A DNA stretch of 64,000 nucleotides from the NCBI GenBank assembly GCA_018175275.1, contig GCA_018175275.1_4531.1. The stretch is one strand, 5' to 3'. The notes under the pieces were generated by a model that saw only the letters and a list, made by a program, of their open reading frames with translations, was not told where the DNA came from and searched no databases. How positions within the stretch are numbered: position 1 is the first letter of the stretch; every line of letters begins with the position of its first letter. Position numbers and translations under genes: made by a program. Positions 1 to 64,000 of this stretch are shown here, in pieces. This stretch comes from a phage.

Positions 1-116
1 TACAATAGAAGTTGTACCATTGTTTTCAGATGTGTATTTTTCTGGATGGAAAAGAAAAACTGCATTGCCGTTACCATCTTCAAACACGTGTTTTTCTAAT
101 AGAGACATTGTTCCTC

Positions 117-368
117 CTAATCTGTTAGTTGTTCGTCCTCTACCAAGTTTGACACGAGAACGTCTGTTATACATTGATGCTGATAAACCCTTTCGGGACT
201 ATCATCAAAAGCCAAACCTGTGCAAATAGAACAGAGGTCTGATTCCTTGATGACTCCATTTTTATCACGTCTGGAGTGGTTTGTCAAATGCCTATTACAA
301 GCACGGCACCTAAAATAAAAACTATTTTGCATATATCCTTCGAACCCCAAATGGGGAGTGATCGGCAT
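117..368 (-). CDS. hypothetical Cys-containing small protein
   Basis: 83-aa track ORF co-directional with 406..591; SD-like GAGGAG abuts the ATG so start is uncertain. Confidence 0.3.
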   Translation of the reverse strand: MPITPHLGFEGYMQNSFYFRCRACNRHLTNHSRRDKNGVIKESDLCSICTGLAFDDSPERVYQHQCITDVLVSNLVEDEQLTD

Positions 369-405
369 CTCCTCACTTCTAGTTTAGCACGAAGGATATC
401 TTAAG

Positions 406-591
406 TCAACTAGGAATAATTTTATCCTTTTTGGTTTCATAACCAGTCCAATCTAAATCCTCCCAGCCTTCATCATCGTCTAACACATTGTCATCGTCAT
501 AAGATGCAATGTTATAAATAGAACGTGGATTACAAGACATACAATCTTTAATAGGCACATGATGCCATTTGCACGGATTCTCACTAATCAT
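406..591 (-). CDS. hypothetical acidic small protein
   Basis: 61-aa ORF; GGAGGT 5 nt upstream of ATG on minus strand. Confidence 0.5.
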   Translation of the reverse strand: MISENPCKWHHVPIKDCMSCNPRSIYNIASYDDDNVLDDDEGWEDLDWTGYETKKDKIIPS

Positions 592-599
592 TGCACACC

Positions 600-1070
600 T
601 CCATTCTTGTTAAGATGTTCCGTACTGTACTTCATACTAATCTATAGATCAAGTATTATTTATAATAATTTATTATTTTATTTTTTAATTGATAGAAGTT
701 GATCTGTACGTACCAGTTCTGATACACTGTACCTGTTTGTTAGATCTAATAATTATTTATTATTAATATTTAATAATTATTAATCTAGTACGGAGTACAG
801 TACTTGAGTACAGAGTACTACATCAACAACCTAAAACCTTAACTCGCTGCGCTCGTTAATAGATTTCTAGGGTAGCATACTTCGAACACAAAAGTCAAGA
901 GTTTTATTAAAATTATTTTCTGTGTGCAAAAAACCTTGCTTAAATAGGTAGCAATAGTATAGCCTATAACATAAGCTTCATAAGAGGCTCGTAGAGCAAG
1001 TTCACTTACTAGGTAAGGTGATTTATCATCTTATATATAAAAAGTGCGTCAGAGACGCGTTTAGGAGGCT
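600..1070. promoter_or_regulatory. AT-rich divergent control region with GTAC-rich inverted repeats
   Basis: No ORF; repeated GTACTGTACT / AGTACAGTAC motifs flank a ~150 bp A+T tract; separates minus- and plus-strand gene blocks. Confidence 0.4.
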
Positions 1071-1073
1071 AGA

Positions 1074-1397
1074 ATGAGATTTACAAGACAAGAGGTAGTT
1101 GTGCTGGACGAAGCAATGACAATGATCGTCTTTTACTACGAGGATATCTTCTGTGCAGCATATCATTTAAATGATATTCAGATTGAATGGCAGCAGATAG
1201 CATTCCTGTTGGACAAGAGTAATCATTTGGATGGCTTTGAGTATTTGGAGTGGGATGGTGCAAAGGAAGTTAAAATTGTAGGGTTAAATCACGATCAGAT
1301 TGTTGACATGCAATGTAAGTTGTGTCATTATCAGTTCTCAAACAAAGTCAAACTCGAAAGGCAATTGGAGGTGGTTAAAGATGATAGCACTAATTAG
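1074..1397 (+). CDS. hypothetical protein
   Basis: 107-aa ORF; TAGGAGG 5 nt upstream of ATG. Confidence 0.55.
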   Translation: MRFTRQEVVVLDEAMTMIVFYYEDIFCAAYHLNDIQIEWQQIAFLLDKSNHLDGFEYLEWDGAKEVKIVGLNHDQIVDMQCKLCHYQFSNKVKLERQLEVVKDDSTN

Positions 1398-1497
1398 TGA
1401 GAACCCAATCCTGACAACAATTGTTCTGATTTTTGCCATGTGTGTGGTTCACGATGTTCTGGTAAGTTATTTTGACAACAAAGGAGGTAAGAAATGA
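1381..1497 (+). CDS. small hydrophobic peptide (38 aa)
   Basis: Internal ATG of track ORF 1300..1497; GGAGGT 8 nt upstream; hydrophobic core ILTTIVLIFAMCVV; stop overlaps next ATG. Confidence 0.35.
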   Translation: MIALISENPILTTIVLIFAMCVVHDVLVSYFDNKGGKK

Positions 1498-1688
1498 AAG
1501 ACGTTATTCAAATGGTATTCCGTGTCACCCTGGATGATATTCATGTTGTTAAAGGCACCCAGAACTACACAGAAGCGAAAGAACATTTCCTGGAATGGGT
1601 TGAGACGTTGAAGACACAAAACGTTTCCTACAACCGTGTGACGCTCACTGGCGACCATACCCCAATCATGGAGTACGTAAAGAAATGA
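1494..1688 (+). CDS. hypothetical protein
   Basis: 64-aa ORF; AAGGAGGT upstream. Confidence 0.55.
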   Translation: MKDVIQMVFRVTLDDIHVVKGTQNYTEAKEHFLEWVETLKTQNVSYNRVTLTGDHTPIMEYVKK

Positions 1689-1924
1689 GCAAATATCCAA
1701 TTACAGGTGTAACCTATTCTTGTGTATCAAAAGGTGGCTTATATACGGTCGTGGAATTTCCAAAACCTGCCGGAATATCTAAAGTGTTTGATCCTGTTGT
1801 TATCTATGAAGATCTTAGAACAGGTCAACGTTATTGGAGATTTGTGAATGACTTTTTAGATCGTATGGAGGTAGTAAGTGGCGAAAACACCGAAGAAGTT
1901 ATCAAAGCCAAAGAACGTTACTAA
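1685..1924 (+). CDS. hypothetical protein
   Basis: 79-aa ORF; ATGA start-stop overlap with upstream gene. Confidence 0.5.
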   Translation: MSKYPITGVTYSCVSKGGLYTVVEFPKPAGISKVFDPVVIYEDLRTGQRYWRFVNDFLDRMEVVSGENTEEVIKAKERY

Positions 1925-2231
1925 GAAACCGAAAAACGAGGTTCTCAAAGTAGCCAAATCAGTTCCTAAGAAAGATAAGTTTGATACGGAGGCATTCGTC
2001 TTTGACACACCAATCGAGAAGATTGAAGAAGCGTTGCAACGTCTTGAGGAGCAGGAGGCAGATCCAATGGCTGAACCACTCACGGCAGACCAAATCTATT
2101 GGTGGGGAATATGGACTTTGCAACTGCCAGAAGCAAAAAGAAGAGGAATGACTTCAGTTCCTACTTGTGCAAAAGAAGCTGCTGTGTTAGGTTTGTATGA
2201 GAAATCTAAAAAGAGGAGCAAAAAGAAATGA
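1878..2231 (+). CDS. hypothetical Lys-rich protein
   Basis: 117-aa ORF, GTG start with GGAGGT 5 nt upstream; overlaps 3' end of 1685..1924. Confidence 0.45.
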   Translation: MAKTPKKLSKPKNVTKKPKNEVLKVAKSVPKKDKFDTEAFVFDTPIEKIEEALQRLEEQEADPMAEPLTADQIYWWGIWTLQLPEAKRRGMTSVPTCAKEAAVLGLYEKSKKRSKKK

Positions 2232-2509
2232 TCAAGACTTTCCTGAAGTGTGTAAAAGCAACAGATAGTGAGTGGTACTCTGGATTATTCACTGTTGGCA
2301 AGAAATATGAGATCCTCAACGGGACAGGCAAGAAGTTTTCTCTCGTTGTAAACGATGAAGGCACGAAGCAAATGGTATTTGCTGAAAGCTCTGTCTATGG
2401 TATCTTTGAAGTGGTGCAAGAAGGCTCTCCAATGATTCTGGAGTATCATGGCACTAATAAACCATATACTGCTATGGATGTTATCAACAACAAGAGGAAT
2501 GCAAAATGA
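2228..2509 (+). CDS. hypothetical protein
   Basis: 93-aa ORF; GAGGAG upstream; ATGA overlap. Confidence 0.55.
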   Translation: MIKTFLKCVKATDSEWYSGLFTVGKKYEILNGTGKKFSLVVNDEGTKQMVFAESSVYGIFEVVQEGSPMILEYHGTNKPYTAMDVINNKRNAK

Positions 2510-2688
2510 TTTTGCTCTATTCCGGTAAGGCAAAATACATGCAAGGTGTTAAACGCGTAGAGGTTACTAGGACAGTAACAATAGGGAAATCTTTTATCGT
2601 TTATTGTTTCCTTGTTAATGGGAAGGAGTATGCTGTAGCAAAGACCTTGGTTGATAATGGTAAAACTTGGAAAGTGGAGGCACTATGA
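2506..2688 (+). CDS. hypothetical protein
   Basis: 60-aa ORF; ATGA overlap; AGAGGAA upstream. Confidence 0.5.
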   Translation: MILLYSGKAKYMQGVKRVEVTRTVTIGKSFIVYCFLVNGKEYAVAKTLVDNGKTWKVEAL

Positions 2689-2882
2689 TCACTGTAGCTG
2701 GGTGGGTGGTATTGGCAACACTTAATGGGAATGTTACTGTGGAGACTAAAACCATCTTCAAAGCACCAGAAGATTGCTATAACTCCTTGGTAACTTGGCC
2801 TCGTGATGAGGATGATAAGGCAGAGTATCAGTGTTTTTACATTGAGGGTAAGCCTGTAGAATTTGAGGTGAGGGTGAAATGA
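2685..2882 (+). CDS. hypothetical protein
   Basis: Internal ATG (residue 7 of track ORF 2667..2882) with GTGGAGG upstream and ATGA overlap. Confidence 0.5.
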   Translation: MITVAGWVVLATLNGNVTVETKTIFKAPEDCYNSLVTWPRDEDDKAEYQCFYIEGKPVEFEVRVK

Positions 2883-3364
2883 AAATAAAAATTACTAAAG
2901 CACATGTAGATAACCCACAATTCTTTTCTTTGAATACAAGCTACGATATTAAAAACGGAGATGAGTTTGATGTTGTTGATATTGTAACAGATTCCGATGG
3001 CGTGGATTTTGGATATATGATTGTTCCTCCTTGTGGCGGTAGTCCTATTGTTGTATTGCGTGACGAAGCTGTAGAAGTGAGTTATGATGAATCCCAATAC
3101 GACAGTCCATATATGACAGAGTGGATCGTGGCTGTAGATGTTGGAGGTATGGTTTCTGTACTGAAAGCTCCAAATCTCCACCCTGGTTTTACAGAGAACG
3201 GTAAGACAGCTTTGGATTATGGGTTGCCAGAAGATGTTGAGAATACACCGCCAGGTATGTACCGTTGGATTTGCTCTTTCCATGAAGAGAAGGATTGGGA
3301 ATCAGGGCTTGTGGAGGATTGGCATTTTGAAGTGGAGAGTTCTTTTTTAATCATGCCTGCTTAG
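2879..3364 (+). CDS. hypothetical protein
   Basis: 161-aa ORF; GAGGTGAGGG upstream; ATGA overlap. Confidence 0.55.
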   Translation: MKIKITKAHVDNPQFFSLNTSYDIKNGDEFDVVDIVTDSDGVDFGYMIVPPCGGSPIVVLRDEAVEVSYDESQYDSPYMTEWIVAVDVGGMVSVLKAPNLHPGFTENGKTALDYGLPEDVENTPPGMYRWICSFHEEKDWESGLVEDWHFEVESSFLIMPA

Positions 3365-3374
3365 AGGAGGTTAT

Positions 3375-3731
3375 ATGGGTACTATTATTTGGCTTGATGA
3401 TTTACGTGATCCAAAAGATTATGGTTATCCAGATGCAATCTGGTTTAAAACATCACAGGAACTTCTTGCCTCTCGTTACATGAATGAGGTGCAGAAGGGT
3501 TATCGTTTTGTAGACGAGTGGCATTTTGACAACGATTTGGGTGAAGACTCTGATCGAGATGGGTATGATGTTTTCTTACATTTGGAAGAACTCCTGATGT
3601 TTGGTAAACCTTGTTTTGGTTCACCTACTATTTTCGTGCATACTTCTAATCCCTCCGCTGGGGATAAATTCATGCTTGCAAAAGAATCCATGCTGCGTTA
3701 TGGTATTCAAATGAAGCGTGTTCACTATTAA
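3375..3731 (+). CDS. hypothetical protein
   Basis: 118-aa ORF; AGAGGAGG upstream. Confidence 0.55.
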   Translation: MGTIIWLDDLRDPKDYGYPDAIWFKTSQELLASRYMNEVQKGYRFVDEWHFDNDLGEDSDRDGYDVFLHLEELLMFGKPCFGSPTIFVHTSNPSAGDKFMLAKESMLRYGIQMKRVHY

Positions 3732-3742
3732 GGAGAAACTTA

Positions 3743-4099
3743 ATGAGCAGTATTGATCAGAACATTTGTTACCAACCTCTCGCTTGGATCGGTGAGGGGC
3801 ATTATGCGCAACGTGTTATCGTCTGTGCTGCGAATAAGTATATTTTGAATAATGGTGAAGAATTAATTATTCCTTGCGTTAGACATGCAAATCCTGTATT
3901 ATCTGCACAATTGAATGTATTGAAAGAAGCAGGTGTGCTTGATAAAGCGCATTGCCTTCCAAACAATCAAGGTTTTATTGATCAATACTACAATTGGTGG
4001 AGTCGTGAAGATGCATACATCATTGCAAAACACGCAGACCAGATTGACTACGAACGTAATGGTCATGATCGTGACCTATTTAGCGAGGGATTATACTAA
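3743..4099 (+). CDS. hypothetical protein
   Basis: 118-aa ORF; AAGGAGA upstream. Confidence 0.55.
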   Translation: MSSIDQNICYQPLAWIGEGHYAQRVIVCAANKYILNNGEELIIPCVRHANPVLSAQLNVLKEAGVLDKAHCLPNNQGFIDQYYNWWSREDAYIIAKHADQIDYERNGHDRDLFSEGLY

Positions 4100-4650
4100 T
4101 GTTTATTACAAGTGATTTGCATTTTATGCACAAACGTATACGAGAGTTTGCTCCTGAATATCGACCGTGGGAGGATATGGACCACATGACAGAAGCCTTG
4201 ATCGAAGCATGGAACAAATGTGCTACTACTCCTGGTGTTAAGATGTGGCATTTGGGCGACTTCTGTTTCGGAACTGAAGAAGATACCCGTAAAATTGCTT
4301 CTCGTCTCCAAGGAGATATCACCTACTGTGTTGGGAACCATGACTACAGCAAACACCGAGAAGTGCTTGCAGAGTATGGTGAAGTGGTGTATTATGACGA
4401 AGTGAAATATCAGAAGCTGTTCTTCGTCTTAAGTCATTACCCTATGGCCTCCTGGAACAAACAAGGTCGTGGATCAATCATGCTACACGGGCATTCCCAC
4501 GGATCTTTCCCTGATGAAGCTTATGGTAAAATGTTAGATGTGGGTTGGGATGCACACGGAAAAATCTTGCATTTTGATGAGATAATTACTATGATGAGTA
4601 AACGAGATATCGTGACTGTAGACCATCACAAAATAATCAAAGGAGAGTAA
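4099..4650 (+). CDS. calcineurin-like metallophosphoesterase (candidate RNA 2',3'-phosphoesterase)
   Basis: Motifs SDLHFMH (D-x-H), GDFCFG (GD), VGNHD (GNHD); TAATG overlap with upstream gene. Confidence 0.7.
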   Translation: MFITSDLHFMHKRIREFAPEYRPWEDMDHMTEALIEAWNKCATTPGVKMWHLGDFCFGTEEDTRKIASRLQGDITYCVGNHDYSKHREVLAEYGEVVYYDEVKYQKLFFVLSHYPMASWNKQGRGSIMLHGHSHGSFPDEAYGKMLDVGWDAHGKILHFDEIITMMSKRDIVTVDHHKIIKGE

Positions 4651-4651
4651 T

Positions 4652-5584
4652 GTGACTAAATTTAATTGCGACGATTTGGTTGAAAAAGGTTTAGTTCATA
4701 AGAAAACATATAAAGAAGGAGAGTATTCTGGTCTATCTGTTCTTAAGTATAAGAACAAAGTTTTCTGGGATAACCTGTGGAACATTGATTCTCGTCTTCT
4801 AGAATGTCGCGGAATCGTTGTTGACGCTGATGACAATGTTGTTATTTGGCCTTTCACTAAGATTTTTAATCGTTTTGAGAATGGCACAGATCTACCAGCG
4901 GATGAATTTGTAGATGTGGTTCGTAAAGTAAATGGTTTTATGGCCTCTGTAGGTGTATATAAAGGTCAACTTATTGTATCGACAACAGGAAGCCTTGAAT
5001 CAGATTTTGCAAGTATTGCAAAGAATCATATTGTTTCAGAGTGTGATGACATAGAACATTTCATCAAATGGACAGAGAGTGCAAAAGCAACTTTCCTTTT
5101 TGAAATCTGTGATCCTTCTGATCCGCATATTGTCGAAGAAGAACCAGGTGCATACTTAATTGGTGCCAGAATTCAAAACCCTGATGGGACAAGTTTTATG
5201 TTACCTGAAGGTGCTCTTGATGGAATTGCTTCTGTCACCAAATTTAAGCGTCCTGAAGTTCATCCAATGGTTAAGTTTTCAGATGTTGTTGAAATGTCTA
5301 AACATTGTAAACACGAAGGGTTTGTAGTTCGTGAAACAAACTATCCGTTCAACTTACTTTTAAAAATTAAATCACCACACTATCTTACTAAGAAGTTTCT
5401 TATGCGCGGTGGAGATAAAAAGTGGGATCTGATTTGGGATAATCCAAAAAATGCCAAACAAATGGTTGACGAAGAATATTACGCTTTGTTAGAATGGATT
5501 CGAAATAATTTTACGAAGACTCAATGGGCTGCTTTAAATCAGCAAGAGCGACGTGAAAAAATCGAAAACTTTTTTGGAGGATAA
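4652..5584 (+). CDS. Rnl1-like ATP-dependent RNA ligase
   Basis: 310 aa; LECRGIVVD segment resembling T4 Rnl1 as recalled; candidate nucleotidyltransferase motif I as K-V-N-G; GTG start after AGGAG. Confidence 0.55.
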   Translation: MTKFNCDDLVEKGLVHKKTYKEGEYSGLSVLKYKNKVFWDNLWNIDSRLLECRGIVVDADDNVVIWPFTKIFNRFENGTDLPADEFVDVVRKVNGFMASVGVYKGQLIVSTTGSLESDFASIAKNHIVSECDDIEHFIKWTESAKATFLFEICDPSDPHIVEEEPGAYLIGARIQNPDGTSFMLPEGALDGIASVTKFKRPEVHPMVKFSDVVEMSKHCKHEGFVVRETNYPFNLLLKIKSPHYLTKKFLMRGGDKKWDLIWDNPKNAKQMVDEEYYALLEWIRNNFTKTQWAALNQQERREKIENFFGG

Positions 5585-5989
5585 ATGAAACAACTTATCA
5601 TTTTACGTGGCGTTTCAGGTGCTGGTAAATCTACAGTAGCAGAAATTATTTCTGAAGGTTATTGGCCTATCTGTGAGGCAGATCAATATCATTACACAGA
5701 GAGTGGTGTTTACGATTGGAAGCCAGAAAATGTAGGTAAAGCACACGCATGGTGTCAGGGTATTGTTCGTGATGCTATGGCATCTAATCTTAACAAGATT
5801 ATTGTTTCTAATACTTCAACCACAGAGAAAGAACTTAAACCTTATCTAGCTCTTGCTGAAGAGTTTGGTTATCAAGTTATCTCTTTAGTTGTTGAAAATA
5901 GGCACGGTAATGATTCAATTCACGAGGTTCCACAATATATCCGTGATCAGCAAGAGAAACGTCTTCGTGGTTCACTTAAACTTCAATAA
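5585..5989 (+). CDS. P-loop polynucleotide kinase-like protein
   Basis: Walker A GVSGAGKST near N-terminus, 134 aa, adjacent to ligase and phosphoesterase. Confidence 0.65.
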   Translation: MKQLIILRGVSGAGKSTVAEIISEGYWPICEADQYHYTESGVYDWKPENVGKAHAWCQGIVRDAMASNLNKIIVSNTSTTEKELKPYLALAEEFGYQVISLVVENRHGNDSIHEVPQYIRDQQEKRLRGSLKLQ

Positions 5990-5998
5990 GGAGAAATA

Positions 5999-6325
5999 AT
6001 GCAGATTTATACAGATGATCGTAAATATGAGACAATTTTAGATGAAGATACTGGACGAATTACCGTTCTCCGTCACGGTGAAGAGTGGCGTGATGAAACG
6101 GGAGACAATTATATCTTGTCTCTGATTCATCTTATTGAACAAATGCGTGATGATTACGCTGAACTGCATTATGAAAATGAGGCTAATAAAGTAAAATTTG
6201 AAAATGAATTAGAAGAGAAAGAATCCGAAATGGTATATCTAAAAGAAGAGATCTCCCGTTTGGAGGAAGAGATTGATGCTCTTCAAGAAGAGATTTACGA
6301 ACTCAACAACGAACTGAACGCTTAA
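5999..6325 (+). CDS. hypothetical acidic coiled-coil protein
   Basis: 108-aa ORF; AAGGAGA upstream; E-rich heptad-like C-terminus. Confidence 0.5.
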   Translation: MQIYTDDRKYETILDEDTGRITVLRHGEEWRDETGDNYILSLIHLIEQMRDDYAELHYENEANKVKFENELEEKESEMVYLKEEISRLEEEIDALQEEIYELNNELNA

Positions 6326-6334
6326 GGAGGGATT

Positions 6335-6523
6335 ATGAAAAAAGATATCGTTGTTGGTTGGCTGACTTGCCCTTGTGGTAGTAATGACATAACTGTAAAC
6401 ACAGAGGGTGATAAAAATTATTTATTCTACGGGGATAAAATCACTTGCAATACCTGCGGACGTGTTGGTATTATAGAAACCGATGATTGTTGTGCTTTTG
6501 AATCTTGGGATGAAGAAGAATGA
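6335..6523 (+). CDS. small zinc-ribbon protein
   Basis: 62 aa with CPCG...CNTCG; AAGGAGGG upstream. Confidence 0.5.
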   Translation: MKKDIVVGWLTCPCGSNDITVNTEGDKNYLFYGDKITCNTCGRVGIIETDDCCAFESWDEEE

Positions 6524-6741
6524 GTACTGCATTTTATGTTCGTAGCGGAGACGAGGATTTTCTGGCTACTTTTGATGACGGTGATATTGAAGATATGTAT
6601 GACGATATGCTTGACTATGCCAAAGGGCAAGGTTTCACAAGCATTGATTATATGTTGGCAACATCTACAACGTTACTCGACGCAGATTTGGATGAAGTGT
6701 GTAACAGATTGAAAATTTCAGTTTTTAAATGGGAGGACTAA
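6520..6741 (+). CDS. hypothetical acidic protein
   Basis: 73-aa ORF; ATGA overlap. Confidence 0.5.
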   Translation: MSTAFYVRSGDEDFLATFDDGDIEDMYDDMLDYAKGQGFTSIDYMLATSTTLLDADLDEVCNRLKISVFKWED

Positions 6742-7856
6742 TGCAACAAACAAATCAAACGCTGTATGGTAAAGATTCAAAAGGAAAACTTAAACAGTGG
6801 ACAGTGTATACAGATGGTGCAGTTGTTACTGTAGCTCATGGAAGGGTAGGTGGAAAAATCACAGAAAAATCTTATACAGCAGAAGCAAAAAACATCGGTC
6901 GTTCCAATGAAACAACACCGGAAGAACAAGCTGAACTTGAAGCTTTTGCCAAATGGACAAAACAGTTAAAGAATGGCTATTATAAAACAAAAGAAGAAGC
7001 TGAAAACCATGTTCCTTCTACACCAATGAAATGCCAGGATTATAAAGATTATCCTGAAAGGGTTGTGTTCCCTGGTTATGCACAATACAAACTGAACGGG
7101 TTACGTTCTATGATTAACATGAAAGGGGAGTGTTTATCAAAAGCTGGGGAAGTGTATAACCTGCCACCTCATTGGAAAGGTATTCCAAACTTTATTAGTG
7201 AAGTTGTTGGTCATCCTCTTGATGGTGAAGTGTTTGCTGGGTTAGGTGTCCTTAGTCTGCAACAAATTAATAGTGCCTGGAAGAAGCATAATGCAAATAC
7301 ACCTTTGCTGAATTATTACGTATATGATATTCCAGTTCCAGATCTACCGTTTGAAAAACGTGTTGATGTTCTTGCTGCTCTTAAGGCAGTAGTTGAAGAT
7401 TATGGTCTTGATGAGCTTATTTGTGTAGTTCATACAGAGTATATTGAAAACCAAGAACAGTTTGATGCTTTCTATGAAAAAGCTTTACTTGAAAAGGCTG
7501 AAGGTGTAGTATATCGTAATGCTCGCGGAGTTTACGAATTTGATAAACGCTCTTATGACGTTATTAAACGTAAACCTCGTCATACTCTTGAAGTTAAAGT
7601 AACAAATTCAAAAAGTGATAAAAATGGTGATGGAGTGTTGACAGGCGAGATGGAAAATGGTAAAGTAGTCGAATTCTTAATGCGTAAAGATGCTCATGAG
7701 ACTATCAATTATCGTAAAGCAGAGAATGCTTCTACCTTGATTAATCAGTTCGTTGAAATAGAATATGAAGAATTTTCAGATGAAGGTATTCCGACAAAAC
7801 CTGTTGGTGTTCGTATTCGAGAAATGATCCCAGGCACTTGGGAACCAGCAGAGTAA
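6741..7856 (+). CDS. ATP-dependent DNA ligase-like nucleotidyltransferase
   Basis: Motif I variant YKLNGLR (KxDGxR with Asn); GGGAGG upstream of second ATG of track ORF 6729..7856. Confidence 0.6.
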   Translation: MQQTNQTLYGKDSKGKLKQWTVYTDGAVVTVAHGRVGGKITEKSYTAEAKNIGRSNETTPEEQAELEAFAKWTKQLKNGYYKTKEEAENHVPSTPMKCQDYKDYPERVVFPGYAQYKLNGLRSMINMKGECLSKAGEVYNLPPHWKGIPNFISEVVGHPLDGEVFAGLGVLSLQQINSAWKKHNANTPLLNYYVYDIPVPDLPFEKRVDVLAALKAVVEDYGLDELICVVHTEYIENQEQFDAFYEKALLEKAEGVVYRNARGVYEFDKRSYDVIKRKPRHTLEVKVTNSKSDKNGDGVLTGEMENGKVVEFLMRKDAHETINYRKAENASTLINQFVEIEYEEFSDEGIPTKPVGVRIREMIPGTWEPAE

Positions 7857-7865
7857 GGAGGAAAA

Positions 7866-8060
7866 ATGTTTTTAGCCATTCTAATCGTTTTCAGTGCGCT
7901 TTCTTTTTATTGTATGAATGCTTCGGAAAACTTTCCTAAGAATTCAAAGAAAAGAACCGTATGTGTTGCGATTGATTCATGTATGTCTGGAGTTGGGTAT
8001 GCGGTAGTTTCTTGTTTCTTAGCTTATCATTGTGCAAAATACTTGGAGGCATTTTTATGA
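7866..8060 (+). CDS. small membrane protein
   Basis: 64 aa, hydrophobic N-terminus; AAGGAGG upstream. Confidence 0.5.
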   Translation: MFLAILIVFSALSFYCMNASENFPKNSKKRTVCVAIDSCMSGVGYAVVSCFLAYHCAKYLEAFL

Positions 8061-8239
8061 TAATTTTAGCAACAATTCTTATGATGTTGATAGCAATTGC
8101 TATTGTAATACTGGCATCTTTTCCAGCGGATAAATGGTATTTCAATATTCCACGTATGCTTGTTTTCGGTTTTGCAGGAATTTACATGGGTGAGTCTGTA
8201 GTAAATATTAGCAACTTTCTAGAAAGCTATTTTAAATAA
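8057..8239 (+). CDS. small membrane protein
   Basis: Internal ATG of track ORF 7979..8239; GGAGG upstream; ATGA overlap; two hydrophobic segments. Confidence 0.5.
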   Translation: MIILATILMMLIAIAIVILASFPADKWYFNIPRMLVFGFAGIYMGESVVNISNFLESYFK

Positions 8240-8248
8240 GGAGTTATA

Positions 8249-8974
8249 ATGATCGAGAATTTTTTTAAAGATATTAAATTCGATACTGAATTTTTCAAAA
8301 ATGCAGCAAAGCACGTGATTGATTGGAATGCTAAAGCGCGAGGTGGTGAACAACCTGAATTTACTCAAGAGCTATTTATGTCCCAAATCGGGTTCGTTCG
8401 TGAAGAACTTAAAGAGTATGAAACAGCCGCGAAAGTAAACGATCATGTAGAACTCTTGGACGCAGCAGCAGATATTTTTGTAGTATCCAGTTATCTGACT
8501 TACATGTTCTTTGGTGAAGAACATACGATGAATTTCTTGGACTATACTGTAGGTGATGTTTTTACTCCGACTGTGTATACTGACTTTGATGCTTTGGAAC
8601 AAACATTTACAGAGCCAGTTCAAATGGCACTAATGGCTGCTGGTATTATGCGTATGTCTCGTGACACTCTCATTCGTTCAAAATATCCAGAAAAGAAAAT
8701 TATTAAAGAAGTATTGAAAAGTAACGATTCCAAGTATCCAACTAAACAACAGTTGCTGAAAACTTGGAAAACTTCAGATATCGATTCAGCCATTGCACAA
8801 GAATGCACTGCAATTGAAGAACGAAACGCCAATCGTCCAGAAGGAGCATACACGGGTGTTCATGCTGTTTATAATGAAAAACAGAAAGTGTATGTGTTCT
8901 TTGATGATAAAGGTAAGATCATGAAGTGGTCAGGTTTCATTAAACCCAACATTGCAGCTATTATCAAAAAATGA
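8249..8974 (+). CDS. hypothetical protein, possible MazG-like all-alpha NTP pyrophosphohydrolase
   Basis: 241 aa; EELKEYE...ELLDAAADIF pattern reminiscent of MazG/dCTPase EExxE...D motifs; AAGGAG upstream. Confidence 0.4.
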   Translation: MIENFFKDIKFDTEFFKNAAKHVIDWNAKARGGEQPEFTQELFMSQIGFVREELKEYETAAKVNDHVELLDAAADIFVVSSYLTYMFFGEEHTMNFLDYTVGDVFTPTVYTDFDALEQTFTEPVQMALMAAGIMRMSRDTLIRSKYPEKKIIKEVLKSNDSKYPTKQQLLKTWKTSDIDSAIAQECTAIEERNANRPEGAYTGVHAVYNEKQKVYVFFDDKGKIMKWSGFIKPNIAAIIKK

Positions 8975-9612
8975 TAGGTTCAACAAAGGGAGATTTTAGA
9001 ATCTCCCGTCTTTCTGAAACCAAGATTGACAATCAAACTACTTTTGTATGTTTATGCTTGGTATGCCAAAAAGAAAGTTTAAGAACATTGTCCAGTCTGA
9101 AAAGATCAAAGAGTCCGAAATGCATGTATTGTAGTAAGGGCGATGGCCTATCTAATAAGGAACGATATACTTACGAAAGTTATCGTAATATGCTACAAAG
9201 GTGTTATAATGAAAATTGTGAGCACTATGATAGATACGGTGGACGAGGAATTACTGTTTGTGATGATTGGAAGAAATCATTTAACACTTTCTTGAAAGAC
9301 ATGGGTAAGCGACCTAAAAACCATAGTTTAGATCGTGTAAATGTTGATCTTGGTTACAGTAAAGAGAATTGCAGATGGACAACACAAAGTGAACAGATTC
9401 GAAACAGAGGTAAAACAAAAAGCAAGTATTCAAATTTTAGGGGAGTCTCCTATGACAAAGCTAAAAATAAATGGCTGGCTTTTATTTGTTTCGATAAGAA
9501 AACAAAATATTTAGGAAGATATACTACAGAGTTGGAAGCGGCTGAAGCTTACAATCTCGAAGCATTAGAGTTAGGTATGTCTAACTATTTTTTAAATACC
9601 CGTTTTAAATAG
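8971..9612 (+). CDS. HNH homing endonuclease with AP2-like DNA-binding domain
   Basis: SLDRVNVDLGYSKENCRWTT (HNH_3-like) followed by FRGVSYDKAKNKWLAFI...YLGRYTTELEAAEAYN (AP2-like). Confidence 0.65.
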   Translation: MIGSTKGDFRISRLSETKIDNQTTFVCLCLVCQKESLRTLSSLKRSKSPKCMYCSKGDGLSNKERYTYESYRNMLQRCYNENCEHYDRYGGRGITVCDDWKKSFNTFLKDMGKRPKNHSLDRVNVDLGYSKENCRWTTQSEQIRNRGKTKSKYSNFRGVSYDKAKNKWLAFICFDKKTKYLGRYTTELEAAEAYNLEALELGMSNYFLNTRFK

Positions 9613-9620
9613 GAGGAAAC

Positions 9621-10499
9621 ATGTTTGTAAAATCTTTTAAATCCGCTCTGCCTATGGTTGTTGGTGACAATGCTTCTGTAGCATCCCTTAACAGCATTAC
9701 AGATATTCCTCTGGAATTTGTAACAGCAGAAGGCTCCCAGTCACACACTATCGGTCTTGTTCGTTTCGAAGATGACTCTAAATTTGTAAAAGAGTTTTCA
9801 GATCTTGAACTGCTTAATGTAGGTCAATCTGTGAAGAAGGTAGATAAAAAGAAAGTTAAACGTATTCTGAATGAACGTCTAGAAGAAATGCGTCAGGACA
9901 TGGAGAGCGAAGGTAAAGAGTTTTATGTCGATAAAGAAGTAGTCAAAGCAATGAAAGAAGATATTGAATTTGCACTATTGCCTGAAACAGAACCTGAAGA
10001 TTTCTTTAACTATGTTGTCTTGGATAAAACTACGAATCTTCTTTATGTTCTTAATGGAAGTAAAAAGGTTGCAGAAGAGATTACTTCTTTCCTCCGTTCC
10101 GTTCTGGGGACTTTCCCTTCGGTAGGTTTTAGTGTGCACGAAGAAGCTATTGTAAAAGGTTTTGGTGAATTGCTGGAGAATCACGAAGCAGATCGTATTA
10201 CTCTCGGAAATTATATCAAAATGGAGGATAGCGAGGGCGTTGTTGTTTGGAGTAAAGAATCCCTATACGAGTCTAAAGCTGTCGAACTAAAAGAAGATGG
10301 TAAAGATGTTGTTGCAATCGGTCTTGAATATGACGGTGTTGTAGATTTTGTAGTGGATAAAGAGTTTAAACTTTCTAAACTACGTTTTCCGAAATATTTT
10401 GCAGACGAAGAAGGTAGTATTGAAGCTTCAGTCCTTCTGTGCTTCAATGAGATTCGAGGTCTGATGGAAGATTTAACCAAAGCAACAATCCTTAAATAA
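9621..10499 (+). CDS. RdgC-like recombination-associated protein
   Basis: 292 aa; segments YVLNGSKKVAEEITSFLRSVLG and KEFKLSKLRF resemble E. coli RdgC as recalled; AGGAGG upstream. Confidence 0.45.
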   Translation: MFVKSFKSALPMVVGDNASVASLNSITDIPLEFVTAEGSQSHTIGLVRFEDDSKFVKEFSDLELLNVGQSVKKVDKKKVKRILNERLEEMRQDMESEGKEFYVDKEVVKAMKEDIEFALLPETEPEDFFNYVVLDKTTNLLYVLNGSKKVAEEITSFLRSVLGTFPSVGFSVHEEAIVKGFGELLENHEADRITLGNYIKMEDSEGVVVWSKESLYESKAVELKEDGKDVVAIGLEYDGVVDFVVDKEFKLSKLRFPKYFADEEGSIEASVLLCFNEIRGLMEDLTKATILK

Positions 10500-10503
10500 G
10501 TTC

Positions 10504-10532
10504 TTGACTTGCGGGATTAGTTATGATATTAT
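10504..10532 (+). promoter_or_regulatory. sigma70-type promoter
   Basis: TTGACT-17 bp-TATTAT. Confidence 0.45.
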
Positions 10533-10566
10533 GCCTACCTACCTACTTAATGAGGTAGGCTTTTTA
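10533..10566 (+). terminator. rho-independent terminator overlapping promoter
   Basis: GCCTACC...GGTAGGC stem followed by TTTTT. Confidence 0.5.
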
Positions 10567-10575
10567 GGAGGCGTT

Positions 10576-10785
10576 ATGAAAAAGATTCTGACAGTCGTTC
10601 TTTTAGCTTTTAGTTTCACAGTAGCAGCAGGTCAAATTACTTTAATCTTGTCTGATTCTGAAGTTAATGGCAACACAAAATATTGCTACTATTCTAACGC
10701 TAACCAAGATGAAGTTATAGCAATCCCGAAAAGTCGTCAATGTCCGTATACTAAAACATTCTCAACAGAGGATGACGATGAATAA
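10576..10785 (+). CDS. small secreted protein
   Basis: Internal ATG of track ORF 10504..10785 with TTAGGAGG upstream; signal-peptide-like MKKILTVVLLAFSFTVAAG; two Cys. Confidence 0.55.
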   Translation: MKKILTVVLLAFSFTVAAGQITLILSDSEVNGNTKYCYYSNANQDEVIAIPKSRQCPYTKTFSTEDDDE

Positions 10786-10797
10786 TTAGGGGGAAAT

Positions 10798-11916
10798 ATT
10801 AGCGGTTATATTTTAATTAAACCTGAAGATCTTCATTTATATGTCAACGAAGAAACAATAGCTGCAATTGATTATGATCAGATCGCTTTCCAAGCAGCGT
10901 CTGCATTAGAGAAAAGAACAATCATTGCGAAGCACATCCCTTCAGGTGCTCAAAAGGAATTTAAAAATAAGACAGAGTTTTGGGGTAAAAGCAAGACTAA
11001 AATTGGAGGTTGGCTAGGAGACACAAATGCAGAAAGAGCCTCCAAAAACAAACGTCCCTTCACAAAGGAAGAGTTCGAAATTATTGATAAGCAATACCCG
11101 CCAGAAGATATCGGACACACCTTCCAAGCAGCTAAAACAAAAGTCTTAGGTATTCTAAAACATCTACGTTTAGAAAAATATTGCGGAGTTATTGGCGTAG
11201 GAAAAACTTTCAGACACGCCTTCAAAATGCCTGTAGAATATAAATCTGAACGATTAGATATCAAACCACTTCAGCTTTCAGAAACCAAAGATTATCTTGT
11301 GGAGTTTCACAATGGTGATGTTGTTACTGTAATAGAAGCTGATGATGAGTTAGAGAAGTATGGTTTCCAAGGTTATAAAGATTATAAAAGGACGGGTAAA
11401 TTTTCTTATATCGTAGTGTCTATAGATAAAGATAGTTTACATACTCCTAGTATCCTTTTTAATTTCTACAAAGAGGATGGAGTATTTAAAAATCCAGATA
11501 TAATTCTTATTGACGAGTCTATTGGCGATATATGGATCGTAGATAAAGGTAAAAAGAAAGAAGTTAAAGGTTGGGGCAGTTACTGGTTAGCATATCAGAT
11601 GCTAATGGGAGATAAAACAGATAGTATCCGACCTTATCAAGATTTTGATATTAAGTTCGGAGATATTACTTGTTTTAATCTTCTTTCAGCTTGTAAAACT
11701 CAAGCAGAACTTTTCCAAACAGTTAAAGATACTTACTACTCATGGTTCCCAGATGGTGTTAATTTTACTTCTTGGGATGGAGAAGAAGTCCATATGACAA
11801 CAGATGAATGGATAGAAACAATTTTCCAGTTGGTATACATGAAACGCTGGGATAATGACGATACAACATTTGAGAGTATGCTTCAGTCATACATCTCGCA
11901 ACAGGAGGCAGAGTGA
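10798..11916 (+). CDS. rnh: RNase H / 5'-3' exonuclease (FEN family), start codon unresolved
   Basis: IAAIDYDQIAF, IEADDEL and LMGDKTDSI resemble T4 RNase H motifs as recalled; frame open from 10786 with no ATG/GTG/TTG until 11227. Confidence 0.55.
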   Translation: MSGYILIKPEDLHLYVNEETIAAIDYDQIAFQAASALEKRTIIAKHIPSGAQKEFKNKTEFWGKSKTKIGGWLGDTNAERASKNKRPFTKEEFEIIDKQYPPEDIGHTFQAAKTKVLGILKHLRLEKYCGVIGVGKTFRHAFKMPVEYKSERLDIKPLQLSETKDYLVEFHNGDVVTVIEADDELEKYGFQGYKDYKRTGKFSYIVVSIDKDSLHTPSILFNFYKEDGVFKNPDIILIDESIGDIWIVDKGKKKEVKGWGSYWLAYQMLMGDKTDSIRPYQDFDIKFGDITCFNLLSACKTQAELFQTVKDTYYSWFPDGVNFTSWDGEEVHMTTDEWIETIFQLVYMKRWDNDDTTFESMLQSYISQQEAE

Positions 11917-12872
11917 GCAGATTAACAGAAGAGCAGAAAGCAGATATCCTTAGTATGAGTGCAGAGGGTATGTCTTCTCGCAATATTGCAGCAATTGTTT
12001 TAGGTAGTCCAACAAGAAAAAGCACAGTGAACGATTTCCTTGCACGATTCGGAGCAAGTAAACAAGAGCCAGTTAAAAAGAAACAACCAGTTATTAAAAT
12101 TATTGATGTTGAAACTGCACCAGAGATTGCATATACTTTCCGTCGATTCAAAGCCTTCATTTCTCCAGATCAAGTAATTCGTAGGGGTTATTTGTTATCT
12201 TACTCTTCTGCCGACCTGCATACTGGTGAAGTGGAAGGTAAGAATTTGTCTTCTTATCCTCTTTTTGATATTGATCATACAGATGATTGGGAGCTTTGCC
12301 AAGATCTTTGGAACCTTCTGAATGAGGCAGATGTAGTTGTGGCACACAACGGGTATAAGTTTGACCGTGCATACATTAACCAACGATTTGCATATCACGA
12401 TATGGCTCCTCCTTCTAATTATGTAGTTGTTGATACATTGAAGGCAGCTAAGAAACAATTTGCACTTCCTTCCAACTCCCTTAAAGAAATGGGAGCATAT
12501 TTCGAAACAGAAAGTGAAAAACTGGATAACGAGGGGTTCCCTTTATGGAAAGCATGTTGTGAAGGTGATCGTGATGCTTTTGAACGTATGCAGATTTACA
12601 ATGATGGTGATGTTGTTTCACTCCGTGATTTGTATATGAAAATCCTTCCGTGGATTCCACAGCATCCTAACTTATCCGCTTATTACCCAGATGAGAAGGT
12701 CCGTTGTTCTCGTTGTGGCAGTGATCACGTTCACGTTGTTACTGGTAAACAATACCACACTGCGGTAAGTTCTTTCGATATCATTCGTTGTGAATCTTGC
12801 GGCGGTTTGTCACGTAGTAGAGCAAACACCAGATCCAAGGATAAACGAGCAGCAACTATCATTGGAATCTAA
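11913..12872 (+). CDS. DEDD-family 3'-5' exonuclease with N-terminal HTH and C-terminal zinc ribbon
   Basis: Exo motifs IIDVETAP, VAHNGYKFD, YNDGD; CSRCG...CESCGG; GTG start after AGGAGG. Confidence 0.6.
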   Translation: MSRLTEEQKADILSMSAEGMSSRNIAAIVLGSPTRKSTVNDFLARFGASKQEPVKKKQPVIKIIDVETAPEIAYTFRRFKAFISPDQVIRRGYLLSYSSADLHTGEVEGKNLSSYPLFDIDHTDDWELCQDLWNLLNEADVVVAHNGYKFDRAYINQRFAYHDMAPPSNYVVVDTLKAAKKQFALPSNSLKEMGAYFETESEKLDNEGFPLWKACCEGDRDAFERMQIYNDGDVVSLRDLYMKILPWIPQHPNLSAYYPDEKVRCSRCGSDHVHVVTGKQYHTAVSSFDIIRCESCGGLSRSRANTRSKDKRAATIIGI

Positions 12873-12876
12873 TAAT

Positions 12877-12902
12877 CAGGGAGCTTATTGCTCCCTTTTT
12901 TA
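12877..12902 (+). terminator. rho-independent terminator
   Basis: GGGAGC-TTATT-GCTCCC followed by TTTTTT. Confidence 0.6.
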
Positions 12903-12931
12903 TTGACAAAAATTTTATATTAGTGTATACT
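12903..12931 (+). promoter_or_regulatory. sigma70-type early promoter
   Basis: TTGACA-17 bp-TATACT. Confidence 0.6.
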
Positions 12932-12958
12932 CTGCTAACCACAATAAAAGGAGGAAAT

Positions 12959-13186
12959 ATGAGCATTACATTAACAGGTAACGAAATTTTCGAACTGTTT
13001 GAAATGTTAGGTTTGAACTATACCATCGAGAAAGACCCAGATTTACTTGATGTTGAAATAACAATTCAAGAAGATACAGCAATCTACAATAATGATGGTG
13101 ATGTTATCTATCAAGGTAGGGTAGCTTATTATACAGACTACCCAGAAGAAGGCGCAGTAGGAATTCAGGAGGAAAATTATGTCTAA
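12959..13186 (+). CDS. hypothetical protein
   Basis: Internal ATG of track ORF 12923..13186; AAAGGAGG upstream. Confidence 0.55.
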   Translation: MSITLTGNEIFELFEMLGLNYTIEKDPDLLDVEITIQEDTAIYNNDGDVIYQGRVAYYTDYPEEGAVGIQEENYV

Positions 13187-13580
13187 TGCTTTTGATAATC
13201 AGGTTGACGGTGATCACTACACAAAAATGGCAATGCAACCTATTGAACTAGCTTATTTGGTTGGTGGCACACCTTGTTTTTGCAAATTGGCAAAATATGC
13301 AACACGTATTAAAGGTGAACGTCAGATTAACCTAGATAAAGCTATTCATTGTATTGAACTAGAAAGAACCCTTATGCAAAATAACACGTATATGGTTCGT
13401 GAAAATTATCCATCTATGACAAATGCAGCTAAACATGATCAAGCTATGCTTCTTATTGATTTCTTCACAAAAGATCCTTTAATCCGAGTGGCACTGAAAC
13501 ACATGTATAACTCTTCTTATGTAGATGCAATCGAAGCTATTAAACAACTTAAGGAACGTATTAGTGGCGAGCAATACTAA
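13179..13580 (+). CDS. hypothetical protein
   Basis: 133-aa ORF; CAGGAGG upstream. Confidence 0.55.
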   Translation: MSNAFDNQVDGDHYTKMAMQPIELAYLVGGTPCFCKLAKYATRIKGERQINLDKAIHCIELERTLMQNNTYMVRENYPSMTNAAKHDQAMLLIDFFTKDPLIRVALKHMYNSSYVDAIEAIKQLKERISGEQY

Positions 13581-13658
13581 ACAATATGGAGCAGGAGAAG
13601 TTTATAAAATATTCAACCGAAAAGGTGATAAACTTTTACTAACTTTGACTATTCCAGA

Positions 13659-13688
13659 AACAATGTGCAAGGCGGGGTTAGACCGCCT
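13659..13688 (+). terminator. rho-independent terminator
   Basis: GGCGG-GGTTAGA-CCGCC followed by TTTTGTTTTTT. Confidence 0.55.
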
Positions 13689-13747
13689 TTTGTTTTTTAA
13701 ACACAATATCCCACCAGGGGAATATACAGCTAAAAAGGTGAGCAATA

Positions 13748-14323
13748 TTGGCAGGTGAACCAAAAATAATGTGGGGTGAAGGAACACCCTGGAAAACACA
13801 AGCGGAATTTTATACTTATCTTAGAGGATGTTTTAGAAAAGCATGGATGAGACACCCTAATAAAATTAAGGTTATCAATGCAAGGCGTTTTAAAGTTGAT
13901 CGCGTAGATAAAGACGGCAATGTGATGATAGACAAGAAAACTGGAAAACCAAAACAAGTTTGGAATTGTGAGTGCGAAATATGTGGACATAGAGGAGGAA
14001 TGAAAGACTTCCAAGTGGATCATATTCACGCAGCAAAACAACTTCAATGTTTTGATGATATTCCTCTTTTTGTTTTCCGTTTAATCTATGTGAAAGAAGA
14101 AGATTTGCGAATGGTTTGTAAATTGTGCAACTCTATTCTTGCTTATGCAGACAAGCAAGGCATATCTTTTGAAGAAGCGAAAGCTGAAAAAGAAGCAATA
14201 GCTTTGTGTAGAGCTAAGAAAGATAAAGCTTGGTTGAAGAAGCGTAAAATAGAACCTGAAAGCACAGTAGCAAAACGCCGTAAACAAATAGTCAAAATCC
14301 TATTGCAGGAAATTGAAAGTTAG
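13748..14323 (+). CDS. HNH endonuclease (free-standing)
   Basis: CECEICGHRGGMKDFQVDHIH HNH motif plus CKLC; TTG start after AAAGGTGAG. Confidence 0.6.
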   Translation: MAGEPKIMWGEGTPWKTQAEFYTYLRGCFRKAWMRHPNKIKVINARRFKVDRVDKDGNVMIDKKTGKPKQVWNCECEICGHRGGMKDFQVDHIHAAKQLQCFDDIPLFVFRLIYVKEEDLRMVCKLCNSILAYADKQGISFEEAKAEKEAIALCRAKKDKAWLKKRKIEPESTVAKRRKQIVKILLQEIES

Positions 14324-14359
14324 TATAAGATAACTATACTGAAAGAGAGAGGAGGTTTT

Positions 14360-14968
14360 ATGCAGATAGTATGTGATTGGGATTTAGTTGTGGCTCCATT
14401 AGATGTTGCTTGGTTAGAATGGTTGAATAAGATTAGTGGACTTGGTGTTAAGATAGACACATTCACAAAAAATGCAGACTATGATCTTACCAACTACTTT
14501 CCTGGTTTCAGGGAGGAGTTCAATATAGATCCTTACGGATTTCTGGATAATCCTCATCTCTATGATACAATGGGTTTTGTTCCAGGTATGCCAGATTTCT
14601 TAAAGTATGTTTCAAGGAAAGGTAGCAATCTTTTGATCGCAAGTGTGACAAAAGGTGGTCACTTAAGTTCTAAACATAAGCATGTTTTAAGAACGTTAGA
14701 TACGATTGATTTTAGCAAAGGATCTGGTAACGGCTTTTTTGCTACGAAAGAAAAATACTTATTGCCTTGTGATATAGCAATAGATGACAGGGCTGATAAC
14801 CTACTATATTTTCCAGATGAAGTGGTTAAAATATATTTTAATACGCCTTATAAAGATAACCATCTAGAAGAACTAAAGAAAAAACCAAATGTTGTGATCA
14901 CAGGTTTAGAAGATCAGTGGCTAACATGTTTGGATGTTTTTAACACTTTGAACAATTTTAAAAACTAA
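14360..14968 (+). CDS. HAD-type 5'(3')-deoxyribonucleotidase-like protein
   Basis: N-terminal CDWDLVV (DxD) and later IAIDDRADN; GAGGAGG upstream. Confidence 0.5.
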   Translation: MQIVCDWDLVVAPLDVAWLEWLNKISGLGVKIDTFTKNADYDLTNYFPGFREEFNIDPYGFLDNPHLYDTMGFVPGMPDFLKYVSRKGSNLLIASVTKGGHLSSKHKHVLRTLDTIDFSKGSGNGFFATKEKYLLPCDIAIDDRADNLLYFPDEVVKIYFNTPYKDNHLEELKKKPNVVITGLEDQWLTCLDVFNTLNNFKN

Positions 14969-14977
14969 GGAGAAAAA

Positions 14978-15976
14978 ATGACAAAACAGATTTCGGCTAG
15001 TATTATTGCGCATTCCATCACTGAAGACGGAAAAGAGATTGTAACTTTTGAACTGGAATATCCACGTATTATTCATTCAGAACTGATGACTCACCGCCTG
15101 TTCAGTCGTAATGCTGCTTCTAGCCGTGCTATACCTGTTAAAACACTGATTGAAATGGTGCGAAATCAACCTGCTCGTCCTTATCGTTTTGGGGCTAACC
15201 AACCTGGTATGCAGGATAAAGGTGTTGATCATGACGCTCTTATTGATGCAGGTTATACTGCTCAAGAGTGGTGGGATCTTGCCGCGCTTAGTGCAGCACG
15301 TTTTGCAGAAGAATTCTCTTTGGCAGGGTACCACAAACAAGTTGCAAACCGTCTTCTGGAACCTTTCCAACGAATTAAAACAGTTCTGACAGCAACAGAA
15401 TATGAAAATTTCTGGTGGCTACGTGATGACAAAGAAGCCGATCCTACTATCGAAGCTTTGGCTAAAGAGATGCACAAAGAGTATGAAGAATCTACACCAG
15501 AAGTGCTGAAACCAGGGCAATGGCACACACCTTATGTAGACCATTTCTATGATAATATTGGCACAGAAGGTGACGATCATTTTGTTTTTGGTGGATACTA
15601 CGTTCAAGATGAATCTGGAGAAGTTGTTGTGCTTACTTTGGAAGAAGCCAAAGCTATTTCAGCTTCGTGTTGTGCACAGGTTAGCTATCGTCGTTTAAAT
15701 GCAACTAAAGATAAAGCTTTAGATATCTATGGTCGTTTGCTGACTGGGCGTAAGGTTCATGCTTCTCCGTTTGAACATCAAGCTACTCCAATGCAAGAAA
15801 CATGCGAACAATACGGAGAGAACTGTTTTGAAGATTTGTTTATCAATGCTCCTTGGGATTTTAACTCTTGGGAACCAGGTATTACCCATGTAGATCGTAA
15901 TGGTAAGTTTTGGTCTGGCAATTTCAAAGGTTGGATTCAACATCGTCAACTTTTAACAAATCATACTAAATGGTGA
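14978..15976 (+). CDS. thyX: flavin-dependent thymidylate synthase
   Basis: ThyX signature spacing HR-x2-S-x-N-x2-S-x-R present as THRLFSRNAASSR; AAGGAGA upstream. Confidence 0.75.
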   Translation: MTKQISASIIAHSITEDGKEIVTFELEYPRIIHSELMTHRLFSRNAASSRAIPVKTLIEMVRNQPARPYRFGANQPGMQDKGVDHDALIDAGYTAQEWWDLAALSAARFAEEFSLAGYHKQVANRLLEPFQRIKTVLTATEYENFWWLRDDKEADPTIEALAKEMHKEYEESTPEVLKPGQWHTPYVDHFYDNIGTEGDDHFVFGGYYVQDESGEVVVLTLEEAKAISASCCAQVSYRRLNATKDKALDIYGRLLTGRKVHASPFEHQATPMQETCEQYGENCFEDLFINAPWDFNSWEPGITHVDRNGKFWSGNFKGWIQHRQLLTNHTKW

Positions 15977-15991
15977 TCTGTTTAAATAGTT

Positions 15992-16019
15992 ATTGACTTT
16001 AGTATTAGTTTTAGTATAA
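15992..16019 (+). promoter_or_regulatory. sigma70-type early promoter
   Basis: TTGACT-16 bp-TATAAT. Confidence 0.55.
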
Positions 16020-16033
16020 TATAGCACAATACT

Positions 16034-16053
16034 GGGAGGAGGTGAGTCCTCCC
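16034..16053 (+). promoter_or_regulatory. 5'-UTR stem-loop
   Basis: GGGAGGA-GGTGAG-TCCTCCC, about 15 nt downstream of the -10. Confidence 0.4.
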
Positions 16054-16074
16054 ATTCAAAACGAAGGAGAAAAT

Positions 16075-16485
16075 ATGTCATTAGTAAATACTACAACTTG
16101 GGCTACCGTAAGCATGTCTACTGTAATGTCTACCCCTATCTGGAAACTAGAATCAAATAAACACAATGGCAATATCCCACACGAGAAACAAAATGCTGTT
16201 ATTAGAGCGTCGCTTGTAATGCTGGGTATGGCTGAAGATTCACACTATTCTGTTGAGCGTAATGTGAATATCCGAAGCAATAACGATAAGCGAGTAGTGT
16301 TTGCAAATACAACGCTTTTCACTTTCCCTGTTTCACCTAATTGTGGTTTTAAACGAATCTATCAAGAAAATGATATTTTTCATTTTGGTGATGAAGAATT
16401 TACAGGTTGGGGTGCGTCACATATTAAGATGGATGATTTCGGTAACTCTTATGATCCTGCGAAAGCAGATGATACTAATCAATGA
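16075..16485 (+). CDS. hypothetical protein
   Basis: Internal ATG of track ORF 16042..16485 with AAGGAGA upstream. Confidence 0.55.
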   Translation: MSLVNTTTWATVSMSTVMSTPIWKLESNKHNGNIPHEKQNAVIRASLVMLGMAEDSHYSVERNVNIRSNNDKRVVFANTTLFTFPVSPNCGFKRIYQENDIFHFGDEEFTGWGASHIKMDDFGNSYDPAKADDTNQ

Positions 16486-16736
16486 GAGGGACAATGACTG
16501 ATAATAAATATGAAGGCTGTGAAATCGAAGTCTATTTTGATGAAACTATTGGTTGTAATGTAACTGTAATTCTAGACACTTCAAAACGTTTATCTCCTAA
16601 AAGACAAGAAGCAGATCGTCGAGCAAAAGCAAAAGGGTTTGATGACATAACTCATTTTGAAGGTTTTCTATATGCTAATGGACTTTTTAATGAAATGAAG
16701 TTCGGTTATGATGTAGATGTTTTGAATATGCATTAA
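16482..16736 (+). CDS. hypothetical protein
   Basis: 84-aa ORF; ATGA overlap; alternative ATG 12 nt downstream. Confidence 0.5.
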   Translation: MRGTMTDNKYEGCEIEVYFDETIGCNVTVILDTSKRLSPKRQEADRRAKAKGFDDITHFEGFLYANGLFNEMKFGYDVDVLNMH

Positions 16737-16752
16737 TAATAGGGAGGAGAAG

Positions 16753-18996
16753 TTGATTCGTTTTGTAACTAAATCTAATGGTAAGACAGAGGAGTTTAAC
16801 CCAGAAAAACTTCGCAAGTGGTCTGAATTTGCAGCAGGTAAACTAAACTGGTCTGAAATTGAATTAGAAGCTGTGAAGCGGTGTTATGACGGTGTGTCTA
16901 CACGTGATCTGCATAAAGCAATGATTGCAGCGTGTATTGACAAGAAAACACAAGCTTACAGTGATATGGCAGGAAGACTTCTTCTGGGTATGATTTACAA
17001 ACAGGCTCATGGGGGATACCACAGTATCCCTTCACTGAATACCTTTTATCATGATATGGTAGAACGTGGTCATTGGGCTAAAATGGATTATACTGATGAA
17101 GAGATCAAAGAAATCGGTAAGATTGTAAAGCATAATAAAAATCTAACTTATGGTTATTCTGTTTTACGTCAAATGGTGGATAAATATCTTATTCGAGATG
17201 CAGTAAACGATGTGGTGCATGAGTCTCCACAGTTCCTTTTCATTGGTATCGCAATGAAGGTTATGGAGATCCAACCAAAAGAACGCCGTATAGAAGATAT
17301 TAAAAAACTTTATACTTATGTCAGCGATCTTAAGATTAATCTGCCATCGCCATATCTGACAACTCTACGAACTCCAATCAAAGGAAGTGCGTCTTGTTGT
17401 TTATTCCGTGCAGACGATACGGCAGAGTCTTTAGCCATTGCTAATTACTTAGCTCATGAGTATACGTTGAATAACGCAGGTATTGGTGTTAATCTTCAAA
17501 CTCGTGCCACAGGTCAAGGTGTTAAGAATAATCGTATTATTCACGGTGGTCTTCTTCCGTATCTGAAATGGATGGAAGATAGTGTTGGAGCTTCAAAGCA
17601 AGCAAGCCGTGGAGGTAGTGCTACAGTTACCTTTACCATACTTGAACCAGACTTCGACGATCTGATTCGACTGAAGAATCCAACAACACCTATAGATAAA
17701 CGAGTGGATAAACTAGATTATTCTATTGTTGTTAACCGTTCGTTCTTGCGTCGAGCAGCAAAAAACGAAGACTGGATGTTAGTTAGTTGTGATGATGCTC
17801 CTGAACTTTATGAAGCTTTATATAAAAGTGAAGAAGAGTTTGATGCAGTTTATGACAAAGTAAGTCGTCGTCGCATTAAGAAAAAATTTGTTAAGGCTCG
17901 TGATCTTCTGACAGAGATTATTGTTCAACGTGCAGAAACAGGACGTATTTACATGTTCTTTGCTGACAACGTTAACAACCATACACCTTTCTTGGATACG
18001 GTGTATCAATCAAACCTGTGTCAAGAGATCTTCTTACCAACTAAAGCTTTTCACAGTATGCCGGATCTCTTTACTGGTGAAAATACAGAAGATCAAGAAT
18101 TGGCTTTATGTTTCTTATCTTCTATTGTTGCTGGTCGTGTATTACCTGAAGAATATGAGGATGTTGCATACTACACTGTATTGACAATTGACAACGTTAT
18201 TGAAACAATGGATTATCCATTTAAACATAACGAAATAACTGCTAAAGCACGTAGATCTATTGGTGTAGGCATTACAAACTTAGCACATTACTTGGCAAGT
18301 AATTTTGTAAATTATTCAGATGATTATGCTAAAAAATTAATGCATGAACTTGCAGAACGTCATTACTTTTGGTTGGCAAAAGCCTCTTTGCGTCTGGCTA
18401 AGGAAAAAGGTAATGCAGAATGGATCGATAAGACCAAATGGCCTCAAGGTTGGCTACCGATTGACACCTATGCTAAAGCAGTAGATAGTGTCGGTAACTT
18501 TGATCTTAAAATGGACTGGGAAGGTTTACGTGCTGAAATCATTGAACAAGGTGGTATCCGTAATAGTGTCTTGGCTGCTATTGCACCTAATGAGTCCAGC
18601 AGTTTGGTAAGCAATACTACTAACTCTCTGTACCCTGTTCGTGATACTATTATGTATAAACAAAGTCAGAAAGGTAGTGTATTATTTATTGTTCCAGACT
18701 ACGAAAAACTGAAAATGTTCTACCAATCCGCCTGGGATACTCCGGCTAAAGACCTTGCAGAAATGTATGGTATCTTTACCAAGTTTACAGACCAAGGAAT
18801 TTCTTGTGATTCTTGGCTAGATTATTCTAAATTGGTAGGTGGACGTTTATCAGTGAAAGCCGAGATGCAGTTTATTCTGAATTTTGCTAGATTGGGTGGC
18901 AAGTCGTTGTATTATCTTAACAGTAGAACAAAATCAGCAGATTCTTTAGCACAAGAAGATTCTGAAGACGAAGGGTGTAGTGCCTGTAAAATGTAG
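16753..18996 (+). CDS. nrdA: ribonucleoside-diphosphate reductase large subunit
   Basis: 747 aa; N-terminal ATP-cone-like region; length and order relative to nrdB; TTG start after GGGAGGAG. Confidence 0.9.
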   Translation: MIRFVTKSNGKTEEFNPEKLRKWSEFAAGKLNWSEIELEAVKRCYDGVSTRDLHKAMIAACIDKKTQAYSDMAGRLLLGMIYKQAHGGYHSIPSLNTFYHDMVERGHWAKMDYTDEEIKEIGKIVKHNKNLTYGYSVLRQMVDKYLIRDAVNDVVHESPQFLFIGIAMKVMEIQPKERRIEDIKKLYTYVSDLKINLPSPYLTTLRTPIKGSASCCLFRADDTAESLAIANYLAHEYTLNNAGIGVNLQTRATGQGVKNNRIIHGGLLPYLKWMEDSVGASKQASRGGSATVTFTILEPDFDDLIRLKNPTTPIDKRVDKLDYSIVVNRSFLRRAAKNEDWMLVSCDDAPELYEALYKSEEEFDAVYDKVSRRRIKKKFVKARDLLTEIIVQRAETGRIYMFFADNVNNHTPFLDTVYQSNLCQEIFLPTKAFHSMPDLFTGENTEDQELALCFLSSIVAGRVLPEEYEDVAYYTVLTIDNVIETMDYPFKHNEITAKARRSIGVGITNLAHYLASNFVNYSDDYAKKLMHELAERHYFWLAKASLRLAKEKGNAEWIDKTKWPQGWLPIDTYAKAVDSVGNFDLKMDWEGLRAEIIEQGGIRNSVLAAIAPNESSSLVSNTTNSLYPVRDTIMYKQSQKGSVLFIVPDYEKLKMFYQSAWDTPAKDLAEMYGIFTKFTDQGISCDSWLDYSKLVGGRLSVKAEMQFILNFARLGGKSLYYLNSRTKSADSLAQEDSEDEGCSACKM

Positions 18997-19107
18997 TAGG
19001 AGAACAGATGAAGAAGGGTAAACGTAAAGTTACCGTTCTCACAGAGAGGGGAGAAATCCCCTTGATTGTGGATGTTGAACGTAGATTGTGGGAAGGTGGT
19101 GTTATCA

Positions 19108-19665
19108 ATGGAAAAAAGGGTTAATACATTCATAGATCCTTCCTATGCAGCTTGGAAAGGCATGTTTAATCGCGCATATCGTATGGAAAACATTAGACCA
19201 GGTTATAAAGATGTTACCGTGTGTGATGCTTGGTTCACCTTTTCAAACTTTGATAACTGGTATCAAGAACATAACGTGGAAGGCTTTGTTTTAGATAAAG
19301 ATCTTGTTCTTGAAGGAAATACTGTTTACTGTCCTGAATATTGTAGGTTTGTTCCTCCTTACATAAATACACTCTTAAGTTATGCTAAGAGGTATGAAAG
19401 AAAATACTTACTAGGAGCACATGTTAGGAAAGATGGTAAGATTTATGCCAAAGCTTCTGGGAGCAAAGGTAAGCATTTAGGTTACTTCGCTACAGAGGAA
19501 GAGGCACACTTCGCTTGGCTAAAGGATAAAGCTAAGTCAATCAGGGAAACAGCGGATCGTTACAAAGAGGAAGAACATTTTTATCAAGAGGTGTACAACA
19601 CTCTTGTAAACAAGGCGGATTTCTATTGGCATCTGGCTGAAACAAAAACAGTGTTTCGAGGCTAA
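19108..19665 (+). CDS. HNH-family homing endonuclease with AP2-like domain (MobE-like position)
   Basis: Paralogous to 8971..9612 (YxxW..MxxR N-terminus; GAHVRKDGKIYAKASGSKGKHLGYFATEEEAHFAW AP2-like); between nrdA and nrdB. Confidence 0.6.
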   Translation: MEKRVNTFIDPSYAAWKGMFNRAYRMENIRPGYKDVTVCDAWFTFSNFDNWYQEHNVEGFVLDKDLVLEGNTVYCPEYCRFVPPYINTLLSYAKRYERKYLLGAHVRKDGKIYAKASGSKGKHLGYFATEEEAHFAWLKDKAKSIRETADRYKEEEHFYQEVYNTLVNKADFYWHLAETKTVFRG

Positions 19666-19669
19666 ATAT

Positions 19670-19693
19670 AAAGGGGCTTCGGCCCCCTTTTTA
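19670..19693 (+). terminator. rho-independent terminator
   Basis: AGGGGC-TTCG-GCCCCC followed by TTTTT. Confidence 0.65.
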
Positions 19694-19709
19694 TCGAGGA
19701 GAATTTTAA

Positions 19710-20798
19710 ATGGCAGCAATTAATTTACACAATGAAGTTTACAAAACAGGAAAATATCCAGTATTTTTAGGGGAACAATTAGGGATCTTTGATTCTGTTA
19801 ACGTGACTTATCCAGAAATGCACAAACTCTACAAACTTCAAAAAGCACAAGATTGGGATGAAAACGAAGTTAACTTGGATCAGACACGTAAAGATTTCGT
19901 AGCTTGTTCTAAAAACAACTATGATGTTATGATTAAAAACTTATCGTTCCAATGGGAAAATGATTCTCTTGCAAAATCAATCATCACTTTGTTCTCTCCA
20001 TTCTTGAGTAACAATGAAGCCTGTGCTATGATGATGAAGCAGAGTGAAATGGAAGTTCTCCATGCGTTAACGTATTCTGAAATAATCCGTCAATGTACTC
20101 CAGATCCAATCGAAGTCATCAATCAGATTATGATTAATGATAAAATTTTCAATCGTATGGGTATCATTGCTGATATCATGGGTCAGTTGGAAGAAGCTGG
20201 TCATAAGTATGCTCTAGGATTGATTGAAGCTAACGATGAACTTCGACTGCTGATTCTTAAAGGGATGGTAGCCCTGATTGGGTTAGAAGGTATTCAGTTT
20301 ATATCTTCCTTCTCTGCTACTTTTGCTATGGCAGAACAACAACTGTTTGTTGGAGCTTGTAAACTGATCCAGAAAATTATGCTAGATGAAATCTTGCATG
20401 TTAAGATGGATTATGCTGTAATTGATGCATTGATGCATGACCCAATTTGGCGTAAAATTTACGAAGACAATATCGAAGAGTTGACTTTGATTCTCGACAC
20501 TGTTGTTGAACAAGAGGAACAGTGGTGTGACTACCTGTTTAGTGAAGGGCGTTTTATTGTAGGTCTTAACGCCGAATTGTCTAAACAATGGGTTTATTTC
20601 AATGCTGCTCCTATTTATCGTCGATTGAAAATGAAAGCCAAGTTTAAAGCACCTAAACATAGTCCTTTAGCTTGGATGGAAAAATGGTTGAATCCTGATT
20701 TGATTCAGTCAGCAGCCCAAGAGATTCAGTTAACTAACTACAAATTAAATTCAGCTAACAAAGATCTCTCTGATGATGAGGAGCTTGACTTCGAATGA
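19710..20798 (+). CDS. nrdB: ribonucleoside-diphosphate reductase small subunit
   Basis: 362 aa with paired E..H di-iron motifs (EMEVLHAL, DEILHVKMD); GAGGAG upstream. Confidence 0.9.
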   Translation: MAAINLHNEVYKTGKYPVFLGEQLGIFDSVNVTYPEMHKLYKLQKAQDWDENEVNLDQTRKDFVACSKNNYDVMIKNLSFQWENDSLAKSIITLFSPFLSNNEACAMMMKQSEMEVLHALTYSEIIRQCTPDPIEVINQIMINDKIFNRMGIIADIMGQLEEAGHKYALGLIEANDELRLLILKGMVALIGLEGIQFISSFSATFAMAEQQLFVGACKLIQKIMLDEILHVKMDYAVIDALMHDPIWRKIYEDNIEELTLILDTVVEQEEQWCDYLFSEGRFIVGLNAELSKQWVYFNAAPIYRRLKMKAKFKAPKHSPLAWMEKWLNPDLIQSAAQEIQLTNYKLNSANKDLSDDEELDFE

Positions 20799-21004
20799 TT
20801 TTGAAATGTGTTGGTATAATCGACACATTCAAAGACGTTTTTGATAAAGGGGCTTCTTATGAAGCCTCTGAAATGAAGAATGGTTTTTGTGATGTATTCG
20901 GTAAACGCCTGAAGAAAAACGGCGATCCTTGGCTAGGAGTTATGTCTTGTGGTCATATTATTGTAAATGGTGTTGCCAAGTTTGAAATAATTAAGGAGGA
21001 ATAA
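20795..21004 (+). CDS. hypothetical protein
   Basis: 69-aa ORF; ATGA overlap with nrdB stop. Confidence 0.5.
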   Translation: MILKCVGIIDTFKDVFDKGASYEASEMKNGFCDVFGKRLKKNGDPWLGVMSCGHIIVNGVAKFEIIKEE

Positions 21005-21156
21005 TGGCTGAAAAACTTATTTTTTGTCCTGTGTGTGGTGGGACTGGACAAATGGAAGTGGAAATTATGGTAACATTTCCTTGCCTGAATTGTCATGGTG
21101 AGGGGCGAGTAGTAGTCTTTGAAAAAGAAGGGTTGGAGGTAGAAGATGGAGAGTGA
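21004..21156 (+). CDS. small zinc-ribbon protein (about 50 aa)
   Basis: Not in track; ATG after AAGGAGGAA; CPVCGG...CLNCHG. Confidence 0.4.
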   Translation: MAEKLIFCPVCGGTGQMEVEIMVTFPCLNCHGEGRVVVFEKEGLEVEDGE

Positions 21157-21299
21157 AAAAGAGTATGTCCGCATTCCACGAGAATTAACAGATCACATTG
21201 CAGAAGCAATAGCTTTCGAAGCTAGATGTTGTGGAGGTATTGCTTACGATATTTATGAAGCAATTATTAAAGCTGCTCAAGAAGAGGAGGAGATGAATA

Positions 21300-21626
21300 A
21301 TGGGTATTGATATCGAATGGCGTATGTTACAGGGTGCACCATATGATAAATGGAAAGAAATATTTGGAGACGACCCACAAGTTGAAGACCAGTTCGATGG
21401 GGACTTTAATTGGTTTCTCTGCGAAGGTTTGGGCTTGGAAAACATTTCCCCGTGGTACGATGCAGATCCTGAAGATTGTGTCTTCGGTGTCAAGCTGTGT
21501 AGCGGCTGTGGTGCTTGTGCCATAGACCTCACAAGCTTAAATAAAAAAGCGAATGAGATCTATTTTGAACTGCTTAATAAGTATAATATTGAAACTGAAA
21601 CATTAGTATCACAAAACGTCTGGTAA
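21300..21626 (+). CDS. hypothetical protein
   Basis: 108-aa ORF in coupled gene chain; CSGCGAC motif. Confidence 0.5.
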   Translation: MGIDIEWRMLQGAPYDKWKEIFGDDPQVEDQFDGDFNWFLCEGLGLENISPWYDADPEDCVFGVKLCSGCGACAIDLTSLNKKANEIYFELLNKYNIETETLVSQNVW

Positions 21627-21635
21627 GGAGAACTG

Positions 21636-22628
21636 ATGCGCTATCTGGTAACAGGTGGTCTTGGTTTTATTGGGAGTGCCGTGGTGCGCTCTCTTTGTCA
21701 AGATCCTAATAACGAAGTTTTTGTCGTTGATAAGATGAGCTATGCAGCAGATATTGAGAATGTAGGCGATATCACTCACGTTAAACTAAGCATGACAGAT
21801 TTGGCAAACGAAGCCCAAGTAAAAAGTTTAGTAGTAGAGTGCAATCCCGATTTCATCATTCACTTAGCGGCAGAGAGTCATGTGGATAATTCTATCAAGA
21901 ATCCACGAGTTTTCATCGACTCCAATATTATTGGTACATACAATTTATTGGAAGCTGCAAGGCTCCTCCCAAAGAATAAACTGAAGATGTTCGTACACGT
22001 CTCCACAGACGAAGTGTACGGCGATATGGCAGACTCTGGCGTTCCCTTTACCGAAGAGACAGCTTATGCCCCTTCAAGCCCATACAGTGCGTCTAAGGCA
22101 GCATCTGACCATCTTGTGAAAGCTTGGCACCGTACCTACGATTTGCCTGTTGTGATAACCAACTGCTCCAATAACTTTGGACCCTATCAACATCCAGAAA
22201 AGCTGATCCCAAAAATCATCACAAGTATCTTGACGAATAAAGAGATTCCGGTGTATGGTAAAGGCGATCAGGTGCGAGACTGGCTTTTTGTTGAGGATCA
22301 TGCGCGAGCTATTCTTCAAGTGGCAACAGGTGGAGAACCAGGTAAAACGTATAATGTGGGAACACGTAATCCCAAAACCAATATGGAGATCATCTATATG
22401 GTTTGTGACTACATGGATGCTGTACATCCAGAAGCAGGAACCTACCCTTCTTCCAACTTGATAACTTTTGTTGAAGATCGTAAAGGGCATGACTTGCGTT
22501 ATGAAATCAATCCTTCTAAGATAGAGTCTGAACTGGGTTGGAGTGCAAACTCTACATTTGAACAAGATCTCTACTCAACGATTGAATGGTACTTAAACAA
22601 CCCTCAATGGTGGAGTGGGAAGATTTAA
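21636..22628 (+). CDS. rfbB: dTDP-glucose 4,6-dehydratase
   Basis: N-terminal [14 protein letters not shown] Rossmann motif, 330 aa; GGTAAGGAG upstream. Confidence 0.85.
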
Positions 22629-22636
22629 GGAGGGCT

Positions 22637-23515
22637 ATGAAAGGTATTATTTTGGCGGGAGGAAGTGGAACCCGCCTTCATCCGGTAACACGCAGTGTGA
22701 GCAAGCAATTGCTCCCTGTGTATGACAAACCCATGATCTACTACCCTTTATCGGTATTGATGTTGGCTGACATTAAGGATATCTTAATCATCACCACACC
22801 AGGCGATCAGGAAGACTTTGAGTATCTTCTCGGAGATGGGTCTATGTTTGGGATAAAACTCACTTACGCAATCCAATCCGAGCCGCGAGGTCTTGCGGAC
22901 GCTTTCATCATCGGTAAAGATTTTATCGGAGAAGACTCTGTTGCTCTTATTTTAGGTGACAACCTATTCTTCGGACAAAGCTTTGGTAAACTACTGATTA
23001 ACGCCAGTGAGATGGTAGATGTTTGTGGCGGAGCTTGTATCTTCGGGTATTTGGTGAAAGATCCTGAACGATTCGGTGTGGTTGAATTTGGGAGTAATCG
23101 TCAAGCTATTTCTATTGAAGAGAAACCTGAAAATCCTAAATCAGATTATGCTGTCACAGGTTTGTATTTCTATGATAACTCTGTTGTTCAACGTGCATTA
23201 GAAGTAACCCCTTCCGCGCGTGGAGAACTGGAGATCACAGATATCAATCGCAGCTACCTCGAAGACAGGAAGTTACAAGTGGAAGTTCTCGGACGAGGAT
23301 TTACTTGGCTTGACACAGGAACACACGCCAGTCTGATGGAAGCTGGTCAATTCGTGCAGACTATTGAGAACCGTCAAGGGTTGAAGATTGCGTGCCTGGA
23401 AGAAATTGCTTTCAAAAAAGGGTGGATTTCTTTAGAGACTTTGGTATATCATGGAAACTCACTGAAGAAAACAGAGTACGGGCAATACCTACTCAAATTA
23501 GCGGAGAGAAAATGA
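22637..23515 (+). CDS. rfbA: glucose-1-phosphate thymidylyltransferase
   Basis: [16 protein letters not shown] signature; internal ATG of track ORF 22586..23515 with AAGGAGGG upstream. Confidence 0.85.
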
Positions 23516-24078
23516 AAGTAGAAAAAACAAAAATTGAAGGTGCGGTAATTATCAAACCAGACGTTTATAAAGATGATCGTGGTTTCTTTTTAGAAACATA
23601 TAATGAACAAAAATACGAAGATATCATCGGTAGACAAACTTTCGTTCAAGATAACATGTCTAAATCAAACTTCGGTGTTTTGCGAGGAATGCACTTTCAA
23701 ACAAATAATCCGCAAGGTAAGCTTGTTCGTTGTGTAAGTGGGGAAGTATTGGATTTCGCTGTAGACCTACGTAAAGATAGTCCTACTTACGGTGCTTGGG
23801 ACGGTGTTGTTCTTCGTGCACGACACCATACACAGTTCTGGCTTCCACCTGGTTTGGCGCATGGTTTTATAGTGTTGAGTATGGATGCTATCTTCGAATA
23901 CAAATGCACAACTCCATACGACCCTTCCAGCGAACAAAGTTTACGTTGGGATGATCCTGATATAGGGATTGATTGGGGCTTCGATATGATTTTTGACGAA
24001 GATTTTAAACCTATCTTATCAACAAAAGATGCAATGGCTAAGTCTTTTCAACAGCTACGTAGCGAGGGTGTATGCTAA
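23512..24078 (+). CDS. rfbC: dTDP-4-dehydrorhamnose 3,5-epimerase
   Basis: 188 aa cupin-like; YKDDRGFF and RGMHFQ motifs; ATGA overlap with rfbA stop. Confidence 0.8.
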
Positions 24079-24914
24079 CATATCTGGTATTGGGTGGTAA
24101 TGGACAACTGGGACAAGCTTTACGTAAAGTGGCTCCTTCAAATGTGTCTTTAATTTATCCTAAAGAACGTGTAGATATTACAAATTTTGAAGCTGTGCGA
24201 AACGCTATTGTTGAAGATTATGTAGATGGTGTTATTAATTGCGCTGCTTATACGGCTGTAGATAAAGCAGAACAGGATTTTGCTACTGCTTTGGCTGTTA
24301 ATGCCTATGGCCCTGCAAATATTGCGGCAGTGTGCAGCAAACTTAAAATTGATTTTGTGCATATTTCTACAGACTATATTTTTAATTATTCTCATCCTAT
24401 TTTTGAAGACACTACACCTAACCCGATAAACAATTATGGGTATACGAAAGAACTCGGTGAAAAAATGGTGCGAGGAGTTAACCCAAACGCATATATTATT
24501 CGAACAGCGTCTGTATATAGTGAATTTGGAAATAACTTTCTAAAAACCATGTTGTCTCGCTATAATGATGGACAACGTGATTTTATTATTGTTGCTGATC
24601 AGTTCTCTTGTCCAACATATGCCCCAGATTTAGCAGAAGCTATTTTTGAAGTATTAAAAACAGGTTGGTCAAGATCTGTAAAGACTTACCATTTTGCAGG
24701 AAGCCATCTTATTTCTTGGGCGGAGTTTGCGGAAAAGATCTTGACACAGATGCCAGAACCTGTTAAGATATCGGCGGTATCAGCTTCAACCTATAATGCT
24801 CCAGCAGCACGTCCGGTGAAGTCACAATTAGTAACCAGTCACTATCTTACAAAATCAGATTTAAATAAAGGTATTGAACGGTCTTTAGCAGTATTACTTA
24901 ATAAGGAGAGGTAA
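24072..24914 (+). CDS. rfbD: dTDP-4-dehydrorhamnose reductase
   Basis: N-terminal LVLGGNGQLGQAL; 280 aa; start overlaps rfbC stop. Confidence 0.75.
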   Translation: MLTYLVLGGNGQLGQALRKVAPSNVSLIYPKERVDITNFEAVRNAIVEDYVDGVINCAAYTAVDKAEQDFATALAVNAYGPANIAAVCSKLKIDFVHISTDYIFNYSHPIFEDTTPNPINNYGYTKELGEKMVRGVNPNAYIIRTASVYSEFGNNFLKTMLSRYNDGQRDFIIVADQFSCPTYAPDLAEAIFEVLKTGWSRSVKTYHFAGSHLISWAEFAEKILTQMPEPVKISAVSASTYNAPAARPVKSQLVTSHYLTKSDLNKGIERSLAVLLNKER

Positions 24915-25174
24915 TGGAATTTGTAATTTTTGGTAAACCTAACTGTCAATTTTGCGAAATGTCAAAACAACTATTAACCATGCGCAATAAACAGTTTGAA
25001 TATTTAAGTCTTGACCAAGACTACGATTTAGAATCAATGACTAAAACAGTTGTTGATCTTACCGGAGTTCCTCCACGCACATTTCCACAAATTCTGTCTG
25101 AAGTGAACGGGGAGGTAACATACGTAGGCGGTTTTACCGAACTGCGTGATCTCATGGCTCAAATTGCGGAGTAA
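24914..25174 (+). CDS. glutaredoxin-like protein (NrdC/NrdH type)
   Basis: 86 aa, CQFC redox motif near N-terminus; AGGAGAGG upstream. Confidence 0.65.
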   Translation: MEFVIFGKPNCQFCEMSKQLLTMRNKQFEYLSLDQDYDLESMTKTVVDLTGVPPRTFPQILSEVNGEVTYVGGFTELRDLMAQIAE

Positions 25175-25336
25175 CAATTATGAAAAGTAAACAGAAACGT
25201 AAGATCTTTTCTCGTGCTTTGGCAAATGAGCTGAAGTCCAACATAAAGAAAACGAAACCAAAACGTGAAACTTCTCCAGAACACCTGTTGTTTAACGAGT
25301 TGGATCACGGAGTAGGAGATGACGAATAGGAAGTAA

Positions 25337-25837
25337 ATGGCTAAAGTAGTAGATGAGTTTGATATGCTACGAGTCGATGAAGGACTGAAGCTTACTGTTT
25401 ATCAAGACCATCTTGGTTATTGGACAGTCGGCATAGGACACCTTCTGACTAAAATAAAAGATAAAGCAAAGGCTATTCAAATCTTAGATAATCTCCTTGG
25501 TCGTAAGACCAATGGAGTTATCACAGAAAAAGAAGCCCGTCAAATCTTTGCTGACGATGTTGCAAAAGTGAAGAGAGACATAAAAAACAGTGCTATCTTA
25601 TCACCAATCTATGATAAGGTGAGTGATACTCGTAAATTGGGAATAATCAACATGGTTTTCCAGTTGGGGTTAAAAGGTGCTGAAGGGTTTAAAAATAGCT
25701 TGACTTTAATCAGCAATGCATATTATACTCAAGCAGGTAAAAACATGCGTAAAAGCCGATGGTATAGCCAGACGCCAAACCGTGCTGAACGAGTAATTAA
25801 AGTTCTGACTTCTGGAACTTTAGATGCTTACAACTAA
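25337..25837 (+). CDS. e: T4-type lysozyme (endolysin)
   Basis: MLRVDEGLKLTVYQDHLGYWTVGIGHLL and RWYSQTPNRAERVI closely match T4 lysozyme incl. catalytic E/D/T positions. Confidence 0.85.
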   Translation: MAKVVDEFDMLRVDEGLKLTVYQDHLGYWTVGIGHLLTKIKDKAKAIQILDNLLGRKTNGVITEKEARQIFADDVAKVKRDIKNSAILSPIYDKVSDTRKLGIINMVFQLGLKGAEGFKNSLTLISNAYYTQAGKNMRKSRWYSQTPNRAERVIKVLTSGTLDAYN

Positions 25838-25838
25838 T

Positions 25839-25862
25839 AAAGGGGCTTCGGCCCCTTCTAAA
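25839..25862 (+). terminator. terminator-like hairpin
   Basis: AGGGGC-TTCG-GCCCCT with weak U-run. Confidence 0.4.
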
Positions 25863-25874
25863 AGGAGTGCTACT

Positions 25875-26633
25875 ATGGGAAATAAAACCGCAGCTAAAAC
25901 ACAACGGCAGAAACTGGCTAATTCAGCAAAGATTGAAAGCCGTTATGCAGCAAAAGCGGTAGGTAATGACGATTACCGTTTAGATGAATTTATGCCTGAA
26001 GGGGACCAAAATAAGATTGTTCAAAGCATGATTTGGAATGATCTGACTGTTGTAAATGCTCCGGCAGGGACTGGTAAAACCTCTGTTGCTTTATGGAAAG
26101 CTTTGCAGATGCTTCGTTCAGGAGACTTCCGTAAACTACTTTTTATCAAGAACCCTACTGAAGTCGGAGATGACCAGATTGGTTTCTTGTCTGGGGATAA
26201 AACAGATAAACTAGCAGCACACTACGAATCTACAAAACGTATTTTCCAGCAATTCATGACAGCCAATAAATTGGAAAATGATATTGGATCAGGTAAGATC
26301 GAATTGAATATTCCTAACTATTTGTTGGGAGCTACCCTGGATAATACAATTGTCATTATTGACGAAGCACAACTTATGTCAACAGAAACACTTAAACTTC
26401 TTATTGAACGTGCAGGTATTAATACGCATGTTATTGTATTAGGCGATGTTCGCCAGACATATGCAATTAAAAAACGTAGCAATGGTCTGCATCAAATTTT
26501 GGAACTTTTATATCCAGAAAATGAAGAAGGTGTTCGTGAGCCAATTGTAGATTTTATTGGATATGTTGAACTGACAACGGACGATAATAAACGTGGACGT
26601 TTGTCTAAACTGATTACTGAAGTGTTTATTTAA
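25875..26633 (+). CDS. phoH: PhoH-like ATPase
   Basis: Walker A APAGTGKTS; internal ATG of track ORF 25824..26633 with AAAGGAG upstream. Confidence 0.8.
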   Translation: MGNKTAAKTQRQKLANSAKIESRYAAKAVGNDDYRLDEFMPEGDQNKIVQSMIWNDLTVVNAPAGTGKTSVALWKALQMLRSGDFRKLLFIKNPTEVGDDQIGFLSGDKTDKLAAHYESTKRIFQQFMTANKLENDIGSGKIELNIPNYLLGATLDNTIVIIDEAQLMSTETLKLLIERAGINTHVIVLGDVRQTYAIKKRSNGLHQILELLYPENEEGVREPIVDFIGYVELTTDDNKRGRLSKLITEVFI

Positions 26634-26665
26634 TAACGTGGCAGGGAAGCCATTTATAAGGAGGA

Positions 26666-27169
26666 TTGATGGGTGTAGCAACAATAGCTATCGGAAGAAG
26701 TGGTATAGATGAGTGCTATCAAACGGGACTCGTAAAACCTAACGAATTTCGTCAAATTTGTGTAAACCATATTGAAAAAGAGATTGCTCTTACTTTAGAG
26801 AATATGACCCTCCGAGATAAACTGGAAATGTTTAAATGTTGGTGTCTAGGAGAAGATTGGCTTTTAAACCATTTTCAAGAACTTTCTGATAGTAAAGAAA
26901 GCTTGTTTGATTGTATAATAGGAATAGCTGGCTCCGATCCTAGCCTTCTGCACATAACAGAAGAAGAGGCGAAGTTACTGTTCTTAAGTAATTTGTTTAA
27001 TAAGAAAGCACTGCTTGTTCGTGATTGCAGTGATCTTCTTAATAACCCGCTCGCAACGTCTGATCAAATTTTTGTTGACAAAGAGACACTACGTGCGATA
27101 GAATACATCTGCAAATATGTGAATGGCGGGAAAGCGGTTCTTAAAACATTAACAGAGGAGGAAGAATAG
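26666..27169 (+). CDS. hypothetical protein
   Basis: 167-aa ORF; AAGGAGG upstream. Confidence 0.55.
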   Translation: MMGVATIAIGRSGIDECYQTGLVKPNEFRQICVNHIEKEIALTLENMTLRDKLEMFKCWCLGEDWLLNHFQELSDSKESLFDCIIGIAGSDPSLLHITEEEAKLLFLSNLFNKKALLVRDCSDLLNNPLATSDQIFVDKETLRAIEYICKYVNGGKAVLKTLTEEEE

Positions 27170-27861
27170 TGACGACAATTATTGCAACCAAGAATAAGAT
27201 TTTGAGTGATGGTAAGGTAACTTTTGGCGGACGTGTAGATTCTATTAATTTCAAAAAGGTCCGAAAAATTGGAGATTACCTTGTAGGTGGTGCTGGTCGT
27301 CTGACCTCCGTGCTTTCTTTCTTTCAATGGTTTGAACAAAACCTACAGTGCGAAGCAGCACGTGATGCTGTCCCTGGTTTGATGATTCATTCTGATCCAG
27401 ATAAAGAAGATGAAGAGTTTATTGCGCTTGTTGTTCATCCAGACGGACGTATTTTCCTGCACGAAGGTAACAATCCAACACGTGCATATCCGATTGATGA
27501 AGAATATTATGCAGTAGGAAGTGGGTCAGACTTTGCTTTAGCTGCTCTTGATGCAGGGGCAACACCAGAACAAGCTATGGAAGTAGCTAAAAAGCGAGAT
27601 GCTTTTTCTGGTGGTGAAACATTTATTGAAGAACAAGACGAGATTATTGAATTAACAGACGATGATTTAGAAAACTTCTCCAAAGAAGAATTAATCAATC
27701 TTTTGAAATTCGGTAATCCCTACGGTGAAGAAGAACCTCGTAACGTGGCAGGTAACGAGGCGGACACTGAAGAAAAATCTGTTGCAGAAAACAACTTGAC
27801 TTCTAAATCTGAAAATATTAATCTCGTAAATGTGGCGGATTTCGAAGGAACCGCTATTTAA
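27169..27861 (+). CDS. HslV (ClpQ)-like Ntn-hydrolase peptidase with acidic C-terminal extension
   Basis: N-terminal MTTII (Thr1), KKVRK, GGAG and AVGSGSDFALAA parallel HslV; GTG start after AGGAGGAAGAA. Confidence 0.6.
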   Translation: MTTIIATKNKILSDGKVTFGGRVDSINFKKVRKIGDYLVGGAGRLTSVLSFFQWFEQNLQCEAARDAVPGLMIHSDPDKEDEEFIALVVHPDGRIFLHEGNNPTRAYPIDEEYYAVGSGSDFALAALDAGATPEQAMEVAKKRDAFSGGETFIEEQDEIIELTDDDLENFSKEELINLLKFGNPYGEEEPRNVAGNEADTEEKSVAENNLTSKSENINLVNVADFEGTAI

Positions 27862-27865
27862 CAAA

Positions 27866-27888
27866 CTGCCCCTTCGGGGGCATTTCTT
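27866..27888 (+). terminator. rho-independent terminator
   Basis: GCCCC-TTCG-GGGGC followed by ATTTCTT. Confidence 0.5.
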
Positions 27889-27906
27889 AAACATAGGAGA
27901 TTAATA

Positions 27907-28341
27907 ATGTTACAAGTTCCTGCTAAGTTTGTTGAAGGCGCTATCCACTCTTACCGTCAAACATGTAAGAGGGCAAGAAACTGTTTAGATGGTCTGGTGG
28001 CAAAAACCTATACTGTTGAAAAGAAGAAACGTTGGTTTGGCAAAGATGTTTACGAAGTTAATATTTTTGGTGAACATAAACTAAACCACGATACTCCTGA
28101 AAACATGTTAGAAATATTTCTAAGAGATGACAAAATATCTCCTATGGATTACCAACTTTTAAAATTTTATGATTCTTCTTTGGCTATTGATAAGTTTGTT
28201 GAGGATATTTTGTCTAGAAAAACAGATAAAAACACTTATCCTCTAGAGGCTGATCAAATAGGATTATTAAACGAGATTTCATCTTTTAAAGAGTTGGATA
28301 ATATTACAAAAGAGGAGATTTTAGATGGCATTAGATTATGA
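27907..28341 (+). CDS. hypothetical protein
   Basis: 144-aa ORF; TAGGAGA upstream. Confidence 0.55.
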   Translation: MLQVPAKFVEGAIHSYRQTCKRARNCLDGLVAKTYTVEKKKRWFGKDVYEVNIFGEHKLNHDTPENMLEIFLRDDKISPMDYQLLKFYDSSLAIDKFVEDILSRKTDKNTYPLEADQIGLLNEISSFKELDNITKEEILDGIRL

Positions 28342-28834
28342 TCGCCCAACGAGCGATTATTATCCTACACCGCAAAAAGCAATCAATAGTTTGTTTAGTG
28401 TTATAGATTTCAAAAATCTAAAGGAAGAAGGTTGGGTTTTTGCAGAACCTTGCAGAGGTGAAGCTGAAGCGATTTATCGCCATTTTCCTGAAGGTTCAGA
28501 ATATTGTGAACTTGAAGAAGGTAAGGATTATTTTAGTCACGAGTGGGAAAATCGTCCCGACATTATAATCACAAACCCTCCATTTAAGTTAGCAATGGAG
28601 TTCTTGGAAAAGAGCTTAAAAGAGGCGGATGTTTGTATTTATCTTCTTCGGTTGGGCTTCTTGGAGTCAAAGAAACGACGAGAGTTCCATCAAAAGAATC
28701 CACCGACAAACCTTATAGTTCTTTCAGAACGGCCTTCGTTTGTTGCAGGTGGAACAGATAAGACAGCATACGCTTGGTATGTATACGACCCAAAGAATCG
28801 TTTGGGCCTCTCTCAACCATTTTATTTTGTTTAA
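28325..28834 (+). CDS. putative DNA N6-adenine methyltransferase (small phage Dam-like)
   Basis: YYPTP near N-terminus and catalytic-type NPPF tetrapeptide; 169 aa. Confidence 0.45.
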   Translation: MALDYDRPTSDYYPTPQKAINSLFSVIDFKNLKEEGWVFAEPCRGEAEAIYRHFPEGSEYCELEEGKDYFSHEWENRPDIIITNPPFKLAMEFLEKSLKEADVCIYLLRLGFLESKKRREFHQKNPPTNLIVLSERPSFVAGGTDKTAYAWYVYDPKNRLGLSQPFYFV

Positions 28835-28846
28835 GGAGTGTGAACT

Positions 28847-29083
28847 ATGGGTAAACTAATTATGACAGTGGCTATTGATTTTGATGAAGTAGATGAAAGC
28901 CTCAACCTTTCACTTTCTACTGATGTAGAGGGTGAAATGGATAATATTGAAGCAGCTACTGCTCTTTTCTTCAAAAAAGCTATTGAAGTTTATGCCGAAC
29001 ATGCTGCAAACCAAGCAGTAGACTATGGCGGCATCGTGCGAGCTTTGGTTCACTCTACCGAGAACAATGACTGGGAAGACTAA
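28847..29083 (+). CDS. hypothetical acidic protein
   Basis: 78-aa ORF; TAAGGAG upstream. Confidence 0.5.
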   Translation: MGKLIMTVAIDFDEVDESLNLSLSTDVEGEMDNIEAATALFFKKAIEVYAEHAANQAVDYGGIVRALVHSTENNDWED

Positions 29084-29286
29084 TGGCTTACAATTATTAC
29101 TGCATTTATGCACATGAAAAGAAAAAAGGTGACACTGGGACTAACGTTTATGCGGAGTCTGAATCTCATGCAAAAGAGATTGGTGCTATCCTTCTATCAC
29201 GCTGGACTGGAAATAATTACAGTGCAGAAGATATGTTTGCAGAAGTGGATTCTGGTATCCAAGAAGACAACATAACAACTACGTGA
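29083..29286 (+). CDS. hypothetical protein
   Basis: 67-aa ORF; TAATG overlap. Confidence 0.5.
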   Translation: MAYNYYCIYAHEKKKGDTGTNVYAESESHAKEIGAILLSRWTGNNYSAEDMFAEVDSGIQEDNITTT

Positions 29287-29332
29287 TATACTTATACTCC
29301 CTTCTCGGAGGGAGTATTTTTAAGGAGGGATT

Positions 29333-29527
29333 ATGCAGAGCGGAGAAGAACTTTTAGAGAAACAATTCTCAACGCGTCAACAAGCTTTAAGTTATATGGT
29401 TTTTCTAAGTAATCTTGATGTGAATGAGATACTTTTACGGCGCGAAGGTAATTTCTGGAGCGTTAAATATCATGCAACAAGGTCTGTAATCTACCTGGAA
29501 GAGGCGGAATTCTCTTTGGTAGAATGA
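29333..29527 (+). CDS. hypothetical protein
   Basis: 64-aa ORF; AAGGAGGG upstream; preceded by hairpin/T-run at 29292-29322. Confidence 0.5.
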   Translation: MQSGEELLEKQFSTRQQALSYMVFLSNLDVNEILLRREGNFWSVKYHATRSVIYLEEAEFSLVE

Positions 29528-29541
29528 TCCGAGGAGTAGTT

Positions 29542-30114
29542 ATGCGTTCAACTTTCACTGGCAAAATAAACGCTGGTTTGATTTTTACCGCAGTAAGCAT
29601 TCTTAGCAAAAAGTTTAAAGTTGTTAACTTACCTGTGTGTGTCGATTTCGATCATGTTTTTGATCCTTCGAACCCCACTCGTTGCATAGTAAGGAGTAAT
29701 GTTGAAAACCCAACAGAAAATCTTTTTTATGTAACAAAACCATCTCAAAGCATACTTAACCAGGTTGAGGCGAAATTGATACCTAACGGTAAATATTACT
29801 CCTTTTTACCTTGTAAGTCGGTTGAAGTAGAGAATAGCAGTACTTTCGCTAACAACTTGTCTGTATTCGTTTTCTTTGTTTCGCACGAAGATGAAACAGA
29901 TGAAATGGTAGCAACAGTGAGATCACTTTATGACTCTTTAGGGGTTGTTTATAGACAACAAGTGTGCGAAAATAATAAAGCCTGTGTAGATTTCATTATC
30001 AACGGTATTTGTGTTTGTAGAGTAGAATCTTTTTGGCTGCACGATACATATGTGACTGTAGCAGAGGTTATATCTGAACCAAAATTTAGTCATGCGGTTT
30101 CGTTAATAATTTGA
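29542..30114 (+). CDS. hypothetical protein
   Basis: Internal ATG of track ORF 29524..30114 with GAGGAG upstream. Confidence 0.55.
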   Translation: MRSTFTGKINAGLIFTAVSILSKKFKVVNLPVCVDFDHVFDPSNPTRCIVRSNVENPTENLFYVTKPSQSILNQVEAKLIPNGKYYSFLPCKSVEVENSSTFANNLSVFVFFVSHEDETDEMVATVRSLYDSLGVVYRQQVCENNKACVDFIINGICVCRVESFWLHDTYVTVAEVISEPKFSHAVSLII

Positions 30115-30124
30115 GGAGGAAGGA

Positions 30125-30454
30125 ATGGAAATTACTACAGAACAAGCCCTTATCGACGAGGGTCGTAAAATCTTAGAAAAGCATTTAGGGGAGATTCATA
30201 AAACTCCTGGCTATTTGGGTTGGAGAATTGTTGAAGCTGTAGATTTCCTTCCTCGTAACAGTAAAAGCGTCGAAATGCGATCTCTTTTCTTATTAGTAAA
30301 GGTGGATGGGGATACACCTTTTAAAGATGCCGCAGAGCATATTGAAAAAGTTGAAGAGAAAGCTTATGCAGAATTTGCCGATCTTGTTTTAGAACAAAAG
30401 ATTGAAGGAAAGGTGAATATTTTTATTTTCTTAGATTTTGAGGAGGATAAGTGA
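30125..30454 (+). CDS. hypothetical protein
   Basis: 109-aa ORF; GAGGAGGAAGG upstream. Confidence 0.55.
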   Translation: MEITTEQALIDEGRKILEKHLGEIHKTPGYLGWRIVEAVDFLPRNSKSVEMRSLFLLVKVDGDTPFKDAAEHIEKVEEKAYAEFADLVLEQKIEGKVNIFIFLDFEEDK

Positions 30455-31194
30455 TCATACATAGAGAAATTACTGTTAAAAGCGATCAAGATCTTTTTAT
30501 AATTGGAGATCTACACGGTTGTTATAATTTGTATGAAAAAGGAAAGGCAAAGTTAGGTATCCGAGATACAGATGTAGTTGTATCTTTAGGAGATCTTACT
30601 GACCGTGGAAAGCAAAACTTTCGTTGTGTTTTAGAATTTACTCGTAAACACAACCGCTACGCTATTCGTGGAAATCATGAAGACATGATGATTAAAGGTA
30701 TGCTGGAAGGAGATCGTAGCTACTTCGAGTGTTGGTATCAAAATGGAGGATATACAGTCCTTGAAGAATGTGGTGAAGAAGGAGCTACAGCCTTAGCAAT
30801 GATGACAGAAGATTTACCTGTTGTTCTCATTGTTAACTACAGAGGCATGAAACTTGCGTTTATTCATGGTGGGTATCCATCTTCTTTGGAATATCTCCCT
30901 GTAACAGATATTCCAGAATACACTTTGAAGATGACAAAAACACAGGAAAACCGTTTTGCTGAAGCACTTATGTGGGACAGAGATATGGTGGACTGTGCTA
31001 AAGAGGGAATGAAACTTCCTGTTGTGATGGGTGTGGACTATGTGTTTCATGGACACTCTTATGTAAAAACACCTATTATCAATGCGAATCGTGTTTATAT
31101 GGATACTGGATCTGTGTTCAATAATAACTTAACATTTGCTTATTTCGATATGGACGGTGGTCTTCAATTTTATTCAACTCTTGAGGAGGATTAA
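30451..31194 (+). CDS. PPP-family Ser/Thr protein phosphatase (lambda PPase / ApaH-like)
   Basis: GDLHG, GDLTDRG and GNHE motifs in order; GTG start after GAGGAGGA. Confidence 0.75.
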   Translation: MIIHREITVKSDQDLFIIGDLHGCYNLYEKGKAKLGIRDTDVVVSLGDLTDRGKQNFRCVLEFTRKHNRYAIRGNHEDMMIKGMLEGDRSYFECWYQNGGYTVLEECGEEGATALAMMTEDLPVVLIVNYRGMKLAFIHGGYPSSLEYLPVTDIPEYTLKMTKTQENRFAEALMWDRDMVDCAKEGMKLPVVMGVDYVFHGHSYVKTPIINANRVYMDTGSVFNNNLTFAYFDMDGGLQFYSTLEED

Positions 31195-31505
31195 TGTATA
31201 AGATTACAATTATTCAAAGTGTAGGTAATATCCGTAAAGAAGTTATCTTAGAAACAGAAGATGTTAATCTTGTTCGTGAGATTGTTTTTAAGGAAGATGA
31301 CCTGCAAGCTGTAGAATCGGATGCACCGAATCTTATGGTGGATCAAGAATATTCTGAACTTCGTCGTATTTTTGAAGAGATTCAGAAGAAAGAAACACAA
31401 CCTACCATAAAACCTTTTGGTCCTTATGATCCGAGCAATCCTAGCAGTCCTTGGATCATGAGAAATACGGAACCCTATTATGCACCTTTTGAAATTACTT
31501 GCTGA
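31194..31505 (+). CDS. hypothetical protein
   Basis: 103-aa ORF; GAGGAGGA upstream. Confidence 0.55.
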   Translation: MYKITIIQSVGNIRKEVILETEDVNLVREIVFKEDDLQAVESDAPNLMVDQEYSELRRIFEEIQKKETQPTIKPFGPYDPSNPSSPWIMRNTEPYYAPFEITC

Positions 31506-31512
31506 GGTGTTT

Positions 31513-32094
31513 ATGGCAGAATTGTTTTATACGGGAGTTGGAAGTAGAGACATCTCCAAAGAAGAGTGGGCTTTGATGGTAGGCATAGGGAAATGGCTTT
31601 CCAACCTTGGATTTAAATTAAGGTCTGGGAAGGCAGAGGGTAGTGATTCTGCTTTTGAAACAGGTGTCCAAGAGTCTGAAAATCCTAGCAACAAGGAGAT
31701 TTATGTACCTTGGGAAAATTTCAAAGGTAATCAGATTCCAGGTGATGTTATTGTTCTTGCAAAACCAGATACAATGAACTATGCTATCTCTGTGCAATGG
31801 ATCAAAGATGTTCACCCAGCTTATGAAAAGCTTAAGCAGGGCGCTAGAAAATTGCACCAACGTAATGTGCATCAGGTGTTAGGTAAAGATTTGGAGAATC
31901 CTGCTCCATCATGTTTCTTGTTGGCTTGTGCCGATACTGATAAACATGGAGATGCAAAAGGTGGAACAGCTACGGCTTGGAAGATAGCTAAAGCCAATAA
32001 TGTTCCTTGTTTAAACATTCGTGGGAAAACAAAACAAGAGATTTACGATTTTCTACGACCTTTGGTAATGAGGGCAATAACAAGTGATTCCTAA
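31513..32094 (+). CDS. DprA/Smf-like Rossmann-fold (SLOG-type) protein
   Basis: GVGSRDIS, SGKAEGSD, QRN and GGTATA segments in DprA-like order; internal ATG of track ORF 31480..32094. Confidence 0.45.
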   Translation: MAELFYTGVGSRDISKEEWALMVGIGKWLSNLGFKLRSGKAEGSDSAFETGVQESENPSNKEIYVPWENFKGNQIPGDVIVLAKPDTMNYAISVQWIKDVHPAYEKLKQGARKLHQRNVHQVLGKDLENPAPSCFLLACADTDKHGDAKGGTATAWKIAKANNVPCLNIRGKTKQEIYDFLRPLVMRAITSDS

Positions 32095-32596
32095 ACGTAA
32101 ACGTGGTGAACAAAGAACAAACTTGGCAGAAATCTTAGATTACAACATGGTTAATGATGTGACAAAAGAAATTCTGCCTGTTGTAGAAGATATTCTTCAA
32201 AGAGGGTTACGATTCTGCTCGGATCGGGTGCATTTCATGTGGACACATAAAAGTGACTCCGCTTTGAATTTCTATCCTTTGGACTATACTCTGAACAATA
32301 CGGAGATGAAAGATATCAACAAATACTTAATGGGATATAAAGATATAACAGAAACTGTTCTTGGAGAATTGGCAGAAATCTTGGCTAACGATATCCTTAG
32401 AAATATTAATAAGGCTCTTGACAGAAGCCCAGCAGGAGTAGTAGTATCTTTTGCTGTGCCAGATATGGTTAAATATGAGTCTACAATACCTAATAAAGCT
32501 TATGCCTTTCTTCGGAGAGACGTTCGTGGAAATGTGTTGGAGATGGAGTCAAACTACAAGATTGAGGAGGTTTTATGGCAGAGTTCGGATCAGTAA
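32084..32596 (+). CDS. hypothetical protein
   Basis: 170-aa ORF, GTG start. Confidence 0.5.
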   Translation: MIPKRKRGEQRTNLAEILDYNMVNDVTKEILPVVEDILQRGLRFCSDRVHFMWTHKSDSALNFYPLDYTLNNTEMKDINKYLMGYKDITETVLGELAEILANDILRNINKALDRSPAGVVVSFAVPDMVKYESTIPNKAYAFLRRDVRGNVLEMESNYKIEEVLWQSSDQ

Positions 32597-32865
32597 CAAG
32601 TTTTGAAAGTAACTTCGTTACCGCTTGGGAAGCTTGGGATGAAATGGGTGTTGGGGAACTTTATTTTTACAATGTAACACTACGTCCAGAGTATGCTTAC
32701 CTGGTACCAGAAGGAACAGTTCAAATTGGCATGTATTTGTCTTCTCAAGACGGTGTTGTTCAATTTGAGTTTTATTCTAACACAACGGACAACGAATTTA
32801 CATACCGCGCATTTCATGTCAACATGTCTTTAGGAGAGGAGAAATTTTATGACGACCAAGTTTAA
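32575..32865 (+). CDS. hypothetical protein
   Basis: 96-aa ORF; GGAGG upstream. Confidence 0.5.
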   Translation: MAEFGSVTSFESNFVTAWEAWDEMGVGELYFYNVTLRPEYAYLVPEGTVQIGMYLSSQDGVVQFEFYSNTTDNEFTYRAFHVNMSLGEEKFYDDQV

Positions 32866-33046
32866 AACAGTAGAAGAAGCCGTAAAAGCAGCTTATGATG
32901 CTTTAGCGGAAGCAGAGCAGTTAGCAGACGAGACTGGAGAAGGTTTCCATTTCTCCCCTGAATATGGGATGGGTGGTTATTATGATCCAGAAGATGAAAA
33001 TGAGAATACTGGGACAAATTGGCATCCATCTTCTTTAAGTTGTTAA
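32849..33046 (+). CDS. small acidic protein, W-x-(P)-S-S-(L)-S-C C-terminal family
   Basis: 65 aa ending NWHPSSLSC; GGAGAGGAG upstream. Confidence 0.5.
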   Translation: MTTKFKTVEEAVKAAYDALAEAEQLADETGEGFHFSPEYGMGGYYDPEDENENTGTNWHPSSLSC

Positions 33047-33057
33047 TAGGAGGTAAA

Positions 33058-33333
33058 GTGGGAATCGAAGATATCAAAGGTTATAAGGCGCATACTGACG
33101 ATAAGATTGGCAAGGTTAACGCTATTAAAGATGCAGAAGAGCGTTTAGGTTTAATCTTCAAAGCTTTAGAGGAAGAGTATTGTGAAGCATATCATGGGTC
33201 TTTTGACGGCACAGAAAAAGAATTAGATGTTGCATACGAGCGTATTGATCAAATCCGTTGTGCTATTAAACATTTAAAAGAAGCTAGTATGTGGGCTTGT
33301 CGTTCAGTTTTCCAACCGGAGGAGAAATACTAA
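33058..33333 (+). CDS. hypothetical protein
   Basis: GTG start after TAGGAGGT inside track ORF 33019..33333. Confidence 0.45.
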   Translation: MGIEDIKGYKAHTDDKIGKVNAIKDAEERLGLIFKALEEEYCEAYHGSFDGTEKELDVAYERIDQIRCAIKHLKEASMWACRSVFQPEEKY

Positions 33334-33551
33334 TGAGTGATCGTAATGTTGAAGAATTAACTGAAAAAGCCCAAGCTATTATGGCTTTAGTGGACGAACT
33401 TACAAAAGAAGCTGAAGATGCTGGTTTTGGTCTTAGTTTAGAAGATAACGCAATCTGTTTTGAAGATTGGCAATCCTCTTCTTGTTATGGTGAAGGTGAT
33501 GATGGTTTTGTCGTTAATTCTCAAGGTGTTTGGCATAGTAGTAGCTGTTAA
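33333..33551 (+). CDS. small acidic protein, W-x-S-S-S-C C-terminal family
   Basis: 72 aa ending GVWHSSSC (also internal DWQSSSC); GGAGGAGAAA upstream. Confidence 0.5.
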   Translation: MSDRNVEELTEKAQAIMALVDELTKEAEDAGFGLSLEDNAICFEDWQSSSCYGEGDDGFVVNSQGVWHSSSC

Positions 33552-33560
33552 GGAGAGATT

Positions 33561-33833
33561 GTGGAGTCTGAAGGCGAACTGCTGATAAAAAAGAAAGTTA
33601 AAGAGATGGAACAAGCACAGAGAAAGTTTCGTAAGGAAATTGAAGAACTTTGTGAACAGTTTCAGGAACAAGCTTGGATAGGTGACTACGGCAACGGAGA
33701 AACTTATTACCCTACAGGAACGCCAGCCGCAGATCACTATATTGATTTCATTTGTGAAGATTATGGTGTAGAGTTGGATGAAAATGGTTTAACCACAAGA
33801 GGTGTTTGGATCTCTTCTTCCTCAATGTGTTAG
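33561..33833 (+). CDS. small acidic protein, W-x-S-S-S-x-C C-terminal family
   Basis: 90 aa ending GVWISSSSMC; GTG start after AAGGAGAG. Confidence 0.5.
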   Translation: MESEGELLIKKKVKEMEQAQRKFRKEIEELCEQFQEQAWIGDYGNGETYYPTGTPAADHYIDFICEDYGVELDENGLTTRGVWISSSSMC

Positions 33834-33841
33834 TAAATAAT

Positions 33842-33865
33842 AACCCGCTTCGGCGGGTTTTTTAT
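33842..33865 (+). terminator. rho-independent terminator
   Basis: ACCCGC-TTCG-GCGGGT followed by TTTTTT. Confidence 0.6.
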
Positions 33866-33893
33866 TGACAGGAATCTGGAAGCTTGATAAACT
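33865..33893 (+). promoter_or_regulatory. sigma70-type promoter
   Basis: TTGACA-17 bp-TAAACT immediately after terminator. Confidence 0.5.
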
Positions 33894-33923
33894 TAACCTA
33901 TCAACCAATAGAGGAGAAATATT

Positions 33924-34865
33924 ATGGTGTTAATTGGTAGCCGTGCATTACAAATTCATGCTATGGACATGGGAAAAGACTTGTATCGCCCTTGTGTAGA
34001 TTTAGATTATCTCTGTACAGAACAAGAGTGGGAAGAATTATCAAAAATGTTCTCTCAAGACGAGTTTGTTGAACTTGTAGAACGTAAAGGGAACAAAGGC
34101 CATGTCAAAATGATAGCTGGTGCACATTTGGAATACGATATTGCTTCTCAAGGAGATAGCACAGAAGCTTTGATTAGTTATTGTGAAGATTCTGATGATG
34201 TTCGTCGAACTTACGCTGGACATGTTGTTGCTCCTTTAGATGTGCTCTACCTTCTTAAAATGAGTCATCGTTTTAAAAAGGATAGTCCTCACTTCTTTAA
34301 AACTATGAAAGATATTCATTTCATGCGGTCACTGGGCGCAAAGATCCCAGAAAATCTTAAGAGTATTTATGAGTTGCGTGAGAAAGAAACATACACTTAC
34401 TCTCATCCGAACTTAAACGTAAAAAGTAAAGAGTTCTTTAAAGGTGACGAGGTTCCGTATGTTTATGATCATGATTCTATCCATGAAGCAATCGCGTTAA
34501 TGGATGCTCCAGCATATAAATCTTATATGAAAGATGGAAGTGAAGTTATGACCAGCAAAGAAAAGTTTTTTGCTCAACCAAAACATGTGCGGCTGTTAGG
34601 TGTTTATGAAGAAGCGTGTGTTTTGGCTTTGGAACGTTCACAAATTCCTTTCGGTGAAGAGATCGGAGGTCCAACCCCTAAGCAAAGTTTTATAATGGCT
34701 TTATCTAAAGTCTGCACATCCATCACTAGTGGTTGGTTTAGGGAATATGCTTGGGAAAACTTTTATGTTGTTATTAAGCTATATGAAAACATGGGCGAAA
34801 ACGACTATGTTGAACGTTTTAAAGCTAATCAACATGTAGTAAAGCCTTTTGAAGGAGGTTATTAA
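33924..34865 (+). CDS. hypothetical protein with possible minimal nucleotidyltransferase motif
   Basis: 313 aa; N-terminal GS...DLD arrangement; GAGGAGAAA upstream. Confidence 0.55.
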   Translation: MVLIGSRALQIHAMDMGKDLYRPCVDLDYLCTEQEWEELSKMFSQDEFVELVERKGNKGHVKMIAGAHLEYDIASQGDSTEALISYCEDSDDVRRTYAGHVVAPLDVLYLLKMSHRFKKDSPHFFKTMKDIHFMRSLGAKIPENLKSIYELREKETYTYSHPNLNVKSKEFFKGDEVPYVYDHDSIHEAIALMDAPAYKSYMKDGSEVMTSKEKFFAQPKHVRLLGVYEEACVLALERSQIPFGEEIGGPTPKQSFIMALSKVCTSITSGWFREYAWENFYVVIKLYENMGENDYVERFKANQHVVKPFEGGY

Positions 34866-34866
34866 T

Positions 34867-35262
34867 ATGTGTGGATATCTTTCAGAAAGTTATTTCAAAG
34901 TGACGCATGAGGATTTAGAAAAAGCACGATTGAAACTGACAGCTATTATTGAATACTCTAATACTGTTGAACACAGATTAAAGACTACTAAAGTATCTGT
35001 TCCTTGTTGGTTAGGTTTACGGCATAAAATAATGTCTCAACATGACCATGTTGTTCGAGAGATGCATGGTTGGTGTTGGTTTCACGATGTGGCTCTGCAT
35101 TTTGGTTATATTACAGAAGAAGAGCATAGATTCTGTGAACTAACATATCGTATTCCAACCCTTCACGATTTAGATTTGTGGAAGAAAGCAAACGAGATTT
35201 TTCTTACAGAAAGTGATTGGCGTAAAGTTATGGCTTGTCTTGAATGGAGGGGTAATGAGTAA
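34867..35262 (+). CDS. hypothetical protein
   Basis: Internal ATG of track ORF 34849..35262 with GGAGG 8 nt upstream. Confidence 0.5.
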   Translation: MCGYLSESYFKVTHEDLEKARLKLTAIIEYSNTVEHRLKTTKVSVPCWLGLRHKIMSQHDHVVREMHGWCWFHDVALHFGYITEEEHRFCELTYRIPTLHDLDLWKKANEIFLTESDWRKVMACLEWRGNE

Positions 35263-35938
35263 AACAGTTTTGTCTATGTTTGACGGATCTGGGATCATGG
35301 TGTTACGTTATGCCGAAGCAGGTCACAAGTGTTTTTGTGTAAACGCTGATGAAGGGGATCACGGTAAATACGAGGTTAGGATGGAGCACCCAAACATAAC
35401 CTATGTGAATGCTTGGATAGATTCTACATTCAACCCTGAAGATCATGGGATACCTAAACCCGATATTATTTTTGGATTTCCACCTTGCACTATGTTAGCA
35501 GGTAGTGGTAGCAAACACGAACGCAGCACAGAGGAATTGGATGAAGCTTTAGCTAATATTCGTGTAGTGGAAGCTTTGGGTAACAAATATAATGTTCCTT
35601 GGATGATTGAGAACCCAGTAGGTAAACTTTCAACCTTATGGCGTAAACCCGATTTTTACTTTGATCCTTATGAGTATGGTGGGTATTTGTTTGAAGAGGA
35701 AGGAAGCTTTCATCCTAAAATGCCTACCCGTGATGGGTATACAAAGAAAACTTGTATTTGGCACGGCAATGGTTTTGTTCAACCAGTGAAGAAACCAGTA
35801 GATCATATAGGCTGCTTCTGGGGTTGGAAAAGCTTAGGTGGAGCTAGTGCAAAAACAAAACAACTTAGATCCCTAACCGCACGTGGTTTTGCTCGTGCCG
35901 TGTTTTTGTCTAACAATCTTCTAGATAAGGAGAAATAA
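35255..35938 (+). CDS. C5-pyrimidine methyltransferase-like protein (compact, no obvious TRD)
   Basis: FDGSG (motif I-like), GFPPCT (PCQ-like with Cys), ENPVG (ENV-like); internal ATG of track ORF 35213..35938. Confidence 0.5.
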   Translation: MSKTVLSMFDGSGIMVLRYAEAGHKCFCVNADEGDHGKYEVRMEHPNITYVNAWIDSTFNPEDHGIPKPDIIFGFPPCTMLAGSGSKHERSTEELDEALANIRVVEALGNKYNVPWMIENPVGKLSTLWRKPDFYFDPYEYGGYLFEEEGSFHPKMPTRDGYTKKTCIWHGNGFVQPVKKPVDHIGCFWGWKSLGGASAKTKQLRSLTARGFARAVFLSNNLLDKEK

Positions 35939-36588
35939 TGTCAAATTCAAAACCAGTAGTTGCTTATCAAGTAGATCGTAATGATGGTGAAGGAAGTGTT
36001 GTTATTTTCAGTACACACGGTCTTGAGGCTCGTCGAAAAGGTGCATATCGTTTAGAATGTGAGTTTGAAGACTGCACAAGCCACCGTGTCAAACAATTCG
36101 ATCAATATGCTGATAAAGGCTTCGTCCCTATCAAAGCCTTACTGGAAGATGGTTGGTGGGTATATTCTGCTTTTGATGGTGTTAGACTCGACGAACCTGT
36201 AGGAGGTCTTGAGGCAGATTTTGACGAATGCGAAGATGGCTTGTATATTGAAGAGGATCTTGTATTTTCCCTTGACGAGAAAAGCGTGTGGAAGAACTGG
36301 GAAGAAATGGAACGTCACGCGCATTTTATCAACAATGCTTTGATTCGTAAAGCTTGGTTTATGGAGGCGGTGAAGGTAGCGTATCCGCAGTTCACCTTTA
36401 CAGAGGTTTGGGGCGGTCCACACCACATCACCCATACAGCATTTTTCGACTTCCCTGGTTCACGTTACAAAGGTAATATAATGTGGGACTGGGATGAGAA
36501 TAAACAACCTTCGGCTCAAGACTTCCGTTGTTATGTTTGCCAAGGCGATCAAGAAGCCCTTGACAAATACCTACAAAGTCTGGTATAG
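35938..36588 (+). CDS. hypothetical protein
   Basis: 216-aa ORF; AAGGAGAAA upstream. Confidence 0.55.
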   Translation: MSNSKPVVAYQVDRNDGEGSVVIFSTHGLEARRKGAYRLECEFEDCTSHRVKQFDQYADKGFVPIKALLEDGWWVYSAFDGVRLDEPVGGLEADFDECEDGLYIEEDLVFSLDEKSVWKNWEEMERHAHFINNALIRKAWFMEAVKVAYPQFTFTEVWGGPHHITHTAFFDFPGSRYKGNIMWDWDENKQPSAQDFRCYVCQGDQEALDKYLQSLV

Positions 36589-36646
36589 TGCCAGCATCTG
36601 AACAAAGCCTCCTGTTTCAGGGGGCTTTTCTTTTATGGGAGGAAAT

Positions 36647-37138
36647 ATGTTTCAAGTAGAAATTCATGTGCACAACAGTTGTTCAAATTGCGAAACTTGT
36701 GGTTACAATAGTTCAACCATGATCACTATTAGCGGAGACTTAGGAGATGCCAAGTTTGGCGAAGTTGCAAGCTGCTTCAGCGGAGAGGATGCAGATTGGC
36801 ATGATATTGCACACTGGTTGGTGAGCAAACTAAAAGAAAAAGAGAAACCATTTCCTGCTCTGCTTGATCGTTCTCTTGTGGAAGATGCAGGTAAAGCATA
36901 TGCAGACTATGCATATGCAGACGGGAAATATTTGGAAGATGATAAGGCTAACCATTTGCTTTATGTTTACTATGAAGCTGAATCTGCCTACGATAATTAT
37001 TACAGCATGTCCAACATTCTACGTTTGTTTGCGGAGTTTGATATTTACTTTGAAGTGAGTTATTCTCAAGACGAAGTGCACGATTTGGATGACGAAGATT
37101 ATGATGATTATGAGGAGGAAGAATGCCAAGACGATTAA
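36647..37138 (+). CDS. hypothetical Zn-finger protein with acidic tail
   Basis: CSNCETCG near N-terminus; D/E-rich C-terminus; GGGAGGAAA upstream; preceded by hairpin/T-run at 36607-36635. Confidence 0.5.
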   Translation: MFQVEIHVHNSCSNCETCGYNSSTMITISGDLGDAKFGEVASCFSGEDADWHDIAHWLVSKLKEKEKPFPALLDRSLVEDAGKAYADYAYADGKYLEDDKANHLLYVYYEAESAYDNYYSMSNILRLFAEFDIYFEVSYSQDEVHDLDDEDYDDYEEEECQDD

Positions 37139-37923
37139 TAGTGATCAGCGGCGCTGGCTTAAGCGCCGATAGCGGTGTTCGTACTTTCCGCACTGACACA
37201 GAAAGTGGCAAAGCTTTGTGGGATGAATACGACCTTTCTGAAGTGTGCGACATTTTCAACTTCCGTGCTGGATACCAACAAGAACAGTGTGTTCCTGGGG
37301 CTGTTGGCGGATTAGATGCAGAGGGATACAACCTCTACCGTAAAACTCATGACTTCTACAATAAACGTCGCGTAGAGATGGATAGTGTAACTCCTAACGC
37401 TGCGCATTACCAGATCGCGGAATGGTTTCAAGAGTACGGCTGTGATCGTGTTATCAACATCACGACAAACGTAGATGATCTTCTGGAACAAGCGGGTGTT
37501 GTTCATGAAGATGTTCTACATGTTCACGGCTTCCTGCCTGAAGTGATCGTAGACAATAGAATCATCAAAGATGTTGGCTATGCTGCTATCGATGTGGATG
37601 ATTACAAGTATGTGAAGCCCAATGTAGTGTTCTTTGGGGAGACTGCCCCATTGTATAACGATATGTACCACATCTTAGACGGCTTGACGGCTCAAGATAT
37701 GGTGATTGTAGTGGGTTGCTCTAATCAAGTTATCAATTTTAACTGGGAGCTTTTTCCTGCTCTTAATAGCGGGACAAAAATGGTTGTAGTTAACCCTGGA
37801 GTTAATTACGAAGAAACACTTCTCTATGAAGATCGTGGAGTTTTTGTTTACCGAGAAAAAGCTGCAACAGCCTTCAGCAATGAAGGTTTCATTAAAATGG
37901 TCGAAGACCACTTAAACAAATAA
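37123..37923 (+). CDS. SIR2-family protein lacking the zinc-ribbon module
   Basis: GAGLSADSGVRTFR, TTNVDDLLEQAG, VHG, VVFFGE, VVGCS in sirtuin order; GAGGAGGAAGA upstream. Confidence 0.65.
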   Translation: MPRRLIVISGAGLSADSGVRTFRTDTESGKALWDEYDLSEVCDIFNFRAGYQQEQCVPGAVGGLDAEGYNLYRKTHDFYNKRRVEMDSVTPNAAHYQIAEWFQEYGCDRVINITTNVDDLLEQAGVVHEDVLHVHGFLPEVIVDNRIIKDVGYAAIDVDDYKYVKPNVVFFGETAPLYNDMYHILDGLTAQDMVIVVGCSNQVINFNWELFPALNSGTKMVVVNPGVNYEETLLYEDRGVFVYREKAATAFSNEGFIKMVEDHLNK

Positions 37924-37929
37924 ACCACT

Positions 37930-37955
37930 CAAGGGGCTTCGGCCCCTTTCTTATT
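37930..37955 (+). terminator. terminator-like hairpin
   Basis: AGGGGC-TTCG-GCCCCT followed by TTCTTATT. Confidence 0.5.
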
Positions 37956-37966
37956 AGGAGAATAAA

Positions 37967-38239
37967 ATGACTGAAGAAATCCGTGATTACTACCTTGCAC
38001 ATTACGTTTACTACTTTGCTAATGCTACACAAAAAGGGGAAGGTAATCTTTACTTGGCAACAGGACATGGAACAGGCGTTAGGAAATCAAATATTGATAA
38101 TGCCTTGGCTCAAGTGGCTGCGGGGCTAGAAGATAAACTTCAAACACCTGTAGTTGTAGTGATGCAAAATATAAGTTACCTAGCAAGTTGTACTGAAACC
38201 GAATTTAACGCGTCTGAGACGCAATCTAACGAAGAATAA
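37967..38239 (+). CDS. hypothetical protein
   Basis: 90-aa ORF; TAGGAGA upstream. Confidence 0.55.
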   Translation: MTEEIRDYYLAHYVYYFANATQKGEGNLYLATGHGTGVRKSNIDNALAQVAAGLEDKLQTPVVVVMQNISYLASCTETEFNASETQSNEE

Positions 38240-38241
38240 AA

Positions 38242-38270
38242 CAAAGGCACCCAAGTGGGTGCCTTTTCTA
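38242..38270. terminator. bidirectional rho-independent terminator between convergent gene blocks
   Basis: AAGGCACCC-AAGT-GGGTGCCTT flanked by A-run and T-run. Confidence 0.6.
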
Positions 38271-38308
38271 TTTTAGAGCGTCTCTGTTCGATTTAGGTGG
38301 GTTCTAGC

Positions 38309-38539
38309 TTACTTGTGCAGTGCTCTCTCGTATAACTCGATGATCAATTCATCCTCTACTGTAATACGCGCCATTTGATCCGTCTTGAGTATTGTTGGTT
38401 GGTAGTGGTGCATTTCACTATTGATACTACAATCCCATTCGTCATAACCTAAATACTCTCCTACATGGACCTTAACCATAAAGGGAAACGGGTTATCTAC
38501 CAAAAATGCCATACAACCTTCTTCGATTTTATTTAACAC
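38309..38539 (-). CDS. hypothetical protein
   Basis: 76-aa ORF, GTG start after AGGAGG. Confidence 0.45.
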   Translation of the reverse strand: MLNKIEEGCMAFLVDNPFPFMVKVHVGEYLGYDEWDCSINSEMHHYQPTILKTDQMARITVEDELIIELYERALHK

Positions 38540-38562
38540 ACGACCTCCTATTGCTACAGATA

Positions 38563-38586
38563 TGAAAAAACCCGCCGAAGCGGGTT
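38563..38586 (-). terminator. terminator/attenuator-like hairpin
   Basis: On minus strand ACCCGC-UUCG-GCGGGU then U-run, 25 nt upstream of next start. Confidence 0.45.
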
Positions 38587-38630
38587 CTATTGCTACGATA
38601 GGATCACTATCCTATAGTATTGTTTCTGTG

Positions 38631-38912
38631 TCAAGCCTTAGCGTAGAAAAACTTCTCATATTCAGATTTTGTTACGATTGTGGGGCAACCTTTTGTTCCA
38701 TCCTCGATAACAGGGGCTTCTACCATTCTGGTGTTGAATAAGCAATAAGTTCCACGCATGTAAATACCCAGTTTTGTTTCTACGATGTGCTCTTTACTTA
38801 CGCTTGAAAACTTAATCTCACCATCGGAGTCTCTTATAGCAATAAGCGCATGTTCGGGCCAATCTTTTCCTTTTGCTCCTAAAGCATTATACAATTCTTG
38901 AACGAGTTCCAT
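38631..38912 (-). CDS. hypothetical protein
   Basis: 93-aa ORF; AAGGAGGT upstream. Confidence 0.6.
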   Translation of the reverse strand: MELVQELYNALGAKGKDWPEHALIAIRDSDGEIKFSSVSKEHIVETKLGIYMRGTYCLFNTRMVEAPVIEDGTKGCPTIVTKSEYEKFFYAKA

Positions 38913-38924
38913 ATGACCTCCTTA

Positions 38925-39098
38925 TTAAATAACAAATTTTTCTTCTTCTGGCTTATCGTAATCTGGAGAATAAACATGTGCGGGATTAAAACCTTTAAAA
39001 TTTCCGCGACCTTTACGTGGACAGTTGAATGTGCGAGCTTGATGATCCCCAAAAGATTTCCCACAATGCATACATTTAAAATCAGTGCGTTTAGTCAT
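38925..39098 (-). CDS. small zinc-ribbon protein
   Basis: Internal ATG of track ORF 38925..39125 with AAGGAG upstream; CMHCG...NCPRKG. Confidence 0.5.
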   Translation of the reverse strand: MTKRTDFKCMHCGKSFGDHQARTFNCPRKGRGNFKGFNPAHVYSPDYDKPEEEKFVI

Positions 39099-39261
39099 GC
39101 CATATCTCCTTTTAAAAGGCTGCACCTATTGAAGATGCAGCTTTGATAGATTATTTAGATGAGTCTAAAATGTCTTTTACTTTTGCCGTGATAACGTCTT
39201 GATATTTGTTAATAAGATAGCCTACAACTACACCTACGATAAATGAAACCATTATTTCTCC

Positions 39262-39870
39262 TTATTTAAGTGGTGAGAGAACAATCTCTCGGTTTTTTAA
39301 GAACCAAAGCATGTCATCTTGATCATAGTCTGATCCCTCTGTAGTAGAATTTTTGATAGAATCAAAAAACCAACGAGGTATACCAAAACAACTTCCAGAT
39401 GACTGCATGTCTTTCTGCGACATTTTAAATGTGATTGGAAAATCACAATTATCAATCTCTCGTATATCTGCTGAAGATAAGATTGTAACTTCAACCAGTT
39501 CGTCGTTAGATGTAGTATCGTTGTCTTCCTGAATAATGTCAAATGCTTTTTGCACATCTTTTGCATCTAATGTTAAACCTGTGGCTTTCTGAAAAGCCGA
39601 AACAAAAATTAGAGCTTCTTCAGAGCAAGGGGCTTCCAGCAAATGAGCCATAATAGGTGACAAGCAAATGTTAAGATCTTTGTCATACCAACGAACAATC
39701 CACACAGGCGTTGCTCCGTTTTGTTTGTCACGAGCCAAAATTGTAACGTGCTGACCTTCTTCTGGTATATGATACAAACCAGAAAAACCAGGGCCTGTAG
39801 TAGATTTTTTGACACGTGCTACGTGTCCAACTTCTAAAGGATCTTTACCATCCCAAATCTTCTCTTCCAT
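39262..39870 (-). CDS. hypothetical protein
   Basis: 202-aa ORF; AGGAGGT upstream. Confidence 0.6.
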   Translation of the reverse strand: MEEKIWDGKDPLEVGHVARVKKSTTGPGFSGLYHIPEEGQHVTILARDKQNGATPVWIVRWYDKDLNICLSPIMAHLLEAPCSEEALIFVSAFQKATGLTLDAKDVQKAFDIIQEDNDTTSNDELVEVTILSSADIREIDNCDFPITFKMSQKDMQSSGSCFGIPRWFFDSIKNSTTEGSDYDQDDMLWFLKNREIVLSPLK

Positions 39871-39878
39871 ATAACCTC

Positions 39879-40142
39879 CTAAATAACATCTTTGAAATAG
39901 TGAATCACTTCAATATTATGGTACAAAGTGCTTCGCTCTTTTGTGTACTCTGTTTTAGTAACAAACACTTTTGCAATACCGTACTTATGTGCTGGTAGGT
40001 TTGGATTGGTTTGCATAATTTCTTTCACTACACTTATAGTTTCGTGCTCGGATTCCCAATAAGTGAAGTAACCCTCACTATCAACGATTAAAGACTCGTT
40101 TTCAAGATCTACAAAACAGAAAAATATTGACGGATGGCTCAT
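39879..40142 (-). CDS. hypothetical protein
   Basis: 87-aa ORF; start overlaps upstream stop. Confidence 0.5.
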   Translation of the reverse strand: MSHPSIFFCFVDLENESLIVDSEGYFTYWESEHETISVVKEIMQTNPNLPAHKYGIAKVFVTKTEYTKERSTLYHNIEVIHYFKDVI

Positions 40143-40306
40143 TCTTTTTCTTCAACCTTCTTCAAAGCTTTTTGATCGAATATAGCGTGTTGCAACTCCC
40201 CGTTTTCATCAAACCAAGTTACTTTACAAGATTCACCATAACTTTCTATTACTGTCATTTGTTTGTTTGCACCTTTAAGACAAACCACATCACCTACTTG
40301 CATCAT
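40139..40306 (-). CDS. small protein (YodC/DUF2158-like pattern)
   Basis: Not in track; about 55 aa MMQVGDVVCLKGANKQMTV...; ATGA overlaps on both sides. Confidence 0.35.
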   Translation of the reverse strand: MMQVGDVVCLKGANKQMTVIESYGESCKVTWFDENGELQHAIFDQKALKKVEEKE

Positions 40307-40752
40307 GATTGAGTTCCTTTTTGTTTTTCAATAGCTGCACGAATTTCTGCTAAAGGCTCTGCTACCAGATCTTCAACTTCTTGGATTTGTTCATTCATTA
40401 CGTCACGAACCATTTGAATCCGCTCTTCAAGGGAAACAGCAAGTTCATCTGCATAAGCCATATTAAGAACGTGGTAGAAATTTTCTTGTGCACTTAAAGC
40501 ACCAGATAACAAATAATCCTGATCTTCCTCTGGTAAAAGCATGTGTTGCTCATATTCAGCAAAAGTGTTTTTGTTAATCTCAAGCAAAGCACCCATCATA
40601 ACATCATACTGATAATCTTTATGACCAGGATTGTTTAAAATAACATCTTCAAAGATATTAAGAAGAATCTTAGTAACAAAAGCATTGTTTTCGGCACCTT
40701 CCATCTGACGGATTACTGTGATTACTTCTTTTTCTTTAGCGTTTTGGCTCAT
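40303..40752 (-). CDS. hypothetical protein
   Basis: 149-aa ORF; AGGAGAAA upstream. Confidence 0.6.
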   Translation of the reverse strand: MSQNAKEKEVITVIRQMEGAENNAFVTKILLNIFEDVILNNPGHKDYQYDVMMGALLEINKNTFAEYEQHMLLPEEDQDYLLSGALSAQENFYHVLNMAYADELAVSLEERIQMVRDVMNEQIQEVEDLVAEPLAEIRAAIEKQKGTQS

Positions 40753-40942
40753 AGTGTTTCTCCTCTGATTCTATTTGGATATAACCTGTGGTTTTGCACG
40801 GGTTACACTCGTAAATTTGACCTACATCCGCCATAACATATCCTGCACCACCACAATAGGGGCAAGGCATAGGAGGACAAGGTATGGACGTAGTGATTGT
40901 TACGACATTATCAATTTTCAACATTTTCGCCATTATTACCAT
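40736..40942 (-). CDS. small zinc-ribbon protein
   Basis: CPPMPCPYCGG...CNPCK. Confidence 0.5.
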   Translation of the reverse strand: MVIMAKMLKIDNVVTITTSIPCPPMPCPYCGGAGYVMADVGQIYECNPCKTTGYIQIESEEKHYEPKR

Positions 40943-40981
40943 TCCGCTATTAACGTCAAACCAAGTGCATCGTTAAAACGC

Positions 40982-41155
40982 TCAACATTTGAGTATAGGT
41001 ATGGAGGGGGTTATTTGCTCTAAAATTTGTGCTGCTTCCACTTGGTGCTCTATGTTTTGAGAAGTTCGGGCATAAACTAAGACACCCATTTTATTCAAAA
41101 TAAAAACAGAATCAGACCCATCCAGCTTATCAACGGCTGCATACATTTTAGTCAT
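40982..41155 (-). CDS. hypothetical protein
   Basis: Internal ATG of track ORF 40982..41185 with AGGAGAAG upstream. Confidence 0.5.
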   Translation of the reverse strand: MTKMYAAVDKLDGSDSVFILNKMGVLVYARTSQNIEHQVEAAQILEQITPSIPILKC

Positions 41156-41168
41156 ATCTTCTCCTGGA

Positions 41169-41384
41169 TTACCACTCAGCAACAAGACTAGGATTCATAG
41201 CAAAAGCTTTGAAAGTTGTTATATCATGACTAACATTAAAACTAACACCTTTTACTTTCTCTAGTATTTGAACTTTCGTCTCTCCGTCCCACGGTAGGAT
41301 GATAACACCATCTGCTGTGATCAACCACCAATGGTTCTCTCCATCTCGTGAATCTTTTGCTTTGTATAGAAAATTGGAACTCAT
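41169..41384 (-). CDS. hypothetical protein
   Basis: 71-aa ORF; AGGAGGAAG upstream. Confidence 0.6.
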   Translation of the reverse strand: MSSNFLYKAKDSRDGENHWWLITADGVIILPWDGETKVQILEKVKGVSFNVSHDITTFKAFAMNPSLVAEW

Positions 41385-41399
41385 TCTTCCTCCTGTTCG

Positions 41400-41720
41400 G
41401 TATTATTCACTTGTGAGACACAATGTAACATAAGCTTTGTGAGTTTGTCAAGGATCTAATTACATTCTACAGAAGAAGAGGGTTAATAACTATAGGAATA
41501 GTCTTACTATAGGTGCAATACTAGTTAAGAGTTAGATTGATAGGTAAGACTTATCTTAAACAGATAATTGATAGGTGAATCAGCATTGACTTTTTCAAAA
41601 AAATATGGTACCCTAAACATATGTTTACGAGCGATAGCGAGTAGTAGATTTCTATATAATAATGTTTCATGTTACTCACGATAGTGAGGTATGAAACGTA
41701 AGTGAAGGTAGATAAACTAT
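41400..41720. promoter_or_regulatory. ORF-free regulatory region with direct repeats and long hairpin
   Basis: Direct repeats ATTGATAGGT (x2) and ACTATAGG (x2); nested hairpin GTTTCAT..CTCAC-GATA-GTGAG..ATGAAAC; promoter-like TTGACA on minus strand. Confidence 0.4.
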
Positions 41721-41744
41721 GATCATCTATCTACCATCTATTAA

Positions 41745-41954
41745 TCAATATAGATCTAATGTTAGACTAACAGTTATCCAACAAACAATAGCAGTCCATA
41801 TAACAAGTAATGATCTACAAACTACATCCCATTCAAATACATTGTATGTTAACCATTCTCCCATCACAACAGAAGAACCCAACCAACATCCAACAACAAC
41901 TATAATCCAATAAAAGAATCCTACAGTAGAGTATACAGCAAAAGCTTTTAACAT
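41745..41954 (-). CDS. small membrane protein (two predicted TM segments)
   Basis: 69 aa, hydrophobic; GGAGGAAAG upstream. Confidence 0.55.
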   Translation of the reverse strand: MLKAFAVYSTVGFFYWIIVVVGCWLGSSVVMGEWLTYNVFEWDVVCRSLLVIWTAIVCWITVSLTLDLY

Positions 41955-42367
41955 CTTTCCTCCAGAAGTTGTTCAACAGTTTGACGAGTATGATTGTCCC
42001 AGTAAACCTTAGTGAAGTCAAGAGTTCCTTGTTCGTTTCTCTTAGTTTCGAAGAAGTATCCGCCTTCTCTTTCTACTCTGTCTCTAATGTGCTCTATGAG
42101 GTGCTTTTTACAAGATGCTGATAAACAATAGTCATACTCCCCACGAAGCAATGCTATAGCTGCAAGTCTGTTATCACCAACTTGAGATATTGTCCAAGAA
42201 AGCATACTACCTTTTATACCTAAAGGTGTTTGTCGAATGGAATATCCACCATGCCGACTGATAGAAATTATGGCAAGTGGTTCTCCTGTTAGAGATCTTC
42301 CTAATGCACCTTCTGTTGGACTTCCTTCGATAATACGTTTGAAAAAGGCTTTGATCTTACCTAACAT
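41948..42367 (-). CDS. hypothetical protein
   Basis: 139-aa ORF; GGGGGA upstream. Confidence 0.55.
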   Translation of the reverse strand: MLGKIKAFFKRIIEGSPTEGALGRSLTGEPLAIISISRHGGYSIRQTPLGIKGSMLSWTISQVGDNRLAAIALLRGEYDYCLSASCKKHLIEHIRDRVEREGGYFFETKRNEQGTLDFTKVYWDNHTRQTVEQLLEERC

Positions 42368-42384
42368 AAGTCCCCCTTAAAAAT

Positions 42385-42519
42385 TTACTTGTTTAAAGTA
42401 TCTCTTACTTGTTCTGCTTGACGTTTAGTAATAAAAGTCCCAACCGAAACGTTAAACTCATTGACTACAGAGAACGATCCATCACGGTTCTCACGAATAT
42501 TAAACAATTTCTTACTCAT
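42385..42519 (-). CDS. small protein (about 44 aa)
   Basis: Not in track; GGAGGTAGAA upstream; ATGAGTAA-type overlap with upstream stop. Confidence 0.35.
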   Translation of the reverse strand: MSKKLFNIRENRDGSFSVVNEFNVSVGTFITKRQAEQVRDTLNK

Positions 42520-42715
42520 TTCTACCTCCTTCAATGCTTTGTGCCGTACCATCCCAAGCCATTAGAATGTTTTCCAATAGTTCACGAGGATCTTTAAACC
42601 AAACTTCCATTTCATCAAGGATCTCGTCCGTGTCGTAAGTATAACCTGGAACACCAAGTTCACATTTCTTAAGATAGCTTTCTAACCAGCGGTGATAATT
42701 CTTAACCCCATTCAT
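42512..42715 (-). CDS. hypothetical protein
   Basis: 67-aa ORF. Confidence 0.5.
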   Translation of the reverse strand: MNGVKNYHRWLESYLKKCELGVPGYTYDTDEILDEMEVWFKDPRELLENILMAWDGTAQSIEGGRNE

Positions 42716-43040
42716 ACTGTGCTACCTTTTCTTTTACCCAATCTACACGATCTTTATCATAATGTTGAGTGCCAAGGAAAAGACCATTGTGGAAACTTTC
42801 CTCACCGAAAGGATAAATTGGATCTAAACCATCTTCTTCAAATAACATTTTTAATCTGTTTGATGTAGATTTCTTAGTTTCTGAATTGTAGTTTGTGGTT
42901 ATAAGCCAATCTTCCAAACAACGACACAAACCTTGACGAGAATCCCAAGGAAAAACACAATCTCCGACAGGAGCTTGTTCCGCCCATTTCAACCAGCCTT
43001 TAAAAAAGTTATACAGTATGTAGTCTTCAGTGTAATACAT
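42702..43040 (-). CDS. paralog family A protein (GLC...PF...RVxWV motif)
   Basis: Internal ATG of track ORF 42702..43088 with AAGGAGGAG upstream; shares WL..W, GLCRCL, PFG, RVDWVKE with five other ORFs. Confidence 0.55.
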   Translation of the reverse strand: MYYTEDYILYNFFKGWLKWAEQAPVGDCVFPWDSRQGLCRCLEDWLITTNYNSETKKSTSNRLKMLFEEDGLDPIYPFGEESFHNGLFLGTQHYDKDRVDWVKEKVAQYEWG

Positions 43041-43091
43041 TATCTCCTCCTTTACGTATACAATAACACCCCGAAGAACGGGGTGCAACTG

Positions 43092-43703
43092 TTATTTAAT
43101 CTGTTTGAAAATTTCGTTTGGAACGGTACCGTTTAAAATACCTTCTACGATCTCTTGTGCAGATGTGTAAGAGAGTCCAAAAGAAGCTACGCCTAAAATT
43201 GCCTCCTTCAAAGGATCTGGCAGGGGTTCAAAATTACCTGCAACAAAGCCACCTGCACAAGCAGCGCCTTCATCATCCCAGAAAACAACTGCTACATCGT
43301 TACCATGCGAAGTTGTGCGATGTGCAATAACTTCAACTTCGGTGCCTTCTTTAGGAACAGAATAAGAACTGTCCCAAGAATATCTTTCTAAATCAGGAAC
43401 AAAGATAACCTTTTCACCTACTGGCGGCAGTTCACAACGATAATACCAAGAATTTTTTTCGTTCATTGCTCTATTTTCCTCCACGTCTTCAAAAGTAACG
43501 ATCCAATCGTAGCCGTAAGAAAACGGATATTTTAGATCTAAAGAATAAGTTTGACCTAGATCGTCCTCAACAAGAACCATCTTGTCAAAGTTTGCGATGT
43601 TAGGATTATGTTTAATGACAGGGTATGTTTCCCCTACAGTAAATTGTCCTAAATGGTAAAGTTCATCTCTCCAAGTAATTTGGATATGAGTGCATTGAAT
43701 CAT
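43092..43703 (-). CDS. hypothetical protein
   Basis: 203-aa ORF; GGGGGTGA upstream. Confidence 0.6.
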   Translation of the reverse strand: MIQCTHIQITWRDELYHLGQFTVGETYPVIKHNPNIANFDKMVLVEDDLGQTYSLDLKYPFSYGYDWIVTFEDVEENRAMNEKNSWYYRCELPPVGEKVIFVPDLERYSWDSSYSVPKEGTEVEVIAHRTTSHGNDVAVVFWDDEGAACAGGFVAGNFEPLPDPLKEAILGVASFGLSYTSAQEIVEGILNGTVPNEIFKQIK

Positions 43704-43707
43704 AAAA

Positions 43708-43980
43708 TCACCCCCAAGAAATATTTATATATCTTACAATGTTTGCACTGTCTAAAGCCATGTTTGCACCACACCCACGCTCGCGCCAGTAACTAACAAT
43801 ACCTTCACAGATACTCTCTTGTATCTTCTTATCACTTGGCATTTCTAGTATAAGACTTGGGTTGTGGATGTTTATGTTATAATACCCTTCCTCTGCTGCT
43901 TGAGCTACCAATTTACTTACTTTTTCAAAGTACGGGGAATTAGTGGCATCTGCCATTGTTTTTAAGGTTTGTCTATCCAT
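43708..43980 (-). CDS. hypothetical protein
   Basis: 90-aa ORF; TAATG overlap. Confidence 0.5.
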   Translation of the reverse strand: MDRQTLKTMADATNSPYFEKVSKLVAQAAEEGYYNINIHNPSLILEMPSDKKIQESICEGIVSYWRERGCGANMALDSANIVRYINISWG

Positions 43981-44345
43981 TATTCTGCCTCATCATAGAA
44001 GAAATCCAACTCTTGTTCCAGTTGTTTAACTTGATCCTTAACCCACTGTACACGTTTTTCATTAAACATGCAACGTTTTTCCTTACACTCTTGCTCAAAA
44101 GATTTTGCTGTGTTAAACGGGAAAGTTGTATCTAAACCAGCATTTTCAAAACTGGCTAATTGCATACCATAAACAGAATATGCTAAAGAATGATCGGCTC
44201 GAAATTCATCACTTATATACATACGTAGACCTCGGCATAAGCCAACATCAGCGTAACCACTTTCTCGTGGAAAGAGACGGAGGTGTTCTAACCAATTATT
44301 ATAGAAATCTAAAAGAATCCTCTTACACTTCAAATCAATTGTCAT
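43980..44345 (-). CDS. paralog family A protein
   Basis: Internal ATG of track ORF 43980..44378 with AGGAG upstream; GLCRGL, PFN, RVQWVKDQV. Confidence 0.55.
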   Translation of the reverse strand: MTIDLKCKRILLDFYNNWLEHLRLFPRESGYADVGLCRGLRMYISDEFRADHSLAYSVYGMQLASFENAGLDTTFPFNTAKSFEQECKEKRCMFNEKRVQWVKDQVKQLEQELDFFYDEAE

Positions 44346-44745
44346 AAAAAGTTTCTCCTTCATCGAACAAGTTGGCAAGATTGTTCACCGCAATTTGGGT
44401 GGAAAGAAGACAACTGTTTGCAGACACATAAGCACGAGCTATTTTGTAAACATAGGCTTTCGTATTACAATTATCTAGGATCGGAAGACTTTCGTCGATA
44501 GCATCTATAACACTAAACATCACATCTAAAACTTTAATGGTGAGTGTTGTATTTGTATCTTCGTAACCTTTTTCAATCCGACCTGAATAGAAAGCATAGT
44601 CCTCAACAGTTCGTCGTTTAAACTGGCGCATAAAATCGGAACCATCTGTAGCAGAATTGAACAAATTTTCAAAAAATACGTCCCATCCGGCAAAAAGGGC
44701 TGACAGCATGATTAAGTGATCTATAGATTCATTTTCTTGTTTCAT
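44335..44745 (-). CDS. hypothetical protein
   Basis: 136-aa ORF; AGGAGAGG upstream. Confidence 0.6.
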   Translation of the reverse strand: MKQENESIDHLIMLSALFAGWDVFFENLFNSATDGSDFMRQFKRRTVEDYAFYSGRIEKGYEDTNTTLTIKVLDVMFSVIDAIDESLPILDNCNTKAYVYKIARAYVSANSCLLSTQIAVNNLANLFDEGETFYDN

Positions 44746-44753
44746 ATCCTCTC

Positions 44754-45425
44754 CTATTTAATGTTCAGTCTGGCACACAAACGAGAAACAGTTTTAGCAT
44801 CCCATTTACCACCACGTGCTGTTGCTATTTTCTTACTATTGAATTTTTCAGCAATAGTTTTGTAAGGTGTATTTAAATCTCTAAGGATCTCCAAGCGTTC
44901 ACGGAATGTCTCTGCAAAAGCGTCTGCTTTAACAGAGTTGTATTCCATTTTTCCTTTTCTACGTGCAGCGGCAGTTTTAGGATTAGCACTGCCTAATAAA
45001 ACACCTTTGCTTTTTGCTACAGCAAGCCCCTTTTTAATACGATCAGCAATACCTCTAACTTCTTGTTCAGCCAGAACAGACAGAAGCTGTATAACCATTT
45101 TATCTGCGTCTGGCATGATGGCTATCTTAACATCAATCATTTCTAGAAGAGTTGCTACGGAGGCGTTGTTACGACCCAAGCGGTCAACTTTAGCTACCAA
45201 TAAAGTTGCTCCGGTAGCTTTACACATTTCAACCGCTTTAACCAGTTCCTTACGTTGCTTCCAATCGCCCTTACCCGAATAGTATTCAGAAAATTGACCA
45301 ATAACTTCCGCATCAGGCACAGAGTCTAAGAAGTAACGGATATCATTCTCTTGGCTCTCCATACCATATTGTGCCTCACCTTTTTTCTGTTTAGAAAGAC
45401 GACTGTAAACAACAAACTTTTTCAT
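44754..45425 (-). CDS. serine recombinase (resolvase/invertase family)
   Basis: VYSRLSKQKKGEAQ (catalytic Ser region), VDRLGRN, LAEQEVRGIADRIKKG; C-terminal HTH-like tail; AGGAG upstream. Confidence 0.75.
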   Translation of the reverse strand: MKKFVVYSRLSKQKKGEAQYGMESQENDIRYFLDSVPDAEVIGQFSEYYSGKGDWKQRKELVKAVEMCKATGATLLVAKVDRLGRNNASVATLLEMIDVKIAIMPDADKMVIQLLSVLAEQEVRGIADRIKKGLAVAKSKGVLLGSANPKTAAARRKGKMEYNSVKADAFAETFRERLEILRDLNTPYKTIAEKFNSKKIATARGGKWDAKTVSRLCARLNIK

Positions 45426-45454
45426 AACCACTCCTAAACCATTGCTGTATTCTC

Positions 45455-45484
45455 ACTTTACAAAACGAATAAACACTTGTCAAG
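45455..45484 (-). promoter_or_regulatory. sigma70-type promoter for recombinase gene
   Basis: Minus strand TTGACA-18 bp-TAAAGT, no downstream stem-loop. Confidence 0.45.
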
Positions 45485-45495
45485 GTATTTATTAT

Positions 45496-45708
45496 TTACA
45501 GCCATTCTACTCTTAAGCAGTATTCCTCGACATGTTGTTTACGCTTGTTTTTGTCTATGTAAGTGTATTCAACAAATGTCCCAAGATAGTCCTTGTCTAC
45601 ATTGTGTGGGCTATTGATTGGACATTTAGTACGACAAACCCGTTGCCACTGACGAAGAATTACGGCTTTGTTTTTAGGATCAAAGGGATGAGGGTAATGT
45701 ACCTTCAT
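45496..45708 (-). CDS. hypothetical protein
   Basis: 70-aa ORF; AGGAGGCG upstream. Confidence 0.55.
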   Translation of the reverse strand: MKVHYPHPFDPKNKAVILRQWQRVCRTKCPINSPHNVDKDYLGTFVEYTYIDKNKRKQHVEEYCLRVEWL

Positions 45709-46032
45709 TCACGCCTCCTGTTTTAGTCGAAAAATATTTTGAATAACTAGAGATGTATAGTTATCACTTAGTCCCATAAGTTCTACTTCCAAGTTTCGAA
45801 TATCTTCCACCGTAGGAGGATATGTTGGTAAAAATGCTTGAGCATTGCCAGATCCAACCTCATTGCTGTAAGCAGTTGTAAAATTGTAAGATACAAAACA
45901 TGAAACACCTTTTTGTCGGTACCCGATTAATCGACGAATACACCAGATAAGAGCCAAACCTATGAGAACACCTCCTAAACCAGCTAACAAGAAGGATAAG
46001 TTCATAATAGCTTCGTTAACAACTGCTTGCAT
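45709..46032 (-). CDS. membrane protein
   Basis: 107 aa with TM-like LSFLLAGLGGVLIGLALIWCI; AAGGAGAAA upstream. Confidence 0.6.
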   Translation of the reverse strand: MQAVVNEAIMNLSFLLAGLGGVLIGLALIWCIRRLIGYRQKGVSCFVSYNFTTAYSNEVGSGNAQAFLPTYPPTVEDIRNLEVELMGLSDNYTSLVIQNIFRLKQEA

Positions 46033-46042
46033 TCTTTTCTCC

Positions 46043-46342
46043 TTAGTTGTGTAAACCCAAATGTGCTACAACTTCTCTACGATAAGATAACTGCATAGCG
46101 ATTTTATAGCCAGGATGAAAACCATTTACATCAATGTCATCAAACCAAACCTCAAATGAACCGTGTTTAAGAGTCATTAAGTTAATATACCATTCAATAG
46201 TATAATGATCGTTAGCAATACCTTCGATGTAAAATTCTCGACAACAGTGAGATAAATCTTCACTTGTTTCACGTTTCCAGTCTTTGATAGCACCCTTCTC
46301 TTTGGCTTTATTCAGAATGTGGATCAGGTCTTCAACTTGCAT
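46043..46342 (-). CDS. hypothetical protein
   Basis: Internal ATG of track ORF 46043..46390 with AAGGAGAG upstream. Confidence 0.55.
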   Translation of the reverse strand: MQVEDLIHILNKAKEKGAIKDWKRETSEDLSHCCREFYIEGIANDHYTIEWYINLMTLKHGSFEVWFDDIDVNGFHPGYKIAMQLSYRREVVAHLGLHN

Positions 46343-46352
46343 ATTCTCTCCT

Positions 46353-46907
46353 TTAGTTCCAACTAATAATAATGTGTTTGATAATCCCAAAAATACTGTG
46401 CTCTGCGGTTGCCAATGTTACATCCAAACCTTTTGCACGTAGCATTGTAGCTACAACATTTGCCCCTCTTTTCTGTTCACTTATCTGTTCATAAGAAGAA
46501 GGGTTATTGCACAAACCAAAACTGGAAGGTTCAAAGTATTTTTCAAACTTCCCTTGTTCCGCACAATCTTCAATCTCTAATAGAACGGCGTCTACCATTT
46601 CAGTAAAATGGGAATTTGCTTGCAGTGCTTTATTACGCAGTTTATCACGTAAACTTCCCGTAGATTCTTCCTGCTCTTCTGTCTGTCCATCTTCACAGAA
46701 AGGATGAAGTTCAGCCCAGTCCCAAGCATCTCCTTCTAAAGCAAATGGAGTGTTGTAATTGAAGAAAGTGCAGCGCGGATATTCCCCGTTGAAAGAATCT
46801 TTCAGCAGAATATATTTCTTACCGTTTGCATGGAAGAGTTCTCCTTTGATAACCTTACCTACAAGGATATCACTGTTAGTGGAACGGGTGCAAATAAATT
46901 TTTTCAT
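46353..46907 (-). CDS. hypothetical protein
   Basis: 184-aa ORF; AGAGGAGAAA upstream. Confidence 0.6.
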   Translation of the reverse strand: MKKFICTRSTNSDILVGKVIKGELFHANGKKYILLKDSFNGEYPRCTFFNYNTPFALEGDAWDWAELHPFCEDGQTEEQEESTGSLRDKLRNKALQANSHFTEMVDAVLLEIEDCAEQGKFEKYFEPSSFGLCNNPSSYEQISEQKRGANVVATMLRAKGLDVTLATAEHSIFGIIKHIIISWN

Positions 46908-46969
46908 GATTTTCTCCTCTTTGTTTCGATGAGATGATTATGACAAAGACAGATCCTTCTGTCAACTAT

Positions 46970-47191
46970 TTATTTCCATTCCCCTTGGTGTTCTTTGATC
47001 TCATAAGAGTAGTATTCGAACATGCTCATACAAACCACACCAGACATTTCTAAACAAAGAGGTTTACTATTATAAAAGGCACTTATCATTCTTCCAGCTT
47101 TATCTGCTGACTCTTTAGTATCACATCCACAAACTGTTCTCACCCAAGGATCAGGGCCATCATATTTAAGACGCACAATCCACATGATCAT
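46970..47191 (-). CDS. hypothetical protein
   Basis: 73-aa ORF; ATGA overlap. Confidence 0.5.
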   Translation of the reverse strand: MIMWIVRLKYDGPDPWVRTVCGCDTKESADKAGRMISAFYNSKPLCLEMSGVVCMSMFEYYSYEIKEHQGEWK

Positions 47192-47415
47192 TCTTCCATC
47201 TCAAACCATTCAGGGAACACTTTGCGGAAGACCCGCGTGTTTTCTAAGAGAAATTCCAACTCTTTTTCCAAATCTGCGTTCCAACCGTTTATTTTAACAC
47301 GGATTGCCAATGCACTTGCACGGCGACTCAATTCTTGACAGATTGGATCACGCAGAACTATTGAGTCATAAAACTGACAAACAGCCTCAAGTTCATACCA
47401 GTTATAATCCGACAT
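47188..47415 (-). CDS. hypothetical protein
   Basis: 75-aa ORF; AGGAGGATG upstream. Confidence 0.55.
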   Translation of the reverse strand: MSDYNWYELEAVCQFYDSIVLRDPICQELSRRASALAIRVKINGWNADLEKELEFLLENTRVFRKVFPEWFEMEE

Positions 47416-47741
47416 TATTCATCCTCCTCTGCAATACGATCTCTTACCCAATTAATCCTGTCCACGTTCAGGTGACATACCTCTGCATCTGATTCTAAGA
47501 CATATGCATCGTAGTTCTCATTGAAAGGGAGTGCTTGACTCAACCCTTTGTGGTAAAACTGTGCGTGCATTTCATCTGACAAGGTTGTTATAAGGGGATT
47601 GTAATTACCTCTGTGCACATAATCGAACAAGTTGGCACACAAACCACAATCCCGCCGAAAAGGTTTACCATCAGGAGCACCAACATCAATCCATGCTAGA
47701 TAAATTTTATAAAACTCCATCAACCTTGTGCTTGTTTTCAT
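47415..47741 (-). CDS. paralog family A protein
   Basis: YLAWI, GLCANL, PFN, RINWVRDRI; GAGGTGG upstream. Confidence 0.6.
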   Translation of the reverse strand: MKTSTRLMEFYKIYLAWIDVGAPDGKPFRRDCGLCANLFDYVHRGNYNPLITTLSDEMHAQFYHKGLSQALPFNENYDAYVLESDAEVCHLNVDRINWVRDRIAEEDE

Positions 47742-47979
47742 TTAGCCACCTCGTTAGTTTTTCTTGCTCTTTGTTTGCGCGTTCTAAGCTTCTGAACTTT
47801 AAACAGAGGGAACGAGAATCCCTACCCATGCACAAGCTTTCATCTAAGCTGTGCTCCCCAACCAACCAAAGAGAGTATGTTTGAACATCTAACCCATAGT
47901 TTCTGTCTTTCCATAATCTCACCCCAAGAACATCAAAAGGAGCTTCCGCGACTAAAGAAAGAAACCGATCTTTATTCAT
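47707..47979 (-). CDS. hypothetical protein
   Basis: 90-aa ORF; AAGGTGGTG upstream. Confidence 0.5.
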   Translation of the reverse strand: MNKDRFLSLVAEAPFDVLGVRLWKDRNYGLDVQTYSLWLVGEHSLDESLCMGRDSRSLCLKFRSLERANKEQEKLTRWLNENKHKVDGVL

Positions 47980-48041
47980 ATTACACCACCTTGCTCACGT
48001 TGATAATGTATGTATACCATACATAAAATAAATGTCAAGGC

Positions 48042-48242
48042 TTATCGACACAGATAGTTGTAACGATCTGCTTTATCCTCGGCTTCAGCAAAGTCAGCAA
48101 TCAAGGAAGTTTTGAGTTCTTCCAACTCTTTCACCCAAGAGTCGTAATCGTTCTGTGTTTCTCCAATAGTTTGGAGAAAACAATCGTCGTAGCCAATAGA
48201 CATGGCTAACTCGATAATACGTTCCAGTTTTTCTTCCATCAC
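48042..48242 (-). CDS. hypothetical acidic protein
   Basis: 66-aa ORF; start overlaps upstream stop. Confidence 0.5.
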   Translation of the reverse strand: MMEEKLERIIELAMSIGYDDCFLQTIGETQNDYDSWVKELEELKTSLIADFAEAEDKADRYNYLCR

Positions 48243-48601
48243 TTCTCTCCTTCTACAGACTTCTGTTTAACATAAAAGTAAGCACCACGAGCAAGATACA
48301 AATCATGTTCAATATCGCTCACAGGAAAACCATCTGGATTTTTAAAACCGTCTTCTACAGCCAAAATGAGAGATCGTAAACTGATAGCTAACAACTCCAT
48401 TTGATCTTGTAGTTTTCTATTTTCTGCATAAAGGTTTTTGCATTTTTGTTCTGCATTTTTCCATTGTTCTAATGCATGATCATAGTTTCGCATAAGGATA
48501 GCTTTTTCTTGTTCACGTTTAAAAGTTTCTTCACAAATGAAACCCGTGCCTAAACCAGTTTCTTCATCTTTGACAAACACTTCAACAAAATCTTTAGACA
48601 T
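48239..48601 (-). CDS. hypothetical coiled-coil protein
   Basis: Internal ATG of track ORF 48239..48733 with TAGGAGAT upstream. Confidence 0.5.
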   Translation of the reverse strand: MSKDFVEVFVKDEETGLGTGFICEETFKREQEKAILMRNYDHALEQWKNAEQKCKNLYAENRKLQDQMELLAISLRSLILAVEDGFKNPDGFPVSDIEHDLYLARGAYFYVKQKSVEGEK

Positions 48602-48602
48602 A

Positions 48603-48866
48603 TTATCTCCTATTTGCTTTTGGATACTCCCAACCCTCTGGGAGATCTTCTTTACACATCCACTCAAAAGGCCAGCGACAATAACTGTGCCACTTTCCAT
48701 CGAGATACAAGCAATCTTCATCCACTGGTCCACAAGGGTTGATAACTACAACACACCCTTTTGCTCGCCAATATTGAACTATTTCAGGGTAAAAACAAGA
48801 AACGTCGGTCCACTCCCAAATACGTTCATCATTCAAACGGTATGCTGCTGGCAATGTCTCTTTCAT
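48603..48866 (-). CDS. hypothetical Cys/Trp-rich protein
   Basis: 87-aa ORF; AGAGGT upstream. Confidence 0.5.
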   Translation of the reverse strand: MKETLPAAYRLNDERIWEWTDVSCFYPEIVQYWRAKGCVVVINPCGPVDEDCLYLDGKWHSYCRWPFEWMCKEDLPEGWEYPKANRR

Positions 48867-48870
48867 ATTA

Positions 48871-49317
48871 TTAAACCTCTGTCAAAGAGAAACGCCAATC
48901 CTTACTACTACCTACACCAAGGAAGATATAGTCTCCGGTACTAACGGAATATCTCCAAGCGGGAATCCAATCAGGAATCTCTGGCTTATGGCTGTAGCCA
49001 TAACGCTCGCCACTCGAATCTGTTGCAATATAATTAACAAATTCAGGAACCTCTAAAGTTTCACCTTGATACTCTACACGCTTGAAGCCATCTTCCACTT
49101 CTTTCTCACCTTCTACCAGAAGGGCAAGAAGTTTGATGTGAGGGCAAGTGAAATCTTGTCCTGGATAACGTGAACGGATATCTGTTAACAATGCGACTAC
49201 AGCATCCGATAACTCTTTATAATCCTCATATCTTACAAATGTGCCTTCTGTCGGATCATCAGGACACAAACGCCAAACATCGTTGCAGTTTACAGCGTAA
49301 TGTCTCATTTTAGTCAT
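48871..49317 (-). CDS. hypothetical protein
   Basis: 148-aa ORF; GGGGGA upstream. Confidence 0.6.
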   Translation of the reverse strand: MTKMRHYAVNCNDVWRLCPDDPTEGTFVRYEDYKELSDAVVALLTDIRSRYPGQDFTCPHIKLLALLVEGEKEVEDGFKRVEYQGETLEVPEFVNYIATDSSGERYGYSHKPEIPDWIPAWRYSVSTGDYIFLGVGSSKDWRFSLTEV

Positions 49318-49326
49318 AAATCCCCC

Positions 49327-49725
49327 TTATCGTTGCGTACAATCAGCTTCTAGAGTAAGAACATTCGTTATTGTTTTATCATTTTTTAGAAATGCAAACC
49401 AAGCCAAAGTGTCTCGATACTCTGTGCGCATCATTACTACTTCAGTAGTGCCAATAAATTGTTGTGAACCGTACATAGCACTACCATCTTTACTTTTTTC
49501 TCCTGTGTATTGCAGAATGCCACTCATCAAAGCACCACCTGAATTTTTAAGGATAAAGGAGTTATCTTTATTAATGACAACAGAAGCCATTTTCTTAGGA
49601 CCAGAAATCACTTCACCTTTCAGATTTTTAACAACCACATCTGACACACACTCATAAACTTGAGACGCATTTGCTGTTCCAAGTGATGCAACGAGTAGCA
49701 ATAAACCTACAATGATCTTTTTCAT
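49327..49725 (-). CDS. secreted/periplasmic protein
   Basis: Signal-peptide-like MKKIIVGLLLLVASLGTANA; AGAGGAGAG upstream. Confidence 0.6.
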   Translation of the reverse strand: MKKIIVGLLLLVASLGTANASQVYECVSDVVVKNLKGEVISGPKKMASVVINKDNSFILKNSGGALMSGILQYTGEKSKDGSAMYGSQQFIGTTEVVMMRTEYRDTLAWFAFLKNDKTITNVLTLEADCTQR

Positions 49726-49739
49726 ATAAACTCTCCTCT

Positions 49740-49820
49740 TTATTTACCCGACGCGCCCCTGTTGGGCAGAAAGGGTTGTACGCAAAATTTTTAGCTCCAA
49801 TCGTCGGGTGTCCCGACTCC
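49740..49820 (-). other. structured intergenic element (nested inverted repeats)
   Basis: CCCGACG...CGTCGGG long-range pair enclosing GCCCC-TGTT-GGGC and GTCGGG-TGT-CCCGAC hairpins. Confidence 0.3.
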
Positions 49821-50027
49821 TTACGCTTTTAATGTTTTAATAGAATGACAAGCTTTGCAAACCATAACCGGAACAAGTTCGTCTCCACTATCCGCATAAA
49901 TCACTGTTTTCTTCATCCTGCCACCACATGAACAATACTCCGTATGATCTGCTGGAATATTAAATATTCCGTAATCACTTTCATACTGTTTCTTACATAT
50001 GGACACTGCTTTTGTAAAACAAGACAT
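49821..50027 (-). CDS. small zinc-finger protein
   Basis: CSCGG...CKACH; 68 aa. Confidence 0.5.
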   Translation of the reverse strand: MSCFTKAVSICKKQYESDYGIFNIPADHTEYCSCGGRMKKTVIYADSGDELVPVMVCKACHSIKTLKA

Positions 50028-50029
50028 AC

Positions 50030-50251
50030 CTACTCCGAAAGAACATTCACTTCATCAGAGAAAAATACGTAATCACAACCTTCCCAAACATCTTCTTCAA
50101 ACCACTCCCATCCCTCAACTTTGGACATTTCTTCTATCGTAACAAAGAATGTTGTCATGTCATCGCTAACAAGATGTGCTTCAACAACAAAAGGAATCTG
50201 AACATTCTCAAAACCAACATAACCCAATACATCACAAACTCTAATTTTCAT
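50030..50251 (-). CDS. hypothetical protein (paralog of 53581..53802)
   Basis: Shares W-x-W...EG-DYVFF segment with 53581..53811; AGGAG upstream. Confidence 0.55.
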   Translation of the reverse strand: MKIRVCDVLGYVGFENVQIPFVVEAHLVSDDMTTFFVTIEEMSKVEGWEWFEEDVWEGCDYVFFSDEVNVLSE

Positions 50252-50252
50252 A

Positions 50253-50441
50253 TTATGCTCCTTTGTAGATTATGTTGGTGCGTTCACACTCTGCCACCAG
50301 CAAGCGATTAGCGATGTTGTCCATAGGAACATCAATCTCTACGCTCCAGGCATTGATATACACTTCTTCAATCTTTGCTCCAAGCGTTTGTGCGATCAGG
50401 GCAACAGCCCCAGCATATTCAAGTTTAATCTCTATTACCAT
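50253..50441 (-). CDS. hypothetical protein
   Basis: Internal ATG of track ORF 50253..50453 with GGTG upstream. Confidence 0.45.
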   Translation of the reverse strand: MVIEIKLEYAGAVALIAQTLGAKIEEVYINAWSVEIDVPMDNIANRLLVAECERTNIIYKGA

Positions 50442-50455
50442 TTTGCACCTCAAGG

Positions 50456-50656
50456 TTATTTATCTTGCTTGTATCTTACAAGGCGATCACACTCCAGGTC
50501 AAGAAATTTCTCCGCATTTCGTTCATGTTTGAGCACAATACATTGTTCTTTCCAGTCTGTAGCTCTTTGCTGCGCTGCTCCTGGGTCAAAATCCCAAAGC
50601 CATGCCGCGAAAAGAACAACCATAACAATTACCAAGAAACTAAACACTATTGGCAT
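50456..50656 (-). CDS. small membrane protein
   Basis: Internal ATG of track ORF 50456..50692 with AGGAGGATG upstream; TM segment IVFSFLVIVMVVLFAAWLW. Confidence 0.5.
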   Translation of the reverse strand: MPIVFSFLVIVMVVLFAAWLWDFDPGAAQQRATDWKEQCIVLKHERNAEKFLDLECDRLVRYKQDK

Positions 50657-50961
50657 TGCACATCCTCCTGTGTAGCATGATCTTTTACCCATTTTATACG
50701 GGCAGCATTCAAATGTAGCAGCCCGTTTCTTTGTGCAAAATCATATTTAAACCAATCCCCATCATCAAACGGGTATTCTTCAGACAAACCTGCTTCGCGG
50801 AATTGCATTTGCATTTCATAATTTAGGTCATCATAACCACCAGACCAAAGATAGAGGCAACTACATAATCCTTTATCATGCCAGAAAGGATTATTATCTG
50901 GAGCACCAGCTAACAGCCAGTTATGATATGCCTGATAAAATTCTTTAAGTTCCTCTGACAT
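50647..50961 (-). CDS. paralog family A protein
   Basis: YHNWLLAG, GLCSCL, PFD, RIKWVKD; AGGAGGT upstream. Confidence 0.6.
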   Translation of the reverse strand: MSEELKEFYQAYHNWLLAGAPDNNPFWHDKGLCSCLYLWSGGYDDLNYEMQMQFREAGLSEEYPFDDGDWFKYDFAQRNGLLHLNAARIKWVKDHATQEDVQCQ

Positions 50962-50962
50962 T

Positions 50963-51139
50963 TAACCTCCTGTATACAGTGTTGAAAGATACGCAGCAAA
51001 AGCATTCTCGGCTGTTTTCACCTCCTCTTCAAGATCTTCACGCTCTGCTGGCGTTAATGCATTCCGCACAGCAGCGTCTGCTTCTCGGATTTTTCTTACT
51101 AAACGTGAAACATCTTTCAGTTGTTGAAAAGTAGCCATA
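50963..51139 (-). CDS. small protein (about 58 aa)
   Basis: Not in track; AGGAG 7 nt upstream of ATG. Confidence 0.35.
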
Positions 51140-51174
51140 ATCTTTCTCCTAGAATCTTTGTGATTTCACTTTTT

Positions 51175-51393
51175 TCAATTAGTCTGATTTTCATATCGTA
51201 CTTCCTTCAATGCGAGTAATGCATTCACCAGATTATCAACACCTTGATCATCCAGTGCAATAACATCAAAGTTAAACCCTGTATCAGTTGGGACTTTACG
51301 TTTTATGGTGTAATAGTCTCCTTCATGACGTTCAACATACGCGTATGGGTAACTGCTGTTTGGATCATGTTTCACGCGAATAGATGTTTTCAT
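51175..51393 (-). CDS. hypothetical protein
   Basis: 72-aa ORF; AGAGGAGAA upstream. Confidence 0.55.
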   Translation of the reverse strand: MKTSIRVKHDPNSSYPYAYVERHEGDYYTIKRKVPTDTGFNFDVIALDDQGVDNLVNALLALKEVRYENQTN

Positions 51394-51408
51394 GTTTTGT
51401 TCTCCTCT

Positions 51409-51645
51409 TTAGTCAAACCAGTCGTATTCAGAAGGGTAACGAGCGTAGTTTGGCTTGTACCCCAGCCTTTCCATCTTAACAGACATACGAGTGAAGCCAA
51501 AGGTTGTTTTGCCCTTAGACATAAACTTCTTCCCACTCTTCATTGGCTTCTTAGGGTCTTTGATCGTCTGGTGTAACGCTCGCGCAAGCCACAAAGTGTA
51601 TGCGCTCGGCACTTGATTAACTTTCATCTTGTTACCTTTCATCAT
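51409..51645 (-). CDS. hypothetical basic protein
   Basis: Internal ATG of track ORF 51409..51660 with GAGGTGA upstream; Lys-rich. Confidence 0.5.
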   Translation of the reverse strand: MMKGNKMKVNQVPSAYTLWLARALHQTIKDPKKPMKSGKKFMSKGKTTFGFTRMSVKMERLGYKPNYARYPSEYDWFD

Positions 51646-51941
51646 TTCACCTCGGACCAATCAATAGTGATCCACTCGTATGCCCCGTTCAGATCCATTT
51701 CTTTATAAACAATAAGCCCACGCTCACGAAGAATTGCTACTGCTTCATCCATCCACTTCACCTGATTGTAGATCGCCCCTGGGTGGGTAGGGGAATTATC
51801 CAGACCAAAATCAGATGGTGTGAAATTTCTTGAAGAATTCCCCGCTCGTGCTTCAGCAAAACATGTCTCGATCACTTCTTCAACAGGGAAGTTGAAGGAA
51901 GCTTCTTTTGCAATACGGCGTAACTGTTCGGTCAGATTCAT
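51642..51941 (-). CDS. hypothetical protein
   Basis: 99-aa ORF; AAGGAGAA upstream. Confidence 0.55.
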   Translation of the reverse strand: MNLTEQLRRIAKEASFNFPVEEVIETCFAEARAGNSSRNFTPSDFGLDNSPTHPGAIYNQVKWMDEAVAILRERGLIVYKEMDLNGAYEWITIDWSEVK

Positions 51942-51968
51942 CTTATTCTCCTTTCGTTGTGCGAAACA

Positions 51969-52406
51969 TTATAACAGATCTAATGCTTTCAATTCTTCTT
52001 TCAATGATTCAGGCAGGTCACATTCAATGTCAATCAGAGATAACAAGTGACCAACAATGCCTTCCAGATGTTGATACTCACTATAACTTATAAATTCAGA
52101 ATTGTAAACAGAAACATCCTTAGTTTCTTTCACAACTTCCCCCGCAGACACGCACATAAAAAAGTTACGCTCTCCGCGAGCTAACAATATCTCCCAACTC
52201 CTGAACGGATACTGTCCAGCTTCAATAATATCCCCGCTGTCCAATAAAGTCAATGAGCAAACAGACCCTGATTCACTAACATCTTCGACGCGGAAACAAG
52301 ACCCTTCAATCAAAGCTGCCATTTTGAAATTTTCATCAGAGATCATAGAGAAAGCTTCACGGGCAGCTTTAGTTTTGAAACAGTAAACAGCATTAACTTT
52401 AAACAT
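51969..52406 (-). CDS. hypothetical protein
   Basis: Internal ATG of track ORF 51969..52472 with GGGGGA upstream. Confidence 0.5.
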   Translation of the reverse strand: MFKVNAVYCFKTKAAREAFSMISDENFKMAALIEGSCFRVEDVSESGSVCSLTLLDSGDIIEAGQYPFRSWEILLARGERNFFMCVSAGEVVKETKDVSVYNSEFISYSEYQHLEGIVGHLLSLIDIECDLPESLKEELKALDLL

Positions 52407-52419
52407 AACATTCCCCCTT

Positions 52420-52878
52420 TTAAACAAAAGATACGCCGATGGTAGCAACAACCAAACGTTTATAAACTTCAACCTCTTCTGTAGGATTAGCCATTTTATG
52501 CTCTGCTGCTTCTTTCAAAGCTTCTTCATAACTTTCAAATCCAGAAATACAGGTGTCATCAGTCATTACAACATACCACTCTTCTTTTGTTGTATCAACA
52601 GGTTCTTCTTGGGGTTTTCCACGACCACCACGAACACCACCGTCAACAAAATAATCTATATGAGCAGAATTGATTATGTAACGATCCCCATCACCAGCAG
52701 TGATAATACCATCTCTCATACCTATTACAACCATTGACAAGATATTACCATTTGCATCAGTGCTCAACACCTCGAAAAAATTCTCTCCAATGATAGCCGC
52801 AATACTGTTATCAAAGGTAGAATATAGTCGCATATAATCCTCATCCTGGAAACGGTAGACATGACCTTCTTTAAACAT
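52420..52878 (-). CDS. hypothetical protein
   Basis: 152-aa ORF; AGGAGGAGAG upstream. Confidence 0.55.
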   Translation of the reverse strand: MFKEGHVYRFQDEDYMRLYSTFDNSIAAIIGENFFEVLSTDANGNILSMVVIGMRDGIITAGDGDRYIINSAHIDYFVDGGVRGGRGKPQEEPVDTTKEEWYVVMTDDTCISGFESYEEALKEAAEHKMANPTEEVEVYKRLVVATIGVSFV

Positions 52879-53332
52879 TGCTCTCTCCTCCTAGTTCATC
52901 ATACCATTTCAAAGCGTCTTTTGGAAGCATACCAAAATCTTCTTTCAGTTCTTTTTCAATCTCTTCTTGCATTTCCATCAGCATTTTCAGTTGGCGTATT
53001 TTCTTCCGTAACAAAGCTTCCCGTTCACTGTTGCTTGGTGTTACTTCGTTTGCTGTTACCATTACATATCCTGTCGGAGAGCAAGGAAGATAATCATCAA
53101 TATTTTCTAAAGCATAACGATAATTGGAGTCCAGGAAGTTTACATGCACTCGATCACATCCAAACAACGTGGCACGAAATACTTCATAACGAGTTTCAGA
53201 TAAGATATGTTGCACACAGACAATGCCTACATCATTTTGCACTGCACAGGTTACATTTAATAAACTTGAGTGTTCTTTGACATAATCTACAACACATTGC
53301 ACATGCGCTTCCAGTATAGATGGTTGTCTCAT
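52871..53332 (-). CDS. hypothetical protein
   Basis: 153-aa ORF; GGGGAGGT upstream. Confidence 0.55.
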   Translation of the reverse strand: MRQPSILEAHVQCVVDYVKEHSSLLNVTCAVQNDVGIVCVQHILSETRYEVFRATLFGCDRVHVNFLDSNYRYALENIDDYLPCSPTGYVMVTANEVTPSNSEREALLRKKIRQLKMLMEMQEEIEKELKEDFGMLPKDALKWYDELGGESNV

Positions 53333-53577
53333 TTTCTACCTCCCCATAATGCTAACATTTTATTGAAAATGGAAACGCGTCGTGCGCGAGATGCCATATC
53401 ATAATTCATTCTTTCCGTCTCTGCAAGAAATTGATCTACTGTAATCAACGCTTTTGTCTTCTCTTTCAGAGTTTGCATATTCATCCATTCACATTCAGAG
53501 TACCAATTATCGAAATACAAACTATCAAGAAGATCCATTGCTGCTTCATTTTGTTGTGGTGTGATCATTGCATACAA
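53329..53577 (-). CDS. hypothetical protein
   Basis: 82-aa ORF; start region with two ATGs. Confidence 0.5.
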   Translation of the reverse strand: MYAMITPQQNEAAMDLLDSLYFDNWYSECEWMNMQTLKEKTKALITVDQFLAETERMNYDMASRARRVSIFNKMLALWGGRK

Positions 53578-53580
53578 CCT

Positions 53581-53802
53581 TTAATAAACAATTGCATATT
53601 CGTGAGGAAAGAAAACATAATCTTCCCCTTCTCGTGCATCTATCTCGTCCCAAAACCATTCCTGCACTTCCATCATCTTCGAGAATCGCACATGAGCAAG
53701 CCCACTGTATTCCACCGTAGCTTCCAACACAAGTGGGAATTTTGCACGGGTAAGTCCTTTATAACCACCATCATTCTCAATACGAATTTTCATGCGTTTC
53801 AT
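53581..53802 (-). CDS. hypothetical protein (paralog of 50030..50251)
   Basis: Internal ATG of track ORF 53581..53811; shares EG-DYVFF segment. Confidence 0.5.
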   Translation of the reverse strand: MKRMKIRIENDGGYKGLTRAKFPLVLEATVEYSGLAHVRFSKMMEVQEWFWDEIDAREGEDYVFFPHEYAIVY

Positions 53803-53803
53803 G

Positions 53804-54013
53804 TTATGCATCCTTCAGACCCTTAATAAAGTAACGACCAACCGGATTCCCTCGGAAGTATTCGTTAATGAAATCGATAACACACGTTTCACTGCCTGTC
53901 ACAACGGACGGCTTAAAGTTTTGGAATTCTACAGCTACACGGCTGGCTTTAGCCAGTGCTTGCACACGTGTAGGATCAGTCAAGAACATTGTGACAGTTT
54001 TCAAATTCTTCAT
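53804..54013 (-). CDS. hypothetical protein
   Basis: 69-aa ORF; GAGGAGATG upstream. Confidence 0.55.
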   Translation of the reverse strand: MKNLKTVTMFLTDPTRVQALAKASRVAVEFQNFKPSVVTGSETCVIDFINEYFRGNPVGRYFIKGLKDA

Positions 54014-54062
54014 TTCATCTCCTCATTGGCTATCTGTTATGTCATCCATTATACAAACATCT

Positions 54063-54431
54063 TTATTCAATGCAAGCATTATTTGCATCTTCAATGCGAT
54101 CTTTCACCCATTGAAGACGTAACGTGTTGGTATGACACGCCAAGTTTATACACTCTGAAAGGTAATCCATGCAATCTGCATTGAACGGAAGATTGTAGTC
54201 CAGCCCTGCACATGTAAATTGTTTCCTCATTTCATATTTCAAACGGTCTAACAAATGATCACGCCATCTTCTATCTTCTTCTCTAGTTGCCTCACCAACA
54301 AAATCATCTACATAATCTACCAGACAACCACATAAGCCACTCGTTGTGCGATTCATTGCAGGATAGTTGGCAATCCATGCTTTGTAGAAGCGAAGCAATG
54401 TTGCACTACTCAACGGAATATTATTTGTCAT
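54063..54431 (-). CDS. paralog family A protein
   Basis: Internal ATG of track ORF 54063..54446 with AAGGAGAG upstream; FYKAWIA, GLCGCL, PFN, RLQWVKDRI. Confidence 0.55.
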   Translation of the reverse strand: MTNNIPLSSATLLRFYKAWIANYPAMNRTTSGLCGCLVDYVDDFVGEATREEDRRWRDHLLDRLKYEMRKQFTCAGLDYNLPFNADCMDYLSECINLACHTNTLRLQWVKDRIEDANNACIE

Positions 54432-54765
54432 TTTTCTCTCCTTCATAATCCTGAATTCTATCTAGCACCCATTGTATACGATGTTTGTTTTTATGGCAAA
54501 TATGTTTTTTATGTTCGAAGGTGTATTCCTCATAACCACCTTCATTAAACGGGAAATTGTAATCTAGTCCTGCACCAATAAACTGGGATTTCATCTCTTG
54601 TTGTAGACGAGGTAACAGTTCATCAGGGTATGTTCCCTCTACATACTTAATCAAACATATGCACAAGCCACTCGTTGTGTGACCTTCTACCTCACCAGCA
54701 AGCCAAGCTTTGTAAAACTTCATTAGACGTAAACTACTTAACGGAACATTTTTACTCTCTTGCAT
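54421..54765 (-). CDS. paralog family A protein
   Basis: FYKAWLAG, GLCICL, PFN, RIQWVLDRI; AGAGGAGAT upstream. Confidence 0.6.
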   Translation of the reverse strand: MQESKNVPLSSLRLMKFYKAWLAGEVEGHTTSGLCICLIKYVEGTYPDELLPRLQQEMKSQFIGAGLDYNFPFNEGGYEEYTFEHKKHICHKNKHRIQWVLDRIQDYEGEKNDK

Positions 54766-56360
54766 GACAATCTCCTCTCATCGTTAGCCATCTTTCATGG
54801 CAATCATCAATCACCAACATCATACGATCAATCTTAAGGAATTACAATCGAATTACCATAGGGGATTCCTATCAATTATCCCATATATACCGATTATTTT
54901 TGACACCCCACTCTTGTATAAAAAGTAACCCAAAATATCTACGGGGAGAGATTATTTCGGGACACCTTGTTTCATGGCAATCATGGCAAGAATATCTAAT
55001 AGAATCAATATCCTATGGCAAAAATCATGGCGCATACGTAAGAAGTGCTTAACGCGAATTTTCGGGCCGTCAGGTCCACGCAGCGACAATTCCCAAATAT
55101 CATGCGAATGAGAATAATTATCATTCGTATTCAATGACTTATGCAAGGCTCATGCCAACATAGCGACAAGGTGGGCCACCTGATTATAAATCACACAAAT
55201 ACTTATTTATCAATGGTTTGGCAACTTCATCATATGACGGAACACTGTCAACTAATCCCGCTCATGACAAGCAGACTATTATTTATATGAGAATGATTAT
55301 TATTTAAACGTTTATTAACATAAAAACTAAAATAAATCAAGAATTTTCTGATTTTATTTACGTTTAAGAGAACTTGCTCAACATTCCCGCCTGTGGCGGT
55401 AACATTTCGCCCCCAAAATTATTGACTTTTATTCTATTATGTGCATAGTGTGCAATGTATCGGAATGATGATAATCATCCTCCCATTGCCCCCATAATTA
55501 TTGCCTTGCTAATCTTTTCATTGCTAATCATTACAATGATTATTGTTATTGCGCTAATGTTATGATCTTGGTAATTACATATAATGCTAATAATAAGCCA
55601 GCGCAATAAGTGTAAGCGTCATTACGCTTGCAATTATTGCAAGCTACGCAGTAACAAGAAATAACCGTCACCGATGGTTATGATTGTTGGGGTGTAGTTG
55701 GCTTATTATTAGCTCGCTATGTGTCCGGCATAGCGTGCTAATGATGACTCTGTGAATGATTCGTTTTGTAATGATTTCATTCATGCACTATTTTGCTAAT
55801 AGTTATTATTTTAATGGTTTCGTTTGTTATTGTTCGTTAGTTGGTTGTTTTGTCGTGTTATCGTTATTTTGCTTAGTATTCATCATGGTTTGATTGTTTG
55901 TCGTTATCAATCATCTTGCTATTATTCCTTTGATTATGATTAGTTTGCTTATTGTTTTATGTTGTTTGTTGGTTAGTTGTTGCGAACTATTATCAACATT
56001 ATAATTATGCGCTTATATTGCATAGATAATCATGGGTAGATGATAATGGTTATCATTGCACTAGAAAGGAGGTAAAAGGGTGTTTTTGATGGTTTGTTGT
56101 TGGTTGTTGATCGATTTTAACCGCTCTAAATGGCTCTCTAACAGCCTGTAACCCTGGGAGGTATGGTTATTCGTTTGCTGGTTGATTAGCTCGATACCGC
56201 GATTTATTCAGTTTTGTTCTGTGTCGGTTTTTCATAGGCGGAACCTATTGAGAAGATGATAAATAAACTTGTTTGTTATTGTCTGATTAATAGGGTTAGT
56301 CTATCAACATTGTTCGGGCAAAAAGAAAGGGCGCTTGGTGCGCCCTTGTTTTGTTGTCAA
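54766..56360. other. ORF-free island with iterons, palindromes and strand-compositional skew
   Basis: No ORF >=60 aa with SD on either strand over about 1.6 kb; six (T/C)GCTAAT copies at 55505-55805; C-poor G+T-rich plus strand 55800-56000. Confidence 0.5.
56318..56348 (-). terminator. rho-independent terminator
   Basis: Minus strand AAGGGCGCA-CCAA-GCGCCCTT followed by UCUUUUU. Confidence 0.55.
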
Positions 56361-56594
56361 TTATAACGCTTCATAGATTGAGTAGATCCGGTTTGCCAGG
56401 TCATTACGAAAGCGGAATTTTTCATCACGTTTAATCATCAGATCCTTAAAACCGCATTCTTTCAATGCTTCATTAACTTTATGGCGGCAAACGTTCATAT
56501 TATCCTGCGCGTCACCAATAAACTTATTACTGTGATGCATTGCTTTGATCTCTTCCTCTAACACCAGGGCAACTACTGCGATCATCTTTTTCAT
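56361..56594 (-). CDS. hypothetical protein
   Basis: 77-aa ORF; AGGAAGAGG upstream. Confidence 0.55.
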   Translation of the reverse strand: MKKMIAVVALVLEEEIKAMHHSNKFIGDAQDNMNVCRHKVNEALKECGFKDLMIKRDEKFRFRNDLANRIYSIYEAL

Positions 56595-56623
56595 GCGTCT
56601 ATCCTCTTCCTATTGCGTTCAAT

Positions 56624-56639
56624 GGGGCGTTACCGCCCC
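56624..56639 (-). promoter_or_regulatory. intercistronic RNA stem-loop
   Basis: GGGGCG-GUAA-CGCCCC between co-directional genes. Confidence 0.4.
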
Positions 56640-56648
56640 GCTTATGGT

Positions 56649-56885
56649 TTATTGATTGATGTTATAATGAAAGTTATTTTCTTCAATAGCTTTTAAAATA
56701 AAAGCCGTGATCGCTTTCGTGTCTACTTGTTCGAACGTATCAGAATAGCACCAATAATAATCATCCCCTACTTTCGGCGGGTAAACCTGGACAAGGAGAT
56801 CGCCACCTGGTTGATCTATAAGCTCAACATGCAAGCCGGATGATTCAGCGGTTTTAACGGCGTTTAATACTGTTGCAATACTCAT
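56649..56885 (-). CDS. hypothetical protein
   Basis: 78-aa ORF; AGGGAAAGA upstream. Confidence 0.55.
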   Translation of the reverse strand: MSIATVLNAVKTAESSGLHVELIDQPGGDLLVQVYPPKVGDDYYWCYSDTFEQVDTKAITAFILKAIEENNFHYNINQ

Positions 56886-56905
56886 AATCTTTCCCTTTCT
56901 GATGT

Positions 56906-56921
56906 GGGGCGTTGCCGCCCC
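56906..56921 (-). promoter_or_regulatory. intercistronic RNA stem-loop
   Basis: GGGGCG-GCAA-CGCCCC between co-directional genes. Confidence 0.4.
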
Positions 56922-56929
56922 TTTGTTGA

Positions 56930-57229
56930 TTAGATCGCTGTTTCCAGTAGTTCGGCTAACGTCTTACCGCCTGATAGTTGGTCTAACGTTTGCTCTTCTG
57001 GCAAGAAATTAGCTGATATTAAACCGACTTGATTCCCTTTGTGCCAGTTAGCCTGGCGGATGATTCCATCCTTTAAGGATTTTACCGCCATTGTGCAACC
57101 GTCGCCAAATGATTCATTTTTATGGTCCATCACTTCATAAGCGCCCAGTTTGCTGCTGTTAGGCACCATTAACGCGAACACATCACCAACAACCAGTTTT
57201 TCTACGGTAACAATAGCGATAGTTTCCAT
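56930..57229 (-). CDS. hypothetical protein
   Basis: 99-aa ORF; GAGGAAAA upstream. Confidence 0.55.
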   Translation of the reverse strand: METIAIVTVEKLVVGDVFALMVPNSSKLGAYEVMDHKNESFGDGCTMAVKSLKDGIIRQANWHKGNQVGLISANFLPEEQTLDQLSGGKTLAELLETAI

Positions 57230-57244
57230 TTTATTTTCCTCATT

Positions 57245-57305
57245 ATCGGCGGCACCATTGCCGCCCTACGTGGTAAATATTAGCACACTGGCGATCTGTG
57301 TCAAT
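57245..57305 (-). promoter_or_regulatory. PeSL-like cassette (early promoter + 5' stem-loop)
   Basis: Minus strand TTGACA, TAnnnT-type -10, GTAGGGCGGCAATGGTGCCGCC hairpin. Confidence 0.55.
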
Positions 57306-57310
57306 ACTTT

Positions 57311-57697
57311 TTATTCAATATAAATCAAATTATCTTCACCAATGTAAGCCGACACGTTCGGCATAAACTTAGCTGCATTTGTTAGGCGGTTCGCCGTGTT
57401 AGTGGTGTATATTTCAGGGCGATCCCAAAATCCTACGCCGTGACCGTTACGGGTAAAATGTAAATCATTCCCGATCTGGTTGGCTGTTGCGCCGTCGCTC
57501 ATTGCCTCAGAGATAGCGGCAAGATTAGCATTAATAAAGGCTGTTACATCCTGGGCGATCCGTTCGTCCGCGCTAGGAGAAAAATCATAATCGTCTAAGT
57601 TATCAATAAAATTACCTTCATGATCCCTGGCTGATTCAGCAAAAATAAAGGCTTCTTTATAGCCGTTGATGATTTCAATAATGATTTCTGTTTTCAT
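57311..57697 (-). CDS. hypothetical protein
   Basis: 128-aa ORF; start overlaps upstream stop. Confidence 0.55.
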   Translation of the reverse strand: MKTEIIIEIINGYKEAFIFAESARDHEGNFIDNLDDYDFSPSADERIAQDVTAFINANLAAISEAMSDGATANQIGNDLHFTRNGHGVGFWDRPEIYTTNTANRLTNAAKFMPNVSAYIGEDNLIYIE

Positions 57698-57909
57698 GCT
57701 GTACGCTCGACAATAATAATGGTTTGCGGTATCTCGTTTTCTACTACTAATAAGGCTTTTTTCTGCGTGATAGATATTTTAACACGTTGTAAAGTAGCGG
57801 TAAAATCTTTCATTTCATTATGCGCGGATTTAGTGCAATGCCAGATCTCAGGCTTACCTATTTGCAAGCCGCGTAAAAATTCTGTTTTACCTGTCTTATT
57901 CGTGATCAT
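57694..57909 (-). CDS. hypothetical protein
   Basis: Internal ATG of track ORF 57694..57918 with AGGTGA upstream. Confidence 0.5.
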   Translation of the reverse strand: MITNKTGKTEFLRGLQIGKPEIWHCTKSAHNEMKDFTATLQRVKISITQKKALLVVENEIPQTIIIVERTA

Positions 57910-57919
57910 TTGATTCACC

Positions 57920-58024
57920 TTAACCGATACCGTGGGAAGATAGGATCATATTAGCCATAGTTGCAACCACTCCAACCGATAACGCCAGGCCCACTATTAC
58001 AACCGTGAAAATTTTCTCTAACAT
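57920..58024 (-). CDS. small hydrophobic peptide (about 34 aa)
   Basis: Not in track; directly downstream of PeSL; MLEKIFTVVIVGLALSVGVVA. Confidence 0.3.
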   Translation of the reverse strand: MLEKIFTVVIVGLALSVGVVATMANMILSSHGIG

Positions 58025-58039
58025 GATTCTACCCTCATT

Positions 58040-58105
58040 AATGGGCGTTGCCTTATTGCCCCGCCCTATGTCGTACACTTTACCAGATAACCGCGTATTG
58101 TCAAA
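58040..58105 (-). promoter_or_regulatory. PeSL-like cassette (degenerate stem)
   Basis: Minus strand TTGACA-16-TAAAGT then GGGCGGGGCAATAAGGCAACGCCC. Confidence 0.5.
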
Positions 58106-58300
58106 CTATTTTTTACAAGGGATCAGTAAACTCCTTGCTACTGCTTCACGTAAACCTTTACTTTTTATTAGATCTATTGTTGCAGGGTGGCAAGTAAAAG
58201 CCTTTGACCATTTTTGATCACCTGGTTTACGGGCGAAAATGTATACTTCCCCGTCGATTTCATCCCAACGAGTATTGCTTGTTAATTTTTTAAGCGCCAT
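58106..58300 (-). CDS. hypothetical protein
   Basis: Internal ATG of track ORF 58106..58330, whose first 10 codons lie in the PeSL hairpin. Confidence 0.5.
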   Translation of the reverse strand: MALKKLTSNTRWDEIDGEVYIFARKPGDQKWSKAFTCHPATIDLIKSKGLREAVARSLLIPCKK

Positions 58301-58319
58301 GATGATTTCTCTTTTAGTT

Positions 58320-58380
58320 GTGAGCGGCACTATTGCCGCCCTACGAAATACATTCTATCAAGTAATAAACTATTGTCAAG
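58320..58380 (-). promoter_or_regulatory. PeSL-like cassette
   Basis: Minus strand TTGACA-16-TAGAAT-7 nt-GTAGGGCGGCAATAGTGCCGCTCAC. Confidence 0.6.
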
Positions 58381-58564
58381 ATTTATTTTACTTCCCAAAC
58401 GGAAAATTCGCTGCCTGTTGGGATCATCTTTTTAATCTTGTTTGCTGCCGCTACCAGGTCAACGGCTTGCACTGTAATAATATAACCAATTGTTGAGGCT
58501 GTTGCGTTGAAAGTTTTCATTATATTACCCTTTAATACAGGCGGGATTAATCCCGCCTTGTTGA

Positions 58565-58735
58565 TTACTCTTCATCGTTGCCGTTATAGTATTCAATGCC
58601 GTTTTCATCGGTTACGGTGATGTTAACGCCACCGATAGCAACACGATCACGGGCAAACGTCATAGCTTCATTTAAATCTTCAGACCAAAAAATATTGTGA
58701 CCTTTGCGTGATACATAAAACATAGTCGGGATCAT
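58565..58735 (-). CDS. hypothetical protein
   Basis: Internal ATG (residue 29) of track ORF 58565..58819; upstream part is the PeSL. Confidence 0.5.
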   Translation of the reverse strand: MIPTMFYVSRKGHNIFWSEDLNEAMTFARDRVAIGGVNITVTDENGIEYYNGNDEE

Positions 58736-58754
58736 GATTTGTTTCTCTTCTGTT

Positions 58755-58820
58755 ATGAGCGGTGGACCATTCCGCCGCCCTATGTGGTAAACTTTACTAC
58801 GTTGTTTGCCTGCTGTCAAA
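58755..58820 (-). promoter_or_regulatory. PeSL-like cassette
   Basis: TTGACA plus GGGCGGCGGAATGGTCCACCGCTC hairpin. Confidence 0.55.
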
Positions 58821-59105
58821 TTATTTTTTAATGTTTTGCCCTACAAAATTGATCACTTCCTTAAGCTGTCTCTCTGTCATGATCGTACCTGGTAATTCCT
58901 CTTTAATTTCTTCCGGTAAATAAATATTACCACGCCAGGTTAACAAACAACCGTTTTGATCTTCGCAGATAGAATAGGAAAACATCCATTCGCAATCATT
59001 TTCAAGCTCCCAAAAACACAAAAAGTCTTCTTTCCCTAAGTTTTCAACGGTTAAACATAATCCGCGACGTGCTGCATAATTACTTAGGCTTTTTGTGATT
59101 TTCAT
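58821..59105 (-). CDS. hypothetical protein
   Basis: Internal ATG (residue 18) of track ORF 58821..59156; upstream part is the PeSL. Confidence 0.55.
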   Translation of the reverse strand: MKITKSLSNYAARRGLCLTVENLGKEDFLCFWELENDCEWMFSYSICEDQNGCLLTWRGNIYLPEEIKEELPGTIMTERQLKEVINFVGQNIKK

Positions 59106-59121
59106 GATTTTTCTCTCTTCT

Positions 59122-59183
59122 TGTGAGCGGCACCATTGCCGCCCTACAAGATACATATTACCAGACTAAGCCGACTTGTCAAA
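59122..59183 (-). promoter_or_regulatory. PeSL-like cassette
   Basis: TTGACA, GTAGGGCGGCAATGGTGCCGCTCACAA. Confidence 0.6.
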
Positions 59184-59293
59184 CTATTTTTTCTTTTTCT
59201 TTGCTTCCAACCGTCTAAGGTTACGGCTTGACTTATTGCGCAAGGCGCTTAGATCGTCGTACCCTTTCCATGCTTGCATATCTTTCGGATTCA
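59183..59293 (-). CDS. small basic protein (about 36 aa)
   Basis: Not in track; GGGGA upstream of ATG; Lys-rich tail. Confidence 0.3.
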
Positions 59294-59303
59294 TGTTATC
59301 CCC

Positions 59304-59465
59304 TTACTTGTTAGCCGGATTATATGCCAGGACCGCGCCGCTTGCTTTCACGCTTTCCGCTTCATAGTTGCGCAGATCGTTTTCTGTAAGGTTGAGCGCG
59401 ATCACTTCCTCGATCTCAACGTCAGCGGCAAGGGCGATCTCTTTGATAATGTCTGTTGTTTTCAT
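59304..59465 (-). CDS. hypothetical protein
   Basis: Internal ATG of track ORF 59304..59504 with AAGGTG upstream. Confidence 0.45.
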   Translation of the reverse strand: MKTTDIIKEIALAADVEIEEVIALNLTENDLRNYEAESVKASGAVLAYNPANK

Positions 59466-59475
59466 AGTACGCACC

Positions 59476-59595
59476 TTATAAGATGATTGATAAGATAGTG
59501 ACAACGAAAGTGATTATACTGATGGCAAATGTCATCTTTTTACCTTCGGATACTGCCGGATTTTCTACCGTGTATTCTACTATGTACTTGCTCAT
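59476..59595 (-). CDS. small membrane peptide (about 39 aa)
   Basis: Not in track; hydrophobic C-terminus FAISIITFVVTILSIIL. Confidence 0.3.
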   Translation of the reverse strand: MSKYIVEYTVENPAVSEGKKMTFAISIITFVVTILSIIL

Positions 59596-59614
59596 CGTGT
59601 AATCCTCTCGTTTG

Positions 59615-59690
59615 CTTTGAGAACTATTCCCGCCGCCCTATGAATTAAATATACACTATCTGAAAATGATTGCAAGCCTTTTTCTAAATT
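59615..59690 (-). promoter_or_regulatory. PeSL-like cassette (degenerate)
   Basis: TTGCAA-18-TATTTA then TAGGGCGGCGGGAATAGTTCTC. Confidence 0.45.
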
Positions 59691-59692
59691 AT

Positions 59693-59977
59693 TTATGCAG
59701 TAAACAAACCATCATTTACAACGGCGGCGATGATCTCCCGTGCCATTGATTCAGGGAAAGGGGCGCTATAGTCCTGGCTTGTCTCATCGGTATCAGTGAT
59801 CCAATGATAAGCTAACGAGTAAAAGCCTTTACTAACTGTTTTCAGTGAGATGATGATCACTCGGTCAAGCTTATTGGTGAATGTTGCCGTTAATGTGTTA
59901 CCCTCCTGCGTCATGTTGGACAAGTAAGCGGGATCATTAATCAGGGAAAACATTAGCACGATGTTAGCTTTACTCAT
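59693..59977 (-). CDS. hypothetical protein
   Basis: Internal ATG (residue 11) of track ORF 59693..60007 with GAGGA upstream. Confidence 0.5.
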   Translation of the reverse strand: MSKANIVLMFSLINDPAYLSNMTQEGNTLTATFTNKLDRVIIISLKTVSKGFYSLAYHWITDTDETSQDYSAPFPESMAREIIAAVVNDGLFTA

Positions 59978-59994
59978 GATTGCATCCTCAAAGG

Positions 59995-60055
59995 GGCGCG
60001 GCACCATTGCCGCCCTACGCGATAACTATAACACAATATAAAACAGGATCAACCT
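59995..60055 (-). promoter_or_regulatory. PeSL-like cassette
   Basis: TTGATC-16-TATAGT then GTAGGGCGGCAATGGTGCCGCG. Confidence 0.55.
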
Positions 60056-60261
60056 TTATTTTTCCACGGTGTCAGCTTGTTAATCATTGGTGATAAATAG
60101 CGTTTACCAACGTAAAACAGTACGCCAACTGATGCAACGGCGGCGATCTCATGTAAGGAGGAAGGTCGCGCGGTGTCATAGTAGGTACCAATAATAGCAA
60201 TAGCGGCTACTGCGGCAATGTCTGTAATAATTTTTTCTTGTTTTGTTGTGATAGTGGTCAT
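60049..60261 (-). CDS. small hydrophobic protein
   Basis: 70 aa; IAAVAAIAIIGTYY and VASVGVLFYV segments. Confidence 0.5.
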   Translation of the reverse strand: MTTITTKQEKIITDIAAVAAIAIIGTYYDTARPSSLHEIAAVASVGVLFYVGKRYLSPMINKLTPWKNKG

Positions 60262-60277
60262 AATGTTTTTCTCTTTT

Positions 60278-60340
60278 ATGTGGTCGGGAACTATTCCCGC
60301 CCTACGTGATACATCTTATCATACTTGGTTATGCTGTCAA
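60278..60340 (-). promoter_or_regulatory. PeSL-like cassette
   Basis: TTGACA-16-TAAGAT-7 nt-GTAGGGCGGGAATAGTTCCCGACC (compensated stem). Confidence 0.6.
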
Positions 60341-60346
60341 CCGTTT

Positions 60347-60532
60347 TTAAAGATATTTTATGCTAATGACGTTTTCAGGTTTAACCTTGTTGTGATGTGC
60401 ATCAACATAGATCAAACCATCGTCAGAAAAGCCCAGGATCACGCCCTGCGCGATAAAACCATACGCATCACGGTAACGCACGGCTATTTTTAATGTTGCG
60501 TTGTAGGCTGTTTTAAGCTCGTTTAAAGTCAT
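60347..60532 (-). CDS. hypothetical protein
   Basis: 61-aa ORF; GAGGAT upstream. Confidence 0.5.
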   Translation of the reverse strand: MTLNELKTAYNATLKIAVRYRDAYGFIAQGVILGFSDDGLIYVDAHHNKVKPENVISIKYL

Positions 60533-60551
60533 TTTTGTTTATCCTCTACAT

Positions 60552-60582
60552 GTAAAAAGAAAGGGCGCTTGATGCGCCCTTG
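60552..60582 (-). terminator. terminator-like hairpin (near-duplicate of 56318-56348)
   Basis: AAGGGCGCA-UCAA-GCGCCCUU then U-run on minus strand. Confidence 0.45.
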
Positions 60583-60588
60583 TTATGT

Positions 60589-60735
60589 TAATCCTCTAAA
60601 TCCATCCAATTATATTTGTCACTCTTCCCGCGCTTTGTTTTATTGCGCTTGTCGCCTTTGCGGATCACTTCCTCGTTCCAGGCCTTGCGGATCTTGGAAG
60701 ATTGAATTTTTTCTGCGCGATTAGATGTATTCATT
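60589..60735 (-). CDS. small basic protein (about 48 aa)
   Basis: Not in track; GAGGAAACAAA upstream; K/R-rich. Confidence 0.35.
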
Positions 60736-60749
60736 TTGTTTCCTCTTCA

Positions 60750-60808
60750 TATGAGCGGCACCATTGCCGCTATATTGTTAATTTAAACTGTTTTGTAAAA
60801 TTGTCAAG
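60750..60808 (-). promoter_or_regulatory. PeSL-like cassette (degenerate)
   Basis: TTGACA plus GCGGCAATGGTGCCGCTCA hairpin but no GTAGGG box. Confidence 0.45.
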
Positions 60809-60813
60809 GTTTA

Positions 60814-61167
60814 TCATTCATAAGAGCAAGCAAGGATCACGCCTGCAATATAAAGCCAATAATTTTCCCTTTCTCGTTGGATTTTATCATCGCTGCTATT
60901 CTCTTTAATGTATCCCCAGGATGTTAACAGGCGATCAATTTCCCAATATTCGAAAGCGATATTGATATCTGATGGCAAGCCTTGTAACCATGATGCAAGT
61001 GCTTTAACAATACTATAATTAAAACGTGATTGGTTATCAGGGTACCAGTACTCGGAATTAAAACGGCGCATCAATTCCGCGATCTTCTCTTTTTCGGTTG
61101 TAATACCGTAATCATTAAAATCGATAGCGGCAAGGATGTACTCTTTAATTGCATTTTGTGCTTTCAT
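60814..61167 (-). CDS. hypothetical protein
   Basis: 117-aa ORF; GAGAGAAAG upstream. Confidence 0.55.
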   Translation of the reverse strand: MKAQNAIKEYILAAIDFNDYGITTEKEKIAELMRRFNSEYWYPDNQSRFNYSIVKALASWLQGLPSDINIAFEYWEIDRLLTSWGYIKENSSDDKIQRERENYWLYIAGVILACSYE

Positions 61168-61184
61168 GGTCTTTCTCTCTTTTT

Positions 61185-61245
61185 GAGCGGGAAACCATTT
61201 CCCGCCCTATGTGTAACAGTTTACTAAAAATTAAATCGGTGTCAA
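61185..61245 (-). promoter_or_regulatory. PeSL-like cassette
   Basis: TTGACA-16-TAAACT then TAGGGCGGGAAATGGTTTCCCGCTC (compensated stem). Confidence 0.6.
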
Positions 61246-61248
61246 GCT

Positions 61249-61470
61249 TTATTTTGTTACTACCATTTGGTACCCTGTTTCAATGTTGCTAAACACTGTT
61301 ATCCCGTCCTGACGTTCACTCATTAGCATACAAGGCGCTAACATCCTTTCTACTGCCTTGCACTCATTATAAGCGGCGGTGATGTCTCCTGCTGCCTTGT
61401 CTTCTGTAGTAAATGTCTCGTTTACGTAAACCTGACCAGCAACAACGGCGACAATAGCAAAAGTAATCAT
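61249..61470 (-). CDS. hypothetical protein
   Basis: 73-aa ORF beginning MITFA; AAGGAAAC upstream. Confidence 0.5.
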   Translation of the reverse strand: MITFAIVAVVAGQVYVNETFTTEDKAAGDITAAYNECKAVERMLAPCMLMSERQDGITVFSNIETGYQMVVTK

Positions 61471-61544
61471 GATGTTTCCTTGTTAATAGTGGTTTCTCTT
61501 CTCTATAGCGCCCATTATAAGGCGCTATAACGAAAAGTCAACGA

Positions 61545-61712
61545 TTATTTTTTAAGGCTTAAAGTACCTAACTTGTCAGCATGACGCAGACCAGGGAAGA
61601 TCCATTTGCCTGATTTATCTTTTACCGGAGCTTTAAGCGTAGCGCCCAGGTTGGCGGCGTTAACTTTACGTGCAACGTTGCGAGCGGCTTCACGGGTAGC
61701 GAAAGTGATCAT
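61545..61712 (-). CDS. small basic protein (about 55 aa)
   Basis: Not in track; begins MITFA like the downstream gene; GAGGAAAAC upstream. Confidence 0.4.
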   Translation of the reverse strand: MITFATREAARNVARKVNAANLGATLKAPVKDKSGKWIFPGLRHADKLGTLSLKK

Positions 61713-61729
61713 GATGTTTTCCTCTTCTC

Positions 61730-61800
61730 TTTGTTAGGCGGTTGGCTATTCCACCGCCTTGATGAATACAGTTTACTTTATTTTTGCAGTATTGCAAGCG
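61730..61800 (-). promoter_or_regulatory. PeSL-like cassette (variant)
   Basis: TTGCAA-16-TAAACT then GGCGGTGGAATAGCCAACCGCC. Confidence 0.5.
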
Positions 61801-61803
61801 GTT

Positions 61804-62019
61804 TTATGAAATAATTGTCAAAGTAAAATTGTAATCCTTTGACAGTTTATATTGCACCTTGTTACCATAGTAGTCACCTTTACGTAAAGATCCACGAATA
61901 CCGATAACATCCTTCACGTCTTTTAAATTTTTCACGCCTGTAATGTCTTTATTGAAATACTCGTCATCTGAAAATAAAACTTGACTTGCATTTTTCAGTA
62001 AAGTGCGGATATTAGCCAT
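61804..62019 (-). CDS. hypothetical protein
   Basis: 71-aa ORF. Confidence 0.5.
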   Translation of the reverse strand: MANIRTLLKNASQVLFSDDEYFNKDITGVKNLKDVKDVIGIRGSLRKGDYYGNKVQYKLSKDYNFTLTIIS

Positions 62020-62039
62020 CGTGATAATCTCTCTTCTGT

Positions 62040-62101
62040 TGTGAGCGGCACCATTGCCGCCCTATGTAATATATTCTACTCTTTTTCTTTCCGGTGTCAA
62101 C
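62040..62101 (-). promoter_or_regulatory. PeSL-like cassette
   Basis: TTGACA then TAGGGCGGCAATGGTGCCGCTCAC. Confidence 0.6.
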
Positions 62102-62110
62102 AATCTTTTT

Positions 62111-62338
62111 TCAGATTAATTCATCCAGGCACAACAAGCGATCAACGTTGAGATCGGTTAGGCTGATGGTTGGCACCTGGTAGGATTCGATGTACTCGAC
62201 GCTCGCATATTCTCCAAAATTAGCAATAGCCCACTTATTCAAGATCTCACATACATCATTAATCTTTTTGTTTGTTACAACTGCTACAACCTGGGAACTG
62301 CCAACGGTGCCGGATACACGAACAATATTGATAGCCAT
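62111..62338 (-). CDS. hypothetical protein
   Basis: 75-aa ORF beginning MAINI. Confidence 0.5.
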   Translation of the reverse strand: MAINIVRVSGTVGSSQVVAVVTNKKINDVCEILNKWAIANFGEYASVEYIESYQVPTISLTDLNVDRLLCLDELI

Positions 62339-62357
62339 AATCTTTAATCTCTCTGCT

Positions 62358-62423
62358 GTGAGCGGGAAACCATTTCCCGCTCTCTATGTAATACAGTTTA
62401 CTCTTTTTATTCGTGCTGTCAAT
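62358..62423 (-). promoter_or_regulatory. PeSL-like cassette
   Basis: TTGACA then GAGCGGGAAATGGTTTCCCGCTCAC. Confidence 0.55.
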
Positions 62424-62428
62424 GCTTT

Positions 62429-62794
62429 TTATAAATCTTTTTTACGTTTAACATCGCTCGCATGACTGTATACAGTGATCCCATTATCACGGCAAAAACG
62501 GGAAAGATACGCGCCGCGTGAAAACTCTTTACCTTCCATATTAATAACCTTGCTAAATTCTTCCAGGGCGACGGTATCAAAATGATCACCATAACCATAT
62601 TGAAACGGAACGTTAACCACCTCGATCAGTTTACCGCCGATCTCAACGTCAACCATTAAAGAAAAATATGTGTTACCGTAGGACTGTTGAAACCAACGAC
62701 GGGCGCTAATATGCACCGCCTCAATGCTGGATAGTTCAATTTTAGCCGTGTCAGCCAGGGTAGCATAAGAGGAAACATTGATATTAATAGCCAT
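62429..62794 (-). CDS. hypothetical protein
   Basis: 121-aa ORF beginning MAINI. Confidence 0.55.
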   Translation of the reverse strand: MAININVSSYATLADTAKIELSSIEAVHISARRWFQQSYGNTYFSLMVDVEIGGKLIEVVNVPFQYGYGDHFDTVALEEFSKVINMEGKEFSRGAYLSRFCRDNGITVYSHASDVKRKKDL

Positions 62795-62804
62795 GATATT
62801 ACTC

Positions 62805-62862
62805 TCTTTTTTGGTTAGTGGGAAGTATTCCCGATAAAAGTTATTATGCTTATACTATCACT
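62805..62862 (-). promoter_or_regulatory. PeSL-like cassette (variant stem)
   Basis: TTGACA then CGGGAATACTTCCCAC. Confidence 0.5.
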
Positions 62863-62892
62863 CATTGTCAATAGTATAAGACTAAAACTTTT

Positions 62893-63072
62893 AACGATAA
62901 TCGTTATAGGCTTTATTGACCTGGCGAATATAGCATTCAAAAGCTAGATCAATAGATTTATATTCACGGATATAATCACCATAGGAAACCACATACATTT
63001 CTATAGCTTCCTCATATGCCAGGATGATAGAATCTAAACCTATAATCTCAGTTTTTGCAATGATAGTCATGA
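62893..63072 (-). CDS. small protein (about 59 aa)
   Basis: Not in track; AAAAGG upstream; directly downstream of a PeSL. Confidence 0.4.
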
Positions 63073-63087
63073 TGTTAACCTTTTATT

Positions 63088-63149
63088 GTTGGCGGCACCA
63101 TTGCCGCCCTACGTGATAAACTATACCAGAATTTTAAACAGTGTCAACC
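63088..63149 (-). promoter_or_regulatory. PeSL-like cassette
   Basis: TTGACA then GTAGGGCGGCAATGGTGCCGCC. Confidence 0.6.
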
Positions 63150-63153
63150 GTTT

Positions 63154-63516
63154 TTATTCGTAAATTTTACCGCTTTCGGCCCATACCATAACGCGGCGCA
63201 TACTATCCCAAGTGTTTTGATCCAGGTTTAAGCCGTGCAACTCTTCGGTACTTCCCAGACCAGGTACCGCCTTGTTGTAAGTAGCATATAAGCGCCCTTG
63301 ATACTCATACGCCAGAATAAGATCCGTTTGAATCATCTTTTTAAGCATAGCATTAAGCATCATATTAGCGGCATGTTGATCACGTTTTAGCGGTAACATG
63401 TCAATAAGGGCGCGATAAGCTGAAACATGAATATCAACCGTTTCACGTGGTAAATTTTTCATATCATCGCGGAAAGATACCAGATTAAACATGATAGTAT
63501 TGATTTGCTTGCTCAT
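63154..63516 (-). CDS. hypothetical protein
   Basis: 120-aa ORF. Confidence 0.55.
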   Translation of the reverse strand: MSKQINTIMFNLVSFRDDMKNLPRETVDIHVSAYRALIDMLPLKRDQHAANMMLNAMLKKMIQTDLILAYEYQGRLYATYNKAVPGLGSTEELHGLNLDQNTWDSMRRVMVWAESGKIYE

Positions 63517-63554
63517 TGTATTGCCCTTTTTGATTTGGCGGGGAAGTATTCCGC

Positions 63555-63618
63555 CGCCTTATGTGGTACATCTTATCAGCTTATTAGCTGTTGTCAATAA
63601 TGTTTTTAGATAATTTTT
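63555..63618 (-). promoter_or_regulatory. PeSL-like cassette
   Basis: TTGACA then AAGGCGGCGGAATACTTCCCCGCC. Confidence 0.55.
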
Positions 63619-63898
63619 AACTATATGATCCGCATCGTTCGCAGTAGTGATCATCGTCGTCATCTGCCACTTGGTTGATAAAGTGATCGACCTTCGATCT
63701 CAGGTTTTTATAATTGTTCTCTACTTCCTGCAATCTTCGTTGGTAGTATTCCAGGGCTTCCACGTATGCTGATTGTTCGGTTTTAGCTTGCATAGCTAAA
63801 TTCATGCCGCGCGTCTCATCGTATAGCCAAAAACCATCAGTGCACTCACTCATTGAGAGAGTAGGGCTTAACTCTTTATGATTAATTACCTTGCTCAT
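63617..63898 (-). CDS. hypothetical protein with C-terminal CxxC
   Basis: Track ORF 63617..63931; likely start at internal Met (MSKVINHKE); ends HYCERCGSYS. Confidence 0.5.
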   Translation of the reverse strand: MSKVINHKELSPTLSMSECTDGFWLYDETRGMNLAMQAKTEQSAYVEALEYYQRRLQEVENNYKNLRSKVDHFINQVADDDDDHYCERCGSYS

Positions 63899-63934
63899 AA
63901 TGTGCGCCTTATAGAATGATTGAAATAACAATTA

Positions 63935-63992
63935 CTACAGTGATCCACACTGGAACGGCTAACAAAATAGCGTTAATCGTTCCAACCGTCAA
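63935..63992 (-). promoter_or_regulatory. promoter with different downstream hairpin
   Basis: Minus strand TTGACG-17-TATTTT followed by CAGTG-TGGAT-CACTG. Confidence 0.45.
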
Positions 63993-64000
63993 GCTATTTT

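Follow-up and report, generated by a model that had tools for sequence, protein, structure and literature searches.

The gene at 35255..35938 of the window, by which we mean the whole 64,000-nt stretch of phage DNA analysed here, very probably codes for a SAM-dependent DNA cytosine-C5 methyltransferase that stands alone (an orphan) and belongs to the family of compact 'Dcm-like' phage enzymes (phrog_757). The reading frame, the motifs, their conservation, the fold and the family membership behind this assignment come from the present analysis, and the formation of 5mC, the dependence on catalytic residues and the triggering of a retron come from papers on homologues. We infer the recognition sequence, the role of a short variable segment and the biological role in the window phage. 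The features of the gene and its surroundings were as follows.

33842-33859 and 33865-33893, plus strand: terminator-like hairpin followed by a promoter-like site, 5' of a four-gene unit; both come from a consensus scan alone, which is no proof of function
35246..35250, plus strand: Shine-Dalgarno sequence GGAGG, 4 nt 5' of the ATG, read from the sequence
35255..35938, plus strand: coding sequence of the compact Dcm-like DNA cytosine-C5 methyltransferase, 227 aa plus stop
35279..35293, plus strand: motif I-like FDGSG, residues 9-13, predicted SAM-binding loop after strand 1, aligning with FSGAGG of M.HaeIII
35474..35491, plus strand: motif IV GFPPCT, residues 74-79, with the predicted nucleophile Cys78, aligning with GGPPCQ of M.HaeIII and GFPCQ of E. 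coli Dcm
35609..35623, plus strand: motif VI-like ENPVG, residues 119-123, at the end of model strand 116-121
35738..35752, plus strand: YTKKT, residues 162-166, putatively at the position of motif VIII (classical QxRxR)
35762..35866, plus strand: short variable segment, residues 170-204, at the position of a target-recognition domain; the part of the alignment with most variation and most indels, with a putative role in DNA recognition
35867..35902, plus strand: RSLTARGFARAV, residues 205-216, motif IX-like C-terminal helix, paired with E. coli Dcm by hhalign at low probability
36604..36628, plus strand: strong terminator-like hairpin closing the unit 33924..36588, 11-bp stem with a T tail, from a consensus scan alone

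The original prediction had pointed to a 227-aa frame with FDGSG, GFPPCT and ENPVG. All of them are present and conserved across homologues, and hence they are no chance patterns. Conservation was read from two alignments, a close one of 33 homologues with 60-74% identity to the window protein and a wide one of 46 family representatives reaching down to about 31% identity. Residues F9, D10, G11, S12, G13, F75, P76, C78, T79 and E119-G123 are invariant in the 33 homologues. Among the 46 representatives, C78, G85, E119, P121, P138, Y162, W169 and P177 are invariant, F75, P76, N120, K164, T166, R205, S206, T208, P209, G211 and A215 are nearly invariant, and FDGSG loosens to D-x-[ST]-G in distant members. 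Around the catalytic Cys, the family consensus reads FPPCTDLAVSGAR. It means that Thr after Pro-Cys, the PPCT in place of PCQ, is the family norm and no quirk of a single phage.

The correspondence of FDGSG and GFPPCT with M.HaeIII was obtained from a HMMER alignment, and the motif correspondence to classical enzymes in general is based on the fold search and a published superposition. The window protein has neither QxRxR (motif VIII) nor GNAV (motif X) in literal form. YTKKT is conserved at the equivalent strand start and a C-terminal helix takes the place of the later motifs; the protein terminates 11 residues past RSLTARGFARAV, with no separate GNAV there. A separate target-recognition domain (about 80 residues or more) is absent between motifs VIII and IX. 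The distance from YTKKT to RSLTxRGFARAV is about 35 residues (170-204), against a gap of about 117 residues in E. coli Dcm, and the earlier view that the protein is too short for a conventional target-recognition domain was right. In the wide alignment, the region from W169 to R205 (alignment columns about 240-280) is the most variable and the richest in indels, as would be expected of a segment that determines specificity.

An AlphaFold2 model made with the 33-sequence alignment had a pLDDT of 86.4 and a pTM of 0.87. Strands and helices alternate in its core, and confidence is low in a loop at residues 85-87 right after the catalytic Cys. The best 50 matches of a Foldseek search against the PDB were the catalytic domains of DNMT3A and DNMT3B and M.HaeIII, with probability 1.00, and the fold-search scores were 13.2 for DNMT3B, 12.0 for 3g7u, 11.4 for DNMT3A, 11.1 for M.HhaI, 10.9 for M.HaeIII, 10.7 for M.MpeI and 10.3 for DNMT1. 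The class I SAM-methyltransferase fold of the model is closest to solved DNA C5-methyltransferases, which rank over Dnmt2 and the NSUN/Fmu RNA enzymes, and the named neighbours among predicted viral structures are cytosine methylases. The original prediction had held that the lack of a fold-level match to class I methyltransferases would speak against it; such a match was looked for and found (DNMT3A/B, M.HaeIII), so that refutation fails.

DNMT3A and DNMT3B are eukaryotic, CpG-specific and oligomeric enzymes with regulatory domains, and their catalytic domain shares 14-21% identity with the window protein at a TM-score of only about 0.5. DNMT3 has PCN rather than PCQ, which means that the residue after Pro-Cys varies among active enzymes. 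To our knowledge, the recognition domains of DNMT3 are the smallest among characterised C5-methyltransferases. The small recognition domain and PCN fit with DNMT3 as the best structural match.

M.HhaI and M.HaeIII share their fold and the order of motifs I, IV and VI with the window protein, but they are about 100 residues longer and carry a separate target-recognition domain and the literal PCQ, QxRxR and GNAV. E. coli Dcm (EcoKDcm, PF00145 family) agrees with the window protein in predicted chemistry and possibly also in the CCWGG target, with motif IV (PC) and motif IX (R-LTPRE/G-AR) recognisable in both, whereas it is 472 aa long against 227 aa and is linked with vsr, which the window gene lacks as a partner. 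The family profile scored 1.3 bits against E. coli Dcm in hmmsearch, with the PC motif alone aligned. In hhalign, only 17 columns were paired, QLRSLTPRGFARAV with the motif IX segment RPRRLTPRECARLMGF, at a probability below 2%. Judging from these comparisons, 'Dcm-like' is a functional nickname and not a statement of orthology with E. coli Dcm.

The window protein matched phrog_757 'DNA methyltransferase' with E 1.8e-84, residues 1-225 falling on profile positions 13-223 of 247. Pfam PF00145 scored 11.6 bits against a gathering cut-off of 22, over residues 4-92 only, and a Pfam scan of the 33 homologues found it in just one (E 0.065). No match to the window protein was obtained in an NCBIfam scan, and the profile of 33 homologues had no match at E up to 1 among all PDB sequences. 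The family is a blind spot of Pfam and NCBIfam, so that members are often left as 'hypothetical protein'.

Homologues were found by tblastn in 1,488 phage records, many of them named Dcm or C5 cytosine methyltransferase. The phages include Drexlerviridae, Vequintavirinae, Stephanstirmvirinae, Krischvirus and Vibrio phages, and the homologues of Klebsiella siphoviruses carry the names Dcm or DNA cytosine methyltransferase. A search of 5.8 billion proteins gave 870 homologue clusters with very uniform lengths, and a profile search of 1.84 billion representatives gave 1,861 clusters at E up to 0.001, mostly of 200-260 aa. Because the lengths are this uniform family-wide, the small size is a property of the family and not the result of truncation. 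The window protein fits this pattern with a single domain of 227 aa and conserved Cys, Glu and Lys-Lys. In BFVD, A0A6J5SE15 (1,397 aa, uncultured Caudovirales phage, 'Helicase/UvrB, N-terminal') has a domain resembling the compact methyltransferase (Foldseek E 1.5e-11, 27% identity), which means that the module is also found fused to a helicase.

Over the 1.8 kb around the gene, identity is 99.3% to Escherichia phage SKA64 and 93-94% to ESCO13, phAPEC8_ev052, anhysbys and other Phapecoctavirus (Stephanstirmvirinae), and by this nucleotide identity the window is a Phapecoctavirus (phAPEC8-like coliphage) genome. Translation of the corresponding region in phages BI-EHEC and vB_EcoM_DE16 gives exactly the window protein (100% identity). 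Phapecoctavirus records list the gene variously as 'DNA methyltransferase', 'DNA methylase', 'Dcm', 'putative site-specific DNA methylase' or 'hypothetical protein', and it is named in the records of ESCO13, anhysbys and phAPEC8_ev052. The gene is therefore already known, with a name in sister genomes, a named PHROG and an experimentally studied homologue. As a discovery, a routine orphan methyltransferase of this kind has little weight.

The studied homologue is a 711-bp 'Dcm-like C5 cytosine methyltransferase' gene of phage K42, a relative of KarlJaspers/Bas06, which is the trigger of retron Ec86 (bioRxiv 10.1101/2023.08.16.553469). In that work, all four Ec86 escaper phages had lesions in or just 5' of the K42 dcm gene, and expression of this gene alone halted the growth of retron-carrying cells. 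LC-MS of msDNA in vivo showed high 5mC with wild-type K42 Dcm and low 5mC with a C82A/E128A/K175A/K176A mutant and with empty vector. The quadruple mutant was the inactive control in growth and transformation assays, and E128 was put in the predicted active site by superposing a K42 AlphaFold2 model on DNMT3A (bioRxiv 10.1101/2023.08.16.553469). Later papers cite a peer-reviewed version under the title 'DNA methylation activates retron Ec86 filaments for antiphage defense'.

In KarlJaspers (MZ501090), bas06_0055 is exactly 711 bp long and annotated 'Dcm-like C5 cytosine methyltransferase', and its product aligns with the window protein from end to end at 50% identity (E 1e-71). The K42 residues C82, E128, K175 and K176 correspond to C78, E119, K164 and K165 of the window protein, and all are conserved. 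The two proteins are alike in length (236 against 227 aa), in FPPCT, ENPVG, KKT and RSLTPRGFARAVF, and in being encoded by a stand-alone gene of a lytic coliphage. They differ in the short variable segment 170-204 (ILPKEDDKDNPGWAKTGG against KKPVDHIGCFWGWKSLGG). KarlJaspers is a Drexlerviridae siphovirus while the window phage is a Stephanstirmvirinae myovirus, and the genomic neighbours are different.

The window protein is also 52% identical to gp52 of Pantoea phage AAS23 (E 7e-82). AAS23 gp52 had no conserved domain by routine search and matched C5-methyltransferases by HHpred, and the virion DNA was reported as Dcm-methylated from restriction digests (PMC8004638). The window protein likewise is blank in routine domain search and similar to C5-methyltransferases. 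The AAS23 evidence is not an enzyme assay but a digest pattern of virion DNA, to which host Dcm may have contributed. The BASEL paper described C5-cytosine methyltransferases as abundant in Drexlerviridae, with no simple tie to restriction resistance. The fold, the phrog_757 match and the published work on homologues of 50-52% identity together bear out the earlier idea that the protein is a DNA cytosine-C5 methyltransferase whose specificity module is reduced.

The earlier suggestion that the protein modifies C5 of pyrimidines in RNA (as a Dnmt2-like tRNA m5C enzyme) or in free nucleotides, and not in DNA, draws on the lack of a large DNA-recognition domain, and we regard it as very improbable, since DNA methyltransferases outrank Dnmt2 and NSUN/Fmu in the fold search. 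C5 modification of nucleotides in phages is carried out by thymidylate-synthase-like enzymes, which have a different fold and count against a nucleotide substrate. The tested K42 homologue methylates msDNA, with an effect tied to a DNA motif of the msDNA stem. There is an even slighter chance that the enzyme is a C5-cytosine transferase with a non-SAM cofactor, for example carboxy-SAM from host CmoA, adding a larger group (carboxymethyl). The fold-search score on its side is no better than those of the ordinary methyltransferases 3g7u (12.0), DNMT3B (13.2) and M.HhaI (11.1), no cofactor-synthesis gene is found among the six scanned neighbouring ORFs, and the 50%-identical K42 enzyme yields 5mC by LC-MS (bioRxiv 10.1101/2023.08.16.553469).

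A catalytically dead, DNMT3L-like remnant that binds DNA or protein only would agree with the degenerate motifs (QxRxR and GNAV are lacking, and Asn30 replaces the Asp of the wider family) and with a PF00145 score under the Pfam threshold. But Cys78, Glu119, Pro121 and Tyr162 do not vary even in representatives of about 31% identity, several independent phage isolates encode the protein without any change (100% conservation), and function was lost when the same residues were mutated in K42 Dcm (bioRxiv 10.1101/2023.08.16.553469), so that we give this reading just as little credence as the non-SAM cofactor. An active SAM-dependent DNA cytosine-C5 methyltransferase is the explanation that we prefer.

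For this methyltransferase, a longer GTG start (35213, 241 aa) was rejected, since homologues begin at the same MSK/MKK position and since the ribosome-binding site is spaced for the ATG at 35255. The RefSeq coding sequence in phage ESCO13 is the same 684 nt. From the sequence, the start of the gene and the stop of its upstream neighbour overlap by 8 nt, and the stop of the gene overlaps the ATG of the next one downstream. The methyltransferase is gene 3 of 4 in the overlapping, co-directional unit 33924..36588, where the other genes encode a DUF7277/DUF7275 protein, phrog_16551 and phrog_8514. The first of them (33924..34865, plus strand) encodes a 313-aa DUF7277+DUF7275 protein (PF23940, E 1.2e-75), whose N-terminus LIGSRAL...VDLDYL recalls, by eye alone, the G-S...D-x-D signature of Pol-beta-type nucleotidyltransferases.

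A conserved partner gene acting as a recognition subunit in trans, as in the split M.AquI, was considered and rejected. When the five ORFs next to it were compared by tblastn with loci from six other phages, the methyltransferase was the sole shared gene, and the unit partners were absent beside it in the Drexlerviridae, Vequintavirus, Certrevirus and Krischvirus loci. Because the neighbours are not conserved across phage groups and K42 Dcm is active when expressed alone, the methyltransferase requires no dedicated partner subunit. It behaves as a mobile orphan gene. No Vsr was found among its neighbours (DUF7277/DUF7275, phrog_16551, phrog_8514, phrog_9509 and Sir2).

The Sir2-family protein (37123..37923, plus strand) was identified with PF02146 (E 6.5e-20) and phrog_2162 (E 5.9e-102) and has the NAD-binding motif GAGLSADSG. 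A small ORF after it (37967..38239, plus strand) matches the ESCO13 'Sir2-like protein' gene in position and length. Upstream of the unit there are three tandem small paralogous ORFs (32849..33046, 33330..33551 and 33561..33833, plus strand) with 31-34% identity and a conserved C-terminal W-x-x-SS-x-C (NWHPSSLSC, GVWHSSSC, GVWISSSSMC). A C-terminal Cys after a Ser run is unusual.

A second methyltransferase-like gene had been proposed at 28325..28834 (plus strand), and both phrog_799 and the annotations of other phages agree with this. Its 169-aa product has the layout of a gamma-type amino-methyltransferase (FAEPCRGEA, then IIITNPPF) and matches phrog_799 'DNA methyltransferase' with E 2.8e-59 at profile positions 206-373 of 458; no Pfam model matched. 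Homologues are present in 544 phage records including phi92, and some are named N6-adenine methyltransferase. Like the C5 enzyme, this protein is too short for a separate recognition domain.

By analogy, the specificity of the window enzyme is probably CCWGG. The flanks of the variable segment (GNGFV-P, GW, GG-S and TK-x-RSLT-RGF) are common to the window, AAS23 and KarlJaspers proteins, which makes a shared specificity plausible. Literature searches found no Phapecoctavirus methylome and no mapped recognition site for the compact family. The K42 study borrows CCWGG from E. coli Dcm, the methylated base not being mapped, and reports that a CCTGG mutation in the msDNA stem abolishes Ec86 defence (bioRxiv 10.1101/2023.08.16.553469). 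Its assays were done in dcm+ MG1655, where the retron was not self-activated and control msDNA had low 5mC (bioRxiv 10.1101/2023.08.16.553469). The low 5mC of the control means that the phage enzyme may differ from host Dcm in site, substrate form or dosage.

We counted short palindromes in the window (1..64000). The observed/expected ratio was 0.31 for GGCC, 0.39 for CCGG, 0.41 for GTAC and 0.47 for CTAG, and CCSGG was found 0 times against 7.9 expected. GATC (1.01), GCGC, CGCG, TGCA and CCWGG (76 sites, 1.08) were at expectation. The depleted palindromes suggest past restriction of HaeIII, HpaII and RsaI type, with Dam and Dcm sites either protected or indifferent. The neutral count of CCWGG is a weak indication, compatible with protection of CCWGG and not diagnostic. 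Cm5CWGG is not a target of McrBC (RmC). Escape of Cm5CWGG from McrBC would explain the plating of such phages on K-12.

Following the paradigm of C5-methyltransferases, the enzyme would work as follows. The Rossmann-like core would hold SAM by the FDGSG loop, and the target cytosine would be flipped into the enzyme pocket. Cys78 of FPPCT would attack C6 while Glu119 of ENPVG protonates N3, and the methyl group would then be delivered to C5 of the cytosine. DNA would be contacted by K164/K165 (YTKKT), the variable segment 170-204 and the flexible loop 80-91. During infection the four-gene unit would express the methyltransferase, so that phage DNA under replication, along with whatever further DNA is in the cell, would be methylated at a short site, probably CCWGG. 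Such methylation would shield the phage genome from EcoRII-type restriction without making targets for McrBC. Triggering of retron Ec86 (Eco1) in hosts that carry it would be a side effect.

We also offer a bolder view of the family, which we think unlikely as a whole. At about 220 aa, the compact enzymes may be the smallest DNA C5-methyltransferases in nature that stand alone, with a reader of roughly 35 residues and perhaps a DNMT3-like dimer, and their target may not be the host Dcm site. On this view, the finding that Ec86 is silent in dcm+ MG1655 yet activated by the phage Dcm would point to another cytosine, another motif, or a preference for hairpin or single-stranded DNA. If the target were indeed unlike that of host Dcm, the Phapecoctavirus copy, with its own variant of the segment, would represent an unmapped specificity. 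For the phage itself, the assignment predicts that its DNA carries 5mC, which would affect restriction mapping, nanopore base-calling and sensitivity to methylation-dependent nucleases, and that it would trigger retron Ec86 (Eco1) in hosts carrying this retron.

Follow-up and report, generated by a model that had tools for sequence, protein, structure and literature searches.

A canonical class III-like sirtuin with a decayed zinc ribbon in a Phapecoctavirus genome

The sirtuin gene and its surroundings

The window, by which we mean the whole stretch of 64,000 nucleotides that we have analysed, comes from a Phapecoctavirus (Stephanstirmvirinae). Its identity is 99% with SKA64, an Escherichia phage, and about 95% with phAPEC8. 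The sirtuin gene, its motifs, the gene which precedes it and the promoter-like and terminator-like sites next to them are found on the plus strand. The gene which concerns us (37123–37923) starts with ATG and codes for a sirtuin of 266 amino acids, which is the orthologue of phAPEC8 gp197 and belongs to PHROG 2162. The orthologous gene carries a Sir2-like annotation in both SKA64 and phAPEC8, and a 100% identical protein is present in public databases.

A strong Shine-Dalgarno sequence, GAGGAGG (37112–37118), can be read 4 nt upstream of the ATG. It lies within the final codons of the preceding open reading frame (36635–37138), and therefore both frames overlap by 16 nt. This preceding gene, phrog_9509, codes for a protein of 167 amino acids with a conserved CETCG...C pattern and an acidic tail. 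It is found directly upstream of the sirtuin throughout the Stephanstirmvirinae. Weak homologues of phrog_9509 are also found in jumbo phages, and none of them adjoins a sirtuin.

A promoter-like site, TTGACA-18-TATAGT with a TG extension (36560–36589), precedes the phrog_9509 and sirtuin genes; it agrees with the consensus in 11 of 12 positions and is a consensus match only. A sequence scan shows a terminator-like hairpin between phrog_8514 and phrog_9509 (36604–36628). Another one, GGGGCTTCGGCCCC, followed by a T-run (37931–37948), is found 8 nt past the sirtuin stop codon, and a bidirectional terminator (38243–38266) lies where the direction of transcription switches. Because of these signals, phrog_9509 and the sirtuin gene look like a unit of two genes, in this order, which closes a long rightward block of nucleotide metabolism and replication genes. 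Both genes are likely to be co-transcribed and translationally coupled, and the sirtuin would be expressed from this block, probably as part of the two-gene unit.

The conserved context of the sirtuin in this phage is formed by a C5-methyltransferase-like gene, phrog_8514, phrog_9509 and the sirtuin itself, with a DUF7277/DUF7275 protein further upstream. Scans against PHROG, Pfam and NCBIfam give no function for phrog_8514, phrog_9509, phrog_15991 or phrog_16551. In the same scans, the neighbour of 313 amino acids is only recognised as DUF7275/DUF7277 and that of 241 amino acids only by the 'DNA methyltransferase' label of phrog_757. Profile searches of PDB sequences with phrog_8514, the DUF7275 protein and the methyltransferase-like protein give no significant match.

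The sirtuin gene is under strong purifying selection and has good translation signals. Pairwise dN/dS values range from 0.04 to 0.11: The comparison with phAPEC8 gives 0.037, and those with relatives which are 68–78% identical give about 0.10. Two segments discussed below, the remnant of the zinc ribbon and an insertion in the helical module, evolve more quickly than the remaining protein, yet they are still constrained. The AlphaFold2 model, obtained with an alignment of 134 sequences as input, has a mean pLDDT of 95.1 and a pTM of 0.91. It presents the sirtuin fold, with a Rossmann domain, a helical module and a beta module, and low confidence is confined to the cofactor-binding loop (residues 21–40).

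Type of SIR2 protein

The protein matches Pfam SIR2 (PF02146) with 72.3 bits (cutoff 24, E 6.5e-20). The match to SIR2_2 (PF13289) in the same kind of scan is not significant (12.2 bits, with a cutoff of 24.5). The phrog_2162 profile, labelled 'Sir2 (NAD-dependent deacetylase)', is matched with 341.6 bits and an E value of 5.9e-102, residues 2–266 being aligned to positions 10–271 of 277. Among PDB sequences, phmmer detects E. coli CobB (E 1.8e-15). The CobB-type models of NCBIfam all stay far below their cutoffs: The best one reaches 99.5 bits, where 243 would be required, and the others 40–82 bits, with cutoffs of 221–395.

Structural comparison gives the same type. The top 50 Foldseek matches in the PDB all correspond to CobB, Af1, SIRT5 and Af2, with an E value of 2.4e-17 and TM values of 0.73/0.85 for CobB. 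Defence proteins rank below them (PsSIR2 12.7, KomC 12.1, SIR2-HerA 12.0, ThsA 11.2, Avs5 10.1, and FAM118B 9.8). A PADLOC scan of the sirtuin gives nothing meaningful; its best match (E 3e-4) covers 39 residues of a candidate system. The first-pass annotation had leaned towards an NAD+-consuming defence effector and had proposed a structural comparison with ThsA/DSR and with CobB-type sirtuins. That comparison places the protein nearest to the CobB type, and the defence folds are further off.

The sirtuin is therefore a canonical PF02146 protein of class III, similar to CobB and SIRT5, with its catalytic residues kept and its ribbon decayed. It does not belong to the NAD+-depleting effectors of the defence type. 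The earlier leaning was based on a general rule, by which SIR2 domains without zinc are NADase effectors. This rule applies to SIR2_2 proteins, in which the entire beta module is absent (PMC12700824). It does not hold for this CobB-like sirtuin.

E. coli CobB (PDB 1S5P and 6RXJ), a class III deacetylase, desuccinylase and lipoamidase, is the best match in both sequence and structure, and has the same single-domain size. Nevertheless, identity is only 26–31%, and the phage protein lacks the zinc cysteines and the basic N-terminal extension of CobB. Its ribbon is about 10 residues shorter, and it has 20 additional residues in the helical module. Human SIRT5, a desuccinylase and demalonylase, is also highly similar in structure and shares the class III pocket residues. 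In this case identity is about 22%, and SIRT5 differs in having a Cys4 zinc ribbon and a canonical TQNID motif.

Conserved residues

The functional residues of CobB are kept in the phage sirtuin: GAGxS..FR, FYNxRR (Y92/R95), PN..H, N130, D132, H147, FGE, GxS and N. The NAD-binding motif GAGLSADSGVRTFR (residues 10–23, 37150–37191) has G10, A11, G12, S17, G18, F22 and R23 in common with CobB, and S17, F22 and R23 are invariant in 134 sequences. The FYNKRR motif (residues 78–83, 37354–37371) contains the Y-x-x-R of class III sirtuins, where Y79 and R83 correspond to CobB Y92 and R95; F78, Y79 and R83 are invariant in the 134 sequences. The catalytic residue, His135 (CobB His147), is part of HVHG (37519–37530), and both H135 and G136 are invariant in the same sequences. 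The substrate-binding strand and FGE loop correspond to VVFFGE (residues 168–173, 37624–37641), in a region where P166 and F171 are invariant.

In an alignment of the sirtuin, E. coli CobB and four divergent homologues from phages, the invariant residues are G10, A11, G12, S17, G18, F22, R23, F78, Y79, N80, R83, P91, N92 and H95 in the N-terminal part, followed by T114, N116, H133, H135, G136, P166, F171, E173, D192, G198 and N224. A core of these residues holds across the 134 sequences, with identities down to 28%. The motifs listed in the first-pass annotation are thus present where it had placed them, and each one aligns with functional residues of CobB. The catalytic His and the NAD-binding motifs, whose conservation it had proposed as a check, are indeed conserved, apart from one Gln described below.

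Cys42 (37246–37248), nearly invariant in the family, occupies in our alignments the site of CobB Ala76, in the roof of the acyl pocket, which we take to be equivalent to SIRT5 Ala86. In SIRT5, as Du et al. reportedly found in 2011, the class III pocket which accepts acidic acyl groups is defined by Tyr-x-x-Arg together with a small side chain at the Ala86 position. Both traits are found here, in the invariant Y79/R83 pair and the small Cys42.

Three other traits are specific to the clade of this sirtuin. The first one is TTNVDD (residues 114–119, 37462–37479), which replaces the canonical TQN(I/V)D; N116 is invariant and D118 is nearly so. Thr115 takes the place of the Gln (Q129 in CobB), which touches the NAD ribose in the structures of SIRT5 and Sir2Tm, and this position is Thr or Ala throughout the Cys-free clade. 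The second one is GCS (residues 198–200, 37714–37722, within VGCS at 197–200), which corresponds to the NAD-binding motif G(T/S)S and has Cys where CobB has Thr. The third one is the insertion of about 20 residues in the helical module (residues 49–70 approximately, 37267–37332), detected by alignment and modelled with a pLDDT of about 97. It is found in about half of the Cys-free lineages, with a variable sequence.

The zinc ribbon

The segment which corresponds to the zinc ribbon, FLPEVIVDNRIIKDVGYAAIDVDDYKYV (residues 137–164, 37531–37614), contains no Cys and has a conserved DVGY. The four Cys of the protein (42, 56, 107 and 199) are scattered, and none of them is found between HG and the FGE strand. 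This segment has 28 amino acids in the sirtuin, 28–34 in most close relatives and 35–38 in proteins with an intact Cys4 ribbon. In the AlphaFold2 model it forms a beta-hairpin (strands 136–143 and 147–150) and a loop, with a pLDDT of 97–98.

Among 164 relatives scanned for motifs, 87, the closest, have no Cys in the segment, while 50 more distant ones have at least four, arranged as CxxC...CxxC. In a representative alignment, viral relatives found in large contigs have the pattern CxxC-x4-(V/I)GY-x8-10-CPxC. The columns of the Cys-free clade match those of these ribbon-bearing relatives: The first knuckle is substituted, the second one is deleted and the central (V/I)GY is kept. The zinc module is degenerate, with its ligands lost and its second knuckle deleted, rather than replaced: The segment is still modelled as a beta-hairpin, and it keeps the (V/I)GY found at the centre of intact ribbons in related sirtuins. 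The first-pass annotation was right in describing this segment as devoid of Cys. Its reading of a short linker instead of a module is ruled out by the alignment with ribbon-bearing relatives and by the model, in which a remnant hairpin is found.

Zinc ligands appear to have been lost more than once. Under parsimony, the zinc state has to change six or more times in a rough neighbour-joining tree. The sirtuin falls in the largest Cys-free clade, formed by 79 sequences in which the Gln is replaced by Thr or Ala. A second, separate Cys-free clade contains 20 sequences which retain TQN. A bacterial sirtuin, from Algoriella, is also Cys-free, and the relatives from Verrucomicrobiota retain Cys4 with IGY.

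Sirtuins in other phages

Of 50,697 phage records searched with tblastn, 979 (about 2%), distributed among several virus families, contain homologues. They include T5, phi92, rV5-like phages, KVP40, and Klebsiella, Salmonella and Erwinia phages. The sirtuin is thus a member of a large, well-populated phage clade which has already been described as PHROG 2162.

Some of these proteins have been studied previously. Skliros et al. (2016, PMC5107563) modelled the Sir2/CobB of the KVP40-like Vibrio phages phiSt2 and phiGrn1 on CobB. They noted that the zinc ligands are missing and proposed stabilising salt bridges; the catalytic His and the acetyl-lysine tunnel are kept, and a deacetylase was predicted. 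The transcript is present by 20 min post infection, and T5 is named among the phages which carry Sir2 (PMC5107563). Our literature search has brought up no phage sirtuin which had been tested by biochemistry or genetics, although a paper in a subscription journal may have escaped it. The KVP40 sirtuin belongs to the same family as ours, with 36% identity over the full length, and likewise lacks the zinc ligands. It differs in having TANVS where ours has TTNVD, and in the absence of the helical-module insertion. The KVP40 genome also has NAD salvage genes. The neighbours of its sirtuin are different, and the only one in common is a homologue of DUF7275, which both phages carry about 2.8 kb upstream of the sirtuin.

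A different prediction was made by Iyer, Burroughs, Anantharaman and Aravind, who suggested that most viral sirtuins remove RNA 2'-phosphates in the manner of KptA (Iyer et al. 2022, PMC9503650, section 3.7.3). Their RNA-repair clade includes Escherichia phage V5, Proteus phage Mydo, phage SP15 and Serratia phage BF. Our sirtuin is 49–62% identical to rV5-like and T5-like sirtuins, and shares with them the Cys-free ribbon, TTNVDD and GCS. It differs in its neighbourhood: The window contains the whole module of RNA-repair-type genes, with cREC, phosphoesterase, RNA ligase and kinase at 3384–5986 and a MazG-like gene at 8249–8971, but they are found 28–34 kb away from the sirtuin, to which such genes are linked in relatives.

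We have partly reproduced the neighbourhoods on which this prediction is based. The rV5-like phage Bas59 has the order RNA ligase, cREC, sirtuin and MazG-like, with divergent PNK and phosphoesterase genes. In an Erwinia jumbo phage, the sirtuin is flanked by Nampt/NMNAT genes on one side and by a Nudt16-like Nudix-cREC fusion on the other, so cREC adjoins the sirtuin in two very distant lineages. Proximity to NAD salvage genes has been seen in one jumbo phage. In T5, nrdD lies upstream of the sirtuin, which has a promoter of its own and is followed by HAD_SAK_2 and two DUF7415 genes; no RNA ligase is annotated in the approximately 6 kb examined on each side. For a wider survey, 80 IMG/VR loci were dereplicated to 24 Cys-free representatives and all open reading frames within 2.6 kb were scanned. 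The recurrent Pfam neighbours are DUF7415 (8 loci), ATP-dependent DNA ligase (7), NrdD (6), T4 RNA ligase (5), AAA_33 kinase (5), metallophosphoesterase (5), HAD_SAK_2 (4) and cREC (3), with PIN and 2H/Acb1 found once each.

Possible functions

The first chemical steps can be predicted with good support: binding of NAD+, release of nicotinamide, transfer of ADP-ribosyl to an oxygen nucleophile, and a second step assisted by His135. The nucleophile would be held in the class III pocket formed by Tyr79, Arg83 and the small Cys42, and His135 would activate the hydroxyl of the ribose in the second step. Which acceptor is used is a matter of inference.

The most likely reading is that the sirtuin is an NAD+-dependent lysine deacylase, possibly with a preference for acidic acyl groups, to which we would assign a probability of about 0.45. 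Acyl-lysine on host or phage proteins would be its most likely substrate, and the YxxR pair hints at acidic groups such as succinyl or malonyl. Some results count against this reading. The zinc ligands are lost, and the zinc module is reportedly needed for deacetylation by canonical sirtuins (PMC12700824). The Gln of TQNxD is replaced by Thr or Ala across the clade, and the NCBIfam cutoffs for CobB are missed. In related phages, the sirtuin is also found amid genes for the processing of RNA ends, not for protein modification.

The last point leads to RNA repair, which is less likely but a serious rival. According to Iyer et al. (2022), the phage sirtuin would work on NAD+ as KptA/Tpt1 does. 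In a first step, an RNA 2'-phosphate would attack C1'' of NAD+, for example in a tRNA which has been cut by host anticodon nucleases and whose 2',3'-cyclic phosphate has been opened. In a second step, the 2''-OH of ADP-ribose would take the phosphate off as ADP-ribose 1''-2'' cyclic phosphate, leaving an end which a phage RNA ligase could seal. The YxxR anion site would hold a phosphate in place of a carboxylate. The chemistry of KptA/Tpt1 is formally analogous to that of sirtuins, with an oxygen nucleophile acting on C1'' and then the ribose 2''-OH on an acyl or phosphoryl centre, and some phage sirtuins keep analogous genomic company. Nevertheless, KptA/Tpt1 has an unrelated fold of the ADP-ribosyltransferase type, not a Rossmann fold, and we have found no sequence or structural match between it and our sirtuin.

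The gene order in Bas59, the RNA ligase, kinase, metallophosphoesterase, HAD_SAK_2, cREC, PIN and 2H/Acb1 genes in our survey, the recurrence of cREC in distant lineages and the presence of the whole module in the window all favour RNA repair, and a shift of substrate would fit a sirtuin which has lost its protein-binding zinc module and has Thr in place of Gln. On the other hand, that module is far from the sirtuin in the window, and none of the closer genes (phrog_9509, phrog_8514, the C5-methyltransferase-like protein and DUF7275) has a recognisable RNA-repair function. The surroundings of the T5 sirtuin also speak against it. DNA ligase and NrdD adjoin sirtuins equally often, because phage genes group by timing, and cREC and HAD_SAK_2 have only predicted functions. 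The conserved residues are exactly those of the acyl-lysine site. To our knowledge, RNA has not been described as a substrate of any sirtuin. A form of this proposal which covers the whole Cys-free phage clade, and which also goes back to Iyer et al. (2022), seems rather unlikely to us, and our data do not single it out: The clade would have switched from acyl-lysine to a phosphorylated nucleic-acid end and become a Rossmann-fold analogue of Tpt1/KptA, which takes 2'-phosphates off RNA with NAD+ and so completes the repair, by the phage, of tRNAs which host anticodon nucleases have cut, with YxxR re-used for phosphate and the zinc module decayed.

The reading towards which the first-pass annotation leaned, an NAD+ glycohydrolase or a mono-ADP-ribosyltransferase of proteins or nucleic acids, used for host takeover or for the exclusion of competing phages, is improbable. 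The sirtuin does share a Rossmann-type NAD-binding core and the absence of bound zinc with defence SIR2 NADases (ThsA, DSR1/2, SIR2-HerA, SIR2-APAZ/pAgo and Avs5; Pfam SIR2_2) and with FAM118. However, it does not match the defence SIR2 families, and its fold is nearest to deacylases. No sensor or partner (SLOG, HerA, pAgo, STAND or TIR) is fused to this single-domain protein or found among the neighbours scanned, while known NADase effectors have a sensor or oligomerisation domain. A macrodomain partner, a trait of SirTM, is also absent from the neighbours scanned. An unregulated NADase would hurt a lytic phage which relies on host metabolism, and no NAD salvage gene (Nampt or NMNAT) has been detected within the 64-kb window, which belongs to a phage genome about 88 kb longer.

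Finally, a catalytically dead protein, or one that only binds NAD or ADPr as a decoy or sponge, with a fold harmed by the loss of zinc, would agree with the missing zinc ligands, the replaced Gln and the NCBIfam equivalog cutoffs, but it is very improbable given that all other catalytic and NAD-binding residues are invariant across 134 diverse sequences, dN/dS is low, the model is compact and very confident even in the remnant hairpin, and the family has been kept in so many phage records from several virus families.

In summary, the presence of a sirtuin gene is by itself an ordinary find: The family is found in about 2% of phage records, including the classic T5. The gene already bears the label Sir2 in phAPEC8, in SKA64 and in hundreds of other phages, a PHROG is dedicated to it, and the finger without zinc was published in 2016. 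Our analysis corrects a tempting shortcut, since a SIR2 protein without zinc need not be a defence-like NADase: Within the canonical CobB-like lineage, zinc ligands have been repeatedly lost while the catalytic site stays. There are now two concrete and mutually exclusive predictions for phage sirtuins, a protein deacylase or a remover of RNA 2'-phosphates. If they are deacylases, they would show how lytic phages rewrite host protein acylation. If they take part in RNA repair, sirtuin chemistry would extend to this process.

Predicted RNA-end-repair module

The window contains a predicted RNA-end-repair and ligation module, which is complete and lies on the plus strand (3384–8971). It comprises cREC (3384–3728), a metallophosphoesterase (4099–4647), a T4-type RNA ligase (4652–5581), an AAA_33 kinase (5585–5986), an ATP-dependent DNA ligase (6741–7853) and a MazG-like pyrophosphohydrolase (8249–8971), all on the plus strand; these coordinates are tblastn match ranges. 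The module is the counterpart of a syntenic module in rV5-like phages, which includes the sirtuin. Coordinates in this region (~4000–9000) are ~1.29 kb lower than in SKA64, an Escherichia phage 99% identical to the window. Since the coordinates of both genomes match at 36 kb, there must be at least one indel of ~1.3 kb relative to SKA64, between 9 and 24 kb.

Rightward gene block

The rightward block that contains the sirtuin also includes, on the plus strand, an HslV-like peptidase (27169–27861), a 196 amino acid protein (29524–30114), a calcineurin-like phosphoesterase (30451–31194) and a DprA-like protein (31480–32094). The 196 amino acid protein bears the PHROG 4806 label "histidyl tRNA synthetase" and has no Pfam match. 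Between the phosphoesterase and an RNA-ligase PHROG the match is weak and partial; in SKA64 its note reads "polynucleotide kinase-phosphatase". A perfect bidirectional terminator hairpin (~38243–38266) forms the boundary between the rightward genes and a long block of small genes that run leftward. At this point the GC skew also changes sign.

A full dTDP-L-rhamnose pathway, with homologues of rfbB, rfbA, rfbC and rfbD, is found on the plus strand at ~21636–24914, following the annotation of SKA64 and of phAPEC8, which is ~95% identical to the window. The stretch coding for this pathway and the sirtuin stretch (36–38 kb) are the two 2-kb bins with the highest GC content (0.43, versus roughly 0.36–0.41 elsewhere in the window).

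Genes upstream of the sirtuin

A 313 amino acid protein with DUF7277 and DUF7275 domains (33924–34865, plus strand) has invariant His and Asp residues (H115, D130, H132, H183-D184, H187), which are suggestive of a putative metal-dependent hydrolase, perhaps HD-like. Even KVP40, a distant relative, has a homologue 2.8 kb 5' of its sirtuin.

Two other genes are kept together 5' of the sirtuin in seven dereplicated lineages. The first codes for a small (~227–241 amino acids) C5-cytosine-methyltransferase-like protein of phrog_757 (35213–35938, plus strand). Motifs FDGSG, GFPPCT and ENPVG are present, a target-recognition domain is apparently absent, and no Pfam match is found at E<0.01; the substrate might be other than duplex DNA. 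The second, phrog_8514 (35938–36588, plus strand), always precedes the sirtuin by 0.8–1.3 kb in these seven lineages. It belongs to a very narrow family, 12 clusters in 5.8 billion proteins. AF2 gives a mediocre model (pLDDT 68), whose C-terminal half bears only a weak likeness to NTF2/cystatin-like folds.

Four GenBank records are titled "Campylobacter phage": B15, C12, D1 and A150 (MG065650, MG065635, MG065646 and MG065639). Their sirtuin and phrog_9509 genes share 50–86% identity with those of the Phapecoctavirus and rV5-like phages of E. coli; the host labels look doubtful.

The phrog_9509 gene (36635–37138, plus strand, 167 amino acids) shares its last 16 nt with the start of the sirtuin gene. 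Across Stephanstirmvirinae it is found immediately 5' of the sirtuin, and homologues occur in 140 phage records. In the protein a C-E-T-C-G...C pattern is conserved, and the C-terminal tail is strongly acidic. It is a candidate which could be a partner, a regulator or a substrate of the sirtuin.

Follow-up and report, generated by a model that had tools for sequence, protein, structure and literature searches.

The window analyzed here, a 64,000-nucleotide stretch of DNA, is a segment of a Phapecoctavirus (phAPEC8-like) genome, that of an E. coli phage. More than 60 Phapecoctavirus records match the region at 95 to 99% identity, and its assignment to a phage genome by an earlier, sequence-only reading was thus correct. 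Six small ORFs, all on the minus strand, are present in the presumed early-gene arm of the phage at the positions given by that reading and are designated A1 to A6. The likely start codons, which follow the annotation in related GenBank records, differ from those of the original ORFs in three cases: ATG 43040 for A1 (112 aa), ATG 44345 for A2 (121 aa), and ATG 54431 for A5 (122 aa).

A1 (42702 to 43040) is the most divergent copy; it keeps the GLC, PF, and R..WV segments and lacks Glu57 and Gln61. A GC hairpin that resembles a terminator and precedes a run of T's (43066 to 43086, minus strand) lies between the upstream gene, which has its stop at 43092, and the A1 start, and a terminator is annotated at the matching place in phage Schickermooser. 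Because this hairpin would fall inside the longer, 128-aa ORF beginning at TTG, that start is disfavored. In A2 (43980 to 44345), Met replaces His90 and the Glu57/Gln61 pair is missing. A1 and A2 are each present in nine of nine relatives. A3 (47415 to 47741; 108 aa) is the copy nearest the family consensus, and some relatives carry a sister copy of it (phAPEC8_0044 type, 53% identical). A4 (50647 to 50961; 104 aa) is 47% identical to gp18 of the T1-like phage Sf12 and at most 40% identical to any co-resident copy. A5 (54063 to 54431) and A6 (54421 to 54765; 114 aa) form a tandem pair in which A6 is upstream and overlaps A5 by 11 nt. Relative to A6, A5 has a 12-residue insertion between helices 2 and 3, and its clade is the most diverse in public data, with ∼17 clusters at 90% identity. 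A6 is a separate gene in seven of nine relatives; in the other two, A5 and A6 are fused into one chimera.

The six ORFs had been read as one family with motifs conserved in order and divergent sequence between them, and this was borne out. Fourteen of 15 pairwise BLASTP comparisons, made with every six-frame ORF of the window (675) as the database, were significant (E values from 3e-31 to 5e-5), and the profile HMM of PHROG 2510, which is external and independent, matched all six copies over ∼100 residues each (E values of 7e-27, 4e-26, 5e-32, 9e-29, 3e-25, and 6e-26 for A1 to A6). Alignment of the copies revealed 15 invariant columns (L, F, G-L-C..L, F..G-L..P-F, and R..W-V). A family HMM searched against the window found exactly these six ORFs, with no seventh match below an E value of 0.3. 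The motif descriptions held in part: the order stood, G-L-C-x-C-L occurs in only four of the six copies (the segment is GLCRGL in A2 and GLCANL in A3), and W-V-x-D does not apply to A1, in which the C terminus is W-V-K-E. Compositional chance, with noncoding ORFs and no real family behind the motifs, has nothing in its favor except the low identity of the copies to the first copy (22 to 29%). Pairwise E values that reach 3e-31, external profile matches at about 1e-25 or better, 1,613 related clusters, confident predicted folds, and ω well under 1 in all six copies rule this explanation out for practical purposes. These comparisons confirm that the six ORFs are true homologs. They have diverged within a single widespread family, of which all members known to date come from phages or phage-like elements.

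The small-gene block that contains the copies lies downstream, in the direction of transcription, of a sigma-70-type promoter array. Fifteen minus-strand TTGACA-N16/17 promoter-like sites were found at 57 to 64 kb, in repeated 75-nt units; at the array, 45 promoter-like sites were counted where 26.8 ± 5.6 were expected, and inside the small-gene block such sites were not enriched (53 found versus 46.7 expected). A terminator-like hairpin (56347 to 56327) separates the array from the block. From position only, we infer early expression of the six copies in Phapecoctavirus.

To place the copies in a wider family, clusters at the 50% identity level were collected: 1,613 matched at E values of ≤1e-3 and 627 at ≤1e-10, including two- and three-domain tandem fusions. 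The range spans phages of alpha-, beta-, and gammaproteobacteria. By tblastn, 260 phage records contained family matches, with hosts that include E. coli, Klebsiella, Rhizobium, Achromobacter, Salmonella, Erwinia, Ralstonia, and Delftia; all of the matches listed were annotated as hypothetical, apart from "gp3" in one N4-like record. The gene occurs in otherwise unrelated phages (T7-like, N4-like, T1-like, and rV5-like) and in a phage-like plasmid with phage-type genes including phd/doc, the only one of 72,556 plasmids to match. An association with plasmid leading regions, which would have pointed to anti-restriction, was absent. When bacterial genomes were scanned with the protein from the phage-like plasmid, the only matches, on two short MAG contigs, were to its C-terminal extension, which is unrelated to the family. 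In a related genome, of which 150 kb was scanned, the family was confined to the small-gene block. Comparison of the JG068, N4-like phage, and Sf12 loci with the window showed one HNH-like shared neighbor (Sf12) and one borderline neighbor (E value of 4e-4), and no conserved partner gene was found at these three loci. JG068 gp5, itself a family member, is encoded at the left end of its T7-like genome, where host promoters are annotated on one side of it and a terminator on the other.

Searches for a well-known domain came back empty: Pfam-A, NCBIfam, and PADLOC (which covers defense proteins, not anti-defense proteins) gave no match near any curated threshold for the six copies, and among 130 diverse members no Pfam family was matched by more than one. 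A word-indexed protein search with the six-copy alignment returned 32 matches, all "hypothetical," and one with a 130-sequence alignment returned 15 matches and added nothing. As functional leads, fusion partners were limited to one DUF551 fusion and unannotated extensions. The search for remote homologs suggested by the sequence-only reading did yield relatives, PHROG 2510 and coliphage N4 gp3, both without functional annotation. The family HMM, built from 130 sequences, gave N4 gp3 (YP_950481.1) a score of 73.2 bits, and an HMM of the six window copies alone gave it 59.9 bits; no other N4 early protein scored above 3.3 bits. N4 gp3 lies at 1.2 to 1.5 kb in the N4 genome, among gp1, gp2, gp15, and gp16, which are early gene products (PMC4496689). 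The literature searched gave nothing on PHROG 2510, VOG7392, phAPEC8_0044, YP_950481, or the function of N4 gp3, and the CRISPRi-ART paper did not mention "phage N4," Schitoviridae, rV5, or gp3. The family is already catalogued in pVOG as VOG7392: nepoznato_101, 104, 113, 125, and 135 are positional orthologs in phage nepoznato, all noted "PVOGs: VOG7392," a membership that rests on the annotators' tags in that phage. The A3 ortholog there is 100% identical.

Next, the age of the copies was considered. The sequence-only reading had described a sixfold expansion within 12 kb, and the copies are not a recent local expansion. For A1, A2, and A4, at least 23 to 39 outside family representatives scored above any co-resident copy, and only A5/A6 (46% identity) and A3/phAPEC8_0044 (53%) have the appearance of in-lineage duplicates. 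In the small-gene block of Phapecoctavirus, five or more deep lineages of the family are kept next to one another. Copy number is 5, 6, or 7 across ten genomes.

The proposal of diversifying selection was not supported by the dN/dS analysis that had been suggested as its check. Gene-wide ω values across ten Phapecoctavirus genomes were 0.02 to 0.29 for the six copies (0.10 for A1, 0.05 for A2, 0.29 for A3, 0.02 for A4, and 0.26 for A5), indistinguishable from the 0.01 to 0.33 of 33 neighboring genes. At greater divergence, the A5 clade gave values of 0.30 to 0.47, compared with 0.07 to 0.23 for two adjacent genes; these are elevated, and even in this fastest clade ω never exceeded 1. Each lineage is maintained by purifying selection, and because this holds for each individually, the copies are not redundant. 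The four dispersed copies showed no sign of an arms race.

The tandem locus (54063 to 54765) behaved differently from the dispersed copies. Comparison with a 147-kb ENA contig (L020) delimited a hypervariable cassette at 54017 to 54733: identity between contig and window is 98.3% as far down as 54733 and 90% at and below 53811, and across the cassette only two short matches (76 to 78%) remain. The two family proteins encoded by L020 in the cassette are 48% and 51% identical to A5, and dS was 1.65 at the cassette versus 0.02 to 0.13 in two neighboring genes. The locus holds one, two, or three copies, and the events seen there comprise gene fusion or deletion, the formation of chimeric genes joined at or close to two shared motifs, PLSS and AGLDYN, and allelic exchange in which the whole cassette is replaced by ∼50%-identical alleles while most flanking segments are 90 to 98% identical. 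The diversification claim is therefore rescued in part. Only the tandem locus is hypervariable, and it resembles an arms-race locus that varies by recombination rather than by point substitution.

To gain insight into structure, models of the most consensus-like and the most divergent copy were predicted. AlphaFold gave a confident five-helix domain for A3 (pLDDT 94.3), and the A1 model (pLDDT 93.9) had the same five helices. No solved structural relative of the predicted fold was found; profile searches of the PDB returned a single weak, partial match (E value of 0.49) to an uncharacterized protein. The proteins are small (about 105 to 120 aa), mostly acidic (pI of 4.5 to 6.2 for the six copies; family median, 5.3), and without sign of membrane insertion. 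Conservation was counted over 213 domains from clusters that share less than 50% identity. Five positions were nearly invariant: Cys35 (208/210), Pro72 (212/213), Phe73 (212/213), Asn/Asp92 (210/213), and Arg95 (211/212). His90 (154/213), Glu57 (177/213), and Gln61 (178/213) were less universal. In the predicted model, Cys35 occupies the first turn of helix 2, Arg95 occupies the first turn of helix 5, and Pro72-Phe73 forms a loop. Almost all domains of the tandem fusions retain the five near-invariant positions; a polar set strictly conserved in both halves of a fusion is no less compatible with an enzyme or a binder of small molecules than with a protein-protein inhibitor. The conserved Cys, His, Asn, and Gln also brought to mind a papain-like cysteine peptidase. 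That candidate was rejected, as the class has an alpha+beta fold in which a beta-barrel lobe carries the His and Asn and the Cys-His dyad is invariant, features that this family does not display.

We tentatively favor, at somewhat less than even confidence, a role for the copies as nonredundant host-directed accessory factors that share one Cys/Arg-containing site and gain variants by recombination. Each copy would act in the infected cell, in host takeover or in counter-defense. A putative common site would be formed by Cys35, the loop with Pro72-Phe73, Asn/Asp92, and Arg95, with which helix 5 begins; the variable surfaces would distinguish the copies and thereby their targets, and new variants would arise mainly by recombination between copies rather than by faster point substitution. 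A single shared chemistry is uncertain, as A1 and A2 do not keep Glu57, Gln61, and His90. The original suggestion of a set of inhibitors of host factors or defense systems is plausible by analogy, and no annotated relative linking any family member to a host target or defense system was found. A further reading, possible but doubtful, would have the unrecognized five-helix fold carry a reactive Cys/Arg site and act on the physiology or immunity of the host as a modular effector, either an enzyme or a ligand binder, with Phapecoctavirus keeping a panel of at least five specificities plus an allele-swapping locus that is driven by recombination and follows variation among hosts. The users of such a fold would be virulent phages that infect proteobacteria, the model phage N4 among them.

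Two other explanations bear on the same evidence. The proteins may be thiol-dependent enzymes or modules that bind a small molecule or nucleotide, for example, a hydrolase or sponge for a signaling or defense metabolite. Cys35 would then be a nucleophile or ligand, Arg95 and Asn92 would hold an anionic group, and the paralogs would differ in substrate instead of protein target. The near-invariance of Cys35, Arg95, and Asn/Asp92 exceeds what a purely structural role would lead one to expect, these residues persist in almost all domains of the fusions with two or three domains, and the predicted first-turn positions of Cys35 and Arg95 are where reactive cysteines and anion-binding sites are typically found. 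The range of the family over three classes of proteobacteria also favors a universal ligand over a lineage-specific host protein. However, the searches revealed no resemblance to an enzyme family or fold, an all-helical domain of ∼100 aa is an unusual enzyme scaffold, and the candidate catalytic partners His90, Glu57, and Gln61 are not universal and are missing from A1 and A2. We consider this explanation unlikely. It is decidedly improbable that the proteins serve the phage's own program, as transcription or replication adaptors or regulators with each paralog tuned to a different phage partner. N4 gp3 does lie in an early region adjoining gp1 and gp2, cofactors of N4 RNAPII, and the dispersed copies are core genes (nine of nine genomes) under strong purifying selection, as housekeeping genes are. 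Against this, the family turns up as a lone mobile gene in otherwise unrelated phages with different transcription and replication systems, without a conserved partner at the three compared loci; variation in copy number from 5 to 7 and wholesale swaps at the tandem locus are unusual for essential machinery; and acidic proteins are unlikely to bind nucleic acid directly.

Whichever role applies, this is among the larger phage protein families without any annotation, with no Pfam entry and no solved relative. Its presence in the classic model phage N4 means that a single set of experiments, done in a tractable system, would annotate hundreds of genomes used in phage therapy, for which phAPEC8-like and rV5-like phages are often considered. 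Mutational work has a clear handle in the strict Cys/Arg/Asn signature, and the hypervariable tandem locus is a natural experiment in which alleles in mostly conserved backbones can be related to host range or defense sensitivity. If the proteins prove to be ordinary accessory factors without a phenotype, the value would be limited to better annotation.

The family is catalogued as PHROG 2510 and VOG7392, and N4 gp3 is one of its members. The two catalog entries are clustering labels of unknown function, and the co-residence of lineages, the Cys/Arg set, the fold, and the hypervariable tandem locus are absent from these records. N4 gp3 resembles the window copies in length (104 aa), in its G-L-C, P-F-N, C-H-x-N, and R-I-x-W motifs, and in its early-gene location; it differs in being a single copy in a podovirus in which early genes are read by the virion RNA polymerase, whereas the six copies of the window belong to a myovirus that has sigma-70-type promoters. 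Since the literature searched describes no function for gp3, homology to it supplies a name and not a mechanism. Small acidic early phage inhibitors of host factors or defenses are exemplified by T7 Ocr, T4 AsiA, and anti-CRISPRs. The present proteins may be likened to these in being ∼100 aa, acidic, helical, and encoded in early or accessory regions, and such inhibitors, too, often lie at variable loci and often have no detectable homologs of known function. Virulent phages also carry hypervariable accessory loci at which alternative counter-defense genes are exchanged between near-identical backbones, and the replacement of the tandem locus by ∼50%-identical alleles, with one to three copies, is similar. 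At the tandem locus, however, the alternative alleles all come from one family, and the boundaries of exchange lie within the family's own conserved N- and C-terminal segments; this looks like allele shuffling within a single family and not like replacement by unrelated genes.

The window comes from a Phapecoctavirus genome (a phAPEC8-like myovirus of E. coli, subfamily Stephanstirmvirinae), and its region 42000-55000 was matched by 65 GenBank phage records at 95 to 99% identity. Near-identical Phapecoctavirus genomes among these matches are filed as "Campylobacter phage" (5 records), "Acinetobacter phage vB_AbaM_ABPW7," and a "Pseudomonas" phage; probably the hosts are mislabeled or the records hold contaminants. 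Near position 38000, the sign of the GC skew reverses and the genes move from the plus strand (1-38 kb) to the minus strand (38-64 kb), and this position is a convergence point of two transcription arms. The six copies of the small-protein family are all on the minus strand, within a block of closely spaced small genes. With starts taken from the annotation of related records, they are A1 (42702-43040, 112 aa), A2 (43980-44345, 121 aa), A3 (47415-47741, 108 aa), A4 (50647-50961, 104 aa), A5 (54063-54431, 122 aa), and A6 (54421-54765, 114 aa). A terminator-like hairpin (43086-43066) falls within a longer, TTG-started form of A1, and a terminator is annotated at the matching position in phage Schickermooser.

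The sequence-only reading had recognized these six ORFs as one family, and this was confirmed with minor corrections. Their alignment contained 15 invariant columns, and 14 of the 15 pairwise BLASTP comparisons were significant (E values of 3e-31 to 5e-5) against a database of all 675 six-frame ORFs of the window. An external profile, PHROG 2510, matched every copy (E values of 1e-25 to 5e-32), and a family HMM recovered A1 to A6 and no others from the window; applied to 150 kb of a relative, phage nepoznato, it found no copy beyond the corresponding block. Chance similarity is excluded as an explanation. Since all six are under purifying selection, they are coding.

Models of Pfam, NCBIfam, and PADLOC did not match A1 to A6, and no Pfam family was matched by more than one of 130 diverse family members. 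An exhaustive profile search yielded 1,613 clusters (50% identity) at an E value of ≤1e-3 and 627 at ≤1e-10; among these were tandem fusions, many of two domains and some of three, and one member fused to DUF551. By tblastn, the family was present in 260 phage records, with phages of E. coli, Klebsiella, Rhizobium, Achromobacter, Salmonella, Erwinia, Ralstonia, and Delftia represented; among the matches listed, all were annotated as hypothetical, or as "gp3" in one N4-like record. Coliphage N4 gp3 is a member, scoring 73 bits against the family HMM and 60 bits against one built from A1 to A6 alone. The T7-like Burkholderia phage JG068 (gp5) and the T1-like phage Sf12 (gp18) also encode members. 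The JG068 genome paper pointed out the resemblance to phAPEC8_0044 without giving a function (PMC3765740), the nepoznato orthologues were labeled pVOG VOG7392 by that phage's annotators, and no function assignment for the family was found in the literature. One of 72,556 plasmids matched; it bears phage-type genes, phd/doc among them. The family is large and uncharacterized and has so far been seen solely in phages and phage-like elements.

AlphaFold2 confidently modeled both the consensus-like A3 (pLDDT, 94.3; pTM, 0.87) and the most divergent copy, A1 (pLDDT, 93.9), with five helices in identical order, a predicted fold without a solved relative. Across 213 domains (A3 numbering), conservation was near complete at Pro72 and Phe73 (212/213 each), Arg95 (211/212), Asn/Asp92 (210/213), Cys35 (208/210), and Phe10 (206/213), followed by Gln61 (178/213), Glu57 (177/213), and His90 (154/213). 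Glu57 and Gln61 are lost in A1 and A2, and His90 is also lost in A2. The Cys/Pro-Phe/Asn/Arg signature is strict and is kept in nearly all domains of the tandem fusions. Within their first turns, helix 2 carries Cys35 and helix 5 carries Arg95, the latter shortly after Asn92; these three residues may together form one pocket. The proteins are acidic (pI of 4.5 to 6.2 for A1 to A6; family median, 5.3).

The sequence-only reading had also seen a sixfold expansion here and taken it as a sign of diversifying selection. Taken over the whole family, the data did not bear this out. At least 39, 36, and 23 outside representatives outscored any co-resident copy for A1, A2, and A4, respectively, and only A5/A6 (46% identity) and A3 with an extra phAPEC8_0044-type copy present in some relatives (53%) resemble in-lineage duplicates. 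Judged by these sequence comparisons, the six did not arise by recent expansion; rather, at least five deep lineages are kept side by side, each conserved individually. Copy number was 5, 6, or 7 in ten Phapecoctavirus genomes. Pooled Nei-Gojobori omega values were 0.10 (A1), 0.05 (A2), 0.29 (A3), 0.02 (A4), 0.26 (A5), and 0.07 (A6), compared with 0.01 to 0.33 for 33 neighboring genes, and by this measure no copy showed gene-wide positive selection.

An arms race does fit the tandem locus formed by A6 and A5 (54063-54765), which diversifies through recombination. The two genes are fused into one in 2 of the 10 genomes. The sequence of this fused gene switches from A6 to A5 at a shared PLSS motif, a second chimera switches immediately past a shared AGLDYN motif, and one related contig has three tandem copies. 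A 147-kb ENA contig (L020) matches the window at 98.3% identity as far down as 54733 and at 90% from 53811 on down. In contrast, the two family proteins that it encodes in tandem share just 48% and 51% identity with A5, and synonymous divergence at the locus is 1.65, versus 0.02 to 0.13 in two neighboring genes. This sharp drop in identity, with the high synonymous divergence, indicates allelic cassette replacement, with boundaries lying within the conserved termini of the family genes. Of the 32 clusters (90% identity) that a protein search yielded, ∼17 belong to the A5 clade; the omega of this clade (0.30 to 0.47) is slightly raised relative to two adjacent genes (0.07 to 0.23) and remains below 1.

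Several other genes of the block, all on the minus strand, were noted. A second, smaller family, with a common C-terminal segment ending in I-x-I-S/D-W, is interleaved with A1 to A6 at 46353-46907 and 51642-51941 (BLASTP E value, 1e-6) and possibly 43708-43980, which aligns weakly to the others (21 to 27% identity). A third pair, of ∼75 aa, occupies 50030-50251 and 53581-53811 (36% identity; E value, 3e-10), and both nepoznato orthologues are tagged pVOG VOG6032. Adjacent genes 51969-52472 and 52420-52878 are called "goF mRNA metabolism modulator" in some related records; gene number at this position differs among relatives, some of which have additional genes of 786 nt and 456 nt, and one contig has three copies that are weakly similar. 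Gene 52871-53332 is likewise replaced locally: its product is 55.6% identical to the L020 version, versus 91 to 99% for flanking genes, and it was present at ≥90% coverage in just 5 of 9 related genomes. A serine recombinase/DNA-invertase gene in mid-block (44754-45425) is the most conserved gene of the block (omega, 0.01) and is mislabeled "methionine ABC transporter ATP-binding protein" in several GenBank records.

The minus strand of 57230-63607, which with respect to transcription lies upstream of the block, carries at least nine copies of a ∼75-nt intergenic unit, consisting of TTGACA, a 16- to 17-nt spacer, a TAnnnT hexamer, and then a conserved GC hairpin (GCGGCAATGGTGCCGC). Promoter-like sites were enriched at 57-64 kb (45 found versus 26.8 ± 5.6 expected) and not inside the block (53 versus 46.7). 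Each unit of this array is probably an early promoter for host RNA polymerase with a conserved 5' stem-loop behind it. The array, taken with the placement of the N4 and JG068 members at early positions, suggests, short of proof, that the family copies are expressed early.

Our tentative reading, to which we give somewhat less than even confidence, is that the copies are nonredundant, host-directed accessory factors. They would be produced early in infection and would have one functional site in common, with variable surfaces setting them apart; of the different specificities proposed earlier, what stands is that the copies probably differ in role. The main rival, a small thiol-dependent enzyme or ligand-binding module, seems unlikely to us, yet strict polar conservation over three proteobacterial classes fits it at least as well. 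More doubtful still is that the proteins serve transcription or replication of the phage itself.

Several features appear to be undescribed: the link to N4 gp3, the predicted fold without a solved relative, the invariant Cys/Arg residues, the coexistence of deep lineages in one genome, and the locus at which cassettes are swapped. They make the family a reasonable experimental target. The family itself already has catalogue entries as a group of unknown function (PHROG 2510 and pVOG VOG7392), and its genes are found in >100 GenBank records; A1 to A6 therefore belong to a familiar kind, the multicopy small accessory genes of large virulent phages.
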